A DNA stretch of 64,000 nucleotides from Macrostomum lignano. Its lineage: Eukaryota. The notes beneath the pieces were generated by a model. It was given only the letters and a program-made list of their open reading frames with translations. It was not told the origin of the DNA and did no database searches. Made by a program: the position numbers and the translations under genes. This document shows, one piece after another, positions 1 through 64,000 of the stretch. Numbering within the stretch: position 1 is the stretch's first letter; the number at the start of each line of letters is the position of its first letter. The stretch spans positions 496,001 to 560,000 of the forward strand of contig NIVC01000200.1 in assembly GCA_002269645.1 (NCBI GenBank). Direction: 5' to 3'.

Positions 1-56
1 ATCAAAGGTTTAGTAAATGTGTACTGAATACTGCTAGAACGCGTCGAGGCGATGCA

Positions 57-316
57 CTAAGCATGGACGTCAACGTCAAGATGGCCAGTCACGGAGCTGA
101 CGCTGGCGCAGTGGATCGCACTGGCCGTCCCCGCAGCAGCCGCAGCAGTGGCCTCTGTGGAGCTCGATTTGCCATCAGATACAACTTTCCGATCGCTGCC
201 AGCCTGATCAGTGTCGTCTGATGTCGACAGGGCACCGGAGAACGGAGTCAGAAAAAGGCGAACTACCAGCTCGACCAGTTCGATCACAGTGATGATGCTG
301 GCACCCATCCACAGGC
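57..316 (-). CDS. DEG/ENaC gene exon 4 (TM2, GAS selectivity filter, cytoplasmic tail)
   Basis: Acceptor ctccag|GC CTG TGG ATG gives GLWMGASIITVIELVE, ending at stop TAG (57-59). The joined CDS is 748+551+322+260=1881 nt, in frame (626 aa). Confidence 0.9.
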
Positions 317-328
317 CTGGAGGGCGGC

Positions 329-1037
<709 letters not shown>

Positions 1038-1639
1038 ATAATTAGTTAGGCAGTCACTCAGTCAGTTAGCCAGTCTTCAGTGCCATCGCAGGTAAAGAAG
1101 AAACCCCAGTCTGCAAACCTCACGTCAATCATCATGTTTGACATGGGTAATTAATTTTCAGATCAACTTACTACGGAAAATAATTTAGGCTCGTTAGTTA
1201 GTAGGACATTACTTTCCATACTGGAGTCAGCATCGGTCTGTTACTTTTTAGTGCTGTACTTTGAGAAAGGAACTTTCAAATATTTGCTCACCCCATCACT
1301 AACGGCCTATAGCTGGCAGTCGATTTGAGAATATGAGAGAAAATATTGAATAAAGGTGCTCAAGTGTGTGCAGGCAGCTGCTCAATCTTCTCAGTAATGA
1401 AATAATGGATTGATTGATTACTGGGCTGAGTTTGCCAGACTGGGGTGGCACTGCGACAAGTGTGACCTGATTAACACTTTAACAGACGGCGTGACTTGGA
1501 ATTCAGTTCGGCAAAATTTTTATAAAGCATGAAACAGAATTTTAGTGGTCCTCGGCTTTTGCTTTCAAAGGATTTATAAATCTACTGAATTGATTTGAGT
1601 GCTGCTTCAGACTTATGGCAAATACCTCCAGACATGGAA

Positions 1640-2600
1640 TAGATGAGACAGCAGGACATTTCAATGACAGAGTAGATGAGACAGCAGGACATTTCAATGA
1701 CAGAGTGGATAAGACAGCAGGACATTTAGAAGACACAAAATGGATGAGACAGCAGGACATTTAGAATGTACACTAAATGGATGAGACAGCAGGACATTTA
1801 GAATGTACACTAAATGGATGAGACAGCAGGACATTTAGAATGTACACTAAATGGATGAGACAGCAGGACATTTAGAAGACACAGAGTGGATGAGACAGCA
1901 AGACATTTAGAAGACACAGAGTGGATGAGACAGCAGGACATTTAGAAGACACAGAGTGGATGAGACAGCAGGACATTTAGAAGACACAGAGTAGATGAGA
2001 CAGCAAGACATTTAGAAGACACAGAGTGGATGAGACAGCAGGACATTTAGAAGACACAGAGTGGATGAGACAGCAGGACATTTAGAAGACACAGAGTAGA
2101 TGAGACAGCAGGACATTTAGAAGACACAGAGTGGATGAGACAGCAGGACATTTAGAAGACACAGAGTGGATGAGACAGCAAGACATTTAGAAGACACAGA
2201 GTGGATGAGACAGCAGGACATTTAGAAGACACAGAGTGGATGAGACAGCAGGACATTTAGAAGACACAGAGTAGATGAGACAGCAGGACATTTAGAAGAC
2301 ACAGAGTGGATGAGACAGCAGGACATTTAGAAGACACAGAGTGGATGAGACAGCAGGACATTTAGAAGACACAGAGTAGATGAGACAGCAGGACATTTAG
2401 AAGACACAGAGTGGATGAGACAGCAGGACATTTAGAAGACACAGAGTGGATGAGACAGCAGGACATTTAGAAGACACAGAGTGGATGAGACAGCAGGACA
2501 TTTAGAAGACACAGAGTGGATGAGACAGCAGGACATTTAGAAGACACAGAGTGGATGAGACAGCAGGACATTTAGAAGACAGAGAGGATGAGAAAGCAAG
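1640..2600. repeat. 35-bp minisatellite GTGGATGAGACAGCAGGACATTTAGAAGACACAGA
   Basis: Periodicity read directly (1921 to 1956). Lies in ENaC intron 3. Confidence 0.95.
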
Positions 2601-2635
2601 ACAGACAACACAGATCCCCTCCCCCAGCAACAAAC

Positions 2636-2957
2636 CCAGAATTCCTCCCAGATCCGACAGCAGGTTCCTCAGCGGATAGACCCAGTCCTCGATGCTGTGC
2701 ATTGTACTGCTGGTGGCAGCTCCAAGGTCCAACAGAGAAAAATATTGAAACTTCTCAGTCAATGGCCGAGATTTAGCTTCAAGCAGGATGTCCAACCTGT
2801 CCAGACCAGAGTCCAGAGCCAGAGCGATGGCTCGATCGATGTAGAGGTTTAACGAGTTGTTTGTTGCGTTCAGCGAGTAATTATTGTTAGAATTTGATGT
2901 TGAATTTTTTAGCTGTAAACAGGTGTGCCGCGGCCAGCTCGTGGCGGTGACGCTTGA
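2636..2957 (-). CDS. DEG/ENaC gene exon 3
   Basis: Acceptor ttttag|TCA AGC gives SSVTATSWP...YPLRNLLSDLGGIL (degenerin-site region, pre-TM2). Donor CTG G|GTTTGT is phase 1. Confidence 0.85.
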
Positions 2958-3039
2958 CTAAAATTAATAATGAAGTGAGTTAGTAGACTCCAAACTAAGA
3001 AAGCAGGTGGTTAAGCTACCTGTTTTTTAAAGATAAATA

Positions 3040-3300
3040 AAGCTACTGCTAATAGGGCGCCAAAGCTACTGCTAATAGGGGACCAAAGCTACTGCTAATA
3101 GGGCGCCAAAGCTACTGCTAATCAAGTGCCAAAGCTACTGCTAATAGGGCGCCAAAGCTACTGCTAATAGGGCGCCAAAGCTACTGCTAATAGGGCGCCA
3201 AAGCTACTGCTAATAGGGCGCCAAAGCTACTGCAAGGTGGCGCCAAAGCTACTGCAAGGTAGCGCCAAAGCTACTCCAAGGTGGCGCCAAAGCTAATTCA
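3040..3300. repeat. 23-bp minisatellite CCAAAGCTACTGCTAATAGGGCG
   Basis: About 11 copies in ENaC intron 2. Confidence 0.93.
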
Positions 3301-3378
3301 AGGTGGCGCAATTGCCGTTGCCCCTGACCCCTTAGCTACGGCCTCTAGCCAATATTTCGGTATTTGCATTGATCAGAC

Positions 3379-3929
3379 CGGATACTCGATCCGGCAACAA
3401 AGGCGCTGACAGCCGCTAGCGTGCGAGCCGCCGCCTCTCTGAGTCTGGAGATGTCGAATTCGATCGAAACAGAGCGACCGCAGCCTCTGCGGCTGCCACT
3501 CCGCCCAGTGTGACCGGTAGAATGTCTCGAAGTCTTCAACAGTACCGGATGTGAAGTTTATCACCGTCATGTTGTTCGACTTGGCGGGAAAAACTGGAAC
3601 TGGATCAACGTCGACGAAGAAGACCGGCTCCCACAGGGCGTGGCACGGTTGCACTGCCGGTCCCAGCAGGTCTGTTGGCATCGGCAGGTGCTCTGCCAGG
3701 CAGCCGCACTCCCTCAGGAATTCCAGCTGTCGCTGGCGAAGCAGGCAGTCGCGCTGACCGGCGATGAAGCTCTGCTGTCTGCCACCCTCCGCGTAGGTGA
3801 CGTTGCCCAGACTGTCTGTGCAGCTATAAGCCTTCCGGTTCAGCTTTGTCTCTTCGTGACGAGTCACCTTAGCGCTGACTCGCTGAGCGAGCGGCACTTT
3901 GAAGGCGGTTGTCATGTCCGGCGCCGTGC
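3379..3929 (-). CDS. DEG/ENaC gene exon 2 (Cys-rich thumb domain)
   Basis: Acceptor ctaacag|GC ACG (phase 1) continues HEP-G-TAPDMTTAFKVP. Contains ECGC and CQRLCCRIEYP. Phase-0 donor CCG|GTCTGA precedes the in-frame TGA at 3373. Confidence 0.88.
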
Positions 3930-3952
3930 CTGTTAGTCATTGGTCAAGGTAA

Positions 3953-4257
3953 TATTAATAATAATTTATAATTGATTACACCTCGCCTAGTAGGCAGATA
4001 AGCAACCGACATCTGAAGGCTGCGTACGGCTGTTCAGTCCAAGTACTGGGGGTCGCCACACACACCCTCAATTACCCCAGCTAATGCTGGCACCCATTTT
4101 ACAGCTGGGTGAACTGAAGCAATGCAGAGTGAAGTGTCTTGCTCAAGGACACAAATTGTTCCGAGTGGGTCCCGAATCGAACCCCGACCCTTTCGGCTTT
4201 CAGTCGAGAGGATGACGCTCTAACCACTAGGCAACAATCCCTAGTTACTGCATGGTG
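3953..4257 (-). mobile_element. tRNA-derived CORE-SINE, copy A
   Basis: tRNA-like head with A/B boxes, CORE-like CCTTGAGCAAGACACTT...CAGCTGTAAAATGGG and AT-rich tail. Flanked by 11-bp direct repeat GGTCAAGGTAA (3942-3952, 4258-4268). Confidence 0.85.
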
Positions 4258-5334
4258 GGTCAAGGTAACTTGATACGCTTGCATAGATATTTAAGTAGCT
4301 AGGTAATCTTGAAAATGAAAAACTTGCAACTTTTCTGGACTTGACATTATGCTCCGGATTAGGTATTTATGGATTAGGGATCAAGGTGTGTTCGTCTCTA
4401 GCTACGCTTTTTCAGCGGACGGAGTTCGCGGATGCTTGCGTCAGACTGCTGGCCGGACTGAACTAGGAAACTGTCGTTGCTGAATAGTATATGCATCAAA
4501 CAAAGGCGCTCTCTCCTTGTCCGCTACCGTCTACGCATTTGATCCTAGCGTATCTCGTCTAAGTAAAAAAAAAGATAGAATACACAACCAACAACAACAA
4601 GGCCGACCTAAATAAGTAAACGAGTGTATATATATAAGGAATTAAATTAAGGGGGGGGGTTGAGTGTACGCTCGTAGATAAGACAAGGAGGGGTGGAGGT
4701 CGCGACGAAAGAAGGAGGCGAGATCGAAGAGCCAATCAGAAGGCAGCGAGGGGAGAGAGCTAGAGAAAATAGCAAGACTGAACTAGGCAGGAACGTTGAG
4801 TAAACAGAGTGAACAGATAAGTGCAGATGGACTAGGAAAGTCGAGTAAAGACTATACATGTACTTAAGAGCCCAAGGGCCGGAGAACAACATTTGGGTAG
4901 AATGGGACAGCCAATCAAAATTGGGTACGCAGTGGGCTAAGGGCAGAAGGAATCTGGTGGGGGTTGGCTTCTTGTAGACGTGATTACGATCCAATGCTTT
5001 CATCTTAGCAACGTGCTTTTACTCGCATTGTGCAGTCTTGCTTGAATAAATTCGTCCGATTGTTTTGCAGCAAAATAGTTTCAAAGTAATCAGTTTTCTT
5101 TATATCAAATCTAGGTTTGCTTCTTCAGTATCTAGGAAATTCTATACAGTTATAACCTATACAAGACCTTATCTTGTGAAAAGCATTGCTTTCTGAGCAG
5201 TCAGTCAGATGCAGAAAGGAACAGACACAATTTCAAGAGGCCCTACGCACCTGATGCTAGCAATTCGAACGAAAAATGCTAATATTTAGCGTCAAGAGTT
5301 GTGACACTAGACTGCTCTCTATACTATAGCTTAC

Positions 5335-6082
5335 CGGGCTCGTGCAAGCTGATGGAGAAGCCCGGGATGTGGTTAATTTCCTCCTCTTCTGTGAGGAAGC
5401 TGTTCGCATCTGAGTACAGCAGCAGGAAAAGCCCCTTGCCCTCCTCCGTCTGTGCAATGCTCCGATCCTCCGGTGTGAATGTGAAGCACAGGAAGCGCTC
5501 GGGGTCGCGGTACTCTGCGAACTCCTTGTCAAGATGGCAGTTTCGCGAGTTGAAAGTACACGCTACCACCGTGTCTCGCAGCGTCTGGAACTGCTGCGAG
5601 CGGTAGGCGACCTGCTTCAGACTGAACATGCCGTCATCGTAGGAGCTGTAGGGATAGTAGGGAATCGCTGGGTGGGACTCGTTCGACTTGATGCGGTACC
5701 AGATCCTCGCCAGGTCGTACGTCATGTCGTACACGGACCGGTTGCTGCCATACCTGTTGGGGATGCTCGAGTTCGAGTAGAAGTAGTGGATGTAGTCATT
5801 CGGACACACTGTCACCGACGGGAACTGGAAGTCGTCCAGACCTTCGAAGGCCTCGGTGTTGACCGGGTACTCCAAGTAGCGGGTGAGCAGCTGGCCAAGG
5901 TGGACGAAGAAGCCGACAACGGTGCCGAGGACGAACAGCAGCCAGACGGCGCGATAGACGAGCGGCCCGTCGCTCAGACGTCGCACGCCGTGGATTGTCG
6001 TCTCCCTGGAGAACACGCGGCCGATCTCGGAGCGACTCGCGTCTATACGGTCAGACAGGTGCATACTTGCTATACTGGCCAA
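5335..6082 (-). CDS. DEG/ENaC (ASIC-like, amiloride-sensitive Na+ channel family) gene, exon 1 of 4
   Basis: ORF 5324..6082 carries the pre-TM1 TTIHG motif, hydrophobic TM1 (AVWLLFVLGTVVGFFV), YLEYP and FPSVTVC, all DEG/ENaC hallmarks. Phase-1 donor CCC G|GTAAG at 5335/5334. Confidence 0.93.
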
Positions 6083-7364
6083 GGTTCTAAAGTTCTAGGA
6101 TTCAAACACGCTTCGCAAGAAGCGTTGCTATCCAGGCAGATGTAGCTATATGTTCAGACGAATACAAAGTCTTCGCGAGATTAGTTTGCAGACAGCGAAT
6201 GACAGACGCCTGCTTCAGTTGGGGATGTTTTGAAATGCATTTAGCTGGCACCAATCAGCTTGGCCCTGAGCAGTGATTGGCACTGCGAGAATAATCTCGC
6301 ACTTTTTAGTAAAATGCCGACAAACAGAGAGGACGATAGGTTCAGAACCTGCAGTAGATGACAGCAGGAACTCTTGATTTGAGAGGAGGCCACTTGTTGG
6401 TTGCCAAGGCGTTTTAGCACGATGATCAATACATAATAATGACATTAAAATAATTGACATCCGCAACCAATTAGGCAATTCCGCGTACTCCGCAGATTCT
6501 CTGTGCCTTTGGGGGTTGGCTGGTGAACTAAATCGAACCAGAATGTCGTAGATTAAAAATAAACAAATCATTTGGAAACCGCAAACTTGAATTTGTGGTT
6601 TTTTTTAACAATTCTCATTCATAATGACCCAACTAATAACCTGTTTATTATTACTGTTACATTAAATATTATCAACTGTAAAGTTCGACAGGGGGGGGGG
6701 GCAGTTGTATTAATGACAATCACTAATTACAGCTTTTAGGTCAGAGCGAGCAAGTGAAAGAAAAAATAAAATAATTAATGCAACTCAGATATAGCAGAAA
6801 AATATGATAATAATTAGTCTAACAGTCGTTAAAGTTAAACTTAACTAAACTACTAAAGCCTATAAACTATACAAAACCGTAGGATAACAAAAAAGGCAAA
6901 TGAAGAACATACAAACCCCTTGCAATTAAATATCTAAACACTTTAATTTTATTATTATTTTTTACATCGTTAATACTCTACAGAGAAAAAAAACTTTATT
7001 GATAAAACTGCAATTAGCAAGAAAAAAACCTCAACGATTTGGGACCAACTTTGAAACAATATCTGGAAAACATTACCGCAATTTTTGCTTCACAAATTTG
7101 AACAAAGCCTTTTATGATTAAGTTTAGTAGACAATACACGGCAATAAGCACTGCCAGTATGTTAACTCTCGCCTATGGTCTGAAGTCTGTGCAATGTATT
7201 AAGTACCCAAGTTCTGAGGCCAGAACATTTGCTGTTTTGGGTGTTAATAGAAACGATGACATAATCAATTTGACTGAAAAACCCTAACACCCTTGCATGC
7301 GTCTTTTCAATGCGACTAAAGTTCAAAACTTGTAAAACAAGACGGTGGCATAGTTAATGTGTCA

Positions 7365-7667
7365 TTACTGGCTGCATTTCTTCACCTTCGATGACGGACC
7401 GCCAGACTCGTAAGATGACGAATAGCGATTCTTCCGCTTGAGCACCTGCCGCATCAGCTCAACGCTGGTGTCCGGGCTCTCTCTGGTGAAGTCCAACCAC
7501 TCAGCGGTGGCCAGGACGCCGTCGGGACAGTCGCGAATGCACCGGATACAGGCGGATTTCAAGATTTCGCAATCGTACAGCCAGGCGATGCGAATGCAGC
7601 TGATTAAATTATCCGAGTTTAGCGAATAGGACAACCGTTGAGAGCACAGTTCGATTAGGGATTTCAC
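7365..7667 (-). CDS. MATH-BTB gene exon 3 (BACK-like helices and basic C-terminal NLS-like tail)
   Basis: Acceptor ttgcag|GTG AAA gives VKSLIELCSQRL...LKSACIRCI...W...LMRQVLKRK...KVKK. The joined CDS is 1275 nt, in frame (424 aa). Confidence 0.88.
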   Translation of the reverse strand: MKSLIELCSQRLSYSLNSDNLISCIRIAWLYDCEILKSACIRCIRDCPDGVLATAEWLDFTRESPDTSVELMRQVLKRKNRYSSSYESGGPSSKVKKCSQ

Positions 7668-7784
7668 CTGCAACAGTTCGAGATATTCGAGTTTTGCTTG
7701 TGTGCTAAGTGACCCGAATATCTGCAGGATTGTTGGGTTGAGTCGCTGACTGAGTGACAGATAAGGGTGGGAAAGTGACAGACA

Positions 7785-8300
7785 GATTAGGGGTGTCTGA
7801 GTGACAGATTAAGGGTGTCTGAGTGACAGACTAGAGGTGTCTGAGTGACAGACTAGAGGTGTCTGAGTGACAGACTAGAGGTGTCTGAGTGACAGACTAG
7901 AGGTGTCTGAGTAACAGACTAGAGGTGTCTGAGTGACAGATTAGGGGTGTCTGAGTGACAGATTAGGGGTGTCTGAGTGACAGATTAGGGGTGTCTGAGT
8001 GACAGATTAGGGGGTGTTTAAGTGACAGACTAGAGGTGTCTGAGTAACAGACTAGAGGTGTCTGAGTGACAGACTAGAGGTGTCTGAGTAACAGACTAGA
8101 GGTGTCTGAGTGACAGACTAGAGGTGTCTGAGTAACAGACTAGAGGTGTCTGAGTGACAGACTAGAGGTGTCTGAGTAACAGACTAGAGGTGTCTGAGTG
8201 ACAGACTAGAGGTGTCTGAGTAACAGACTAGAGGTGTCTGAGTGACAGACTAGAGGTGTCTGAGTAACAGACTAGAGGTGTCTGAGTGACAGACTAGGAG
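7785..8300. repeat. 22-bp minisatellite CTGAGTGACAGACTAGAGGTGT
   Basis: Fills MATH-BTB intron 2. GTGAC and GTAAC variants alternate over 8030-8290. Confidence 0.95.
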
Positions 8301-8385
8301 TGTCTGGGTTGCCAAGTGATTGACAGGGTTCGTAATTGGCAGAAAAGGGACTATTTAAAATCAACAAACCACACTGTACACTGAC

Positions 8386-8995
8386 CTGATACAGGTGGGC
8401 CATCTTCATCAGTTCGAGAGCTCGGTCCTGCAGCTCGGTCCCGCTAATCCTACCGCCGTACAAGTACACAAAGAACAGACGAATAGTTTCCACCGAGAAA
8501 CTATCAATGACAATCTCTGATTCAGTTGATTCTTTACAAGAATTCGAGATCATAGCGGCGAACACCTCGCTGCGGACGCACAGTACGCACTTGTGCACTT
8601 TAATCACGGTATCGCCTGGGGCCAGTATCCTCAGATCGGAGAATGAACCATCAACAAGTAGGCCGCTAAAGTCGCAGGCCTCCATTTGATAGTACACCTG
8701 ATCGGCGTCCGGACCGTCAGCTGCTGTTGGACTGCACGGCCGGACTGACGGGCAGAGATGGAGCCGCGGATTCTGGCACTGCTGACAGCTGTGACACTGA
8801 CGCTCGGAATTGGTGGACGGATCGGCTGACACGGTCTCTTCAATGGAGAATTCAACGTGAGCTCGGACAATGAGATTTTCGCTACTCTCCAGCATCAGGC
8901 GTTGGGCGAACCTGGCGTGACCGAAGCCGCGGTAGCTGTTGTTGTCCCGGCTGGTGATGTGCCGGTTGCGGTTGCTGAGGTCGCCGATCTTTGAC
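8386..8995 (-). CDS. MATH-BTB gene exon 2 (end of MATH, linker, BTB/POZ domain)
   Basis: Acceptor (CT)n cag|G TCA AAG. YRGFGHARF ends MATH. FSDLRIL...IKVHKCVLCVRSEVFAAM...FSVETIRLFFVYLYGG is the BTB signature. Donor TAT CAG|GTCAGT. Confidence 0.9.
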
Positions 8996-9044
8996 CTGAG
9001 AGAGAGAGAGAGAGATTGGGTTTTAATACTTAGCTAGTAGTCTA

Positions 9045-9320
9045 GGGTTATAGCCTAGGGACTCACGACTGAAAGGTCGGGGGTTCGATTACCGATCCCA
9101 TTGGAACAATTTGTGTGCTTTCAAGAGTTCACCCAGCTGTAAAATGGGTCCCAGCATTAGCTGAGGTAATTGAGGGTGTTTGTGGCGACCTCCCCCCTCC
9201 TTAGTTCTTGGACTGAACAGCCGTACGCAGCCTTCAGATGCGCCGCGCAATAGCTGCGGCTGAGCTGTCGGTTGCACATCTGCCTCAAGTGGGGCAGGTG
9301 TAATCAATTATTATTATTAT
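9045..9320 (+). mobile_element. tRNA-derived CORE-SINE, copy B (internal deletions)
   Basis: Colinear with copies A and C (GGTTCGATT B box, CCCAGCTGTAAAATGGG, GGACTGAACAGCCGTACGCAGCC, GGTGTAATCAA(TTA)n). Lies in intron 1 of the MATH-BTB gene. Confidence 0.85.
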
Positions 9321-9475
9321 TGGTTTGTTAGTTAGCTATAATAATATTTGATTACACCTACCCTAATGTAGGTGTAACATCGGGGCTGGTCTTCATGGTG
9401 GCATGAAATCTCAAACAAAAATTGCATCTCAGCCTACTAACAGTAAACATAATAGTTTTTGCTTATTTTACTCAC

Positions 9476-9837
9476 CCATTATCTAATTCGATCTCAAAGC
9501 CAAATCGAACGGACACCTCCTTGACTTCGCCATACTCAGCAACCATCAGGAACAATCCAAAGAAGGATGTGGCAGCCTCTTCCCGTTTCTCTTTTAGATA
9601 CATTTTGAAAGCAAAATCTGGCACATTGTTAGCGTAGAAAGCATCGGACTCAAAGCATCGGTCTTTATAGTTGTGAAAATTCCATTGGGCAATGCGCCAC
9701 TCCAGACTCATTGTGTGCACCGTGATGTCCGAGTGGATTACCTGGACAGATGATTCGGTATCTGATACGGAATTTGCACTGCCACTGCCGCCATTACGAC
9801 GGTCAGTAGTTGAGGAAGTGTGACTGATAACGCGCAT
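9476..9837 (-). CDS. MATH-BTB (SPOP-like, Cullin3 adaptor) gene, exon 1 of 3
   Basis: MATH-like strand pattern (LEWRIAQW...FESDAFY...FKMYL...FFGLFL). Donor AAT GG|GTGAGT is phase 2. Confidence 0.82.
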
Positions 9838-10254
9838 TTGAGCTTAGCTGGATGTGTACTTGTGTGTGTATTTATACCTGCAAGTGCAATCATCATAATT
9901 AAAATAATGGAGCTGAAATTCTAGTCAAATTAGTTTTATTATAATATTTTTAAAAAAGTGTTCTATGAATAGATTTGTTTTGATACCATTTAAAAGTATA
10001 ATGTAAGGCCAATTTTAGAATGCAGAAGAAACAACCTGATCTTTGACTTTCTCTGCTCTAGAAAAACAAGATCTTTGGAAGTGAAAGACCATAATATTAT
10101 GAGGAAATCATTGTACAAAGTGGACTGTAAAGCTATATAGCAAGACCAATGCCACACTATACAAGGCATTGTGTAGTAATAAGCCCCTACCATCCTAACC
10201 ACAATGTGCATGTAGTATGAAAAATGTGTTGTTTGAGTCTGTGACCCAGGGACT

Positions 10255-10650
10255 TACAATTCTAGGAACTTAAGAGCTCCCCTCAACCCTCATATTGAAA
10301 ATGAAAACATTCATCTTAACTTTATTCTACCACCTAACCCCAATGAGCACATGGAATTAAAACTCTATTGCTTAAGTCCCTAACCCTAGGGACTGAAGAG
10401 CTCCTCTTCATTGAAAGTGAAAATATACATCTTAACTTTAGTTAGTCTCCCCATCACCTAACAATGCAGCATGCATATGGCATTGAAACTCTGTTGCTAA
10501 GTCTCCAAATCCATGCAGGTACTTAAGAGCTCCCCTTTGAAAGTGAAAACATTCATCTTAACTTTAGCCTTTATTACCCAACCACACCATAGAGATGGCA
10601 TTGACAATGAAATTCCAGGAACTTAAGAGTTCCTCTCAGTTTGATTTAAA
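10255..10650. repeat. Diverged ~100-130-bp tandem repeat (4 partial copies)
   Basis: ACTTAAGAGCTCC...GAAA(A/G)TGAAAA(C/T)ATTCATCTTAACTTT recurs at about 10264, 10388, 10516 and 10616. Confidence 0.7.
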
Positions 10651-11037
10651 ATTGACAATATTCATTTATTTATATTATCCTACTCTATCAAATCAATAAC
10701 CCCAATGGCCTTTCAATTCTCAGTTAAGTAGATAATATTATTAGATATGTAAAGTACAAGTTCTCATAACTATATAGTCATAGGCCTATTGAAATCTAGA
10801 CTCTAGAAGATTACATATATGCCAGAAAATTCTAGCATACAACTGACCTCTTTTAAAGTTGGCATACAAATTTTGGCATATAAATTCATGCAGATTGTTT
10901 GGCATACGAATTTATGCTGCACATGACAATTTTAATGAAAATAAATGTTTTTATATAAAATAGACAAAAATTCATTTATTCTCAAAAGTCAATTATAAAT
11001 TTTGGCTTTTTATGAATAGCATTAATTAAAAACAGAG

Positions 11038-11380
11038 CTAGGTTTTTTGTGCGAAATGGTGCGAATAGCATCCTGGTCTTAAAAATTGCACCAGAATTTT
11101 TTGCAAGGGTGTGATGCGGATTTCACAATTTAGTGTTATGGATGTCTTAAGTCTGTAACTTTGTATTCTTAGAATTAGCCAGTAATTTTTTTAATCTTTA
11201 ATTAATATAATTTAAGGAATTGTCAACTGTCAATTAAATTTTGGTAAGTAGAACCTGACCTGATGAATTGAATACTGAATAGTGGACAGCCTAGGTTTTT
11301 TGTGCAAATGGGTGCAAATAGTATCCTGGTCTTGAAAATTGTACCCTAAAATCTAGCACAGGGTGCGAAATCACACCCAA
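11038..11380. repeat. Pair of diverged ~90-bp direct repeats
   Basis: AGGTTTTTTGTGC.AA.TGG.GC.AATAG.ATCCTGGTCTT.AAAATTG.ACC at about 11040 and 11292. Confidence 0.6.
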
Positions 11381-12565
11381 GCTATAGACAAAAAAAACCA
11401 GAAAAAGAGTAAAAAATATCGCTAAAAACTTTAATTACATAGCATTATTTCTGAAGGTATATATTAATTTTGATTAAAATTGAAATATTCATACTATTTT
11501 AAAAAGAACTTTCTTACATAAACCTTTTCTAGGAAACTCAACTTATAAAAACCAAATTACCTTTTTAGAAGCATTTTTTGGTATAAATTTTAGGCATATT
11601 TTCCATTTTTGGCATACATTTTGCTAAGATAGAATTATTGTTCTGGCATAAACTACTACATAATCTAGACCCTAGATCCACATTTATATGCTTTGCCAAA
11701 AAACCTCTATATCAATAACTTACTATAGCTATATCCAATGTTAGGCACAATTCCGATATTTTGATACTCTGATACTATTGGTGATACCTTTTAGGTACCA
11801 GAGTATTGGAAGCCAATACTTTTTAATACTATCAGAGTTTGGTAACTTCCAATACAATTTTCAAATTTTCCAGATAGTCTAATAGTCCGATACTTTTAGC
11901 TACTGATTGCTATTTGTTTCTACAATTTCTATAAGATAGTGAATATACACGAGTACTACACTATAGTCATATAGGAAATTTAGTGAATGATGCATACATG
12001 TTAATAGTTGGCAATAAATAAATAAATGCACTATTTTGGGCACATATACATATATTGGATAAGGCAAAGTTGAGTAAAGGAAAGAGAAACAACACAATTT
12101 ACTAAGGATTACATGTATAAAGAGCAGAGAGGCAAGGTGTTACTAAATCAGAGGTAAGGCTTTAAATCTTGTACCTTGGCTTAGAGCATTCAGTCTAGTT
12201 GGCTAGCTGGCTATATGTACATATAAGTGCACCTAACCCAAAAAACAAGGCTGAGATTAAGTGTGCAGATATATCAATTGCAGACTGGTAGGCAGCCATA
12301 CTATACTAAAACAATAATAGTACTAATAGGTATAAAGAAGACTGAATACAGATGCTAGTAAATAATTAATGATTGACTATAGTGGTAACTATTGGTTTTC
12401 ATTCATTTATTTTATTTTATTTTTACTGCAAAAGGCTTTATCATTTAAAGCAATTCTAAGCTTGCTTTATTTGCTTGAAAAACCAAGGAGGTCTAAGAAG
12501 CTTAAATTACATGCATTTTCTATTTGTTAAACATTTCTTTTTGCAAAAACCAGGTATTGGAATAG

Positions 12566-12847
12566 ATGGCTAGAGTTCCGGCACCGGAACCCATTTTCTA
12601 ACAGCTAGGGATCCGGCAGTGCTGTATAGAAGCATATAAAGACTGCTAAGAACATATCTTAAGAAGTCTGAATATTAGAAGCATCTCATCCCAAATCTTA
12701 TCATATTGTCTTAAATTTTAATCTAGAACAAAATCTCAATATCAGCCACCTGAAGAAAGAAAAATATAATGTTCCATCTATATTATAATGGCACTGCTGG
12801 ATCCATAGCCATTAGAAAATGGGTTCCGGTGCCGGAACTCTAGCCAT
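12566..12847. mobile_element. MITE with ~55-bp terminal inverted repeats
   Basis: ATGGCTAGAGTTCCGGCACCGGAACCCATTTTCTA at 12566 and its exact reverse complement ending at 12847. The IR extends imperfectly to GGATCC..GCAGTGC. TSD unclear. Confidence 0.85.
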
Positions 12848-12863
12848 TGCCCTATAAATTTTT

Positions 12864-13302
12864 GGCAGTTGTTATTTGTCCAGTGACTGGACGAATAGCC
12901 TTTTTGCTATTTGTCCGGTTAAATTGCTAATCTTATTTGTTTTGTGATGAATATTCTAGACTTTTAAGACCTTTTCTCGTATACTAATTAATATTTTCTT
13001 GTATTACTTGAGTGTAAGCAAAGCAGTGTATTCAATTTGGCATAATTTGATGTATAAGACACACACTAGTATAACAATATAATAATCAAGACACGAGTAA
13101 GAAGTCTTTGAAGTCTAGGAATATTTACCCTTGTGGTTTTTATAAACTAGATATTTTAGCATTATCAATTTAACTGGACAAATAACAAAATGTCTAGTTG
13201 TCCGGTATTAACCGGATGAATAAGAAAGCATGGTCAGGATCCAGTAACAGGACAAATAACCACATCGCTATTTGTCCGGCCACTGGACAAATAACAACTG
13301 CC
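12864..13302. mobile_element. Mutator-like MITE
   Basis: 22-bp perfect TIR GGCAGTTGTTATTTGTCCAGTG / CACTGGACAAATAACAACTGCC with subterminal TTTGTCC/GGACAAATA motifs. Flanks TAAATTTTT / TAAATTTTG give an 8-of-9 TSD. Confidence 0.8.
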
Positions 13303-14119
13303 TAAATTTTGAACCAAAATACCTGATTAACCTGTTCCTGATTCCCTTTTGTAGGGTTGGGATCCCAATCCCGCGGGAATCCAATTTTCCTTGGGATCCC
13401 AAGGTTTCAGGATTGGGATCAGGATTCAGTCCAACCTCTAATGGCAATAATGTCAAATAGGCCTAAATCTGCATAAGTATAGGCCCTACAATAGGCTCAG
13501 AGTCTAGGGCCTACCTACCTACTTTATCTGTTGACAGATAGGAAAGTCAATGCACAATGCTATCCCCCATGTCCCTTCTAATAATAACATAGGTTAAAAA
13601 GGATTATATAGTCATATAGCCCCCCTAGGAAAAGCACTAGACACTAGACAAGTTCATCCATCAACAATTACTGAATTAGACAATAGGCCCTAGTAAGGCC
13701 CTAGAAAAGCAATATAGAAATTACTATAAATGACTAACTAAAATGATATGATACTATAGCATCAGGCATATGTATGCAAAAGCAACAAATTATCATGATC
13801 AGGCCTAATTGTGGAGCTTATTCGTTAAGCCTGGATCCATCATCCATGTTTAGTACTTGAACTAGTTTCTAAATTTCGCGTTTAAACTTGCGCAAAAATA
13901 ATAAACAGCCAATCGTTAATGACTAAATTAGTCAATCGTTATTACTGTCGCTAGGGTTTCCTAATAAAAAAAGTAACCTTATTGTTTTGAGATTAAAAAA
14001 AGCTTAACTGAAAAGTAGGCAAAAACTCAGTGTAGATGTATTTGTTAAAAATAACTGCAAAAAATTCTTATAGGTCCGAAAAGTAAATCCTTGCATTGGA
14101 TCCTTCTTACAAAGGACAG

Positions 14120-14208
14120 AGTCACAGAGACAGACAGACACACAAGATAGACAAACAGACAGACACAGACACAGACAGACACACACACACAGACATACAG
14201 ACAGACAC

Positions 14209-14261
<53 letters not shown>

Positions 14262-14330
14262 GACAGACGGACAGACAGACGGACAGACAGACGGACAGAC
14301 AGACAGACAGATCAACAGACAGACATATGT
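14120..14330. repeat. (GACA)n microsatellite
   Basis: Direct reading. Confidence 0.93.
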
Positions 14331-14844
14331 AGAGAGACAATTTATTTTTAGTAACATTGTATGTAACTGCCAAGTCGAAATCCCTAAACTTCGAATTAAA
14401 TATTTTAAAAAATTTAGCCACGAAAATGTATGCTGAATGCTGTTTGAAAAATTATTTACAGAATACCCTACTTTCATTTTTTCTGCTATTTTTTCATACA
14501 TTTCTTTTGCTCGAAGGCAGAGAATCGCCTAGGATTGCAAGAAATTTGCATTTTAAAAAGTTACGTTTTCCCTAACTTCGTGGCAGCTCTGCGCAAAATG
14601 GACTATAAATTTCAGAACTATCCACTAGCTCGGTTCCATTTCACAACTTCGTAACTCATAACCGTTTGCAGCTGATCTACGGCCGTATATCTTCGAGATT
14701 TTCAGGTTTCTATTTGTCTGTTTCAAGCCTAAATTAGCAAATTAAGTGTATATGAGGATAGCTCTGTTTCTGCTTGTCGTCGCGCTGTCTGAGCAGTGGC
14801 TACTAGCGCTGATGACTTGATTAAGCGCAGGTTCCCGAAAGACC

Positions 14845-15085
14845 CGATATAATAACAAGCAAACGCTCGAAAGCCGAAGGCAAACCCCCAAAAGCCGTAA
14901 GCAAACCCCCGGAAAGCCGTAAGCAAACCACCGAAAGCCGAAAGCAAACCCCCGAAAGCCGAAGGCAAACCACCGAAAGCCGAAGGCAAACCACCGAAAT
15001 CCGAAAGCAAATCACCGAAAGCCGAAAGCAAACCCCCGAAAGCCGCGAAAGCAAACCCCCGAAAGCCGAAGGCAAACCACCGAAA
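14845..15085. repeat. 21-bp minisatellite CCGAAAGCCGAAGGCAAACC(A/C)
   Basis: About 11 imperfect copies. Confidence 0.9.
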
Positions 15086-15431
15086 AATGGAAGCAAACTT
15101 CCGAATGCGAAAAAGGTACGGGTAAAATTTCTTGGAGAAAACATTTTGCGTGCTATAGTTTGTGGTACTTTCAAGTACACGGTATTTGCTGCACCATCTT
15201 TTTTGAGCGTACATGTAAACACGTCTCTGCAAATATTGCAACACTCTTCTACTTTAGTCCAGTATGGCTTAGTCGTCTATGTGCATATTGTCTAGTTGAT
15301 TTCACATCGAAACGGACGAATAGTCAAACTGTGCGACTCTGCGAAAAGACTTTTTACCAATGGGCTACTGATCGAATAGGCATTTGGTAAAGTTGCAATT
15401 AAATGTGCAAATTAAACAATGTGCATTACAG

Positions 15432-15725
15432 TTCAAAAGCGACTCGGCTGCTTCATCGACTCTTAGGAACCGAGATCTGCCAATTGAACACAGAAGCAAG
15501 TCCAACACGCCGCGTTCCTGCGCGTGAATCTGTGCGCATCGAAAGGATTCATGTACGCCGGACTGCAAGCTTACCAGTGGTGCTATTGTGGAAATTCATT
15601 GGGTAAGCACGGCATAGCCAAGGACTCCGATTGCAATCTTAGCTGCAGTGGGGACCGACTCCATGCAGAACTATGGCGGGCACTGGAGAAATGCCATCTA
15701 TATATACTACAGGAGTTCCTGCACC
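15432..15725 (+). pseudogene. Frameshifted WSC-domain exon (pseudogene fragment)
   Basis: After acceptor ttacag| the three frames join as KRLGCFIDS / RNRDLPIEHRSKSNTPRSC / VNLCASKGFMYAGLQAYQWCYCGNSLGKHGIAKDSDCNLSCSGD / SMQNYGGHWRNAIY, a full WSC pattern. It needs +1, +2 and +4 insertions removed, and the last Cys is Tyr. Confidence 0.8.
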
Positions 15726-15919
15726 TAAGTAGACCGTAAACTCTAAGTGTACTTGAATAGACTTTGAATAACGGCTACTGTATAACAAAATAAAACGGAA
15801 CGATCTTTGCTGTCGTTTAGCAGCAAAAACAATACGAACTTAAGCAAACAGCTGCTATAAAAACCAAAGAACTGTAGACGGATTTTCTTTGCCCGTATTG
15901 ATCTATGACGAAATTCATT

Positions 15920-18663
15920 CCCGGGTAGCAAAGTGACGTTGCGCGACGTCAAAATGACGTTGAAAATAGGTCAAAGTGTAACGTCGAAATGACGTCAATT
16001 CTGTCGATGTTTTTTACGTAATTTTGACCTAGATCTGTGACGTTGTTTTGACGTCAAAATGTACCGAAATTTTATCGTCTTTATTTAACAGATTTAATGG
16101 CTTTTAAATGCACGAAATGACTGGTATGATGTCTTTTAAGAAAACAAATATTGCTGCCTTTATGATTGATGGTTATCTTTGCATTCTGAAGTCAACTTTC
16201 TTTGAATGTGTGTAGGCAGTACATGTACCCATCTTATTTCTAGAAGCTAATAGCAGTGGCGTAGCTAGGAATTTCCTTCCGGGGGTCACAGTCACAGCGG
16301 CAACCGGGGGCGGGGTGCTAGGCCTCTGCGACGGGGGAGGGGGGCTGCTGCCTGTATTTGACCTGGATCAGCCGGCTGGGGGGGGGTTCATGACCCCAAT
16401 GACCCCCTTGGCTACGCCCCTGGCTAATAGTTACATTTTTACCAGAAAATATTAAACAAGAATACATGCGGACAAAGCCTTATATTCTTCTCTTGTATAC
16501 ATACATATTGTAGACATTGGATTTAGAAGTTATCGTTACTTTTCTTCGTAAATTGTTATTTTAACACAAATTAAGTTGATGCTTGCATATGAAAATTTAT
16601 GAAAAGGATGGTAATAAATTAAATTTTAAAAGTTGAAAACTTTACAATAGCGACAAAAACGACTGTACTGACAAAACAGAATAGAATGTTGAAAACAGTG
16701 TCATTGAAACAAATATAAGGATGAAAGCAGCAAACAACAGAACTGTAGAATAAATAAATAGAGAGTAGTTGCATATTGCTGCATACTGCCCAGTCTTTCA
16801 CTCAGAAGATCTACATCAAATTATTGATAGTCCTCAGTCTCTGAATTGGAGGAGACTGAATCAAATGGTGAATTGTTATCCTCTTCCTCAACTCCTTCCT
16901 CAAATTGACTAGCTGACATCCCTTCATGACAACCTGTTCCAATAAGCAGGGATAATGTCATCATAGGAATGAATTTTCTCCTCCTCATCTAGGAGTTGGA
17001 ATTAGTATCATTGATGGCATATAGTAGCAATCTCTCCTGTCCTCTTCACCAAGGTGGCCATCTGAAATAGGCAGAAAAAAGTATATTTGGTTATAAAAAG
17101 ATTTTGACTTATGCATTTGTACAGTTATATTTTATACATGCATCCATAAATTGCAATATATAAAACTATATTATACAGAAGTCTTTAGCCTTACTCTTAG
17201 TCTTAGGATTTCTATACATAATCCTATAAATCTTTTTACTTTTGTTCATACTTTCTATTCAGCTAAAAAATCTGCTTAACCACAAATTAAATAATAGTGC
17301 CCTAGCAATGCTACAATAATGTCTAAATATGATTAACAAGCTATAGGCTACTTGATGGGGCAAAACATTAATAAATATATGTTTTAATATAGAATATAGC
17401 TAAGCATAATTTTGTTAAGGAAATTGTAGCTCTAAGAGTGCTAAAATGAGAAATTAGGGCCTACTAAAGATTTTAATAAGCTAGGGCCTAACTAGGAAAC
17501 TAAAGTATGTTTTAAATGCTAGGCCTAACAATCATGAACTTAGCATATAATAGATATAATGTCATTAAATGGCTGATTAGTAAAACTAAGAAACAAAAAT
17601 ATTAATTTCAAATCAAGTATGCCAAGCTTTTTTGTATAATAGAAATGCTAGAACAACTGCACCTTCCAAATAAAAATTTGAAATTGGATCTTAGATAGGC
17701 CCTATGATATCTAAGGTCCAATGATTATAATATATGATTAGGCTGAGAGTAAGATTGATTCGAAAATCAAGCAGTTCTTTGCAAACTGTATGTATGTAGG
17801 AATTTGATTTCCAGACAATTATTATTTTGATAAATGATAGGAATTATGCTTAACTCTAATAGTTGTATTCAATGCAATACTTGTGGTAGGCCAGGCTATT
17901 ATTACTGTATTTTTCCAATACAAACAGCAGTACTGATAGTAAATGGGGAGAGAGAAAGTAGTAGAATTAAAATGAGCATCTATCTTATTAGCCAGCCAAT
18001 TTAGCAAAGTTTGTATTAGTAGCTAAATCAGCCATGATTTGGATTGGTATTGCTTTAAGTCATTCTATACCAAAAACATCTATTGGTATGTTTTATGGCA
18101 GCTGAAAATATTTCGAATAATATTCAACCAGGAGAAAGATGACGTTTGATATCATCGTGAAGGTGAAGATTCATATAGCTGGTAACACTAGGCTAACTAA
18201 ATAAAAAAGAAACGCCATTTTTTATCTATACATAAAGCTCGATTTATCATGCAGCAAAATATTCAAATATACGATTTTAAAACACGTATTAACAAAATAA
18301 AACTGTAAAAAAACGAGCCTTACTTTTTCCCTTACTTTTCTCACTTTTATAAAAAATCATTCAATCTACGTTATTATATAGTAATGCAGCATAGAAACGT
18401 CAACTTTTGGGTTCCATAATGACTAAAGTTTGACGTTGATTTTTCAACCTACTTTCAACGAATATTTTACGTTACTTCTTTGCTATTTTACAGGTATAAT
18501 TGAGCTAGCAAAATGATGACTATAAATGCATATTGACTCTGGCATCTAATTATGCAAAATAAAATAACAATATCAACGAAGACGGGCTGGGGTGAATAGA
18601 TTTGCGAAGGTAATTTTTGCGACGTCAACGCAACCGCAAATTGACGTCAAAATGCTACCCGGG
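15920..18663. mobile_element. 2.7-kb non-autonomous DNA transposon with CCC termini (CMC/EnSpm-like; superfamily tentative)
   Basis: TIR CCCGGGTAGCA...TGCTACCCGGG, 3-bp ATT duplication on both sides, and dense subterminal GACGTC/ACGTTG motifs at both ends (15930-16080, 18390-18650). Confidence 0.78.
16254..16422. mobile_element. hAT MITE nested in the 2.7-kb element
   Basis: TIR CAGTGGCGTAGC / GCTACGCCCCTG with perfect 8-bp TSD GCTAATAG (16246-16253, 16423-16430). Confidence 0.9.
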
Positions 18664-19001
18664 ATTGAAGTTAGTGCCAAAAAATCCTTGCAAAAAATTC
18701 AACTGTTTAGAAGAAAACACTACTGCAATGTAGCATAGCTGCTTGTAGACAAATTTAGGAAACAAACTCGGAAAAAATATCATACACTAATGCTAAAACA
18801 TATTTCAGCGAGAGATTAGTCGGTCTTCGCGAGTGCACGATTTTCACGAAATTGTGCCTAAAAAGTTTTTTGTGGAATTTTGACCCAAAACCTAAAAACC
18901 ATCATGTACATGTACTCGTAAGCTCGAAGAATAAAGGAAGCTCAACCTATTGCATATGACTGTTGGACATGACATTCACCGGCTTAAAGAGGGGGGGGGG
19001 G

Positions 19002-19878
19002 TAGGGGCGCCGACCAAGAGTCAGGGCCGCGCCGACCAGGACACAGGGATTGCCGACCAGGAGACAGAGGTTGCCGACCAGGAGACAGGGATTGCCGACC
19101 AGGAGACAGAGGTTGCCGACCAGGACACAGGGGTTGCCGACCAGGACACAGGGGTTGCCGACCAGGAGACAGGGGTTGCCGACCAGGACACAGGGGTTAC
19201 CGACAAAGAGTCAGGGCCGCGCCGACCAGGGACAGGATTGTGCCGACCAGGGACAGGATTGTGCCGACCAGGGACAGGATTGTGCCGACCAGGGACAGGA
19301 TTGTGCCGACCAGGGACAGGATTGTGCCGACCAGGGACAGGATTGTGCCGACCAGGGACAGGACCGCGCCGACCAAGTGTCAGGGCCGCGCCGACCAAAT
19401 GTCAGGGCCGCGCCGACCAAGTGTCAGGGCCGCGCCGACCAAGTGTCAGGGCCGCGCCGACCAGGGACAGGGCCGCGCCGACCAGGGACAGGGCCGCGCC
19501 GACCAAGAGTCAGGGCCGCGCCGACCAGGGACAGGGCCGCGCCGACCAGGGACAGGGCCGCGCCGACCAGGGACAGGGCCGCGCCGACCAGGGACAGGGC
19601 CGCGCCGACCAGGGACTGGGCCGCGCCGACCAAGAGTCAGGGCCGCGCCGACCAGGGACAGGGCCGCGCCGACCAAGAGTCAGGGCCGCGCCGACCAGGG
19701 ACAGGGCCGCGCCGACCAAGAGTCAGGGCCGCGCCGACCAGGGACAGGGCCGCGCCGACCAAGAGTCAGGGCCGCGCCGACCAGGGACAGGGCCGCGCCG
19801 ACCAAGAGTCAGGGCCGCGCCGACCAGGGACAGGGCCGGGCCGACCAAGAGACAGGGACGCCGACCAAGAGACAGGGA
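19002..19878. repeat. Compound 21/22-bp GC-rich minisatellite (GCCGACC core)
   Basis: Blocks of variant units GCCGACCAGGAGACAGGG(A/G)TT, GCCGACCAGGGACAGGATTGT, GCCGACCAGGGACAGGGCCGC and GCCGACCAAGAGTCAGGGCCGC. Confidence 0.95.
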
Positions 19879-22800
19879 GCTACTTGAGCTCGCTTCCAAC
19901 AAGTAACCAATTCAATGAACACGGAATCCAGACAGAACGGTTAGTTCATTTGGTAGACTGTTAACTATACTGACGAGCCAATGAGGCTTGCGCTGTAGAT
20001 GCAAAAATGAGGCAAATAGTATTTAGAGCCAGTGTTAAGGACAGACGAGTATTGCTATGAAACAGGCCAGCGATGTTGCTGTAGGGCAGAAGCAGAGTCT
20101 TGTTCGAGATTCGCTTTCATCACCGGCGCCGTACGTTTGTCAACTAAATCAGTATCAGCTCGATAACAACACCAGCTAAGCCGAAGGTAACCTCAACGAA
20201 GCCCTCATTGCAGTATCGCGGTCTTAATTGCGACTTGTATCAGCCAGATAGGCAAACATTGCGACGAACAGGGCTCCGAAGCCGCACTACACCAAGAGCT
20301 CAGCAGAAAGTACTGCTTCAAGTCTAACAGCAGTATCAGTACTAAGCCGACGGAGTCAAATGCCCAGCCCGTTACACGGCAGGAGAGGCGCTGGCCAACG
20401 CCCCCATGCATGTTTAGTCAGATGTGGAAGCGATCGTAGTGGCAAAATGAGAGTAGCGCCTCGATTCCGGAGGTTGTCAAGCGGTACCGTACAGCGTCCA
20501 CTACCACTAGCTGACTGGCCTTGTCTTGAATGAGATTTGTCAACTGGGTGCTCGCGCTGGAGTTGGCCAAGGAGTGACTGTCGCAGACGCGAGTGACTGC
20601 ATGGATTCGTTGTAACCGACACCTGGCTGAAGCATGACATCAGAGTGGCTTTAGTTCGACAAAATCCATTTTCACGCCGGTTGAATCACTTCCTCACTGG
20701 GATGATTCAACGTCGAGTCGTCCTTATCCACAGATCGACAGGGGACGCCGCGTGGTGGAGGCATCGACGCGCATGCATTTGCGATGATGCAGATGAGATA
20801 GCAGAGATTTCAACCGAGCGCTTCAGGATTAGGGGAATTCTGTAGAAATTCTTCCGTAGTCTTGACAGTGCACGGTTTTTTAGCTCAAACAGATTGCCAA
20901 GAACGATGTAATTCTTTCTAGGCATTTTCAAGTGCAATAATTTGATATTTCTTAGTCAGTAGGATCTTATAATGCTAGTAGTACAAGCAAGCACTCTTAT
21001 TGCTAAAACTCCACCATGCCAGAAAATACTTTTACATGTACTTCCGAGAGTAATAAATTAAAATAACTTAATTAGTTGACCCCTTGTCTGCCCCACGTAC
21101 CCTGCAGTACGTTTCGCTAGTAGAGAATCTGCCGTGAGTTATTCCCCGCTGCAATAGACTAGCTATACACTCGCCACGCGGCAGATTTTGTCTGCATTGC
21201 CTCCCCAATGCTTAGTACATATGTAAGCCTTAATAAAGAGATTTAACCGATCGAAAATTTTTGATTGTAACTGCATATCAAATGCATATTTTGAGGGGGG
21301 GGGGTCTCGAGAATTGCTTCTGGATAGCTAGCATATGCATGCTTCTTGAGTTGATTAACCTCATCTAGAAGTCTACTACCATGTTCTGCTCCTGCAGCTT
21401 GCACGCAGTCGGCTTTTTTTTTATTCTTACGAGTATGAACAGTTTTACCTGGTTGCTGAGCTGGCTGAGTTCGTACGACTATATAAGCATACAAGTCTAT
21501 AGTTTAGAGGTCTTGGGCAAGGGAGGCCGCGGCCCCTTTATCCTGGCGCCCCTTGGTCCTGCTAAAGCCCCCGTTGCTGGTGCCTCTCTACTCTCAAATG
21601 AATTGGTGCCAACTCAAATCAAAGGGTAATGGGTCATGAAAAGTATTGCACTTCTCTCGCCCTCACCCAGTCCTTGAATCTATCCCTCGGTTTTCCTCCC
21701 TCGCACACGTACGTCCTTTAACTTTCATTAACCTTTGACGTTAAAATTAATATAAGCATAAAAATCAATGATTAAAACAGATTATTTTTTCAAAAGCATA
21801 GTAATTCAATTACAAAACGATCAAAGTCATTCAATGACTTTCATTATTAATTTTGCGTCTGATTTTCGCATTCATTATTCTGACTGCGGGGTGGGCGGGT
21901 GAATCTGGAGAAAGTTAACAATAGATTGGATAGACACGCTCGTACTAGAAAAAGAGAAAATGTCTATCTACCATTTTTATACACAGCTATAAAAAAACAA
22001 GGAGTATTAGAAATTAAAATTGTTTGAGAAAGCTCAAATAATTAAAACAAAAATTTCAGCTTCGCTTTTTGTTGCAAGCATATAGTACACAAGATGCATA
22101 ATATTGCCATATCGTAAATCTAATCAGAATTTCGATCTGATACGCATTCACAAAAAACTATTTAAACTCTCTCCAGGAGAGAAAATTCGTTTAGGATAAT
22201 TCTAAAGCTCTCTAAAACCAATTGAAACTGCTGGAGAACTATCTCTGAAAAAATATCTATTTTGATGGCATTTACATTATCGTACATATAATTTAATCTG
22301 ATCACGGACGGAAATTGAATGGAATGTAAAAATATAATTTTTGTATATATTAGCAACATTTTACCAATACGAATTAAAACAATAATATTTAAACATCAGT
22401 GGGAAGAATTTAAATAAACAGTATAATTCTTTGCATCACAGACAGAAAACAAAATTAAAAGAAAAGTGTTATTCCAAGCGCTTGAAAATGGACAGCACAT
22501 CGAGTGTAGCGTCAAGCGTTTATACATTCAGACTTAAAATTTTATCGATTGCAGACAAAAATTGGACGGATTTGAAATTTGTTTAAATTGTAATATCAGA
22601 TCAAATATAATATTACGCAATAGTACGTTTAAAAGCTATTAAATATTATTCAGAATATTTAAACAATGATATTATTAATTGCATCACATGCACAAACATT
22701 AAATTAGAAAAAAAGAAGAAAAAACTATATAAGCACTTGAAAATGGACGGAGCGTTGAGTATAGACCACTTCGACTGTTTTATCACATTTTAATTAATAG

Positions 22801-23592
22801 AGTAAATGTACAATACTAGCCTACTCATATGAGTAGAAAACTGAGGAGAAGGTGTTAAATCTGAGGCACTCCGAGGTAAAAGATAAAAGTTTAAAAACAA
22901 AATAGATAAGGCAACACAGCGATGTTAAATCGAGTAAAAATTGTTCTACTAAACAATGCTAATAGCTATAGCTACTACATACTACTTGTATATACTACTG
23001 TTCTTCTACAACAAAAGGAGGAGTACAGCATTAAGTGTTTTACTGATAAAAGAAACCAGAAAACAACAGAGAAAGAACATCAAGTTTCAGTCATCAAAAG
23101 GCACCAACACAAGCTATATGGGCTTAGAAAATCTGCAAAACAGACGATTCATAGGAAAACAGAAAATCCAAGAAAGCAAGGCGTAAGAGGAAGACGCAAA
23201 AATTAAAACAAAATACAACGAAAAAATCAATTAAGGGCGGAGGAAGTTTTACTAATTATACACATTTCACTGACAAGGCTATAACGACTTTTTTTTAGTA
23301 AAGTTTAATGTAAATTACATGCAAAATTTTGGTTTACACTTTTTGCTAAGTATTATAGCTTGCCAAAACTGCAATCTAATTCTATTCTACTTAGTTCTAT
23401 AAATAGCAACCTGCACTTTGGGCCATAGACATCGAATGTTGAAAACTGCGATTAAATTCGTCTCTGGCAGAATCATCACCCCGGAGCGTGCAAATTGTTA
23501 ATGTCTATGGTAAAAAACACTTGTTAGCGAGCAAGAATTCTATTTAGTTCAAAAAATTGCTTGCAAGTCCAAAATAAATCCCAATAATCCCA

Positions 23593-24735
23593 TTAAATAC
23601 CCAGCAGGTTGTCAAGCGAACCAACACCCCCGACAAAATTCTCGTCGATCCATTCGTCCTGCTCGTGCTGCATAATGGGGGACGGAGTGCTCGGCAGGCC
23701 GATCATGAGGCCGTTCAAAGAGCCATTCAAGCTGGCAGGATTCTGATGCTGCTGATGCTGATCACCCATGCCACCGTGGTTGGACCCGTTGGTGAGCCAC
23801 CAGCTGGGCGGCGGCAGGGCCATGCCGTGCAGCGTCAAATCCAGCAAGCTGTCAGGATTCGACATGTCAAGCGCCGGCGTCGGGTCAGCCAGTACGCCGT
23901 CGTCATCCGGTTCAAACAGCCAGCGCTCGTCTTCGTCGAGATCTCCGACGCCGATGATGCCGCCTGGTAGAGCTACGAGAGAGTCGGCGCCAACGTTCGA
24001 CACGGCGGTGGCCGCTGTAGAGTCTTTGCCTGGCGTCAGTGAAACTGACGATGCTGTCAGAGTGGAAACTGCGACGGAGGCCGCCGCTGCGGCTGCCGTT
24101 GTCGCCGCTACAGAGACGGCCGTGGCTGCGGCGGCGGCGGCAGAGGCTGCGGCAGCTGCTGACGCTGTTGAAGCCGGCTGAGCCGTCAGGGTCGGGTCGC
24201 GGACTCGAGTCTCCACAGGGCCGCCGCTTAGAGCCATGGACACCCAGTGACCGCTGGAGTCGTGTCTGCCGCCACTGTCCGCATCGACGCTTCTTCCGTT
24301 GCCAAATCTGCTCTCATCCTGGATTCGCCTCAGCTTTGCCGCCGCCGGGTGGTCGCTTAGCAGCGGCGACTCGTCAATTTGTTCATCGTGACTGTGATGC
24401 CGTCGATTGTTGTTGCCATGGAAACCGGCGCCGCCGTTTACAAGAGGCGAATCGAAAAGATGCAATGGCGGTGGCGGCAGCTGATGATGATGCTGAGGCT
24501 GCGTTGAGCGTTGACGCTTTAACAATCCGTGAGATGAAGGCGACACCTGATGATGCTGGTACTGCTGCTGCTGCGCATTAGCCAGCTCAAACTGGCCAGT
24601 GTAGTCGGGATTCAGGCGCCAGTAGCCGCCGCAACTGCCGGCGCTTCCGCTGCCACCACGGCTGGCCGCTTCGTCTTTGCGTCGAGGTACGCGTTGGAAG
24701 CAACGATTGAGGGTCAGGTTGTAGCGGACGGCGCT
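23593..24735 (-). CDS. foxj1: FoxJ1-like gene exon 3 (recognition helix, wings, C-terminal region)
   Basis: Acceptor ctcccag|AGC GCC GTC CGC TAC AAC CTG ACC CTC AAT CGT TGC TTC gives SAVRYNLTLNRCFQRVPRRKDE...GGYWRLNP. In frame with ORF 23593..24546. LDLTLHGMALPPPSWW resembles the invertebrate FoxJ1 C-terminal motif. The joined CDS is 2274 nt (757 aa). Confidence 0.9.
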   Translation of the reverse strand, partial: SAVRYNLTLNRCFQRVPRRKDEAASRGGSGSAGSCGGYWRLNPDYTGQFELANAQQQQYQHHQVSPSSHGLLKRQRSTQPQHHHQLPPPPLHLFDSPLVNGGAGFHGNNNRRHHSHDEQIDESPLLSDHPAAAKLRRIQDESRFGNGRSVDADSGGRHDSSGHWVSMALSGGPVETRVRDPTLTAQPASTASAAAAASAAAAAATAVSVAATTAAAAAASVAVSTLTASSVSLTPGKDSTAATAVSNVGADSLVALPGGIIGVGDLDEDERWLFEPDDDGVLADPTPALDMSNPDSLLDLTLHGMALPPPSWWLTNGSNHGGMGDQHQQHQNPASLNGSLNGLMIGLPSTPSPIMQHEQDEWIDENFVGGVGSLDNLLGI

Positions 24736-24852
24736 CTGGGAGAGACGGGGATTGTTGGAGATAATTTTAGAGTCGGTAACTACTAGCTTTACAAGCTACT
24801 AGCTAGCCAACAAGTTGGGTTATTGGGATAAGTATGCGTTGTGTTGCCCGAT

Positions 24853-26351
24853 AAGGGGCGTCGCCACCGGGGGGGGGGACAAGGGGGACATGTCCCCCCA
24901 GTAAAAACTATGGGGGACATGCCAATGCTTTGCCCCACCCCACCCACCCAACTTTGTGATCCGTTATGAAAATCAATTTTGCTTCAGGGTGGCAAAATAT
25001 AGTACCTGCGGCGCTAAAATGAGTACCTGCGGCGCCAAAAGGAGTGCCTGGGGCGCTAAAATGAGGGCATGTGGCACCAAAAGGAGTGCCTGGGGCGCTA
25101 AAATGAGGGCATGTGGCACCAAAAGGAGTGCCTGCGGCGCCATAGAAAATGAGTGCCTGTGGCGCCAAAATGAGTGCCTGCGGCGCCATAGAAAATGAGT
25201 GCCTGCGGCGCCATAGAAAATGAGTGCCTGTGGCGCCAAAATGAGTGCCTGCGGCGCCATAGAAAATGAGTGCCTGCGGCGCCATAGAAAATGAGTGCCT
25301 GCGGCGCCATAGAAAATGAGTGCCTGCGGCGCCATAGAAAATGAGTGCCTGCGGCGCCATAGAAAATGAGTGCCTGCGGCGCCATAGAAAATGAGTGCCT
25401 GTGGCGCCATAGAAAATGAGTGCCTGTGGCGCTAGAATCAGTGCCTGTGGCACCAAAATGAGTGCCTGCGGCGCCAAAGAAAATGAGTGCCTGCGGCGCC
25501 AAAATGAGTGCCTGCGGCGCTAAAACCAGTGCCTGTGGCACCAAAATGAGTGCCTGCGGCGCTAAAACCAGTGCCTGTGGCACCAAAATGAGTGCCTGCG
25601 GCGCTAAAACCAGTGCCTGTGGCACCAAAATGAGTGCCTGCGGCGCTAAAACCAGTGCCTGTGGCGCCAAAATGAGTGCCTGCGGCGCTAAAACCAGTGC
25701 CTGTGGCACCAAAATGAGTGCCTGCGGCGCCATAGAAAATGAGTGCCTGCGGCGCTAAAACCAGTGCCTTTGGCACCAAAATGAGTGCCTGCGGCGCTAA
25801 AATCAGTGCCTGTGGCACCAAAATGAGTGCCTGTGGCACCAAAATGAGTGCCTGCGGCGCCAAAATCAGTGCCTGTGGCACCAAAATGAGTGCCTGCGGC
25901 GCTAAAATCAGTGACTGTGGCACCAAAATGAGTGCCTGCGGCGCTAAAATCAGTGCCTGTGGCACCAAAATGAGTGCCTGCGGCGCCAAAATCAGTGCCT
26001 GTGGCACCAAAATGAGTGCCTGCGGCGCTAAAATCAGTGACTGTGGCACCAAAATGAGTGCCTGCGGCGCTAAAATCAGTGCCTGTAGCACCAAAATAAG
26101 TGCCTGCGGCGCTAAAATCAGTGCCTGTGGCACCAAAATGAGTGCCTGTGGCACCAAAATGAGTGCCTGTGGCACCAAAATGAGAGCCTGCGGTGCTAAA
26201 ATCAGTGCCTGTGGCACCAAAATGAGTGCCTGCGGAGCCAAAATGAGCGCTGATAACACTGATTCTGAAAATAATGTACATGCACACTGTACATGTAGAA
26301 TTCTTGGCTTTGCCCCCCCCCCACCATAAAGTCCATATGGCGACGCTCCTG
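24853..26351. mobile_element. hAT-like MITE expanded by an internal minisatellite (FoxJ1 intron 2)
   Basis: TIR AAGGGGCGTCGCCA / TGGCGACGCTCCTG, degenerate 8-bp TSD TGCCCGAT / CGCCCAAT (6 of 8), and G/C-run subtermini like the 16254 element. Confidence 0.72.
25000..26245. repeat. 21/25-bp minisatellite AAAATGAGTGCCTG(C/T)GGC(G/A)C(C/T) inside the hAT-like MITE
   Basis: Direct reading. It is the source of the overlapping ORFs 24908-26433. Confidence 0.95.
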
Positions 26352-27239
26352 CGCCCAATAACACATCTCCAAATAAGGGCATTGAAAAATGTCTCCAAAG
26401 CTCTACCCATCTGTCCTCAGGTACATGGGCCATAAAACACGTACTGATGCATCTTCGCCAGTTTTAAATAGTTAATAAATCAAGTAAAAAGCAGAATTGC
26501 TATTTGATTTTTTTCTGCAAAGTTTCCTTTGCGTTACAACAGTGTTTGTACAGTTCCCGCGTTCTCTTCATCATCTCTTACTCCAGGCGATGTCTCACTC
26601 AGCTCCCATCTCGTCCCAACCGTGGGAAGAAAGCTCCCCAATGGCGTACTCGCCATGGTTAAAAACTTCATATAGTACACGACCCATTGTCCAGTTTACG
26701 GCCAGCCTACTAACACAGCTCTCTGCTATTGTGAAGAGAATTTTGCTGCTTCAGAGAGAATATATAATGACTTCATAGAGCCAACTAGTATTAAAATATG
26801 AGGATATAATCTCCCTAAAAGTGCATCGTCAGGATGCGAAAAACTTCTGCGTGTCATTCTATGAAATTGGCTAACTATAAAAAATTCCTACTCACAAGAG
26901 GATTAGAAGACACTGCTGTCAGACAGACAGATTAGATAAAAGAGTAAAGTTTAGGTTTATTCTTCTTAAAACTGCTCAGCACAATAGATAAGATAAGATT
27001 CAGTTAAACGGCGAAGCTTAATTGAGTCTTCAATTAACTTAAATTCATAGTTGGTTGGGCGTTAACTAACTGGCTGCATGCCACAGATCAGAGTTGGTCA
27101 AACCACGATAAAATGTAGTGTTTACTTTGAATAATTGTTGGAACATTTCGAAAACAGGTCCCAATTGAATAAATACCGTATTTTGCCACTTTCGATCAAC
27201 TGTCTACAGTGTCTGTAAGAAACAATTCTGAAACTAGCC

Positions 27240-28628
27240 AAAACAGATCCCTCAGACACCGCATCAGACCCCTCAGACACCGCATCAGATCCCTCAGATC
27301 CCTTAGCCACCCTTAGCCAAATCCCAATCAGATCCCTCAGACACCGCATCAAATCCCTAAGCCACCGGATCAGATCCCTATCAGATCCATTAGCCACCGC
27401 ATTAGATCATTCAGACACCGCATCAGATCCCTCAGACACCGCATCAGATCCCTCAGACACCGCATCAGATCCCTCAGACACCGCATCAGATCCCTCAGAC
27501 ACCGCATCAGATCCCTCAGACACCGCATCAGATCCCTCAGACACCGCATCAGATCCCTCAGACACCGCATCAAATCCCTAAGCCACCGGATCAGATCCCT
27601 ATCAGATCCATTAGCCACCGCATTAGATCATTCAGACACCGCATCAGATCCCTCAGACACCGCATCAGATCCCTCAGACACCGCATCAGATCCCTCAGAC
27701 ACCGCATCAGATCCCTCAGACACCGCATCAGATCCCTCAGACACCGCATCAGATCCTTCAGACACCGCATCAGATCCCTCAGACACCGCATCAGATCCCT
27801 CAGACACCGCATCAGATCCCTCAGACACCGCATCAGATCCCTCAGACACCGCATCAGATCCCTCAGACACCGCATCAGATCCATCAGACACCGCATCAGA
27901 TCCCTCAGACACCGCATCAGATCCCTCTGACACCGCATCAGATCCCTCAGACACCGCATCAGATCCCTCAGACACCGCATCAGATCCATCAGACACCGCA
28001 TCAGATCCCTCAGACACCGCATCAGATCCCTCAGACACCGCATCAGATCCCTCAGACACCGCATCAGATCCATCAGACACCGCATCAGATCCATCAGACA
28101 CCGCATCAGATCCCTCAGACACCGCATCAGATCCCTCAGACACCGCATCAGATCCATCAGACACCGCATCAGATCCATCAGACACCGCATCAGATCCCTC
28201 AGACACCGCATTAGATCCCTCAGACACCGCATCAGATCCATCAGACACCGCATCAGATCCCTCAGACACCGCATCAAATCCCTAAGCCACCGGATCAGAT
28301 CCCTATCAGATCCATTAGCCACCGCATTAGATCATTCAGACACCGCATCAGATCCATCAGACACCGCATCAAATCCCTAAGCCACCGGATCAGATCCCTA
28401 TCAGATCCATTAGCCACCGCATTAGATCATTCAGACACCGCATCAGATCCCTCAGACACCGCATCAGATCCCTCAGACACCGCATCAGATCCCTCAGACA
28501 CCGCATCAGATCCCTCAGACACCGCATCAGATCCCTCAGACACCGCATCAGATCCCTCAGACACCGCATCAGATCCCTCAGACACCGCATCAGATCCCTC
28601 AGACACCGCATCAGATCCATCAGACACC
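27240..28628. repeat. 21-bp minisatellite CAGATCCCTCAGACACCGCAT with higher-order interruptions
   Basis: Direct reading. A variant block AAATCCCTAAGCCACCGGAT...TTAGATCATT recurs four times. Confidence 0.96.
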
Positions 28629-28634
28629 GTGCTA

Positions 28635-29707
28635 AACCTTTTTACTCTCTATTTTGAAAAATCTGCACTCAATATTGACATGTTTGCATTCAATTTTGAC
28701 AGTCTGCATGGTATCGCTTTTAGAAATGTTCAACTTATTTTGACAAACTAAAATGCAATAATGACGAATTTCAACCGAAAATGACAAACTTCAACCTTAA
28801 TAAACAATTTGCAAGCAATTTTGACATTGCATTTAGTTTTGACAATCGGTTACAAAACAGTACCTTTGTCTCGCCGTCTATGGAACAAAGCTTGCATATG
28901 TGCATCCATTTTTTACAGAGTGCATCCAAAAGTGACAGTTAAAGATCCGATCCCAACCCTAGCGGGGCCTACGCGCCCTGACTGATCCGGTGAGAGTTTG
29001 CCCTGGCCAATCGTTCGCTGATCCCAGGTCCTGGCCAGAGCAATATTGGGATTTGTCTCAATCGAGTTCTTCATGAAACCGCCAGCATGGCCTGATTAAC
29101 TCTGATCTGAACGGCTGATCTCCATTTGGCAGCTTTTCTACTCGACCAATTCTACCAACGGCATACGCTGCAGTGGTTCTTTTGATCCCCAAGGTACGAG
29201 CCAGGTAAAAAAAGTCGTCACCATTCTCATGGGCAGTAGTTAACCGGTTAATTTCTGGGTTAACCGCCTCCTGTCGTCGTCGCTAACTTTGGCGTTGACT
29301 CGCGGACCTGCCATACAGAACGTAATACGACTACTTGGCAAACTGATTAGCTAGTGTATTTATACGGTTAACAAAGGTTTTTTTTCAATGTGTGCTAATG
29401 TAATCTGTCACTTTTGGATGCACTCTGTCAAAAATGGGTGCACATATGCAAGCTTCGTTCCATAGACGGCGAGACAAAGGCACTGTTTTGTAACCGATTG
29501 TCAAAACTGAATACACACTGTCAAGTTGCTTGCAAATTGTTAATAAAGGTTGAAGTTTGTCATTTTCGGTTGAAATTCGTCATTATTGCATTTGAGTTTG
29601 TCAAAATAGGTTGAACATTTCTACAAGCGATGCCACAGACTGTCAAAATTGAATGCAAAGATGTCAATATTGAGTGCAGATTTTTCAAAATAGAAAGTAA
29701 AAAGGTG
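28635..29707. mobile_element. Foldback element with ~307-bp inverted arms and TA TSD (Tc1/mariner-like, tentative)
   Basis: 28635-28941 is the reverse complement of 29401-29707 with scattered mismatches, and TA flanks both ends. Lies in FoxJ1 intron 2. Confidence 0.85.
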
Positions 29708-29884
29708 TACATTCCTTTTACATCGAATGGTATTTCTGAGAAAACAGAAATATCTCAGGTACCACGTGAATCACAACTGATACCTTACTAATACCTGTAC
29801 AATGCTCTCTTATTTTCAGCAGCAAGAGCACCTTTTTAATTGATTGCTAGCGCGTACTTAATCACTGCGACTATAACTCCTCAC

Positions 29885-30586
29885 CTGCCAGCTTTGATCG
29901 GCCGAACTGCCATAGAATGCAAAATGCGCCCCAATCCAGTCGCAGATTTCCTGCAGAGTCATTTTCGATTTCTTCAGACTTTTCAACGCCATGTAGATTA
30001 GAGTAGAAAAAGAATAGGGCGGTCGGAGGGTCGGATCGGCCGCATATTCCGGATCTGGCTTCGGTGGGATTGGAGGCGCCGATGGTGGCAGTTGAATCAA
30101 CGATTGTTGATGTTGTTGCTGTTGCTGCTGTTGCTGATGCTGTTGCTGTTGCTGATGCTGCTGCTGACTATGATGATAATTATGATGATGCTGCGACGTC
30201 AATAGCGACTGATTTTCATACGGCAACCCACCGTTTGTTGAAGGTTGAAAAGTTGGCGAAGAGATTGCTCGATGCAGGTTGGGCCTCGAATTACCGGAAG
30301 CTGACAGGTAGCTCTGCTGATGCTGCTGCTGTGTATAGAACTGCAGCGAGTCAGCTACCGTTTGCTCGACTAGAATCACCTCGGAGCCAAGCACCGCCAC
30401 CGCCGATGCGGCTGCAGATGCAGCGGCGGCTGCGTCCGCTGCTGCAGCCGCTGCCGCCATAGCGGCCGCCGATGGAGGCTGCGGCGAAGCCGGCGGAGTT
30501 GGCGGAGTCAGCTTCATCAGGTTCATGTTCTGCGAGGTTGATAACGAGACGCTAGTTGCAGGATTATGCACCATACACACCGTCGG
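29885..30586 (-). CDS. foxj1: FoxJ1-like gene exon 2 (N-terminal half of forkhead domain)
   Basis: Acceptor ctttag|CCG. EYAADPTLRPPYSFSTLIYMALKSLKKSKMTLQEICDWI...ADQSWQ parallels FoxJ1 KPPYSYATLICMAM..KITL..IYKWI..ADPTWQ. Donor CAG|GTGAGG. Confidence 0.92.
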
Positions 30587-30812
30587 CTAAAGCATCAATT
30601 CGTACTTTAAGATCTAAGCTGTCTTTATCTTGAATAAACAGCTCTAGCAGTAAACGCTTCTCCCTCCACGCTTGTTTGTCAAAGGGTCCTATCTTTTCTA
30701 ACTGTTTTCTTTCTACGCAGACTGTTAGCTTAGCATTGCTATATTAGCGCGCTTACGTTTACGTTTAGCAGAAAAAAAGAAAAATCCATGCCAATCAAAA
30801 CTCAGTGCTTAC

Positions 30813-31241
30813 TTGTAGCCAGCCTAGGTTAGTCAGATCCATGTCCGTCGCACCGCTGCTACCACCATTTCCAGTCACCGCGGCGGCGGCCGCGGCAGCT
30901 GCCAACTTGCCAACAGCTGTCGGTGAAAACAGAGCGTCGTGGTTAACTGCTGCTGCGGCCATCACAGCTGCCGCAGTTTGCTGCTGTTGCTGTTGCTGTT
31001 GCTGAACCTGCGTGTCTCTTACAGCCCAGTTGTGTCTCAGCCGTTGAGCCAACTGCTCTCTGCTCATATTACTGCCGTTCGTACTACCACCGCTGTTACT
31101 AGTAGTGTTACTATTCTGTCTCTGTGGCTGTCGCGGCTTGCCAAAGCGTTGGTGAATGTGTAAATGCTGATGATGCGGCGGAGGCTGCGGTGCGAGCGAC
31201 AAGGATCGCCTCAGCAGCAACGGACTGGAAGCGGCAGTCAT
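30813..31241 (-). CDS. foxj1: FoxJ1-like forkhead transcription factor, exon 1 of 3
   Basis: PolyQ/polyA N-terminus ending in DLTNLGWLQ, matching the FoxJ1 N-terminal LTSLxWLQ motif. Donor CAA|GTAAGC is phase 0. Confidence 0.82.
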
Positions 31242-31992
31242 GATGAAGTTTGAAGTTTCGGTTTTATAATTAAACTAATCCGACTCAAACAACACTATAG
31301 GAGTCCCTAGAATTTAGCGTTGAGCCACTATCTGAGCATAAAACTTACGCTTATATATTAGTTTTGGATAGAATAGAAAAAATAGAGGTCTGAATGGCAG
31401 GTCGAAAACGCCGCAGGAGAGAAAAAACCGTTCTGCCCTTACGGACCAGACAACGCAGGTTGCTTGTTTAGGCTCGGGGTTCATTAGAGTTTGCCAGACA
31501 CTCTCAAAGCCGGCATAGCGCGCTATGTGCTCGACGTTTGCTTGGGTGGGGCTGTGCCACCCACCCCAAACGAACTCGCTTGTAAACCCCCCCCCCCATT
31601 CGAATTGCATTCATACTCTCGCAGTCTTGCAGAATAGCCGTCTAATGCACATTTATCGCCGAAGTCTTGTATTTTAAGTTTTAAACTGTGCAGACTGTGC
31701 TCACTTTTCTACCGCAGTGGAGAAGAGCGAGCTGGAAGCCAGCACAAATGCACGCACGCACAGGCATACACGCTAAACTGAAATGCAGCTCAGTTTATAC
31801 AAATATAAAGGAAGACAGAGGCTGTGTTGAATTCTCTTAACTGGGTTTGGATTTTTTCGAGTTGGTCTGCGAGTAACGGTAAAAATGAGATGAATTGGCT
31901 ATAGAAGCACCAGAAACAGGGAGACAAGGGGTTGCGGGCTTTTAGAGCTGTCTGAATGCAATCTGATACTTCTGCCTTGGATACTAGTCTCG

Positions 31993-32070
31993 AGGGGCTG
32001 AGCATCTCAGCGGTAAACGCATTCGACTCTCCGCGTCACGACCCCCGGTTCAATTTCGTGCGCAGCCACA
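31993..32070 (+). mobile_element. Degenerate tRNA-like head, possibly a second SINE family
   Basis: TCTCAGCGG (A-box-like) and GGTTCAATTTC (B-box-like) at tRNA spacing, but no clean cloverleaf and no CORE segment. Confidence 0.35.
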
Positions 32071-32189
32071 TTCATTTAGGCTTGTGTGCATGAGAATTGG
32101 CCCAGGTGCGATTCATACCCTGATAGCCAGCCCCTAAGGCTCAGAGAGTGTACATGCCTGATGATCAGACAGTAAGGGCTGCTGCACAC

Positions 32190-33375
32190 CTGCATATCTC
32201 CGACACTGCATATCTCCGACACTTCATATCTCCGACACTTCATATCTCCGACACTTCATATCTCCGACACTTCATATCTCCGACACTTCACATCTCCGAC
32301 ACTTCACATCTCCGACACTTCATATCTCCGACACTTCATATCTCCGACAGTTCATATCTCTGACAATTCATATCTCCGACACTTCATATCTCCGACACTG
32401 CATATCTCCGACACTTCATATCTCTAACACTTCATATCTCCGACACTTCATATCCCCGACACTTCATATCTCCGACACTTCATATCTCTGACAATTCATA
32501 TCTCCGACACTGCATATCTCCGACACTTCACATCTCCGACACTTAATATCTCCGACACTTCATATCTCTGACACTTCACATCTCCGACACTTCATATCTC
32601 TGACACTTCATATCTCCGACACTTCATATCTCTGACACTTCATATCTCCGACAGTTCATATCTCTGACAATTCATATCTCCGACACTGCATATCTCCGAC
32701 ACTTCACATCTCCGACACTTCATATCTCCGACACTTCATATCTCTGACACTTCATATCTCCGACACTTCATATCTCTGACACTTCACATCTCCGACACTC
32801 CATATCTCTGACACTTCATATCTCCGACACTTCATATCTCTGACAATTCATATCTCCGACACTGCATATCTCCGACACTTCACATCTCCGACACTTCATA
32901 TCTCCGACACTTCATATCTCTGACAATTCATATCTCCGACACTGCATATCTCCGACACTTCACATCTCCGACACTTCATATCTCCGACACTTCATATCTC
33001 TGACACTTCATATCTCCGACACTTCATATCTCTGACACTTCACATCTCCGACACTCCATATCTCCGACACTTCATATCCCCGACACTTCATATCTCTGAC
33101 AATTCATATCTCCGACACTTCATATCCCCGACACTTCATATCTCTGACAATTCATATCTCCGACACTGCATATCTCCGACACTTCACATCTCCGACACTT
33201 CACATCTCCGACACTCCATATCTCCGACACTTCATATCCCCGAAACTTCATATCTCTGACAATTCATATCTCCGACACTTCATATCCCCGACACTTCATA
33301 TCCCCGACACTTCATATCTCCGACAGTTCATATCTCTGACAATTCATATCTCCGACACTTCATGTCTCCGACACT
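32190..33375. repeat. 16-bp minisatellite CACTTCATATCTCCGA
   Basis: About 74 copies, followed by a few inverted units at 33376-33455. Confidence 0.96.
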
Positions 33376-34374
33376 TGAAGTGTTCCGATATTTGAAGGGT
33401 CAGATTTATGAAAGAGAGTGCTTTTGGAGACATGAAATTTCGGAAATATGATAGCGCCCAGCTTCGTGGTCGTTCGACCTTATGGTTGTGAATCACACGA
33501 AAATCTTCTGGGCAAATTGGTGCAAAAACCTCAAATCTAACATTGTAATGTAATAAAGCTTGCATTAGAGAGATGAGCACTTCTTAGAACATAGCCTTGA
33601 ATCGACCCCCAGCAGCTGTGCCCTAATTTTAATTTGTTTTTCTTCTCTAAGTTATTACTTGTTTACAACAATCGCGGACTTTGTCTAGGCAAATCTTTTT
33701 TTTTCACACCGGCTTATTCTTTTAAGAGCCCACAACTCTGACCCACCCACAAAGACGAAAATCTTTTCTCATTTTAAGTCTTTCCGCCGCAGAACCTGCG
33801 AGGATAGAATTAGTAAGTATAAAATACGCTGAAATTGTATTCAATCGAATGGTGAGAGAACACAAGGTAAGTTGCAGTCCCCCTGTCTCTGTCTCTCTCT
33901 TACCCTACCCCATGGCTAAAGCCAAATGCAAATATTATACAGGCTTAAGTGACTATTAAATTGGCGTGGAATATATGAAATTAATGGGTTGCTACAGCAG
34001 TTTTCTAAGAAGGAAGAAATGCATGGAAAAGGCCGGGTGGGGTAAGCGAGAGAGAGTAATTACGTACAAATTGAAGCGAGAGACAATTGCTTGATATTTA
34101 GTGTTTAAGCTTCAGCTTGGCTGCACTTAACTGAGTGCAGCTAAACTATAAATTTATAGCATAAAAGTTGCTCAGGTCGGATCGATCTAGTTTCATTGAT
34201 CCAATTAATAAGCAAAATTTTAAATTGTTATTGATTAGTTACAGGGAGAGCACTCCTAGCAAAAATAGCCAGCGAAGGATTATTTCTTACAGGAGTGCAC
34301 AGAGTTGCTAAACTGGTGGGTGTAGCCAAGGGAAGGGCAAGGAAAGTACATGAAAATGGCGCCTATTCAAAATA

Positions 34375-35260
34375 AATGGCACCTATTCAAAAAATGGCGC
34401 CTTTCAAACTAAATGGCGCCTATTCAAATGAAATGTCGCCTATTCAAACTAAATGGCGCCTATTCAAATGAAATGTCGCCTATTCAAACTAAATGGCGCC
34501 TATTCAAATGAAATGTCGCCTATTCAAACTAAATGGCGCCTATTCAAATGAAATGTCGCCTATTCAAACTAAATGGCGCCTATTCAAATGAAATGTCGCC
34601 TATTCAAACTAAATGGCGCCTATTCAAATGAAATGGCGCCTATTCAAACTAAATGGCGCCTATTCAAACTAAATGTCGCCTATTCAAACTAAATGTCGCC
34701 TATTAAAAATAAATGTCGCCTATTCAAACTAAATGTCGCCTATTCAAACTAAATGTCGCCTATTCAAACTAAATGTCGCCTATTAAAAATAAATGTCGCC
34801 TATTCAAACTAAATGTCGCCTATTCAAACTAAATGTCACCTATTCAAACTAAATGGCGCCTATTAAAACTAAATGTCACCTATTCAAACTAAATGGCGCC
34901 TATTCAAACTAAATGTCGCCTATTCAAACTAAATGGCGCCTATTCAAACTAAATGTCACCTATTCAAACTAAATGGCGCCTATTCAAATGAAATGGCGCC
35001 AATTCAAACTAAATGTCGCCTATTCAAATAATATGGCGCCTATTCAAATGAAATGCCGCCTATTCAAATAATATGGCGCCTATTCAAAAAAATGGCGCCT
35101 ATTCAAACTAAATGGTACCTATTCAAAATAAATGGCACCTATTCAAAATAAATGGCGCCTGTTCAAAATAAACGGCGCCTATTCAAACTAAATGGCGCCT
35201 ATTCAAATGAAATGGCGCCTATTCAAACTAAATCTCGCCTATTCAAACTAAATGTCGCCT
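34375..35260. repeat. 20-bp minisatellite AAAT(G/T)GCGCCTATTCAAA(CT/TG)
   Basis: About 44 copies. Confidence 0.95.
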
Positions 35261-38200
35261 ACCCAATTGAAATGACACTTCCAAAACCAGACCCGAGGAT
35301 AAAAAATTTTAAGTTTTAACACCAAAACAAATATAGTAATTACACTATTAACACATGCCAACCATTTTTTTGTTACTAAATAATGAGTTGACAAAATGAG
35401 CTAGCCAATGTATAACTTATAGCGCCTTTGACAACTTTTTAGTGCATTTTTATACTACTTATACTACTATTAGTAGAGTCAGTACAGTTTGGAAACACAC
35501 TTGCACCATTGGAATGGTGCACAATGGTGAAAAAATTAAGCTGGATAACTGTATATTCTTTTTAGTTAGAAAAAGTGTCCAATAAGTTATGATTGTACAT
35601 AGATTGATTTTTCTTGTTAGACCAAAAAAGAGGTGCTATTGGCAGGTGGCATGACAAGGATTTTTAGTAGGGGACAGGGGGGCACCTTTGGGGTGACTAA
35701 ACCCATAATGAATTGGCATCATAATTTTGGAAGCAATTAGGGGACTATGAATCCCAAAGCCCCCTGACTACTAGTGATTAGTTAATTAATTAATTTAAAG
35801 CTATTTACTTCTTATTCAAATGACATAGTCAATTGTTATTTTCAGGGTGAAAATTTTTAAATAAAGTATAAAATATATTAATGTTAGAATAGTAATATAT
35901 AAAAATACTGCAGGTAAATTATAATTTTAATACATTTGGTAATTGCATAAAAGACATTATCAACATACTAACATAATTACTATTACAACATTCTAAGTTC
36001 GTAAGACTATTATGTTAGTATAGTAGTAATAGTAATAATAAGATTAGATAATAGATAATAGGATAAGATAATATAAGACAGGATAAGATAAGATAAAAGT
36101 AATCTAAAAAACCACAACCTAAATGTCCTCTAAAAAGCTATTAACAATAGTAAAAATGCTGAGATTTGTTTTTGTCAAATGTGGGATGCTGATACAATGT
36201 TAAGACAAAATTGAAGAAGAAGAATGGATATATTTTCAAGGGCATAACTTAACTGGCTTATAAGTTGTAAATAAAAAATTGTAAAAATCCAAATAAGAAG
36301 AAAATTGATTGTATTTTCTCCTAGCCTAGAAACTGGAACTGTCGAATTGGTAGGCCTAGTTTTATAATTAGATAAATATTGGCTTATAAACTCATTTTGG
36401 GTTTTAAAAAACCTTAAAAGACAAAGTTGACATGTTATAAAATTATAAAAAAAACAATACACAGATAAGCTATATCCCAATTAAATTTTTTGATAGTGTT
36501 CCATAGTGTAGGTTCAATTAAGTCAGTTCGAACAAACATTTAGGCACACATGTTGGATTTCATTTACATTACCTAAGCTGTGCCTGTGCATGCTGCTACT
36601 ATGCCTATATCTAGCCACATTGATCTAGTAAAACTTTTATAAGAATCAATACATTTTATTATTGCATACATATATTCACATTTTGAAAAACCTGTTGAAA
36701 CGTTAGCAAAAATCTTTTATGCGGCAACAACAGACAACAGCAATAAAAAGGTAAAAAAGTGTCACTGTCAAGTGTCACAAAATTTAAGAAAACTAGTAAT
36801 GATTTCTTTGAAAATTCCTTAGTCAAGTTTGCGCGACAAAAAGTTTTCGTGCAAAAGACGAAACACGGTAGCAAAGTAGTTTGGGTACTTGACTGGAAAC
36901 TCAAAGACCTCTCCATCGTACATCGTAAATATAAGTTTTATTTTCACTTAAAATTTTTATTACTCGGAATTGACTAATTACAGATTCAGCTCAAGACAAC
37001 CAACTTCAACCATTCATTTCGTAAACTCAAGAAAAGCATAACAAAAATGGTAATAAAAACTATTTTTTTCTAAAAAAATAAAGCATTGCTTTTAATTAAT
37101 CGCAAAAAAGTTCTTACTTTATATTTTAGAATGGTTATACTTTAACTAAGCAGGCAGTTGTCATCTGACAAATTTGTAAAGTTTAAACCAGCAGAATTCT
37201 TATTTGCAAGCTGTGCACCCTTAAATTTGTGATTTGATAATGAACAGCTTGCAACTTGCTCGAGTCCGTGACGCTTTAAGATGTTCGTATGCTATTGCTA
37301 ATGAATAGTTTAATAGCAATAACTAATCGGTATTCTTCTGTTCTGTTGTTTATTTAGAAGTTGACAATCACTTCTAGTTCTATTCTACCTTCTAGTCTTG
37401 TACTTTTAATAAGACACAGACGCATCACACATGTTTACATTTGTTCAGAAGCTTAAAATTAATTTACGAGAAAAGTTACTGAGCCAAGCCTTTTATAATA
37501 GCCAATTCTGTAGAATAAAAGTCAATTTACAATAAAAAAATATCTGAAACAAAAAAATAGTCTTTTCTAGCATAGGCCTTCTGATACAGTGATACTTATT
37601 CGGCCTACTATTAGGGATTTATACATAGGCCATTGAAAATAAAATTAATTGGCCTTAAAATAAGAAAAAGCATGGGAAAAGGCTATGACTAATCACTATT
37701 CATGACCTATGAGCAATATGGATTATTATGTTTTAATTGAATTTTGATCATTGGAAGCAATATTTGTTGAAGCCTTAGATTCTATAATTGTGCCTATAAA
37801 TATAATTAATATAATATACTTAATTAATTAGTTAATTAATAGTTAATTAAATTCATAGCCATAATAGGCATCAAAGGCTATATAAACTGTTTTATTTAAA
37901 GTAAAATGCTAATAATTTATATCATAGACCATACATGCGCAACTTCTGAAATTACGCTGGCCGTGCGACTTAGTTTTCGATAAAAAATGCGACTTACCTA
38001 TGAAAGAGCCAAGCAAAAACTTTAAGTAAACGGCAGGAGTAACTATGACTAGGCCTATATTTTTAAAGCTAAATGCCTCGCCAGCTAATTAGTGCTGCGT
38101 GCAGATTCTGCGTTTTTATAACAGCTAATCAGTATGTCATCTAGTGGCGGCATGAAGCAATTAGTAAATTGTCAGTACAGTATAGTGAGCATACTACAAA

Positions 38201-38539
38201 AGTCATGATTCATGAATGTCCAGAAGTAAGTGAAGTGAATATAGTGTGACCTATAGCTCAAGAACGATTTGCTAGACGATTTGGCATGGAAGATGAGAGC
38301 CCTGATTCAGATGGCTCATCAGATGCAGAATACGAATCCAGTAGAGATACAAGCTGTGAAAACCCACAGATTTTTAAACCACTGAATTCTAATTCCCGGA
38401 ACTATTTTTGCATAGATTCTAAATTTGAAGTCATGCTCAAACAAAAACTTGTTAACAGTTAGGAAAAAGGCAAAGATGGGAGTAATGCATGTTAAACTAA
38501 GATTTGAGGCCTTTGCAAATTCTCCCCATTCCTCAATCT

Positions 38540-39240
38540 TCTCATCCTCTTTTTCTTTTCTCTCTCATCCCTTATCCCTTCTCTCTTTCCTCTCCTCTCT
38601 CCTCTCTTTCCTCTCCTCTCCTATCTCTTCTGTCTCCTCTCTACATTCTTATCTCTCCTCTCGTCTCTCTCCATTCCACTCTACTCTCTCATCTTATCTT
38701 CCCTCTCGTCTCTCTCCACTCTACTCTCTCATCTTATCTCTCCTCACTTTTCTACTCTCTCATCTCTCCTCTCTTCAGTCTCCTCTCATCTCCTCTTTAT
38801 CCTCTCTTCAGTCTCCTCTCATCTCCTCTTTATCCTCTTTTCTCTCATCTACTCTCTCCTCTTTCCTCTTTCCTCTCTTCTGATCTCATCCATCATCTTT
38901 TCTTTCCTCTTTCCTCTAATCTCCTCTTCTCTCTCATCTCTTTTTCCTCCCTCAGCTTTTCTCTCCTCTTCTATCTTTTCTCCCATCGCATTGCTCACCT
39001 CTCCTCTGTTTGCTTATCTCTAATCTTCTACTCCCTCTACTTTGAAGTAAGAAAATATGCACATATTTTTGCTGAAGATAAGAGGAGAGAAGAGGGCATT
39101 GAGGAGAAAGGGTAGAGAGAAAGGGGGAGAAGAGAGGAGAGTAAAAATGAGAGGAAAGAGAAGAGGGAAAAGGGGGGAGAGAGAGAAGAGGGGAGGCAAG
39201 GTAGAGAAGAAGAGAGAGATGAGAGTTGAAGAGACACCAA
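38540..39240. repeat. Polypyrimidine (CT-rich) tract followed by polypurine (GA-rich) tract
   Basis: 38540-39040 is almost purely C/T and 39075-39235 almost purely A/G. Confidence 0.9.
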
Positions 39241-39489
39241 CCTTGCTAGTTAGGAAGTTTCAAAGAACCCGAGGGGTGAGGGCCAGATAGAGGGGCTTCG
39301 CGAGCCGGAGTTTGCCAACCCCTGCTCCAGAGTTTAAGAAATCAATGGGAAGCTGTTGACGCGGGCTTCTGATTTCAAAGATCTTGTCTGTGGTTGAAGG
39401 CTTCTATTCTGTTTTTGCTCTCCTGCCACACTTGCACCTACTACCCCCTGATTGCCTCTGATTGTGACTTACTTCCCTCTTATTGCAAC

Positions 39490-39995
39490 TTAGTTGCTTC
39501 TTTTTGCGACTTACCTAATCCTTTTTGCGACTTACTTAATCCTTTTTGCAACTTACCTAATCCTTTTTGCGACTTACCTAATCCTTTTTGCGACTTAGCT
39601 GATCCTTTTGCGACTTACCTGATTCTTTTTGCGACTTACCTAATCCTTTTTGCGACTTACCTGATCCTTTTTGCGACTTACCTAATCCTTTTTGCAACTT
39701 ACCTAACCCTTTTGCGACTTACCTGATCCTTTTTGCGACTTACCTAATCCTTTTTGCGACTTACCTAATCCTTTTTGCGACTTACCTAATCCTTTTTGCG
39801 ACTTACCTAATCCTTTTTGCGACTTACCTAATCCTTTTTGCGACTTACCTAATCCTTTTTGCGACTTACCTAATCCTTTTTGCGACTTACCTAACCCTTT
39901 TGCGACTTACCTGATCCTTTTTGTGACTTAGTTTGCTTCTTTTGCAACTTACCTGATCCTTTTTGCGACTTACCTGATTATTTTTACAACTTAGT
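39490..39995. repeat. 21/22-bp minisatellite TTTTTGCGACTTACCTAATCC
   Basis: About 23 copies. The unit matches the hAT-like terminus TTTTGCGACTTACCCCTG at 40113-40130. Confidence 0.94.
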
Positions 39996-41574
39996 TTGCT
40001 TCTTTTGCGAATTGTTTTTCTTTTGCTTCACCATTTTCCCTGAACTGCACTTTCTTTCGCTTTCCTCTTGCCTTTCTTGGTTCTTGTGTTTTTCTGTTTT
40101 TGATTGACTCAATTTTGCGACTTACCCCTGGTCAGCCACGATTTACGGTGGCCGGATCAGCCAGGTCGGCCAGCAGTTGCGCATGTATGTCATAGACCAT
40201 CATAGTTTTATATTTTATTTGCAATGCTAAGTATTATAAAAATGTTTTATTAGGTTAGGCCCTAGTAATAGTATTTTCTATGCTAGTGAAGTGGGGGTGG
40301 AGAAATTAAAATTAAGGAGGTGGCTTGGTTGGTTTGACATCAATTGGGGTAGTTCTCACTTTTAAATTGCTGCTGACATTGAGCTTATATAAATTAAATC
40401 TAGAAAATTACACAGACAAACTCTAACAAAATTTCTTCTATTACTCTGGCTACTAGGGTCCTCAATTCCAGGGGAGGGTAGTTTTGATCATAGGCAAGTA
40501 GTCTTCATTTGGCATGAGCATTCAGAACAGGTCCTTAGACACTAAAACAGATATATCTCATATGCTTGACTTATTACTGCAAGTAGAGTAGCGCTACCTC
40601 TTACCATAATTTATGTATTATAGAACATTGAAGTCTCAGAGCTTTTTTGAGTTGAGAACTTGGTTATTTTATGCCCCATGGGAAAATGACTTAGGATAGG
40701 CTATGGCTTTTAATTAGGTATTAAGCAATAAAATAGAAAATAATGTTCATTTATTATAATTAGTAAGATAGTTAGTTATTGAACATTCAGATTGACTTGA
40801 CAACAAATGATACCAGGGGAGCCACAGGGCAAGGCTCAAAATTAAAGTTGAAAAAGACTAAGCTAAGGTATAGTACAAGTTGTGAGCAAAGTATTAATGG
40901 GTATTATTCAATGGAGCACTAGCAATGCAGAGTATTAGCAAAATAAATAGGGGTTGCCAAATGATTTGAAAAAACAAAAAGGGGAAGAGAAGAGAGGTAA
41001 GAAGAAAAGTATAAAGTATTAGCACTTGTAATGGGATTTTAAATATTAGTGCCAAGGCTAGAAAGTGGTATGTAATAAACATTAATTGGCTGAGCATGGA
41101 CATGAAAAAAGACAGCATAGATCAGCAATTAGCAAAACACAAAAACAGAGGGAGAGAATAGGCAAATAAAAATTGATCAGAAACAGGGGCACAAAGGCCA
41201 AAACCAGGAAATGATGGGCCAAAACAGGGAAATGAAGGGCCAGAACAGGGAAAACAAAGGGCCAACCTAGGAATTGGGAGAAAGACAAGGGTGACATCAG
41301 GGCAGCACCTTAAGGTGGGCATAGAGGGGCCAAACCCAGGAAGAAGCCAAGGATCATGACCAGGGAGTGAACAAAACTAAAAGTCAATGATAGACCCCCA
41401 TTTACGACACTAGATTAGTTTAAAAATATTTTTCTTTATTTATTATAATGTAATGGGGTATTTTAGCTAGGACTTATTTGTATATTATATTTAATTGGTA
41501 CTAAGGTAAATAACTCATACTCAATCGGCCTAGCCTTAAATGACTTATAGTAAACCTAGTCAACATGCTTGGGC

Positions 41575-41732
41575 GCAACCTAGGGATTCACCCAGCCATT
41601 TCTATTGGCAACACACATATGTAAGTCGCTATTGGACAAAATAGTAGTCATGTGACTGCTCTCAGCCAATAGCGACTTACATGTACATGTGTGTGTTGCC
41701 AATAGAAACAGCCAAGTGATTCCCAAGGTTGC
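41575..41732. mobile_element. Small palindromic MITE
   Basis: GCAACC...TTTCTATTGGCAACACACAT..GTAAGTCGCTATTGG mirrored by CCAATAGCGACTTAC..ATGTGTGTGTTGCCAATAGAAA...GGTTGC. Confidence 0.75.
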
Positions 41733-43368
41733 ACATATATGCTAGTCAAGGTCAAAGCATTGTTATATACCTTGGTTTTATAGCTTATATGCCCTAACAT
41801 TCAAAAAACCTTGATTGATACATGTACTTTTTGTTAGGCAAGTCTAATTGTTCCTCCTAATAAATTAAATATGTTAGGCCTATATTTTTATATTTTAATT
41901 TTAATTGTTCATTTCTCTTCAGGCTTATTATATATATCTTATATTATTTTTTATAATAATCTAATAACTTCTCTATAAATATAGCTATAGGAAATGATAA
42001 ATATAAAGGTTTTTTTAAAAAAACATAGCATACAAATACAAACAAGGTTATACATATATGCATATACAATATCCTATTGAGCCAGTTGATCTAGCTGGTT
42101 AGCCAGAGGTCTAGCCAAGGTAAGCCTATGTTGCAAAATTGTTACCTAAAATATAGACATTAAAAATTAGTTACTTCTGCTGTTTACCCAAAATTATACT
42201 AACTTTTGCTTGGTTTTTTTATATGTAAGTCCCATTCCATAGTCCAGATCATGCTAGGTGCAAACCTATACAAAAATTGAAAAATTACAAATGCACACAA
42301 AAAATGGAGTGCACACCTATTCTCAAAACTACGCTGGTGTTGTGACGATAAATGACCTTTTTAATTGCATAATGGACCTTTTTTGGCAAATAATTAGGCT
42401 ATTTTTTGCTTTTTCAGCAATATTATTTCTAGTGGAAAACTGATACATACAAATATTTGTTTAAATGCTTTATTACAAGCTTCAAAACCTAGAAAGCTTG
42501 AAATTTATCCTTAAAAGTGAACTTTTTAAATCTTTTTTCTACTTCACAATAACTCTTCTGCGTGATTTTGTAAAGTGCATACTAGATGTGCACGCAATTT
42601 TTTCCTAGGAGTGATGCATGACAACTGTGCACGTCTACTTTTGGCATGCAAGGCCAGTGCACGCCTGAGTTTTTGTGCATATACAACATGAGCTAGAGTG
42701 TGGGTCACATTTTTGGTCAAAAAGTAATTTATATATCCAGTATTAAATCAATGGGCTATGCATGTATTGAAGATATTGAAATGGGAATATATATATTTCC
42801 TATATCTAGTTTTAGTATCTAGACCATTCAGTATCTAAAAAATGAGTTAAGGTTTAAAAGACTATTAGAGCCATTAATTTGATAGGTAGGAGTAAAGTAG
42901 TAAAAATAGAAATAAATGAATGTTACTAATTTTAAAGCTTTTGTAATGTGAGTTTTCAAGACTCTAAGGTTGAGGACTCAATAATTTTTGCCTAGTTGGG
43001 ATAATAAGGACTAACACCTAGGTAAATAATTTCACTTTCAATGTGTGAGTAGCTATTAAGTCCCTTGGGTTAAAGACTAAAGGCACATTGTGATTGGGAT
43101 ATTAGGGGCTAAAGTTGGATGAATCAAGCTAATAAAGAAGCTGCCTAATATTTGCTATTATTTAAGAAGGCTGAACTTCAATGAATTCAGGAGGCTTTTG
43201 CTGCTCAATTTTAGGAACCAAATAACTATATTTGTTTAACTATAGCTTTCTAAATAACCATATTTCCTTGTCATGTACATAAATGCAATTATTTTAGATG
43301 CACTAAAGGATCAATGTACAGTATAGCAATGTTCATAATATTTTTTTGTGGAATGACAGGACAGAGAA

Positions 43369-43377
<9 letters not shown>

Positions 43378-43435
<58 letters not shown>
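43378..43435. repeat. (AG)n microsatellite
   Basis: Direct reading, about 270 bp upstream of the PP2A-A-like ATG. Confidence 0.95.
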
Positions 43436-43440
<5 letters not shown>

Positions 43441-43707
43441 GCGTATGCGCCCCAAATGTACTCTAGCTTAGAACACCAACAGCCGTTCACTCGCACCTCC
43501 TCCAGATAGTTGGACATTGAGAATGGGTTATATCCTTTCAATACCTTATTTTAGATGCATTTTTATAGTTGCTTAGTTGTTGCCATATTATTTTGTCATA
43601 TAGCTATTTTTACTTATTTGCATGCTGAAAGTCTACTATTGCATTAAAAAATCTGCCATTAATCTCTGGCTTAAATCTGTGACCAAAGCACCAATTGTCA
43701 AATAATC

Positions 43708-43839
43708 ATGTCAGTTGATGCAGAGAGTATTGAATCATTGATGCAAGCCATCACTGGGCTCAGCTTTTCTGAAGAAGAGATATCTAAGAATTACGAAAAA
43801 ATACCGCCGTATTTGAGACTGTATGAAGTGGAGACTGCT
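43708..43839 (+). CDS. ppp2r1a: Divergent PP2A scaffold subunit A-like (PR65/PPP2R1) HEAT protein, exon 1 of 10
   Basis: ATG TCA GTT...YLRLYEVETA|gtaagt. Joins in phase 0 to EKLRVVRTL, aligning to LRNEDVQLRLNSIKKL. This short exon is absent from the ORF track. Confidence 0.7.
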
Positions 43840-43969
43840 GTAAGTTGTTCCTCAATAAAATATTTATTAGATTAACCTATTTATCTTGAAGTATTGTTCG
43901 ACATTTCAAAGACACATGCGGGCATTGGCAAAACATCTCAATTAGTTTTGTAGTCAAGACTCAATAGTT

Positions 43970-45801
43970 CTGTGAGAATCGCTCAGGTAGACAAACAGTT
44001 CAGTGAGAATCGCTCAGGTAGATAAGAAGTCAGTAAGAATCGCTCAGGTAGACAAAGAGTTCAGTGAGAATCACTCAGGTAGACAAGAAGTCAGTGAGAA
44101 TCACTCAGGTAGACAAGAAGTCAGTGAGAATCACTCAGGTAGACAAGAAGTCAGTGAGAATCGCTCAGGTAGACAAGAAGTCAGTGAGAATCGCTCAGGT
44201 AGACAAGAAGTCAGTGAGAATCACTCAGGTAGACAAGAAGTCAGTGAGAATCGCTCAGGTAGACAAGAAGTCAGTGAGAATCGCTCAGGTAGACAAGAAG
44301 TCAGTGAGAATCACTCAGGTAGACAAGAGTTCAGTGAGAATCGCTCAGGTAGACAAGAAGTCAGTGAGAATCGCTCAGGTAGACAAGAAGTCAGTGAGAA
44401 TCACTCAGGTAGACAAGAGTTCAGTGAAAATCGCTCAGGTAGACAAGAAGTCAGTGAGAATCACTCAGGTAGACAAGAAGTCAGTGAGAATCGCTCAGGT
44501 AGACAAGAAGTCAGTGAGAATCGCTCAGGTAGACAAGAAGTCAGTGAGAATCACTCAGGTAGACAAGAAGTCAGTGAGAATCACTCAGGTAGACAAGAAG
44601 TCAGTGAGAATCGCTCAGGTAGACAAGAAGTCAGTGAGAATCACTCAGGTAGACAAGAAGTCAGTGAGAATCGCTCAGGTAGACAAGAAGTCAGTGAGAA
44701 TCACTCAGGTAGACAAGAGTTCAGTGAAAATCGCTCAGGTAGACAAGAAGTCAGTGAGAATCACTCAGGTAGACAAGAAGTCAGTGAGAATCGCTCAGGT
44801 AGACAAGAAGTCAGTGAGAATCACTCAGGTAGACAAGAGTTCAGTGAAAATCGCTCAGGTAGACAAGAAGTCAGTGAGAATCGCTCAGGTAGACAAGAAG
44901 TCAGTGAGAATCACTCAGGTAGACAAGAAGTCAGTGAGAATCGCTCAGGTAGACAAGAAGTCAGTGAGAATCGCTCAGGTAGACAAGAAGTCAGTGAGAA
45001 TCACTCAGGTAGACAAGAAGTCAGTGAGAATCGCTCAGGTAGACAAGAAGTCAGTGAGAATCGCTCAGGTAGACAAGAAGTCAGTGAGAATCACTCAGGT
45101 AGACAAGAAGTCAGTGAGAATCGCTCAGGTAGACAAGAAGTCAGGGAGAATCACTCAGGTAGACAAGAAGTCAGTGAAAATCACTCAGGTAGACAAGAAG
45201 TCAGGGAGAATCACTTAGGTAGACAAGAAGTCAGTGAGAATCACTCAGGTAGACAAGAAGTCAGGGAGAATCACTCAGGTAGACAAGAGTTCAGTGAAAA
45301 TCGCTCAGGTAGACAAGAAGTCAGTGAGAATCGCTCAGGTAGACAAGAAGTCAGGGAGAATCACTCAGGTAGACAAGAAGTCAGGGAGAATCACTCAGGT
45401 AGACAAGAGTTCAGTGAAAATCGCTCAGGTAGACAAGAAGTCAGTGAGAATCACTCAGGTAGACAAGAAGTCAGGGAGAATCACTCAGGTAGACAAGAGT
45501 TCAGTGAAAATCGCTCAGGTAGACAAGAAGTCAGTGAGAATCACTCAGGTAGACAAGAAGTCAGTGAGAATCGCTTAGGTAGACAAGAAGTCAGTGAGAA
45601 TCACTCAGGTAGACAAGAAGTCAGTGAGAATCGCTTAGGTAGACAAGAAGTCAGTGAGAATCACTCAGGTAGACAAGAAGTCAGTGAGAATCGCTCAGGT
45701 AGACAAGAAGTCAGTGAGAATCGCTCAGGTAGACAAGAAGTCAGTGAGAATCGCTCAGGTAGACAAGAGTTCAGTGAAAATCGCTCAGGTAGACAAGAAG
45801 T
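43970..45801. repeat. 30-bp minisatellite GTGAGAATC(A/G)CTCAGGTAGACAAGAAGTCA (PP2A-A intron 1)
   Basis: About 61 copies. It is the source of the 601-aa and 384-aa ORFs. Confidence 0.97.
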
Positions 45802-45867
45802 CCATTAGATTCATCATTTGTCCAATGACTCTACCGAAAGCAAATCTGCCGATCTTGCATCTACTAG

Positions 45868-45958
45868 GAGAAGCTTCGGGTTGTACGAACACTACCAGTC
45901 GTTGCTAGCAACCTAGGACCTTCTAAGGTGAAGGACGTACTAATACCTAAAATCGATG
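45868..45958 (+). CDS. ppp2r1a: PP2A-A-like exon 2
   Basis: Acceptor ctactag|GAG. EKLRVVRTLPVVASNLGPSKVKDVLIPKID G|gtaag (HEAT1). Confidence 0.82.
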
Positions 45959-46049
45959 GTAAGACTTAATTTTTTTGTCAATATATTTAATTCTGGTTTT
46001 GTATGGTAGCTGAGCTATATTAGTTACATTATTCAACAATAAATTGTAG

Positions 46050-46310
46050 AATTAATAACCGCGGCAATCAACAATGGTGAGGACGAGCTACTATTAGAAG
46101 TGTGCCGTCAGCTGGGCACGTTTCCTCATCTCATGGGCTCGGCCAATAATATTGTTAATCTAGTGCCGCCATTGGGTCGCGTTCTGTCCTCGGTTGAAGA
46201 GGTTGTTGTTGGCGAAGCGGCCGCTGACGCGCTGATCAAAGTAGTTGCCGAATTGTCCTCGACGCTGATTGAAACCAACTGTGTGCCGCTGATTAAAACC
46301 GTTTTCGATG
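46050..46310 (+). CDS. ppp2r1a: PP2A-A-like exon 3
   Basis: Acceptor ttgtag|AA. EDELLLEVCRQLGTF...LVPPLGRVLSSVEEVVV aligns to PP2A-A EDEVLLALAEQLGTF...LLPPLESLATVEETVV. Donor G|gtaaaa. Confidence 0.9.
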
Positions 46311-46419
46311 GTAAAAACCGTTTCAGTCTACTTATATCGCTTTCAATGAGTAATATAGTTTGTATTTTTAAAAGATTTAAACTGAGTATATGAAAGCAGT
46401 GGGTTGCTGTGTCATTATC

Positions 46420-47480
46420 TACTGCATTCTACCCTACCGACTAATGTTGTATACCACGACTACCATTAATACAAGCTACTCTACCGCTATCTTCTACTCT
46501 AATTACTATTTACCCTACCGCAATTCACTATACTCTATCTACCCTATCCTTACTACAAGCTACTCTACTTACTATCTACTCTACCATTTTCTTCACTACT
46601 TAATATCTTCCCTACCGCTATCTAATCTACTATCTACTCTGCCGTTATCTACTCCGCTTTCTATCGACCCTACTGTTATCTACTTAACTATCTACCCTAC
46701 GGCTATCGAGTTCACTTACTATCTACTTTACCGTTATCTGCTTACTGACTATCTTCCTTACCGATATCTACTCTACTTACTTTCCTACCTACCGCTATCT
46801 TCTCTACTCATATCTTCCTTACCGCTATCTACTATCGACCCTACCGCTATCTACTCTACTATCCATCTACCCTACCGCTATCGACCCTACCGCTAGCTAC
46901 TCTACTATCTACCCTACCGCTATGTACTTTATTATCTACCCTACCGCTATCTACTCTACTATCTACCCTACCGCTGTCTACTCTACTATCTACCCTACCG
47001 CTGTCTACTCTGCTATCTACCCTACCTACTCTACTACACTATCTACTCTACCCTAGCTATCTACTCTACTATATAACCTACCGCTATCTACTCTACCTTT
47101 TAACCTACCGATATCTACTCTACTATCTACCCTACCGCTATCTACTCTAGCTTCTACCCTACCGATATCTACTCTACTATCTACCCTACCGCTATCTACT
47201 CTACTATCTACCCTACCGCTATCTACTCTAGCTTCTACCCTACCGATATCTACTCTACTATCTACCCTACCGCTATCTACTCTACTATCTACCCTACCGC
47301 TATCTACTCTACTATCTACCCCACCGCTATCTACTCTACTTACTATCTAACCTACCGCTATCTATTCTACTATCTACCCTACCGCTATCTACTCTACTTA
47401 CTATCTACCCTACCGCTATCTACTCTACTTACTATCTACCCTACCGCTATCTACTCTACTTACTATCTACTCTTCCGCTC
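46420..47480. repeat. ~27-bp minisatellite CTACCCTACCGCTATCTACTCTACTAT, with a degenerate 5' half (intron 3)
   Basis: Homogeneous from about 46890, decayed upstream. Confidence 0.9.
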
Positions 47481-47556
47481 CCAGCCTCTTATCTCTGGTT
47501 ACTTACCCTCGTGTTAGTATTCCTTAATACAAAGCCGAACCCGTCGCGACCTTCAG

Positions 47557-47994
47557 ACGATCTCTACTGTTCGTCCCGCCGCGCTGGTTGCCGCCTAATC
47601 GTCCCCTGTTACGCCAAGATCAGCTCAAACGATATTCGCAGCGAATTAAAATCTCGCCTAATTAATGCAGCCAATCAAGAGGAAGAGATTCTGTTAGTGC
47701 GCGAGGCCGCTGTCACCCAGCTGGGGCTTCTGGCACAGTCGGCTAGCAAAGACCGGGCCGAAATCCTCGCCAGCTTGGTCACCCTGTCTAACGACAATCA
47801 TCGCGACATTCGAGCCGCCAGCGTTCGCTCCCTGCTAGACCTGGTTAAACTGTACGGCGAGAAGGAGCTGGAGTCCACCGTCTACCCTGTGTTGGAGCGC
47901 TACGCTGAGGATTCGCACAGGAATACCAGACAGAACTTTGCCGCTCATATTGCCGAGTTTCAGACTGTTTTCAATAAGATTGGAAAGCAGCTAG
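47557..47994 (+). CDS. ppp2r1a: PP2A-A-like exon 4
   Basis: Acceptor cttcag|[23 protein letters not shown] aligns to DWFTSRTSACGLFSVCYPR. Covers HEAT4-7. Donor G|gtgagt. Confidence 0.9.
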
Positions 47995-47999
47995 GTGAG

Positions 48000-48035
48000 T
48001 GTGTCTGTCTGTCTGTATGTGTCTGTCTGTCTTCC

Positions 48036-48100
<65 letters not shown>

Positions 48101-48103
48101 TCC

Positions 48104-48176
<73 letters not shown>

Positions 48177-48191
48177 TCCTGTCTGTCTTCC

Positions 48192-48232
<41 letters not shown>

Positions 48233-48235
48233 TCC

Positions 48236-48288
<53 letters not shown>

Positions 48289-48345
48289 TAGTGTCTGTCT
48301 GTCTGTCTGTCTGTCTGTATGTGTCTGTCTGTCTGTCTGTCTGTC
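48000..48345. repeat. (CTGT)n microsatellite (intron 4)
   Basis: Begins right after the GTGAGT donor. Confidence 0.96.
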
Positions 48346-48476
48346 CAGCAATGGGTAACAGTATGATTTCGTGAATATAAATAGATACTCGCTACTGATT
48401 AAGTAGTGTCACTTATTTATTGCTAAATACTACGTGGCGGATTTGCTAAATTGCTACAAAATCTGTCCATCGCCAG

Positions 48477-48796
48477 GCCCCCTGTTCATTTGCCTGTGGG
48501 AGGACAACGAGCCCGAGGTGCGCCGGGCGTCCGCAAAAAACCTGGTCGCCTTTGCGGACGCCTGCTCGAAAGACACATTGAACAGTCAGCTGGTGCCCAA
48601 GCTCAAGGAGCACCTGGTGAATGAGCACGACGATCGAGTCCGGCGGGAGATCATCGCGGAGACGGCCAGACTGTTGACTAAAATTCGTAAAGAGGATTCC
48701 ACTGAATTGGTAAAAACTGTAGTCAGCCTGATCACAGAGAGCGGCTCTGCCGGGGCCAAACAGGCCGTGTTCGACCATCTGAAGGACATCCTGGCT
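48477..48796 (+). CDS. ppp2r1a: PP2A-A-like exon 5
   Basis: Acceptor cgccag|GC. LWEDNEPEVRRASAKNL aligns to MKDCEAEVRAAASHKV. Donor GCT|gtgagt. Confidence 0.9.
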
Positions 48797-48889
48797 GTGA
48801 GTGACCTTCTAATGTCCTTAATATATCCTAATTATTGTAGAAAATATTTATTGTTTTTGTAAATCACTCACTGATTGCTCAAATTGGTG

Positions 48890-49945
48890 ATTAAGAATCG
48901 GTCAAATTGGGGATTAAGAATCGGTCAAATTGGGGATTAAGAATCGGTCAAATTGGGGATTAAGAATCGGTCAAATTGGGGATTAAGAATCGGTCAAATT
49001 GGGGATTAAGAATCGGTCAAATTGGGGATTAAGAATCGGTCAAATTGGGGATTAAGAATCGGTCAAATTGGGGATTAAAAATCGGTCAAATTGGGGATTA
49101 AAAATCGGTCAAATTGGGGATTAAGAATCGGTCAAATTGGGGATTAAGAATCAGTCAAATTGGGGATTAAGAATCGGTCAAATTAGGGATTAAGAATCGG
49201 TCAAATTGGGGATCAAGAATCGGTCAAATTGGGGATCAAGAATCGGTCAAATTGGGGATTAAAAATCGGTCAAATTGGGGATCAAGAATCGGTCAAATTG
49301 GGGATTAAGAATCGGTCAAATTGGGGATTAAGAATCGGTCAAATTGGGGATTAAGAATCGGTCAAATTGGGGATCAAGAATCGGTCAAATTGGGGATCAA
49401 GAATCGGTCAAATTGGGGATTAAAAATCGGTCAAATTGGGGATTAAGAATCGGTCCAATTGGGGATTAAGAATCGGTCAAATTGGGGATTAAGAATCGGT
49501 CAAATTGGGGATCAAGAATCGGTCAAATTGGGGATTAAGAATCGGTCAAATTGGGGATTAAGAATCGGTCAAATTGGGGATCAAGAATCGGTCAAATTGG
49601 GGATTAAGAATCGGTCAAATTGGGGATTAAGAATCGGTCAAATTGGGGATTAAGAATCGGTCAAATTGGGGATTAAGAATCGGTCAAATTGGGGATCAAG
49701 AATCGGTCAAATTGGGGATTAAGAATCGGTCAAATTGGGGATTAAGAATCGGTCAAATTGGGGATCAAGAATCGGTCAAATTGGGGATTAAGAATCGGTC
49801 AAATTGGGGATTAAGAATCGGTCAAATTGGGGATTAAGAATCGGTCAAATTGGGGATTAAGAATCGGTCAAATTGGGGATTAAGAATCGGTCAAATTGGG
49901 GATTAAGAATCGGTCAAATTGGGGATTAAGAATCGGTCAAATTGG
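48890..49945. repeat. 23-bp minisatellite AAGAATCGGTCAAATTGGGGAT(T/C) (intron 5)
   Basis: About 46 copies. Confidence 0.96.
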
Positions 49946-50041
49946 GGGTTAAAAGCTCGGACTATAAAGGAATTAAGATTAAGAATTACTCACAAATCAA
50001 ATTTCTAAATACGCCACCCGATCGCCTCACGCTATACTCAG

Positions 50042-50164
50042 GTCACCCCGCCGGCCGACCTGAAGAACACCATCATCCCCAGTCTGATGAAGCTCTACAG
50101 TGATCAGAACTGGCGAGTTCGTCTTGGCGTCGTCAAAAATCTGCCCGAATTAATGAGCGCCGTG
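50042..50164 (+). CDS. ppp2r1a: PP2A-A-like exon 6
   Basis: Acceptor actcag|GTC. IIPSLMKLYSDQNWRVRLGVVKNLP aligns to [25 protein letters not shown]. Donor GTG|gtaatt. Confidence 0.9.
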
Positions 50165-50329
50165 GTAATTATAATTTTATTACTTTTGGCTATAATTCTG
50201 CTTCTACTGAGTAGTAAGAAGAGCGCACACTCGCTTATTTTATTATTTTCATTTTCCTTGCGGGGGAGCGCCATATCCTTTCCTTTCAGCATCTCAGCTG
50301 GGGTCAGTTGCCCCTCCTTTCAATGTCTC

Positions 50330-51040
50330 GGACGGGGTCACTGCCCCTTCAGTGTCTTAGGTGGGGTCACTGCCCCTTCACTGTCTTAGGTGGGGTCACT
50401 GCCCCTTCAGTGTCTTAGGTGGGGTCACTGCCCCTTCAGTGTCTTAGGTGGGGTCACTGCCCCTTCAGTGTCTTAGGTGGGGTCACTGCCCCTTCAGTGT
50501 CTTAGGTGGGGTCACTGCCCCTTCAGTGTCTTAGGTGGGGTCACTGCCCCTTCAGTGTCTTAGGTGGGGTCACTGCCCCTTCAGTGTCTTAGGTGGGGTC
50601 ACTGCCCCTTTAGTGTCTTAGGTGGGGTCACTGCCCCTTCAGTGTCTTAGGTGGGGTCACTGCCCCTTCAGTGTCTTAGGTGGGGTCACTGCCCCTTCAG
50701 TGTCTTAGGTGGGGTCACTGCCCCTTCACTGTCTTAGGTGGGGTCACTGCCCCTTCAGTGTCTTAGGTGGGGTCACTGCCCCTTTAGTGTCTTAGGTGGG
50801 GTCACTGCCCCTTCAGTGTCTTAGGTGGGGTCACTGCCCCTTCAGTGTCTTAGGTGGGGTCACTGCCCCTTCAGTGTCTTAGGTGGGGTCACTGCCCCTT
50901 CAGTGTCTTAGGTGGGGTCACTGCCCCTTCAGTGTCTTAGGTGGGGTCACTGCCCCTTCAGTGTCTTAGGTGGGGTCACTGCCCCTTCAGTGTCTTAGGT
51001 GGGGTCACTGCCCCTTCACTGTCTTAGGTGGGGTCACTGC
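50330..51040. repeat. 29-bp minisatellite GGGGTCACTGCCCCTTCAGTGTCTTAGGT (intron 6)
   Basis: About 24 near-identical copies, periodicity 50401 to 50430. Confidence 0.96.
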
Positions 51041-51173
51041 CTCTTCCTTTAATGTCTCAGGTGGGTCACTGACCCCTGCCTTCAGTGCCTCAGCTCTGAG
51101 CCCTAACCTTATGAGCAGTCGCACAATTCAGTTAAAATGGCCAATTCCCATCATAAATCCGCTCTGCCCGCAG

Positions 51174-51389
51174 GACGAAGCCCAGATCAGCGGCACGCTG
51201 GTCCCGGCCTACATCTCCTGGCTAAAAGATTCCGCTAGCGAAATTCGCGACTCGGCCGCGCAAGCCCTTGGTAGAGTTGTAAAGGATCATAAAAGCCTGA
51301 CTGATGGCATCGCTAAAAGTGCCAGCCTAGCGGCCCTGGCCACCGAAGGCAACTATCAGTTTAGAAAAGTGTGGATCACTTGCGCCGTG
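51174..51389 (+). CDS. ppp2r1a: PP2A-A-like exon 7
   Basis: Acceptor ccgcag|GAC. WLKDSASEIRDSAAQAL aligns to WLVDHVYAIREAATSNL, followed by GNYQFRK. Donor GTG|gtaagt. Confidence 0.9.
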
Positions 51390-51769
51390 GTAAGTTCTCC
51401 TTATTATTGTTGTCGTTTTTAAAGAGCACAGTTTTTTAAGTGTTTTTTTGCTGCGTAGACACAGCGGCGCTTAGTAGTTACGATTTTCTTTGAAGGCTTT
51501 TTTGACGATGCTATTTTGCGCCGAGAGTTTCTTGTAGCTGGTTATTTTTTGTTTTCATTTCGTCTTTTCCTGATAGAGAAATTTGTGTCTGCCGCTGCGC
51601 AGTTTTATTTGTTAAACTAAGCTTAATTCGGTTCATGTGCGTTCCGGATGTCTGGTGCTGACGTCTGTTTGGGAAAATAAAAAATCCAACTTTCAATCGT
51701 TTATATTCCATAATCTCGAATCTAAAATCCCAATTCTACACATAAAATCCCCACCCAGAAACTGAGAAT

Positions 51770-52405
51770 CTTAATCCTCAAACCAGAAATCCCAAAGCTC
51801 AAACCGGTAGTCCCAATCCCCAAACCGGAAATCCCAATCCCCAGACCCGAAATCCCAATCCTCAAACCAGAAATCCCAAAGCTCAAACCAGAAATCCCAA
51901 TCCCCAAACCAGAAATCCCAATCCCCAAACCAGAAATCCCAAAGCAGAAATCCCAATCCTCAAACCAGAAATCCCAAAGCTCAAACCGGAAGTCCCAATC
52001 CTCAAACCAGAAATCCCAAAGCTCAAACCGGAAGTCCCAATTCTCAAACTAGAAATCCCAAAGCTCCAACCGGAAGTCCAAATCCCCAAACCAGAAATCT
52101 CAAAGCTCAAACCAGAAATCCCAATCCCCAAACCAGAAATCCCAAACCTCAAACCAGAAATCCCTATCCCCAAACCAGAAATCCCAATCCCCAAACCAGA
52201 AATCCCAATCCCCAAACTAGAAATCCCAATCCCCAAACCAGAAATTTCAAAGCTCAAACCAGAAATCCCAATCCCCAAACCAGAAATCCCAAAGCTCAAA
52301 CCAGAAATCCCAATCCCCAAAGCAGAAATCCCAAAGCAGAAATCCCAAGGCTCAAACCAGAAATCCCAATCCCCAAAGCAGAAACCCCAAAGCAGAAATC
52401 CCAAT
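51770..52405. repeat. 21-bp minisatellite CCAGAAATCCCAA(TCCC/AGCT)CAAA (intron 7)
   Basis: About 30 copies. Confidence 0.94.
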
Positions 52406-52524
52406 CCTCAAGGAAAAAGGACTTGACGTCAAAGGATAATTGCTGTGCTGACAGATTAGCCATGTTTCAGACTAATTAGTATCCTGAAAAATTATTTTAC
52501 GGTTTTTACTTTTCCATCTTGCAG

Positions 52525-52664
52525 GAACTGATGGACAAGGGCGCCGCTTCATGCATCCCGGTTCTGGTGCCGCAGCTGATGAAGCTGTCATCGGATAAGG
52601 TGCCCAACGTTCGTTTAGCCGTTGTCAAGGCTCTGGTTCGGCTGGCAACGCATTTCGACGCAAA
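52525..52664 (+). CDS. ppp2r1a: PP2A-A-like exon 8
   Basis: Acceptor ttgcag|GAA. LMKLSSDKVPNVRLAVVKAL aligns to DPVANVRFNVAKSL. Donor AA|gttagt is phase 2. Confidence 0.9.
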
Positions 52665-52759
52665 GTTAGTTGAAATGTTTTTGTTTGCATTTTTTAGACA
52701 AAAAGGGGTTTTTAGGCAATGTAGCTTTGGTTAATAGTTAAAGTAGCGCTGATCAGTAG

Positions 52760-53315
52760 ACAAAGTAGAGTCGGCTGGTAGGCAGAGTAGAGTTGATGCG
52801 TAGGCAAAGGTAGAGTCGGTAGGTTGGCTAAGGTAGAGTCGGTTGGTAGGCAGAGTAGAGTTGATACGTAGGCAAAGGTAGAGTCGGTAGGTTGGCAAAG
52901 GTAGAGTCGGTTGGTAGGCAGAGTAGAGTTGATACGTAGGCAAAGGTAGAGTCGGTAGGTTGGCAAAGGTAGAGTCGGTTGGTAGGCAGAGTAGAGTTGA
53001 TACGTAGGCAAAGGTAGAGTCGGTAGGTTGGCAAAGGTAGAGTCGGTTGGTAGGCAAGGTAGAGTCGGTTGGTAGGCAAAGTAGAGTTGGTATGTAGGCA
53101 AGGTAGATTCGGTAGGTAGGCAAGGTAGAGTCGGTAGGTAGGCAAGGTAGAGTCGGTAGGTAGGTAGGCAAGGTAGGGTCGGTAGGTAGGCAAGGTAGAG
53201 TCGGTAGGTAGGTAGGCAAGGTAGGGTCGGTAGGTAGGCAAGGTAGAGTCGGTAGGTAGGTAGGCAAGGTAGGGTCGGTAGGTAGGCAAGGTAGAGGCGG
53301 TAGGTAGGCAAGGTG
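52760..53315. repeat. G-rich compound minisatellite (AGGCAAGGTAGAGTCGGTAGGT variants; intron 8)
   Basis: Direct reading, with variable unit length. Confidence 0.9.
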
Positions 53316-53427
53316 TTGAGTCGCTATATGTAAACAAAGTTAGTCATCCAGTTTACAAAGATAAGGACATTTGTGAATATGTTATCTATTCGTATTAAAA
53401 TAGATAATCTCACTGCCTTTTTTCCAG

Positions 53428-53519
53428 CATCATTAAAAAGGACATTATCAGTCCGTTAGTCGAACTGTCAAAAGATGAAGACGCAGACGTCAGATTCTAT
53501 GCCGAAGAAGCTGTTAGCA
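53428..53519 (+). CDS. ppp2r1a: PP2A-A-like exon 9
   Basis: Acceptor ttccag|C. SPLVELSKDEDADVRFYAEEAV aligns to HEAT15 [23 protein letters not shown]. Donor A|gtgagt is phase 1. Confidence 0.9.
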
Positions 53520-53869
53520 GTGAGTTGTCATTGATTGTTTCTATTAGAGTTTATTGCGATGCAATCTTGTCCAGCTTTTTGCTTGCTTTTCAACTTGTCT
53601 TTGATTGATTGATTTTCACCAATATAAGAAACTGTTTGATTTGCAGCTTGCCAAATTATTATTTTTAAAAAATCAGAACTCTTGTATTAAAAATTTACGC
53701 AAGTCCGTCGTCTTAGGGAATTTCCAACTTGCCGTTTCCCGGAACTCCAGTGTCCGAAGATTCCATTTTATCAAACTGAGTGAAATCCCTCAGTTTTAAC
53801 CTTCAAACAATCTATAAAAACATTGATTTTTTGCATCGTACGAGGAATCTGTGTGTACTATCTGTCAAT

Positions 53870-54315
53870 TCATTAATCCATCAATTAATCTATCAACTAA
53901 TCAATCAATCGTCAATCAATCAATCAACCAAGCAATCAATCGTCAATCAATCAGTCAGTCAATCAATTGATCAATTAATCATTCAATCAATCAGTCAGTC
54001 AATCAATCAATCATTCGATCAATCAGTCAGTCAATCACTCAGTCAATCAATGAATCAATTGTTCAAAAAATCATTCAATCAATCAGTCAGTCAATCAATC
54101 ATTCAATCAATGAATCAATTGATCAAAAAATCATTCAATCAATCAGTCAGTCAATCAATCAGTCAGTCAATCAATCATTCAATCAATGAATCAATTGATC
54201 AAAAAATCATTCAATCAATCAGTCAGTCAATCAATCAATCATTCAATCAATGAATCAATTGATCAAAAAATCATTCAATCAATCAGTCTGTCAATCAATC
54301 AGTCAATCAATCAAT
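53870..54315. repeat. (TCAA/TCAG)n microsatellite with higher-order block (intron 9)
   Basis: Direct reading. The ATGAATCAATTGATCAAAAAATCATTC block repeats. Confidence 0.92.
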
Positions 54316-54343
54316 TACTCAGTAACGTTGTTTTCTTGTCAAG

Positions 54344-54732
54344 TTTCGGCTTTGCGTCCAGTTTCGTTTAAACTTGACGGCGGCATGCCCTCTCAATCCC
54401 TATATCGCTATTTTGTTCGCATCCCTTCTTCACTCGCCGTCGCAGAGCAAATTTATAACAAACACGTCAAAGATGCCAAGCCAGTGCCGCGTAGTGCCGC
54501 GGGCGGCGGCGAAGACGCAAAATCCTCTTCGGCCTCCTCTTTCGGAGCCGCCTCCGCCGCCGCCTCCGCGGCGTCTGGGTCGCAGAAATCTTCGACATCG
54601 GGGTCGGCGGCAAAGCCAGCGTCTCCGGCTGATAAAAAAGCTGCCGCAACAGCGGGTGCTGGCAAATCTGGCGGCAAGGGTGAGGATGCAGCTGCTCCGC
54701 TAACGGAGCACACCGGAAATGAGAATTTATAA
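54344..54732 (+). CDS. ppp2r1a: PP2A-A-like exon 10 (non-canonical C-terminal extension)
   Basis: Acceptor ttgtcaag|TT is phase 1 and in frame with ORF 54250..54732. GC-rich coding-like composition, stop TAA then AT-rich sequence with aataaa at about 54736. The joined CDS is 2202 nt (733 aa). Confidence 0.72.
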
Positions 54733-54874
54733 TGAATAAAAATCTATATAATTTAAGCAGATAAACAACGTTATGATATTAACAGCGTTAAAACCCAAAA
54801 GTAAAATGATAATAATAGTACTGGTAGCGGATGTGAAATTAAAAGTTTTATTTATAACAATAATAATACCGGAT

Positions 54875-55325
54875 TTGGAATGATTCTAGTGAAACCGGAA
54901 GTTGTCTAACAATGATAAAAAAGATTTAGAATGATTCTAGTGAAACCGGAAGTTGTCTGACAATGATAAAAAAGATTTAGAATGATTCTAGTGAAACCGG
55001 AAGTTGTCTATCAATAATAAACATTAAATTTGTAATGATTCTGGTGAAACCGGAAGTTGTCTATCAAAGATAAAAATTAGATTTGGAATGATTCTAGTGA
55101 AACCGGAAGTTGTCTATCAATGATAAAAAATAGATTTGGAATGATTCTGGTGAAACCGGAAGTTGTCTATCAATGATAAACATTATATTTGGAATGGTTC
55201 TAGTGAAACCGGAAGTTGTCTATCAATGATAAACATTAGATTTGTAATGATTCTAGTGAAACCGGAAGTTGTCTATCAATGATAATCATTAGATTTATGA
55301 TGATTCTAGTGCAACCGGAAGTTGC
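54875..55325. repeat. 51-53-bp tandem repeat, 9 copies, each with AACCGGAAGTTG
   Basis: ATGATTCT(A/G)GTGAAACCGGAAGTTGTCTA recurs at about 54893, 54944, 54995, 55048, 55101, 55154, 55207, 55260 and 55313. Confidence 0.93.
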
Positions 55326-55944
55326 ATAATAATGATAGTAATAAATTTGGTAGGATAAGACAATGATAAGTTTACTTTGTATCGGTCCAGTGAAAAACAA
55401 TTCGTATTAAAAGAATTGTTCAGAGTGCAGATACAACTTACTAACAACGATTCTATTAAAGAAGAAAATTGTCTTTAAAAGAAAAAAGCATTTACCGCGA
55501 TGAGCTTGAAACGATTTCGCAGCGCAATGACAACTAGGAAATGCAAACAAAGTAGAATTCGCGTATTCAAGTGGATAAATGTTTGTTTAGCTAGACTAGA
55601 CATCCGGAATTGCTTGATTGACAGTTTTAAGTTTGATGGTTTGTCAGTCTGCTTTTCGGGTGAAGGGCTGCGAAGTTTATTTTAGGTATAAATAGTGTTG
55701 TGTCTCGGAGCATTACTGGTGTGCTCATGGGTTAACATTTTTGCCGGACATCTGCAGCACTTAACCTGTGTTTACTTTTACTTAATAAATAGATTTTCAT
55801 AGATTAGAGCATCATTTTGTCTTTATATTAATTCCATTTTTATGCATTAACTTGTCACCAATATAACCAAGCTTTCTGTTGTAAATTACTCGGAGTTTGT
55901 GTTTAGTTGTAATTATTTGCTGTTCCTTTGCTGTGAATATATGT

Positions 55945-56272
<328 letters not shown>

Positions 56273-57124
56273 TCATCTACCCATTTAACTAAGTAGTGCT
56301 GTCTTACATTCAATTGCTATAATTAAGTATATAATTTTTAATACCCACAACAAAGAATATAATTTTTACTTTCATTAAACTCATACTAACACACCTGGCC
56401 TGTTTCAGATTTAAAGAAATAATCAGGATTCAATCAGCTTCACCGTCGATGGCCTCAGTAAGACAGATTTTAATTTGCGCGGACAGTAAAGCATCACATT
56501 ATGAAATTCCCATTAGCTGATTAATGGTGAATCGTAATCAGCTAACAGAAGCTCTGCTTGGTTATTAATTGGCCTGATTATGTTGTTAGTAGAAACGTAA
56601 AACTCTCTTTTATTTTATATTTTCTACATTCATATAAACTCGTGTTTTTTGTTAATTGTTTTTCATATGAATTTTGTACTAAAAAATTGAAATTCTCTTT
56701 CTAATACAAGATACTTTGCAGTATAAAGTTTATCGAAGTGAAATTGTTACTATACATAATTAATTGAGCTTTCTGGTAACTAAAGACAATTAAACTTGCA
56801 TCTACACTATTGTTTGCCCTTTTCACTTAGAGGCGAGGGGCTGTTTGCTGCCCATTACTGCCCATTCCGCCGACTCCCCTGAGCAGGCACACAAGCGCGC
56901 GGATACGTACGCAGTCATTACACACAGGCACTCACACAGGAGTGTACAGCGGCCCTAACTTTATTTATTTTTAGCCATGTACACTTCACTGTGCCTTGGA
57001 GGGTTGGCCCTAAAGGCCGTTAATTGCACGAGCAGAGCCAAATAAAGATTCCAATTTAGACTGCACTTGAAATCGAGCCTGGGCCGCTGGGCTATTTATA
57101 ATAATCCTATTCCACCATTTAAAA

Positions 57125-57445
57125 GGGGGTTGTAGCCAAGTGGTTAAAGCGTCGGACTCACGACTTGAAGGTCGGGGGCTCGATTCCCGATCCCACTGGA
57201 ACAATTTGTGTCCTTGAGCAAGACACTTAACTCTGCATTGCTTCAGTTCACTCAGCTGTAAAATGGGTGCCAGCATTAGCTGGGGTAATGAAGGGTATGT
57301 TGTGGCGACCCCCCCCCCCAGTCCTTGGACTGAACAGCCGTACGCAGCCTTCAGATGCACTGCGCAATAGCTGCGGCTGAGCTGTCGGTTGCACATCTGG
57401 CCCAATTGGGGCAGGTGTAATCAATTATTATTATTAATATTATTT
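57125..57445 (+). mobile_element. tRNA-derived CORE-SINE, copy C (most complete)
   Basis: GGGGGTTGTAGCCAAGTGG (A box)...GGCTCGATTCC (B box), then CORE-like segment, 3' body and (TTA)n tail. Confidence 0.88.
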
Positions 57446-58494
57446 ATAAACTACTTAAGCACCCTTTGTTGTCTGATTTTTAGAAAACACATTTCTTCTT
57501 AGTATTAAAAACAATAATTAACAAAAAAGTTTGTTCTTACAAAGTCTACTTCGATACATATCGTTAGTTAGACTAGTAGTTTAGATGATTTTTGTGCTTG
57601 TTTAGCAGCAACAGAGCAGGATCTCTATTTGTTTTTTAGTGTTTCTGTATGTGTGTGTTTTTGACACTCTGATTACAAAATGATAACTTTATTTATTATG
57701 TATTGTGATTAGTAACGTGCGTATTTTGCTTATAATAGACAATTAAAACAAAATATATGCAAGTATAATAATAATTAAAAAGTGTACCTTTTAAATCTGT
57801 TTTTACTATGTGTATTTTATGTATGTTTGATTTCAATTTAAAGACTTTCGCACGAAGTTCTTCGTTACTGAATTTGTTACTGTATACTAATATTTTATTT
57901 AATATTTATTCGCATCGAAAATGAGACATTCTTGAAAGCACAATAGACAGCATCTAATATAAATAAATATATCTATTTCAAGACTAAAAATGCTTTGTGT
58001 ATGCTTTCTATCGATTGTTTTTTTAGCGTCCTATATGTTGCTTGCTTACTTTGTTTAAGACTATAAAGTCAGTTTTCGTTTTCTAGAAACTAGAAAAAAG
58101 TCTGGGCCGTTGCCTTGAAAATTCTTACCATAAAAGTACAAAACCATTTTGAATTCTTCCATTCCACTTTTCCGTCAGGCGGGTATATCTAGAAGAGAAT
58201 TAATGTCTAGAAGTATGCATTTTTCTATAGTGCTATAATGAACATACTGTCAAAAATATTTCCGCACAGATCAGGGACCTTTGTAGATACCTGGCTTTGA
58301 TAAATATTCTGCTAGTCATGATCCGCCTTCAGTACGAATATCAAGATGATGTCCTTGGTAGTTTCAGACCTCCAACGTTGCCAGTGAAACCATAAATATT
58401 CGCTTAGCAGTCCATATTTGGCAGTCAGGAGTTGCAGGCTTAGTTGCACGACTTTTAGCTTTAAAAGTGGACTTATTTGATAAAAATAAGAACC

Positions 58495-58730
58495 AAATGA
58501 GAGCCCCATTCAGACACCAACTGAGAGCCCCATTCAGACACCAAATGAGAACCCCATTCAGACACCAAACGAGAACCCCATTCAGACACCAAACGAGAAC
58601 CTCATTCAGACACCAAATGAGAACCCCATTCAGACACCAAATGAGAACCTCATTCAGACACCAAATGAGAACCCCATTCAGACACCAAATGAGAACCCGA
58701 TTCAGACACCAAATGAGAACCCTATTCTGA
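58495..58730. repeat. 24-bp minisatellite GAGAACCCCATTCAGACACCAAAT
   Basis: About 10 copies ending about 58 bp before the FBXO9-like ATG. Confidence 0.94.
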
Positions 58731-58787
58731 CACTAAAGCAGTCATTCAAGGATGTACTTCAATTCATTGCGCTAATAAATTTCATGC

Positions 58788-60085
58788 ATGTCTAGCCAAA
58801 CTGAAAGCAGCAAACAAGCAAGCGGCAGCGCAGCCGGCTGCGATGATTGTCAAGATGCCGAGGATGACGAAGCGTCTTCATCCTCCTCTTCTTCGTCTTC
58901 TTCAACTTCGTCATCCCTAGCGGGATCGCCTGCTACTGTGGGCGCGGCCGCAGTTGCTTCCGGCGGTCGAGGCGTCGATCATCAGCAGGGCCTGTCGGAC
59001 GCGTTGGAGCATTTTCGACGCGACTGGCGTCAGGAGCTGGAATCGCGTCGTGGTCGACAGCAGCCGCAACAGCAGCAGCAACAGCAGCAACAGCAGCAAC
59101 AGCAAAAGCAACAACAATTGAAGCCAATCGTGGATTCATTGCGTCATCTTCAACTGCAGAAAGTTGACAACGGTAGCGACGACGAATTTGATGAAGATGA
59201 TGACGACAATGATGAAGTTGAAGAAGAAACGTTTGTCAAAGAAATCAAAGATGAACAAAGAGAAGATGATAAAGACTCTGATGATGACAATAGCTCTGCC
59301 GCTAATTTGACCAGCCTGCCAGCTGAATGCCTGCTATTAATAGCCCAATGGATTGTTGGCGGCAATAACCAGCTGGACTATCGGAGCCTGTGCCGTTTAG
59401 CCAGCGTGTCGCGCGTGTTCCACCGGCTGGCTCACGATCGCCTGCTCTGGTCGATGATCGGTCGACGGCTATGGAGCATCGATTGCGCTACTAGGGAGCT
59501 GGTGTTGAGCAGAGCTCAGCCGCTATTCGACGGCGTCTACATTGGCAGGTGTAGCTACGTTAGAATTGGCGAACGCGACATTGGCCAGTGCTATCGACCC
59601 TGCTTTCTAATCGAATATTATCGCTATCTGAGATTCCATCCGCCGGCTAGAGGCCAAGCTCTGCGGGGTCGAGTCGAATTATTGACTTCCAATGACCCGC
59701 CGGAGCTTCTACTGCCGAACTTGTCGTTGCAGTCGAGCTTGCTGACAGGCGAATACGAGTACCAGCTTCCTGGCAGCCACTCGGAGCCCTGCCTGCTGCG
59801 CTGCGTCTTCCGCACCCGACAGACTGGCGGCGGAGGCAGCGGCGTTGGCAAACGTGGGGCCGCTTCGTCGGCCGCCTGGGAACGGAGTGTGGATTATTTC
59901 TGCGATTTCCAAGTGAAGCCCAGCGCTTCCATTGCTGCGCTGCAGGAGGAGGCAGCGGCGCCGGCGCCGGCTGGGCCCGGGGATGACGTTGAGGATGGCG
60001 CATCGAAAGCTGCCAGACGGAGGAGTCGCTCGGCAACGAGGTGGAACTGCCGGATTCACTGGCTGCGTTATGAGATGGCCATTCG
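58788..60085 (+). CDS. fbxo9: F-box only protein 9 (FBXO9/Hrt3)-like, first coding exon; 3' exon(s) not located
   Basis: LEHFRRDWRQEL, F-box LPAECLLLIAQWIV...DYRSLCRLASVSRVF...LW, and FDGVYIGRCSYVRIGE...IEYYRYLRFHP match FBXO9 motifs. Donor CG|GTGAGT at 60085/60086. Confidence 0.88.
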
Positions 60086-60199
60086 GTGAGTGCGGCTGTT
60101 CTGGGTCTTGATGGCAGAGGTGGCTTGATGCTCCTCAAGTCTCCCGGGTCTTGTTGGCGTAGGTGGCTTGATGGTCATCAAGTCTCCCAGAAACTCAGT

Positions 60200-60672
60200 T
60201 ACTGGGCCAGCCTCCCAGATCCTCAGTTGCTGGGCCAGCCTCCCAGATCCTCAGTTACTGGGCCAGCCTCCAAGAGTGTCAGTTGCTGGGCCAGCCTCCT
60301 AGATCCTCAGTTACTGGGCCAGCCTCCCAGAGTGTCAGTTGCTGGGCCAGCCTCCCAGTGTCACTTGCTGGGCCAGCCTCCCAGATCCTCAGTTGCTGGG
60401 CCAGCCTCCCAAATCCTCGGTTGCTGGGCCAGTCTCCCAGATCCGCAGTTACTGGGCCAGTCTCCCAGATCCTCAGTTGCTGGGCCAGCCTCCCAAATCC
60501 TCGGTTGCTGGGCCAGTCTCCCAGATCCGCAGTTACTGGGCCAGCCTCCCAGATCCTCAGTTGCTGGGCCAGCCTCCCAAATCCTCGGTTGCTGGGCCAG
60601 TCTCCCAGATCCGCAGTTACTGGGCCAGTCTCCCAGATCCGCAGTTGCTGGGCCAGCCTCCCAGATCTTCAG
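60200..60672. repeat. 28-bp minisatellite GCTGGGCCAGCCTCCCAGATCCTCAGTT (FBXO9 intron)
   Basis: About 17 copies with a higher-order alternation of variants. Confidence 0.94.
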
Positions 60673-61429
60673 TTCGTTCGCACTTAAAATTTGACCAGGA
60701 AATACTTAAAATAAAATGCACATCTATTCCAGCAAGGCAAATAACTATTCACAAAATTTTACAGCCCTGCGCAAAGATGAATGCGTTTTAACCTAACATT
60801 AGTGCATCACTGTGTTTGTCGCCTTTGGATTTAGAATACATGCTTTCATGCCAATAAAATATATTTATCACTGGGAACACTTGAAGCGGGGAAGCAACTG
60901 CTGCAATTGTTGATGGGCTCCGCCTTGGAGGAAGAGAGAGGGGCGGCGATATTGCTGACACAGTTGGGTTTTTGTAGAATTCACAAATCTTTTGGTGAGT
61001 TTTTTGTTCACCTTTTTCTCCTATTCCCAAAGGCCCGACCCCCCCCCCCAGCTTCATGAGTGCACGCGCCAGACGTAATTTTTTACTGGCCTCATCAATC
61101 TTTGAACTTTCAACACCAGCTGGGGGGGGGGCTTGTGTAGTTTGTTTGCTTTAGCCGTGTTAGTAAGGCAACATTAATGTTCGAGGTTCATCGTTATCTG
61201 CTTGTTGTAACACTGCCGAATCTTTGCTGCTTTTGACTGTCTCCGCTTGTGCCTCTTTCCTTCTGTCCTTCGCTCCCTTCGCTTGTTGGCATTATTAAAT
61301 TTAACTGCTTTTTTATTGCCTGATAGAGGAAAATCTTCATGCGTCTGCCTCTCTGCCTGTCTGGTTTGTCTCTTCACTTGCTAGGTGCGGTACTGCTCAT
61401 TTGCGTGACTTTCTTCGTACCGGTGCTCT

Positions 61430-62715
61430 CTGGCTGTCCTGACTCCCTCCCTGACCCTCTCTGTGCCTCCATGACCCTCTCTGTTCCTCCCTGATCCTCT
61501 CTGTGCCTCCCTGGCCCTCTATGTGCCTCCCTGACCCTCTCCGTGCCTCCCTCCCTGACCCTCTCTGTGCCTCCATGACCCTCTCTGTGCCTCTCTGACC
61601 CTCTCTGTGCCTCTCTGACCCTCTATGTTCCTCCCTGATCCTCTCTGTGCCTCCCTGGCCCTCTCTGTGCCTCCATGACCCTCTCTGTGCCTCCATGACC
61701 CTCTCTGTGCCTCCATGACCCTCTCTGTGCCTCTCTGACCCTCTCTGTGCCTCTCTGACCCTCTCTGTGCCTCCATGACCCTCTCTGTGCCTCTCTGACC
61801 CTCTCTGTGCCTCTCTGACCCTCTCTGTGCCTCTCTGACCCTCTCTGTGCCTCCATGACCCTCTCTGTGCCTCTCTGACCCTCTCTGTGCCTCTCTGACT
61901 CTCTATGTTCCTCCCTGGCCCTCTATGTGCCTCCCTCACCCTCTCCGTGCCTCCCTCCCTGACCCTCTCTGTGCCTCCCTGACCCTCCTCTCCGTGCCTC
62001 TCTCCCTGACCCTCTCTGTGCCTCCCTGACCCTCCTCTCCGTGCCTCCCTGACCCTCCTCTCCGTGCCTCCCTCCCTGACCCTCCTCTCCGTGCCTCCCT
62101 CCCTGGCCCTCTCTGTGCCTCCATGACCCTCTCTGTGCCTCCATGACCCTCTCTGTGCCTCCATGACCCTCTCTGTGCCTCCATGACCCTCTCTGTGCCT
62201 CTCTGACCCTCTCTGTGCCTCTCTGACCCTCTCTGTGCCTCCATGACCCTCTCTGTGCCTCTCTGACCCTCTCTGTGCCTCTCTGACCCTCTCTGTGCCT
62301 CCATGACCCTCTCTGTGCCTCCATGACCCTCTCTGTGCCTCTCTGACCCTCTCTGTGCCTCTCTGACTCTCTATGTTCCTCCCTGGCCCTCTATGTGCCT
62401 CCCTCACCCTCTCCGTGCCTCCCTCCCTGACCCTCTCTGTGCCTCCCTGACCCTCCTCTCCGTGCCTCCCTCCCTGACCCTCTCTGTGCCTCCCTGACCC
62501 TCCTCTCCGTGCCTCCCTCCCTGACCCTCCTCTCCGTGCCTCCCTCCCTGACCCTCTCTGTGCCTCCCTGACCCTCCTCTCCGTGCCTGCCTCCATGACC
62601 CTCTCCGTGCCTCCCTCCCTGACCCTCTCTGTGCCTCCCTGACCCTCCTCTCCGTGCCTGCCTCCATGGCCCTCTCCGTGCCTCCCTCCCTGACCCTCTC
62701 TGTGCCTCCCTACCT
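61430..62715. repeat. ~20-bp CT-rich minisatellite CTGACCCTCTCTGTGCCTC(T/C)
   Basis: Direct reading. It is the source of the antisense ORFs 61397..62764. Confidence 0.95.
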
Positions 62716-64000
62716 GACCCACATTCAGATCCTGCATTTTCGTAGACGTTCTAGCATACAGCATTGGTCCGGCCTGTTTTAAATTTCAAAAAGTGTACAC
62801 AATTTTCTTATTTCTTGCCAAAAGCTATGACCATTACAATCGTATATAATAATGATCGCTAAAAGTTTAGATTGGCTTGCAATACGGTTCGTATAAATTT
62901 TAAAGAAATTTAAATGCGTTCGACTGCAGTTCCAATACCATGATTAAGGATCTTATTTGCTGCTATTTTTTCTGTTAAACTGCTTGCGAAAAAAGAAGCT
63001 TTATGTAAGTCATTAGTGCAAAAAGTGGAATGCTTTCGAGGTCTGTTTTGACTTTACCCCCAAAAATTTCGGCGAAAAAAGAAGAACAAGAAGAACCGAG
63101 AAGTACAAGGCTGAAGAACCCCAATTTGACAGTCAGAATGTGAAGGATTCTTTGAAACAGGCCTTCAAAACTGTTTGATTCCTTGCTTTCGTTTGCCACT
63201 TGAAACTTTTGACAGATAGATATTCCTGTATGGAAGATCGCAGAAAGATTCGCAGGAATGAGGCCTGCTAAAGTCATTGCTATGTAGATGGCGTTCTTCT
63301 ATTTTCCGTGCTGTTGCCAATTTAAATGCTGAAAGTTCACGCAGTCAAGTTCCTCATCTGCTGAGCTAGTTCGATCTGTTAAACTATCCTTTTCCTCTCT
63401 TGATAAGTTGGCATCCGTACTCGTTCGCATTCGTTGCTAACCGAATCTAGTTTAATTTAACTGTCCGCCTGCCTCTGTATCTGGGGGCTAGTCTCTTGGG
63501 GGGCGAGGAGATGACTGAAACGAGTACTCGGGAAAAATTGATGCAAAGTTATCCGATTTTATATTGTACATTGGGCGTCCCGAGACAGTGTGAAGACTCA
63601 GTGAGCCTACTGCAGTACAGTACCGCTGGAAATTGTCTGATAAAGTAGCTTATATCAGTTAGTAATTTAAAATACAGTCGATTTATTTGTATTCACTAAT
63701 GAGAATGTAAAAGCGGCAATATAATCATTGTTTCAGCAGCATGTTATTAAAGTGCCCATCCCGAAACCACTGGCAATTGTAACACTTAGGGTGCTGAGTA
63801 GGAAATACAATCCCGGGATCCCCATCAATTTAGTTGTTCTACTTTGATTTCTTAATCTTTCAAGCATGCAGGCTAGTGAGTAGAAGGCTGTAGGGCTGCA
63901 GAGATGCAAAACAGAAGCTGTAAAGGTGTAATAACGTAGAACTACCTTATGCAGTCCCTAACTTCAAAACTCCTTGGCCGTAGTGGGGATTAGAACAGTG

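What the first reader, a model, noticed from the sequence alone, without database searches (positions are those of the whole stretch)
24706..24735. FoxJ1-like factor with a rewritten DNA-recognition helix (WQ|SAVRYNLTLN instead of WQ|NSIRHNLSLN)
Seen: the acceptor that keeps the frame gives AGC GCC GTC CGC TAC AAC CTG ACC. Known: in forkhead domains the helix-3 Asn, Arg, His and Ser of NSIRHNLS make the major-groove base contacts, and Asn and His are nearly invariant. Here Asn becomes Ser, His becomes Tyr and Ser becomes Thr. The rest is clearly FoxJ1-like (LTNLGWLQ, RPPYSF, ADQSWQ, LDLT...PPxWW) and the ORF is intact over 757 codons. Inference: this is a paralog of the motile-ciliogenesis master regulator with a new DNA specificity, or a non-DNA-binding or dominant-negative modulator.
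Basis: partly seen in the sequence, partly recalled or inferred. Interest (0 to 1): 0.8.

Follow-up and report, generated by a model that had tools for sequence, protein, structure and literature searches.

The report
Flatworm FoxJ1 paralog, degenerate DNA-reading helix
This is a real, expressed gene of the flatworm Macrostomum lignano: a copy of the cilia regulator FoxJ1, from an old flatworm-wide paralog lineage, that has replaced the two residues nearly all forkhead proteins use to read DNA bases while keeping the rest of the protein under selection.

Summary
Window 24706-24735 (minus strand) encodes SAVRYNLTLN, spliced in frame to ...ADQSWQ across a 5.1-kb intron. This is helix 3 of a Pfam forkhead domain. 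A second M. lignano locus has identical codons and splice sites. The transcriptome-derived GenBank model PAA62899.1 uses the same junction, and dN/dS between the two copies is 0.16.

The gene is a FoxJ1-family member. It has the DDSLT.L.WLQ-type and LDLT..WW motifs, the conserved WQ| intron and FoxJ1 best hits. It groups 200/200 with a flatworm lineage I call "group B" (Schistosoma, Opisthorchis, Paragonimus, Calicophoron, Mesocestoides). Every group B member lacks the helix-3 Asn and His. The same parasites also carry a canonical FoxJ1 ("group A", [10 protein letters not shown]).

In group B, helix 3 is the least conserved segment (45% against 97.5% in canonical FoxJ1). The RCFQRVPRRKE strand is the most conserved (90%). 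The wing-2 KKRR patch and the Tyr that buttresses the Arg are also gone.

So the "paralog" reading is supported, and the exact sequence is one state of a lineage-wide degeneration. I infer that canonical RYAAAYA reading is lost and that the protein acts through partner-assisted or altered binding. This was not tested. Interest is moderate.

The parts
30813..31241 (-). Exon 1 (codons 1-143). It runs from ATG at 31241 to ...GGC TGG CTA CAA|GTAAGC. It holds the FoxJ1 N-terminal motifs LAQRLRHNW (31026-31052) and DMDLTNLGWLQ (30813-30845).
   Evidence: Sequence and translation. The same exon is present in the second locus L001 at 98.4% identity. The motifs are invariant across group B (A1) and present in a canonical FoxJ1.
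29885..30529 (-). Exon 2 (codons 144-358). The acceptor is cgcag|AAC ATG AAC and the donor TGG CAG|GTGAGG. It holds the first half of the forkhead domain, RPPYSF...ADQSWQ (29885-30025). This includes Cys339 (29942-29944), which replaces the Tyr that buttresses the helix-3 Arg.
   Evidence: P0002 starts exactly at NMNLMKL. FOXC2 Tyr99 mapping comes and PMC6468292.
24736..29884 (-). Intron 2 (5149 nt, phase 0, GT..AG). It splits the forkhead domain between WQ and helix 3. It holds two minisatellite arrays (24993-26247, 21/42-nt unit; 27380-28629, 21-nt unit). It has no coding-like forkhead piece.
   Evidence: for the sequence and repeats; for the absence of an alternative exon. A canonical FoxJ1 gene has an intron at the same position and phase (TGGCAG|GTAAGC ... 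cccag|AACTCCATTCGACAC, L002). Many FoxJ1 gene fragments end at ...PSWQ V...
24706..24735 (-). The finding itself: codons 359-368, SAVRYNLTLN, the recognition helix H3. Ser359 stands for the base-reading Asn and Tyr363 for the base-reading His. Arg362 and Leu365 are retained. Thr366 stands for the phosphate-contacting Ser.
   Evidence: The AF2 model places it in a confident helix, model residues 49-60.
23593..24735 (-). Exon 3 (codons 359-738 plus TAA). It contains:
- helix 3;
- the S2/wing-1 stem RCFQRVPRRKDE (24670-24705);
- a Gly/Ser-rich wing-1 loop about 9 residues longer than in other FoxJ1 proteins, a length seen only in M. lignano in this sample (24625-24669);
- YWRLNPDY;
- the wing-2 position without the basic patch (ELANAQQQQYQHHQ, 24547-24588);
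- the FoxJ1 C-terminal motifs SLLDLTLHG..PPSWW (23797-23850) and EWIDENF..SLDNLLGI (23596-23655).

Best explanation
[quoted passage not shown] It encodes a 738-residue FoxJ1-family protein. It is the Macrostomum member of an old flatworm paralog lineage of FoxJ1 (group B). This lineage is also present in trematodes and cestodes, and in trematodes it sits beside a canonical FoxJ1 (group A) in the same species.

**What changed.** In group B the forkhead fold is kept, along with the helix-3 Arg, the hydrophobic core, the RCFQRVPRRK(D/E)E strand and the FoxJ1-specific N- and C-terminal motifs. The residues that read and grip canonical RYAAAYA DNA have been replaced and are no longer conserved:
- Asn to Ser;
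- His to Tyr;
- the Tyr buttressing the Arg to Cys;
- a phosphate-contacting Tyr to Phe;
- the wing-2 KKRR patch lost.

**Inferred mechanism.** The protein is still a functional nuclear regulator of the FoxJ1 type, probably in ciliated cells. It no longer recognises the forkhead motif through the canonical Asn/His contacts. It most likely binds DNA with low or altered base specificity, through Arg362 and the basic wing-1 stem, and depends on a partner such as RFX to reach its targets.

**Shown and inferred.** Gene structure, family assignment, paralogy in flatworms, purifying selection and the shift of constraint away from helix 3 are shown. DNA-binding behaviour, partner dependence and a cilia role are inferred.
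For: **Gene and domain.**
- Gene model and splice sites.
- Pfam Forkhead, E 5e-25.
- The AF2 model has mean pLDDT 82.6 with a confident H3 and a disordered wing-1 insert. Foldseek best matches are the FOXC2, FOXG1, FOXA and FOXN1 DNA-binding domains at TM 0.70-0.74.

**Species and expression.**
- Matches are PAA62899.1 and UniRef A0A1I8GW87, both M. lignano.
- The GenBank annotation of that assembly is RNA-seq and transcriptome derived (PMC5730564).

**Selection.** The second locus L001 has exons 97-99% identical and introns 88-94% identical. dN is 0.0048 and dS 0.0306. There are no non-synonymous changes in the forkhead domain.

**FoxJ1 family.**
- The nearest canonical hits are named FoxJ1 in Saccoglossus, Lytechinus, Tubulanus and Watersipora, plus an unnamed forkhead protein of Dimorphilus.
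- The N- and C-terminal motifs are shared.
- The WQ| phase-0 intron is identical.

**Group B.**
- Trichobilharzia, Calicophoron, Opisthorchis, Clonorchis, Paragonimus, Schistosoma and Mesocestoides proteins all lack the Asn and His.
- The neighbour-joining tree gives monophyly with the window gene in 200/200 bootstraps.

**Group A.** Canonical paralogs occur in the same species, consistent with a duplication in the rhabditophoran ancestor.

**Shift of constraint.**

| Segment | Canonical FoxJ1 | Group A | Group B |
|---|---|---|---|
| H3, mean pairwise identity | 0.975 | 0.96 | 0.45 |
| RCFQRVPRRKE stem | 0.75 | 0.87 | 0.90 |

**Contact positions.**
- 7 of 8 FOXC2-defined contact or buttress positions are changed in group B, against 14 of 38 other ancestrally invariant columns (Fisher one-sided p = 0.012).
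- The wing-2 KKRR patch is absent.

**Literature.**
- Asn118, Arg121 and His122 give the base contacts, and Tyr99 and Asn118 hold Arg121 (PMC6468292).
- All human FOX proteins keep the His (PMC12135187).
- FOXJ1 binding at ciliome promoters depends on RFX2 in Xenopus (as cited in PMC10393296).
Against: - No binding, expression or phenotype data exist for this gene.
- Ser and Tyr can both form hydrogen bonds, so a specific contact, old or new, is not excluded. FOXC2 H122K keeps strong FKH binding and H122N only lowers it (PMC12135187). Loss of His alone therefore does not abolish binding.
- The contact list comes from one structure (FOXC2) and is short. The enrichment test is modest (p = 0.012), and some changes are conservative (Lys to Arg, Ser to Thr).
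- The tree is neighbour-joining on 88 columns with long branches. The sister relation of groups A and B is weak (77/200).
- I could not show a canonical FoxJ1 in M. lignano itself. In principle this gene could be its main FoxJ1.
- The RFX link is by analogy with canonical FoxJ1 in other animals.
Confidence: 0.42

Rival explanations
1. New, defined DNA specificity. Ser359, Tyr363 and Arg362 read a different motif directly. One candidate is an FHL-like GACGC-type site, as in yeast Fhl1, which has Ser at the Asn position. The paralog would then control its own target set.
For: - Yeast Fhl1 carries Ser at the Asn position and is FHL-specific (PMC7062188).
- Forkhead domains have changed specificity several times (papers found).
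- Ser and Tyr keep hydrogen-bonding capacity.
- The domain is under purifying selection, with identical protein in both loci.
Against: - FHL binders share a PDGW motif before helix 3. This gene has ADQSW, like FKH-type FoxJ1.
- The two positions are not conserved among group B orthologs (S/D/G/E/L and Y/Q/K). No shared new reading code is visible.
- The wing-2 basic patch, which stabilises binding, is lost.
Confidence: 0.22
2. Canonical function essentially retained. The domain still binds RYAAAYA-type sites, perhaps more weakly. The protein would be an ordinary ciliogenic FoxJ1 with tolerated substitutions.
For: - Arg362, the fold and most of the core are intact.
- FOXC2 H122K binds the FKH motif well.
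- A fish FoxJ1-A-like protein (Parambassis ranga, P0104) also has NSIRYNLSFN.
- All FoxJ1 accessory motifs are kept.
Against: - The Asn gives the bidentate contact to the invariant adenine and is described as ultra-conserved. It is missing here together with the His, the Tyr99 buttress, the Tyr77 hydroxyl and wing-2 KKRR.
- Helix 3 is the least conserved segment in the lineage. That would not be expected if it still read the same motif.
Confidence: 0.15
3. DNA-binding-dead modulator. The forkhead fold serves only as a protein-interaction scaffold. The protein titrates partners of the canonical FoxJ1 (dominant negative) or acts as a co-factor without touching DNA.
For: - Several DNA-contact elements have degenerated at once.
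- Acidic residues (D/E) occupy the Asn position in trematode orthologs.
- The FoxJ1 N- and C-terminal motifs, candidate partner or activation surfaces, are strongly conserved.
Against: - The most conserved part of the domain is a very basic strand, RCFQRVPRRK, even more basic than in canonical FoxJ1. The helix-3 Arg is invariant. Both suit continued nucleic-acid contact.
- No evidence exists for antagonism.
Confidence: 0.15
4. Artefact or decaying gene. The variant codons would be an assembly or annotation error, or the locus would be a pseudogene left by the recent genome duplication.
For: M. lignano is a recent polyploid with many redundant copies. The intron is full of minisatellites.
Against: - Two separate loci in two assemblies carry identical forkhead codons and splice sites.
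- The ORF is intact over 738 codons.
- dN/dS is 0.16, and exons are more conserved than introns.
- A transcript-derived protein model exists.
- Orthologs with the same architecture occur across Neodermata.
Confidence: 0.02

Closest known systems
Canonical FoxJ1 (e.g. Saccoglossus kowalevskii FoxJ1 NP_001158438.1; vertebrate FOXJ1; planarian Smed-FoxJ1-4)
   Same: - Forkhead domain 42-53% identical.
- N-terminal LA.R.R.NW and DDSLT.L.WLQN.N motifs, LDLT(I/V)..W motif and acidic/Leu-rich C-terminus.
- Phase-0 intron between WQ and helix 3.
- Best database hits.
   Different: - Canonical proteins have NSIRHNLSLN (97.5% mean identity), the Tyr buttress, PPYSY, wing-1 GKGGFW and wing-2 KKRR. This gene has SAVRYNLTLN, Cys, PPYSF, a longer Gly/Ser-rich wing-1 loop and no wing-2 basic patch.
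- It is much longer (738 against about 420-470 residues), with poly-Q and poly-A tracts.
- A role in ciliogenesis is untested.
Flatworm 'group B' FoxJ1 paralogs. These are unnamed or hypothetical proteins, e.g. Opisthorchis viverrini T265_07109 (XP_009170816.1), Schistosoma intercalatum CAH8582415.1, Paragonimus westermani KAF8569712.1, Calicophoron daubneyi CAL8088507.1 and Mesocestoides corti VDD77378.1.
   Same: - Full-length architecture.
- Shared derived residues: LIYM, SLKK, (E/D)IC.WI, HFAFY and RCFQRVPRRK(D/E)E.
- Loss of the Asn and His.
- 200/200 bootstrap grouping.
   Different: - The actual helix-3 residues differ: DVIRQHL, EALRQNL, DIIRKHL, LALRQTL against SAVRYNL. The M. lignano helix is the closest of them to the canonical one.
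- M. lignano alone has the long wing-1 loop and lacks even the weak NN(K/R)IS.KF wing-2 remnant.
Flatworm 'group A' FoxJ1 (e.g. Schistosoma haematobium 'Forkhead box protein J1-B' A0A094ZSQ0; Calicophoron CAL8088361.1; Hymenolepis VDL60771.1)
   Same: FoxJ1 N-terminal motif, flatworm origin and long proteins. They co-occur in the same genomes as group B.
   Different: They keep [23 protein letters not shown], the Tyr buttress and a CRR wing-2 remnant. H3 identity is 0.96.
Saccharomyces cerevisiae Fhl1 and the FHL (GACGC) specificity class (FOXN1/4)
   Same: Fhl1 has Ser at the position of the helix-3 Asn (PMC7062188). It is a precedent that this substitution can go with a different specificity.
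   Different: Fhl1, FOXN1 and FOXN4 keep the His and have a PDGW motif before helix 3. This gene has Tyr and ADQSW. There is no phylogenetic relation beyond the forkhead superfamily.
Diverged ecdysozoan cilia regulators: Drosophila CG32006 (FoxJ1), Fd3F (FoxT), C. elegans FKH-8
   Same: They are examples of fast-evolving FoxJ1-like or forkhead factors that work with RFX on ciliome genes (PMC10078917, PMC3414849, PMC10393296).
   Different: They belong to different lineages and have experimental support. Their helix-3 sequences were not examined here, except that lepidopteran FoxJ1-like hits keep NSIRHNLSLN.

Membership tests
Forkhead (Fox) superfamily | Winged-helix forkhead domain (Pfam PF00250) with three helices, the S2/S3 hairpin and wing 1 | tested here: met
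   Pfam 87.8 bits against a cut-off of 27. The AF2 model gives H1, H2, H3 and two strands at pLDDT 82.6. Foldseek TM is 0.70-0.74 to the FOXC2, FOXG1, FOXA and FOXN1 DNA-binding domains.
Forkhead (Fox) superfamily | N(S/A)IRH base-reading motif in helix 3. Asn and His are present in all human FOX proteins. | tested here: not met
   The gene has S-A-V-R-Y. Only the Arg is kept. For the motif see PMC6468292 and PMC12135187.
FoxJ1 subfamily (evolutionary membership) | Closest relatives are FoxJ1 proteins. The gene groups with FoxJ1 to the exclusion of FoxJ2/3. | tested here: met
   The top canonical hits are annotated FoxJ1 from four phyla, plus an unnamed Dimorphilus forkhead protein. The NJ tree rooted on FoxJ2/3 nests group B inside FoxJ1. 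This is a distance method with long branches, so support is limited.
FoxJ1 subfamily (evolutionary membership) | FoxJ1-specific motifs outside the domain: N-terminal DDSLT(S/N)L.WLQ, LDLT(I/V)...W and an acidic/Leu C-terminal motif | tested here: met
   The gene has DMDLTNLGWLQ, LLDLTLHG..PPSWW and SLDNLLGI. The same motifs occur in most canonical FoxJ1 hits and in all group B proteins.
FoxJ1 subfamily (evolutionary membership) | Phase-0 intron between the WQ codons and helix 3 | tested here: met
   The window has TGGCAG|GTGAGG...cccag|AGCGCC. The canonical FoxJ1 locus L002 has TGGCAG|GTAAGC...cccag|AACTCC. More than ten FoxJ1 gene fragments end at PSWQ followed by V (GT.).
FoxJ1 subfamily (functional membership: motile-cilia master regulator) | Binds RYAAAYA-type sites, activates motile-cilia genes and is required for ciliogenesis | not testable with these tools
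   No expression, binding or knock-down data for this gene were found. The contact residues argue against canonical binding.
Flatworm group B FoxJ1 paralog lineage (defined here) | Shared derived residues (LIYM, (E/D)IC.WI, HFAFY, RCFQRVPRRK(D/E)E), loss of the helix-3 Asn and His, and monophyly | tested here: met
   Alignments A1 and A3. Bootstrap 200/200.
Paralog status within M. lignano (a canonical FoxJ1 is also present) | A second FoxJ1 gene with a canonical helix in the same genome | tested here: inconclusive
   None lies in the window. My database searches did not return one from M. lignano. Both paralog groups are present in the same trematode species, and two FoxJ1 paralogs are reported in M. 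cliftonense and M. hystrix.
FHL (GACGC) specificity class | PDGW motif before helix 3, plus an Asn in the alternate rotamer or Ser (as in Fhl1), with the His retained | tested here: not met
   Ser is present. The preceding motif is ADQSW, not PDGW, and the His is replaced by Tyr.

The most novel reading that the evidence does not exclude
A FoxJ1 paralog lineage as old as the rhabditophoran flatworms has given up base reading through the recognition helix. It survives under selection as a partner-tethered regulator (for example through RFX), or as one that recognises targets through its wing-1 stem. This would be a natural case of a forkhead domain whose constraint moved from helix 3 to the RCFQRVPRRKE strand, with M. 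lignano (transgenesis available) as a tractable model.
Probability: 0.3. Interest if true: 0.7.

Novelty: new variant of a known kind. Interest (0 to 1): 0.5.

Why it matters
**Why the residues matter.** The helix-3 Asn and His are treated as near-universal in forkhead proteins. The His is present in all human FOX proteins, and the Asn is called 'ultra-conserved'.

**What is unusual here.** A whole lineage of FoxJ1 paralogs spans free-living and parasitic flatworms. It keeps the fold, the accessory motifs and purifying selection but lets exactly these positions drift. This is a natural experiment on two questions:
- what a forkhead domain can do without canonical base reading;
- how duplicated master regulators diverge.

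**Correction to the record.** FoxJ1 was reported missing from M. lignano (Pascual-Carreras et al. 2021, as noted in the 2025 preprint). It is present, in at least two near-identical loci.

**Practical points.**
- M. lignano has transgenesis and RNAi, so the hypotheses are testable.
- The orthologs in Schistosoma, Opisthorchis and other parasites are currently 'hypothetical' or mis-named (one is called 'rhoptry protein, putative').

**Limits.** Flatworm FoxJ1 duplication and its long branches are already published, and no function is shown here.

Tried and rejected
**Wrong first guess.** I first took the organism for an insect, because of poly-Q/poly-A tracts and GC of 43%. I read the fd3F/CG32006 literature. 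The cluster look-up showed the source is Macrostomum lignano. Those papers remain useful only as analogies.

**Searches that gave little.**
- The search for homologous proteins with a trimmed chimeric query found only a 165-residue fragment.
- With the full-length alignment it was swamped by low-complexity words.
- With trimmed conserved blocks it returned some cestode and trematode fragments and many exon-1 fragments, but no planarian or further Macrostomum proteins.
- The spliced model could not be looked up in the look-up of encoding contigs, and P0001 was not on record.
- A full-text search for the helix-3 strings (RYNLTLN and similar) found no paper.
- The supplement search of PMC8918179 gave no sequences.
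- A promoter scan was uninformative filler for a eukaryotic gene.

**Failed runs.** Two tree scripts failed, one for lack of an outgroup and one by time-out. The reduced data set then worked.

**A lead that did not pan out.** P0134 ([16 protein letters not shown], also Asn to Ser) looked like a possible Macrostomum or flatworm paralog. It is an intronless gene on a metagenome eukaryote scaffold, unrelated to flatworms.

**Ideas rejected.**
- An alternative exon encoding NSIRHNLS in the 5-kb intron: none found.
- Assembly error or pseudogene.
- Membership of FoxJ2/3 or FoxN: the motifs and tree do not fit.
Full report
**1. The observation**

On the minus strand, 24735..24706 reads AGC GCC GTC CGC TAC AAC CTG ACC CTC AAT, which is SAVRYNLTLN. 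It is preceded by a polypyrimidine tract and cccag. Upstream, an exon ends ...GCC GAT CAA AGC TGG CAG|GTGAGG at 29885.

The full model has three exons:
- exon 1, 31241-30813;
- exon 2, 30529-29885;
- exon 3, 24735-23593.

It gives 738 codons plus TAA. Pfam finds one Forkhead domain at residues 312-407 (87.8 bits, E 5e-25). HMMER alignments to solved FOXN3, FOXC2 and FOXL2 domains put SAVRYNLTLN column for column on NS(I/V)RHNLSLN.

Regex and tblastn scans of all six frames of the 64 kb find no other forkhead-like piece. The 5.1-kb intron consists largely of two minisatellite arrays and hides no alternative canonical exon.

Transcript-based protein models and all orthologs support WLQ|NMNLMKL.

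**2. Source, and whether the feature is real**

An exhaustive HMMER search of 1.84 billion representative proteins gave a 100% match over the forkhead-domain query. Cluster look-up names it as Macrostomum lignano: UniRef A0A1I8GW87, with GenBank PAA62899.1 in the same cluster. Both proteins show the same two splice junctions.

The GenBank annotation of that assembly was built from RNA-seq and a de novo transcriptome (PMC5730564). This is indirect transcript support.

PAA62899.1 is encoded at a different locus, L001. Compared with the window:
- exons are 97.4-99.0% identical and introns and flanks about 88-94.5%;
- splice sites are identical;
- 15 substitutions are synonymous and 8 non-synonymous (dN 0.0048, dS 0.0306, ratio 0.16);
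- there is no amino-acid change in the forkhead domain.

Two loci in two assemblies with the same codons rule out an assembly error. The ratio and the intact ORF rule out a decaying copy.

**3. Family**

The nearest canonical relatives (about 50% identity in the domain) are annotated FoxJ1 in a hemichordate, sea urchins, a nemertean and a bryozoan. An unnamed forkhead protein of the annelid Dimorphilus also sits among them.

Outside the domain the protein carries:
- LAQRLRHNW;
- DMDLTNLGWLQNMNLMKLTPPTPPASP;
- LLDLTLHG..PPSWW;
- a ..LDNLLGI C-terminus.

The first three have clear counterparts in canonical FoxJ1 proteins. One canonical gene reads LAHRFRQNW...DDSLTSLNWLQNLNIMKMATPTPPASP.

The intron position is also shared. 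A canonical FoxJ1 locus has TGGCAG|GTAAGC ... cccag|AAC TCC ATT CGA CAC. More than ten FoxJ1 gene fragments in the database break off at ...PSWQ followed by V.

The AF2 model is a normal winged helix. H3 is confident and the wing-1 insert disordered. Its best structural matches are FOX DNA-binding domains.

**4. The lineage**

The top hits after the self-match are long proteins from Trichobilharzia, Calicophoron, Opisthorchis/Clonorchis, Paragonimus, several Schistosoma species and the cestode Mesocestoides. Further fragments come from S. mansoni, Schistocephalus and Dibothriocephalus.

They align with the window protein over five blocks. They share derived residues absent from other FoxJ1 proteins: LIYM, (E/D)IC.WI, HFAFY and RCFQRVPRRK(D/E)E.

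None keeps the helix-3 Asn or His. Examples are DVIRQHL, GALRQDL, EALRQNL, ETLRQNL, DIIRKHL, DIIRQNL and LALRQTL. I call this lineage group B.

A second flatworm set, group A, keeps [23 protein letters not shown]. It occurs in the same species, for example Calicophoron daubneyi, Schistosoma intercalatum and S. curassoni. One member is named 'Forkhead box protein J1-B'.

A bootstrapped neighbour-joining tree was built from 41 domains and 88 columns, rooted on FoxJ2/3:

| Grouping | Bootstrap support |
|---|---|
| Group B including the window gene | 200/200 |
| Group A | 170/200 |
| The window gene as sister to neodermatan group B | 134/200 |
| Groups A and B as sisters | 77/200 |

This fits the published inference of one FoxJ1 duplication in the rhabditophoran ancestor, the two FoxJ1 paralogs found in M. 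cliftonense and M. hystrix, and the 'long branches' of flatworm FoxJ1 (bioRxiv 10.1101/2025.01.09.632129). According to that preprint, FoxJ1 had earlier been reported missing from macrostomorphs, then represented only by M. lignano (Pascual-Carreras et al. 2021). That paper's own text was searched.

I could not retrieve a group A gene from M. lignano with the tools available.

**5. What changed in the domain**

I mapped the window onto FOXC2, whose contacts are described in PMC6468292.

| FOXC2 residue | Role | Window residue |
|---|---|---|
| Lys72 | phosphate | Arg312 |
| Ser76 | phosphate | Ser316 |
| Tyr77 | phosphate | Phe317 |
| Tyr99 | holds Arg121 | Cys339 |
| Asn118 | bidentate contact to adenine; also holds Arg121 | Ser359 |
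| Arg121 | base and van der Waals contacts | Arg362 |
| His122 | thymine | Tyr363 |
| Ser125 | phosphate | Thr366 |
| Arg163/Arg164 | wing 2, phosphate | absent |

At the wing-2 position the window has ELANAQQQQ. Canonical FoxJ1 has ENG.FKKRR and group A has AKCRR.

Among 46 columns that are at least 90% conserved in canonical plus group A FoxJ1, 7 of the 8 contact or buttress columns are changed in group B. The figure for the other columns is 14 of 38 (one-sided Fisher p = 0.012).

Mean pairwise identity by segment shows an inversion:

| Segment | Canonical FoxJ1 | Group A | Group B |
|---|---|---|---|
| H3 | 0.975 | 0.96 | 0.45 (lowest of its segments) |
| S2/wing-1 stem (RCFQRVPRRKE) | 0.75 | 0.87 | 0.90 (highest of its segments) |

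Even within schistosomatids, helix 3 varies (DVIRQHLTL, DIIRKHLTS, DIIRQNLTF) while the stem is invariant. M. lignano adds a Gly/Ser-rich wing-1 loop about nine residues longer than in the other proteins.

**6. Interpretation**

The shown facts are:
- an intact, selected, transcribed FoxJ1 paralog;
- membership of a lineage in which the base-reading positions are not conserved, while the fold, the Arg, a basic strand and the FoxJ1 accessory motifs are.

Because the replaced positions differ between orthologs, a single new reading code is less likely than relaxed base reading.

Because the invariant parts are basic and the protein keeps FoxJ1's non-domain motifs, I favour continued action on chromatin with help from a partner. 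RFX is the obvious candidate, since FOXJ1 occupancy at ciliome promoters depends on RFX2 in Xenopus and forkhead-RFX cooperation recurs in flies and worms.

This mechanism is inferred. I give it about 0.4.

The rivals are:
- a new specificity, with a precedent in yeast Fhl1 (Ser at the Asn position, GACGC binding), although the PDGW determinant is absent here;
- retained canonical binding, since FOXC2 H122K still binds and a fish FoxJ1 paralog also has His to Tyr;
- a DNA-free modulator;
- an artefact, which is essentially excluded.

**7. Novelty and score**

Flatworm FoxJ1 duplication is published. The specific loss of Asn and His, and the shift of constraint in one paralog lineage, were not described in the papers I could search. 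The term 'recognition helix' does not occur in the 2025 preprint, and the motif strings occur in no indexed paper.

I rate it a new variant of a known kind, of moderate interest (0.5). It is instead one member of a lineage-wide relaxation, and no function has been tested.

Noticed in passing
window 24993-26247 and 27380-28629 (intron 2 of the FoxJ1 gene): Two large minisatellite arrays with 21/42-nt units, about 57 and about 60 copies at 82-93% matches. They make up roughly half of the 5.1-kb intron and create long spurious ORFs on both strands. The sister locus L001 has a shorter intron (about 4.5 kb).
   Followed up: partly
window about 32150-33000 (upstream of exon 1); L001 6600-9450: The region just upstream of the gene is a tandem repeat. 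The ORFs read ...HISDTSYLRHFISPTL... repeatedly. It matches dozens of staggered positions over about 2.8 kb in the sister locus at about 90% identity, so the promoter-proximal region is a variable satellite.
   Followed up: no
window 18950-19964, 38425-39115, 44003-45808, 51883-53337, 55897-56292, 60086-60791, 61397-62764: Many further minisatellite and low-complexity arrays give long repetitive ORFs in several frames. The window is unusually rich in tandem repeats, in line with the repeat-rich M. lignano genome.
   Followed up: no
window 5324-6082 (-): An exon-sized ORF with an amiloride-sensitive sodium channel (ASC/DEG-ENaC, PF00858) match, E 1.4e-28, covering the N-terminal half of the profile. 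It is a neighbouring channel gene.
   Followed up: partly
window 8272-8895 (-); 47511-51422 (+); 58788-60089 (+): Other neighbouring genes:
- a BTB/POZ-domain ORF (E 5e-15);
- several exons with HEAT repeats (PPP2R1A-like or adaptin-like, weak);
- an F-box-like plus FBO_C ORF of 433 residues with poly-Q and acidic tracts.
   Followed up: partly
P0104 (Parambassis ranga FoxJ1-A-like), P0128, and P0030/P0034 (Gouania willdenowi FoxJ1-B-like): Some fish FoxJ1 extra copies also carry non-canonical helix 3: NSIRYNLSFN, NSIRCNLSFN and KAIRWNLSTK. The first has the same His to Tyr change as here. Helix-3 erosion after FoxJ1 duplication may therefore recur outside flatworms.
   Followed up: no
P0078, P0084, P0086, P0094, P0115, P0129, P0135, P0136 (origin unknown, ENA/JGI): A set of FoxJ1-like proteins has a 4-residue insert (VTFK or ITFK) exactly between WQ and NSIRH, at the conserved intron position. 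It looks like a shifted donor site or an annotation artefact rather than a real insertion.
   Followed up: no
P0191 (Schistosoma mansoni): The S. mansoni group B fragment is annotated 'rhoptry protein, putative'. This looks like a mis-annotation of a forkhead-domain protein.
   Followed up: no
L003 (ENA ERZ23486787 scaffold), P0134: An intronless FoxJ1-like gene on a metagenome eukaryote scaffold has the DDSLTNLNWLQ motif and [16 protein letters not shown]. It is an independent Asn to Ser change with the His retained.
   Followed up: partly

What the first reader, a model, noticed from the sequence alone, without database searches (positions are those of the whole stretch)
47685..47930. PP2A scaffold paralog whose B-subunit-binding residues are replaced while catalytic-subunit contacts are kept
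Seen, by manual colinear alignment to human PPP2R1A: HEAT5 DTPMVRRAA becomes EILLVREAA (P179L, M180L, R183E equivalents), and HEAT7 EDKSWRVRY becomes EDSHRNTRQ (S256H, W257R, R258N equivalents). C-terminal loops are retained: WRVR (HEAT11), NYxxR (HEAT13), DKVPNVR (HEAT14) and DxDVRFYA (HEAT15). Known: P179, R183, S256 and W257 contact regulatory B subunits and are human cancer or neurodevelopmental mutation hotspots, HEAT11-15 bind the C subunit, and canonical PP2A-A is normally highly conserved across animals. Inference: a lineage-specific scaffold that assembles a non-canonical phosphatase holoenzyme or sequesters the C subunit.
Basis: partly seen in the sequence, partly recalled or inferred. 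Interest (0 to 1): 0.72.

Follow-up and report, generated by a model that had tools for sequence, protein, structure and literature searches.

The report
Divergent flatworm PP2A scaffold paralog
This flatworm (Macrostomum lignano) gene is an intact, strongly selected but very divergent second copy of the PP2A phosphatase scaffold that flatworms keep beside the normal one; it keeps the loops that hold the catalytic subunit and has a rewritten regulatory-subunit ridge, so it probably builds a flatworm-specific phosphatase complex.

Summary
Window 47685-47711 encodes EILLVREAA and 47907-47933 encodes EDSHRNTRQ, inside exon 4 of an 11-exon + strand gene (43708-56422) of Macrostomum lignano. The 608-aa product aligns colinearly with all 15 HEAT repeats of human PR65/PPP2R1A at 26% identity. 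Its AlphaFold model matches PR65 structures (TM 0.85). Eight of its 9 introns sit at canonical animal PR65 intron positions.

It is a paralog. M. lignano also has a canonical PR65 that is 69% identical to human. It is not PPP4R1-like (17% identity; 53 versus 194 bits).

It is not species-specific. Orthologs occur in trematodes and cestodes, each beside a canonical copy, and nowhere else among 1.84 billion representative proteins.

In all 12 family members examined the B-subunit contacts are replaced (W140L, M180L, R183E/A/S, D218R, W257R, R258N/D). W417, R418, N494, Y495, R498 and N535 in HEAT11-15 are invariant. P179 and S256 are lost only in Macrostomum. dN/dS is about 0.06-0.11.

Binding to the catalytic subunit and to a new partner is inferred, not shown. 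I found no literature on this family. I rate it a new variant of a known kind, of moderate interest.

The parts
43708..43839 (+). Exon 1, from the ATG. Encodes a family-specific N-terminal extension (MSVDAESIESLMQAITGLSFSEEEISKNYEKIPPYLRLYEVETA).
   Evidence: GT donor. Identical to the N-terminus of UniRef A0A1I8ICP4 (P0001). The intron position is shared with canonical PR65 genes (human residue 27, phase 0).
45868..45958 (+). Exon 2, 91 nt, second half of HEAT1 (EKLRVVRTLPVVASNLGPSKVKDVLIPKID).
   Evidence: AG/GT junctions. A 91-nt exon 2 is also present in the Actinia and Pinctada canonical PR65 genes and in the S. bovis divergent gene.
46050..46310 (+). Exon 3, HEAT2 to the start of HEAT4. 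Holds the retained acidic loops GEDELLL (46076-46096) and VEEVVVG (46193-46213).
47557..47994 (+). Exon 4, HEAT4-7, which contains the finding. It holds the HEAT4 loop DDDLYCSSR (W140L), the HEAT5 loop EILLVREAA (47685-47711), the HEAT6 loop NDNHRDIRA (47790-47816, D218R) and the HEAT7 loop EDSHRNTRQ (47907-47933, W257R/R258N).
48477..48796 (+). Exon 5, HEAT8-10. Holds two of the three repeats with the most conserved positions in the family (HEAT8, HEAT9), plus HEAT10: EDNEPEVRRASA (48500-48535), VPKLKEHLVNEHDDRVRRE (48593-48649) and the family-specific KQxVF in HEAT10.
   Evidence: (16 and 17 positions conserved at 80% or more in HEAT8 and HEAT9 of the divergent family).
50042..50164 (+). Exon 6, HEAT11, with NWRVRL (50108-50125). 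W417 and R418 equivalents are invariant in 12/12 family members.
51174..51389 (+). Exon 7, HEAT12-13, with GNYQFRK (51348-51368). N494, Y495 and R498 equivalents are invariant.
   Evidence: R498L abolishes C binding in human A-alpha (PMC10531206).
52525..52664 (+). Exon 8, HEAT14, with DKVPNVRL (52594-52617).
   Evidence: The corresponding exon is 143 nt in the canonical Actinia and Pinctada genes.
53428..53519 (+). Exon 9, 92 nt, HEAT15, with DEDADVRFYA (53474-53503).
   Evidence: A 92-nt exon sits at the same place in the Actinia canonical gene and in paralog P0002.
54446..54679 (+). Optional in-frame cassette exon of 234 nt, encoding an Ala/Ser/Gly/Lys-rich low-complexity insert. It is included in the UniProt model but has no counterpart in the paralog gene or in any ortholog.
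   Evidence: Predicted disordered (pLDDT about 30 for residues 615-682).
56409..56422 (+). Last exon (..LKK, then stop TAA). It gives the family's conserved C-terminus.
   Evidence: A 14-nt terminal exon is also present in the P0002 gene.

Best explanation
SHOWN. The gene encodes a member of a flatworm-restricted, ancient and selectively maintained paralog family of the PP2A scaffold (PR65/A subunit). The family arose by DNA-level duplication of an intron-rich animal-type PR65 gene and then diverged to about 27% identity. It kept the 15-HEAT horseshoe.

INFERRED, step 1. The ridge loops of HEAT11-15 keep the residues canonical PR65 uses for the catalytic subunit. The protein therefore still docks a PP2A-type catalytic subunit (PP2Ac, or possibly PP4c or PP6c).

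INFERRED, step 2. The HEAT4-7 ridge that contacts B55, B56 and PR72 has been replaced by a different residue set (L140, L180, R218, R257, N/D258) that is itself conserved within the family. HEAT8-10 carries new family-specific conserved motifs. The protein therefore cannot assemble the standard B55, B56 or PR72 holoenzymes in the canonical way. Instead it presents a different, conserved surface to a partner that is still unknown.

The result would be a flatworm-specific phosphatase complex working alongside canonical PP2A.
For: Homology and fold:
- Colinear over 576 aa with human PR65 alpha, E 9e-59.
- PDB best hits are only PR65.
- Pfam PPP2R1A-like_HEAT scores above its cutoff.
- The AF2 model has pLDDT 84.6. 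The top 31 Foldseek PDB hits are all PR65, the best about 0.85 target-normalised TM, rmsd 3.2-3.7 A.

Descent:
- Eight of 9 introns sit at the same column and phase as introns of cnidarian or mollusc canonical PR65 genes.

Paralogy:
- Canonical PR65 exists in M. lignano (P0224) and in every neodermatan species checked.

Distribution:
- Profile searches find the family only in Platyhelminthes (33 hits).
- In 1.84 billion representatives there is a gap from 419 bits down to about 220 bits, where canonical PR65 begins.

Selection:
- The gene is intact.
- dN/dS is 0.06 (P0002 versus P0003) and 0.11 (window versus P0002).
- The clade has 100% bootstrap support and its internal topology follows the species tree.

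Residue pattern:
- W140L, M180L, D218R and W257R occur in 12/12 members. R183 becomes E, A or S, and R258 becomes N or D, in 12/12.
- W417, R418, R420, R459, N494, Y495, R498, N535 and R537 are kept in 12/12.
- HEAT7 and HEAT11 carry the same [SK]WRVR motif in canonical PR65. Only the HEAT11 copy survives, which serves as an internal control.

Literature:
- These residues contact B56, B55 and PR70 (PMC7862067).
- R183E, R183A, P179A and W257A are defective in B binding (PMC6859563).
- HR11-15 loops bind C (PMC7862067).
- R498L loses C binding (PMC10531206).
Against: - No interaction was tested, and multimer modelling was not available.
- Several of the retained HEAT11-15 residues (the Arg of each 'VR') are generic HEAT-consensus positions that are also kept in HEAT4-8. 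Once these are excluded the contrast rests on small numbers: 9/14 against 2/14 (p 0.018), or against 6/21 (p 0.08).
- The HEAT12 loop is not retained (V455, Y456, E460), and F538 is replaced in most members.
- HEAT2-3 acidic loop residues, including E64, are kept, so some B-type contact remains possible (striatin via HR1-3, or part of the B56 contact).
- No candidate partner or matching divergent catalytic subunit was identified.
- The distance tree cannot place the origin of the clade because of its long branch.
- No expression data were found.
Confidence: 0.55

Rival explanations
1. The protein is a catalytic-subunit sink or core-dimer scaffold. It binds C through HEAT11-15 but recruits no regulatory subunit. 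It would buffer or hold the C subunit, or act as a B-less A-C dimer, much like dominant-negative human A-alpha hotspot mutants.
For: It shares the evidence for retained HEAT11-15 loops and lost B contacts. Human P179, R183, W257 and R258 variants lose B binding, and some act as dominant negatives (PMC7862067; PMC6859563).
Against: The replaced ridge is not degenerate. L140, L180, R218 and R257 are invariant in 12/12 members across Macrostomum, trematodes and cestodes. HEAT8-9 are among the three repeats with the most conserved positions in the family (16-17 positions at 80% or more). That pattern is expected for a surface that binds something, not for one released from constraint.
Confidence: 0.15
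2. The protein is a HEAT scaffold that has left phosphatase biology. The HEAT11-15 motifs are retained only for folding, or as slowly decaying ancestral signal, and it binds neither C nor B subunits.
For: Overall identity to PR65 is only 26-29%, and HEAT10 is 8% identical. Many retained residues are HEAT-consensus positions. The HEAT12 loop has diverged.
Against: Non-consensus ridge residues W417, R418, N494, Y495, N535, D572 and D574 are invariant in all 12 members. The equivalent W257 and R258 in the sequence-identical HEAT7 motif were replaced in all 12. A purely structural constraint should treat the two motifs alike.
Confidence: 0.15
3. The protein is a scaffold for one retained B-type family, for example striatin/STRIPAK, which binds HR1-3. 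It would be a dedicated A subunit for one class of holoenzyme rather than for a new partner.
For: The HEAT2-3 loops (E62/D63/E64, E100/E101) are retained in 12/12 members. Striatin binding needs HR1-3. Human A-alpha variants that lose B55 binding show increased STRN3 binding (PMC7862067).
Against: HEAT1 is strongly diverged and carries a family-specific N-terminal extension. There is no direct test. New conserved motifs in HEAT8-10 are not explained by this model.
Confidence: 0.12
4. It is the organism's ordinary PP2A-A subunit, a PPP4R1/PPP4R4-type subunit, or a decaying duplicate.
For: Databases name several orthologs 'PP2A 65 kDa regulatory subunit A alpha isoform'. The M. lignano genome holds near-identical copies of the paralog gene (Mlig017842 g1, g3, g4).
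Against: A canonical PR65 is present in M. lignano and in all neodermatans checked. Similarity to PPP4R1 is far weaker than to PR65. The reading frame is intact, all splice sites are canonical, dN/dS is 0.06-0.11, and the gene is conserved from Macrostomum to tapeworms.
Confidence: 0.02

Closest known systems
PR65 / PP2A scaffold subunit A (PPP2R1A, PPP2R1B; Drosophila Pp2A-29B)
   Same: It has 15 colinear HEAT repeats and about 600 aa. The predicted horseshoe fold matches (TM 0.85). Intron positions are shared (8 of 9). The HEAT11-15 ridge motifs WRVRL, NYxxR, VPNVR and DxDVxFxA are in register.
   Different: It is only 26-29% identical to PR65, whereas canonical orthologs, including the flatworms' own, are 47-82% identical to human. 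The B-contact residues W140, M180, R183, D218, W257 and R258 are all replaced. It has a family-specific N-terminal extension and new conserved motifs in HEAT8-10. It coexists with a canonical copy.
Human disease variants of A-alpha (P179R/L, R182W, R183W/Q, S256F, W257G, R258H)
   Same: Substitutions fall at the same ridge positions of HEAT5 and HEAT7. The expected consequence is loss or re-biasing of B-subunit binding with the C-binding domain intact (PMC7862067; PMC6859563).
   Different: Here the changes are fixed, multiple, conserved across a phylum and under purifying selection, in a separate gene. They are an evolved alternative surface, not a lesion.
PPP4R1 (PP4 regulatory subunit 1)
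   Same: It is a HEAT-repeat PPP regulatory subunit whose C-terminal repeats resemble PR65 HEAT10-15. It is a precedent for a PR65-like scaffold serving another PP2A-like catalytic subunit.
   Different: PPP4R1 is 950 aa with a long non-HEAT insert. It shares only 17-18% identity with the flatworm protein, and the only sizeable BLAST match (53.5 bits) covers 214 C-terminal residues. The flatworm protein is less like PPP4R1 than canonical PR65 is (22%).

Membership tests
PR65 / PP2A-A scaffold (homologous family) | About 590 aa made of 15 tandem HEAT repeats, alignable end to end | tested here: met
   One colinear BLASTP HSP covers residues 46-604 against human 28-586, E 9e-59. The MAFFT alignment covers all 15 repeats. 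Most of the top 150 representative hits (about 110) are single colinear stretches to proteins of about 580 aa.
PR65 / PP2A-A scaffold (homologous family) | Pfam PPP2R1A-like HEAT repeat (PF22646) above the gathering score | tested here: met
   P0002 scores 58.5 bits against a cutoff of 27. The window exon 4-5 peptide scores 33.1 bits.
PR65 / PP2A-A scaffold (homologous family) | Horseshoe alpha-solenoid fold of PR65 | tested here: met
   The AF2 model has pLDDT 84.6 and pTM 0.73. The top 31 Foldseek PDB hits are all PR65 chains, the best at target-normalised TM 0.85-0.86 and rmsd 3.2-3.7 A. The next fold (CAND1, SF3B1) scores TM 0.3-0.46.
PR65 / PP2A-A scaffold (homologous family) | Gene structure inherited from the animal PR65 gene | tested here: met
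   Eight of 9 introns share column and phase with Actinia and/or Pinctada canonical PR65 introns. This includes the 91-nt exon 2 and the 140/143-nt and 92-nt exons near the 3' end.
Canonical PP2A A subunit (ortholog of PPP2R1A/B) | High conservation: canonical orthologs are 47-82% identical to human, including those of flatworms | tested here: not met
   The window protein is 26.4% identical to human and 27.2% to M. lignano's own canonical PR65. The canonical M. lignano copy is 68.6% identical to human.
Canonical PP2A A subunit (ortholog of PPP2R1A/B) | B-subunit contact residues on the HEAT4-7 ridge (W140, F141, T178, P179, M180, R183, D218, W257, R258) | tested here: not met
   These residues are conserved in 23-26 of 26 canonical sequences (F141 20/26; D218 as D or E). 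In the window protein they are L, Y, I, L, L, E, R, R, N. W140L, M180L, D218R and W257R occur in 12/12 family members. The contact list comes from PMC7862067.
Canonical PP2A A subunit (ortholog of PPP2R1A/B) | C-subunit-binding ridge of HEAT11-15 | tested here: met
   This was tested at sequence level only. W417, R418, R420, R459, N494, Y495, R498, N535, R537, D572 and D574 are kept in 12/12 members. The HEAT12 loop and F538 are not kept.
Canonical PP2A A subunit (ortholog of PPP2R1A/B) | Physical binding of the C subunit and of B55, B56, PR72 and striatin | not testable with these tools
   No interaction data exist and no multimer prediction was available.
PPP4R1 / PPP4R4-type subunits | Closer in sequence and architecture to PPP4R1 than to PR65 | tested here: not met
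   P0002 against human PPP4R1 (sequence verified exact) gives 53.5 bits, E 2e-11, over 214 aa. Against PR65 alpha it gives 194 bits over 576 aa. Identity is 17-18% against 26-29%. PPP4R4 was not tested directly.
Flatworm divergent PR65-like clade (unnamed; automatic names only) | Monophyly with Schistosoma, Echinococcus and other members, and shared clade-specific residues (L140, R218, R257, EDNE.E.RR, KQ.VF, NWRVRLGVV) | tested here: met
   The clade has 100% bootstrap support. The window gene shares 7 of 9 introns with the S. bovis member and 9 of 9 with M. lignano paralog P0002.

The most novel reading that the evidence does not exclude
Flatworms possess a second, phylum-specific class of PP2A-like holoenzyme. 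This PR65-derived scaffold would dock a PPP catalytic subunit (PP2Ac, PP4c, PP6c or a divergent flatworm PPP) through the conserved HEAT11-15 ridge. It would recruit a regulatory subunit unrelated to B55, B56, PR72 or striatin through the rewritten, conserved HEAT4-10 ridge. Because the family is present in schistosomes and tapeworms and absent from their hosts, it would be a parasite-specific phosphatase module.
Probability: 0.3. Interest if true: 0.75.

Novelty: new variant of a known kind. Interest (0 to 1): 0.55.

Why it matters
PR65 is among the most conserved signalling scaffolds in eukaryotes. The known extra copies that I am aware of (mammalian A-alpha/A-beta, the three Arabidopsis genes) are near-identical isoforms; this statement rests on my own knowledge.

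A paralog that has been kept since before Macrostomum and the parasitic flatworms diverged is an evolutionary counterpart of the human hotspot mutations. It holds on to the catalytic-subunit ridge while every major B55, B56 and PR72 contact has been swapped for another conserved residue. It asks directly what a PR65 with a different B-face binds.

It is testable in a tractable, free-living, transgenic model (M. lignano). Orthologs exist in schistosomes, liver flukes and tapeworms but not in their hosts, which gives it possible value as a parasite-specific module.

It also flags an annotation problem. Many orthologs are labelled as the ordinary 'PP2A 65 kDa regulatory subunit A alpha isoform'.

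Tried and rejected
- **First gene model.** My first model skipped exon 2 and gave a phase clash between exon 1 and the next exon. P0001 resolved this by revealing the 91-nt exon at 45868-45958.
- **Reading exon 10 through to its own stop (..GNENL*).** I rejected this in favour of the spliced ..LKK end, which matches all relatives. Skipping exon 10 is also in frame.
- **Distance trees (NJ, 200 bootstraps), with and without PPP4R1.** They give a robust clade but cannot place it because of the long branch. The split 'divergent + PPP4R1' has 37.5% support. The intron-position test was used instead.
- **Whole-repeat identity.** It does not show a clear C-terminal bias. Only the ridge loops do.
- **Literature searches for a flatworm PR65 paralog or for M. 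lignano PPP2R1A.** Nothing was found.
- **Supplements of the M. lignano transcriptome and genome papers.** No PPP2R1A entry was found, but the files are truncated as stored, so this is uninformative.
- **Explicit list of A-C contact residues.** I could not obtain one from the held papers. I therefore used 'HR11-15 loops' and the R498L result.
- **'TOG domain-containing protein'.** This UniProt name is an automatic label. Pfam's TOG model scores below its cutoff (19.6 against 27.1).
Full report
**What is in the window.**

The window is genomic DNA of the free-living flatworm Macrostomum lignano. My spliced translation is about 99% identical to UniRef A0A1I8ICP4_9PLAT (P0001, 682 aa).

The finding lies in exon 4 of an 11-exon gene on the + strand:
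- 43708-43839
- 45868-45958
- 46050-46310
- 47557-47994
- 48477-48796
- 50042-50164
- 51174-51389
- 52525-52664
- 53428-53519
- an optional cassette exon, 54446-54679
- 56409-56422

All junctions are AG/GT. Without the cassette the product is 608 aa and ends in NLKK, like its relatives. Every intron holds its own tandem-repeat array.

**Check of the observation.**

EILLVREAA is encoded at 47685-47711 and EDSHRNTRQ at 47907-47933.

HMMER against PDB chains, MAFFT and BLASTP all agree on one colinear alignment. BLASTP gives 29% identity over 576 aa, E 9e-59.

In that alignment the two peptides sit opposite DDTPMVRRAA (HEAT5) and EDKSWRVRY (HEAT7). The C-terminal motifs are also present, in exons 6-9: NWRVRL, GNYQFRK, DKVPNVRL and DEDADVRFYA.

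**What the protein is.**

PDB sequence search returns only PR65 chains as significant hits. Pfam PPP2R1A-like_HEAT scores above its gathering cutoff.

An AlphaFold2 model built from a 25-sequence alignment has mean pLDDT 84.6 and pTM 0.73. It shows about 30 helices and a disordered tail that corresponds to the cassette exon.

Foldseek against the PDB puts 31 PR65 chains first, with target-normalised TM up to 0.85-0.86 and rmsd 3.2-3.7 A over about 573 columns. The next folds (CAND1, SF3B1) reach TM 0.3-0.46.

**Paralog, not ortholog, and not PPP4R1.**

A profile of flatworm canonical PR65 proteins recovered canonical copies in Schistosoma, Trichobilharzia, Paragonimus, Calicophoron, Echinococcus, Taenia, Hymenolepis, Mesocestoides and Schistocephalus. 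It also recovered one in M. lignano (P0224, UniRef A0A1I8H4X3).

The P0224 model is a fused double copy. Its residues 298-885 form a standard PR65 with DDTPMVRR, DDKSWRVRY and EDSKWRVRLAII, and are 68.6% identical to human. The window protein is 26.4% identical to human and 27.2% to this canonical copy.

It is 17-18% identical to the flatworm proteins. That is less than its 22% identity to canonical PR65.

**Distribution.**

A HMMER profile search of 1.84 billion representative proteins found, above canonical PR65 (about 220 bits), only the following:
- the M. lignano sequences
- two Macrostomum-like fragments (P0006, P0065)
- a Schistosoma cluster (P0007, 419 bits; P0024)
- one 3,120-aa multi-HEAT protein (P0008, 235 bits, 12 separate stretches), which is not a colinear PR65-like match

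The top-150 hits I read were PR65-like (12 inspected, about 45).

A profile search with names returned 33 hits, all from Platyhelminthes:
- trematodes: Schistosoma, Trichobilharzia, Heterobilharzia, Calicophoron, Dicrocoelium, Opisthorchis, Paragonimus, Fasciola, Fasciolopsis
- cestodes: Schistocephalus, Spirometra, Echinococcus, Taenia, Hymenolepis, Rodentolepis, Anoplocephala, Mesocestoides

Their names are automatic: 'unnamed protein product', 'TOG domain-containing', and in several cases 'PP2A 65 kDa regulatory subunit A alpha isoform'. No planarian sequence appeared. I cannot tell whether that reflects loss or database coverage.

Three literature searches found no description of the family.

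**Origin.**

Distance trees give the family 100% bootstrap support, and its internal branching follows the species tree. The family sits on a long branch outside all sampled eukaryotic PR65 proteins, and its attachment point is unresolved.

Gene structure is more informative. I mapped exons exactly for six genes:
- canonical PR65 of the sea anemone Actinia (20 exons)
- canonical PR65 of the oyster Pinctada
- canonical PR65 of S. mansoni
- the divergent gene of S. bovis
- M. lignano paralog P0002
- the window gene

Eight of the window gene's 9 introns coincide in alignment column and phase with an intron of the cnidarian and/or mollusc canonical gene. In human residue/phase terms these are 27/0, 57/1, 138/1, 394/0, 435/0, 507/0, 554/2 and 585/1. 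Seven of 9 are shared with the S. bovis divergent gene and 9 of 9 with P0002.

There are about 1770 possible positions and 23 canonical introns, so chance sharing of 8 is of the order of 1e-14 (my arithmetic).

The family therefore descends by DNA-level duplication from an intron-rich, animal-type PR65 gene. Whether the duplication is flatworm-specific or older with losses elsewhere is not settled.

**Selection.**

Nei-Gojobori estimates give dN/dS of 0.06 for P0002 versus P0003 and 0.11-0.12 for the window gene versus either. dS is near saturation, so these are rough values, but they are clearly far below 1.

Macrostomum and neodermatan members are about 35% identical, with many invariant positions. 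This is a maintained gene, not a decaying duplicate.

**The residue pattern across the family.**

I compared 26 canonical PR65 proteins (animals plus diverse eukaryotes) with 12 family members.

Residues reported to contact B56-gamma1, B55-alpha or PR70 (PMC7862067) behave as follows:
- W140 becomes L in 12/12.
- M180 becomes L in 12/12.
- R183 becomes E, A or S in 12/12.
- D218 becomes R in 12/12.
- W257 becomes R in 12/12.
- R258 becomes N or D in 12/12.
- T178 becomes I or V.
- P179 and S256 are replaced only in Macrostomum.

In HEAT11-15 the family keeps W417, R418, R420, R459, N494, Y495, R498, N535, R537, D572 and D574 in 12/12.

HEAT7 and HEAT11 carry the same [SK]WRVR motif in canonical proteins. 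The family kept it in HEAT11 and rewrote it in HEAT7.

Counting loop positions conserved in canonical proteins gives these figures:
- HEAT1-7 keeps 16/36 and HEAT11-15 keeps 19/25 (p 0.019).
- Without the generic HEAT Asp/Val/Arg positions, HEAT4-7 keeps 2/14 and HEAT11-15 keeps 9/14 (p 0.018).
- On the same basis HEAT1-7 keeps 6/21 (p 0.08).

Not everything fits neatly:
- The HEAT12 loop and F538 are not kept.
- The acidic HEAT2-3 loops, including E64, are kept.
- Whole-repeat identities show no simple N-to-C gradient.

Within the family, the repeats with the most conserved positions are HEAT8 and HEAT9 (EDNE.E.RR; L.P.L.EL..E..ERVR.E) together with HEAT11 (16, 17 and 17 positions). HEAT10 has a new KQ.VF motif.

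**Mechanism.**

Shown:
- homology, fold, paralogy, phylum-wide conservation and purifying selection
- a B-face whose replacement residues are themselves conserved
- retained HEAT11-15 ridge residues

Established elsewhere:
- HR1-7 loops bind B subunits and HR11-15 loops bind C (PMC7862067).
- P179A, R183A, R183E and W257A are defective in B binding (PMC6859563).
- R498L loses C binding (PMC10531206).

Inferred:
- The protein still docks a PP2A-type catalytic subunit.
- It cannot form standard B55, B56 or PR72 holoenzymes.
- It uses its conserved alternative ridge (HEAT4-10) for a different partner.

I put about 0.55 on this full statement. I put well above 0.9 on 'divergent, functional, flatworm-restricted PR65 paralog'.

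The rivals are listed with their tests:
- a B-less C-subunit sink
- a scaffold that has left phosphatase biology
- a dedicated striatin-type scaffold

**Novelty and interest.**

The proteins are in databases under automatic names, but I found no recognition of them as a distinct family. A 27%-identity PR65 paralog, kept beside the canonical gene in both free-living and parasitic flatworms and carrying a rewritten B-face, is a new variant of a known kind.

It is of moderate interest to PP2A biology as a natural counterpart of the disease hotspots. It also matters to flatworm and parasite biology, because it is absent from hosts and testable in M. lignano.

Noticed in passing
window 43972-56271 (introns of the gene): Every intron carries its own distinct tandem array. 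Examples: a 30-bp unit x61 (43972-45802), 27-bp x34, TGTC x87, 23-bp x47, 29-bp x25, 21-bp x30, 22/68-bp x24, AATC x111, 53-bp x8.6 and TATC x81. Several give long spurious ORFs.
   Followed up: partly
window 54446-54679: This is a 234-nt in-frame cassette exon encoding an Ala/Ser/Gly/Lys-rich, predicted-disordered insert just before the last 4 codons. It is included in the UniProt model P0001. It is absent from the paralog gene (L002) and from all orthologs. Skipping it restores the family C-terminus ..NLKK. Whether it is really spliced in is unknown.
   Followed up: partly
window about 48490 (codon 313 of the product) and 54446-54679: The window copy differs from UniProt P0001. It has Cys instead of Arg in FI[C/R]LWEDNEP, where Arg is present in all other family members. 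It also has a small indel and a G/E change in the cassette exon. It is probably another allele or homeologous copy in this polyploid genome.
   Followed up: no
L005 (S. mansoni canonical PR65 gene, NC_031499.1): The canonical schistosome PR65 gene has only 6 introns, and none coincides with any intron of the cnidarian or mollusc canonical genes or of the divergent genes. The divergent S. bovis gene keeps 9 of 13 ancestral positions. So the 'canonical' protein sits in a restructured gene and the 'divergent' protein in a conservative one. Alignment around the large schistosome insertions could contribute to this result.
   Followed up: no
P0224 (UniRef A0A1I8H4X3, M. lignano canonical PR65): The 885-aa database model is a fusion. 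A scrambled partial copy (residues 1-297) is followed by a complete canonical PR65 (298-885). This is probably a tandem duplicate or a mis-assembly merged by the gene caller.
   Followed up: no
window 58788-60089 (+); 23596-24795 (-); 8275-9033 (-); 5327-6094 (-): Neighbouring genes are: a polyQ-containing F-box protein (F-box-like plus FBO_C), a forkhead-domain exon, a BTB/POZ-domain exon, and an amiloride-sensitive sodium channel (ASC/DEG-ENaC) exon. No link to the scaffold gene is apparent.
   Followed up: partly
M. lignano transcript RNA1509_58604 (supplement of PMC5173321): A divergent PPP-family catalytic-like transcript appears in a differential-expression table of the neoblast/germline study. 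Its best human hit is PPP2CB at only e=2e-13, and it has a flatworm-specific UniRef50 match. This is a lead for a possible non-canonical catalytic partner. It was not examined further.
   Followed up: no
Orthologs P0155, P0195, P0198 (Schistosoma rodhaini, Fasciolopsis, Fasciola): Some trematode gene models of this family are named 'SOCS box domain-containing' or 'Ankyrin repeat-containing'. This suggests that a neighbouring ankyrin/SOCS-box gene has been fused into the models, or is a conserved neighbour.
   Followed up: no
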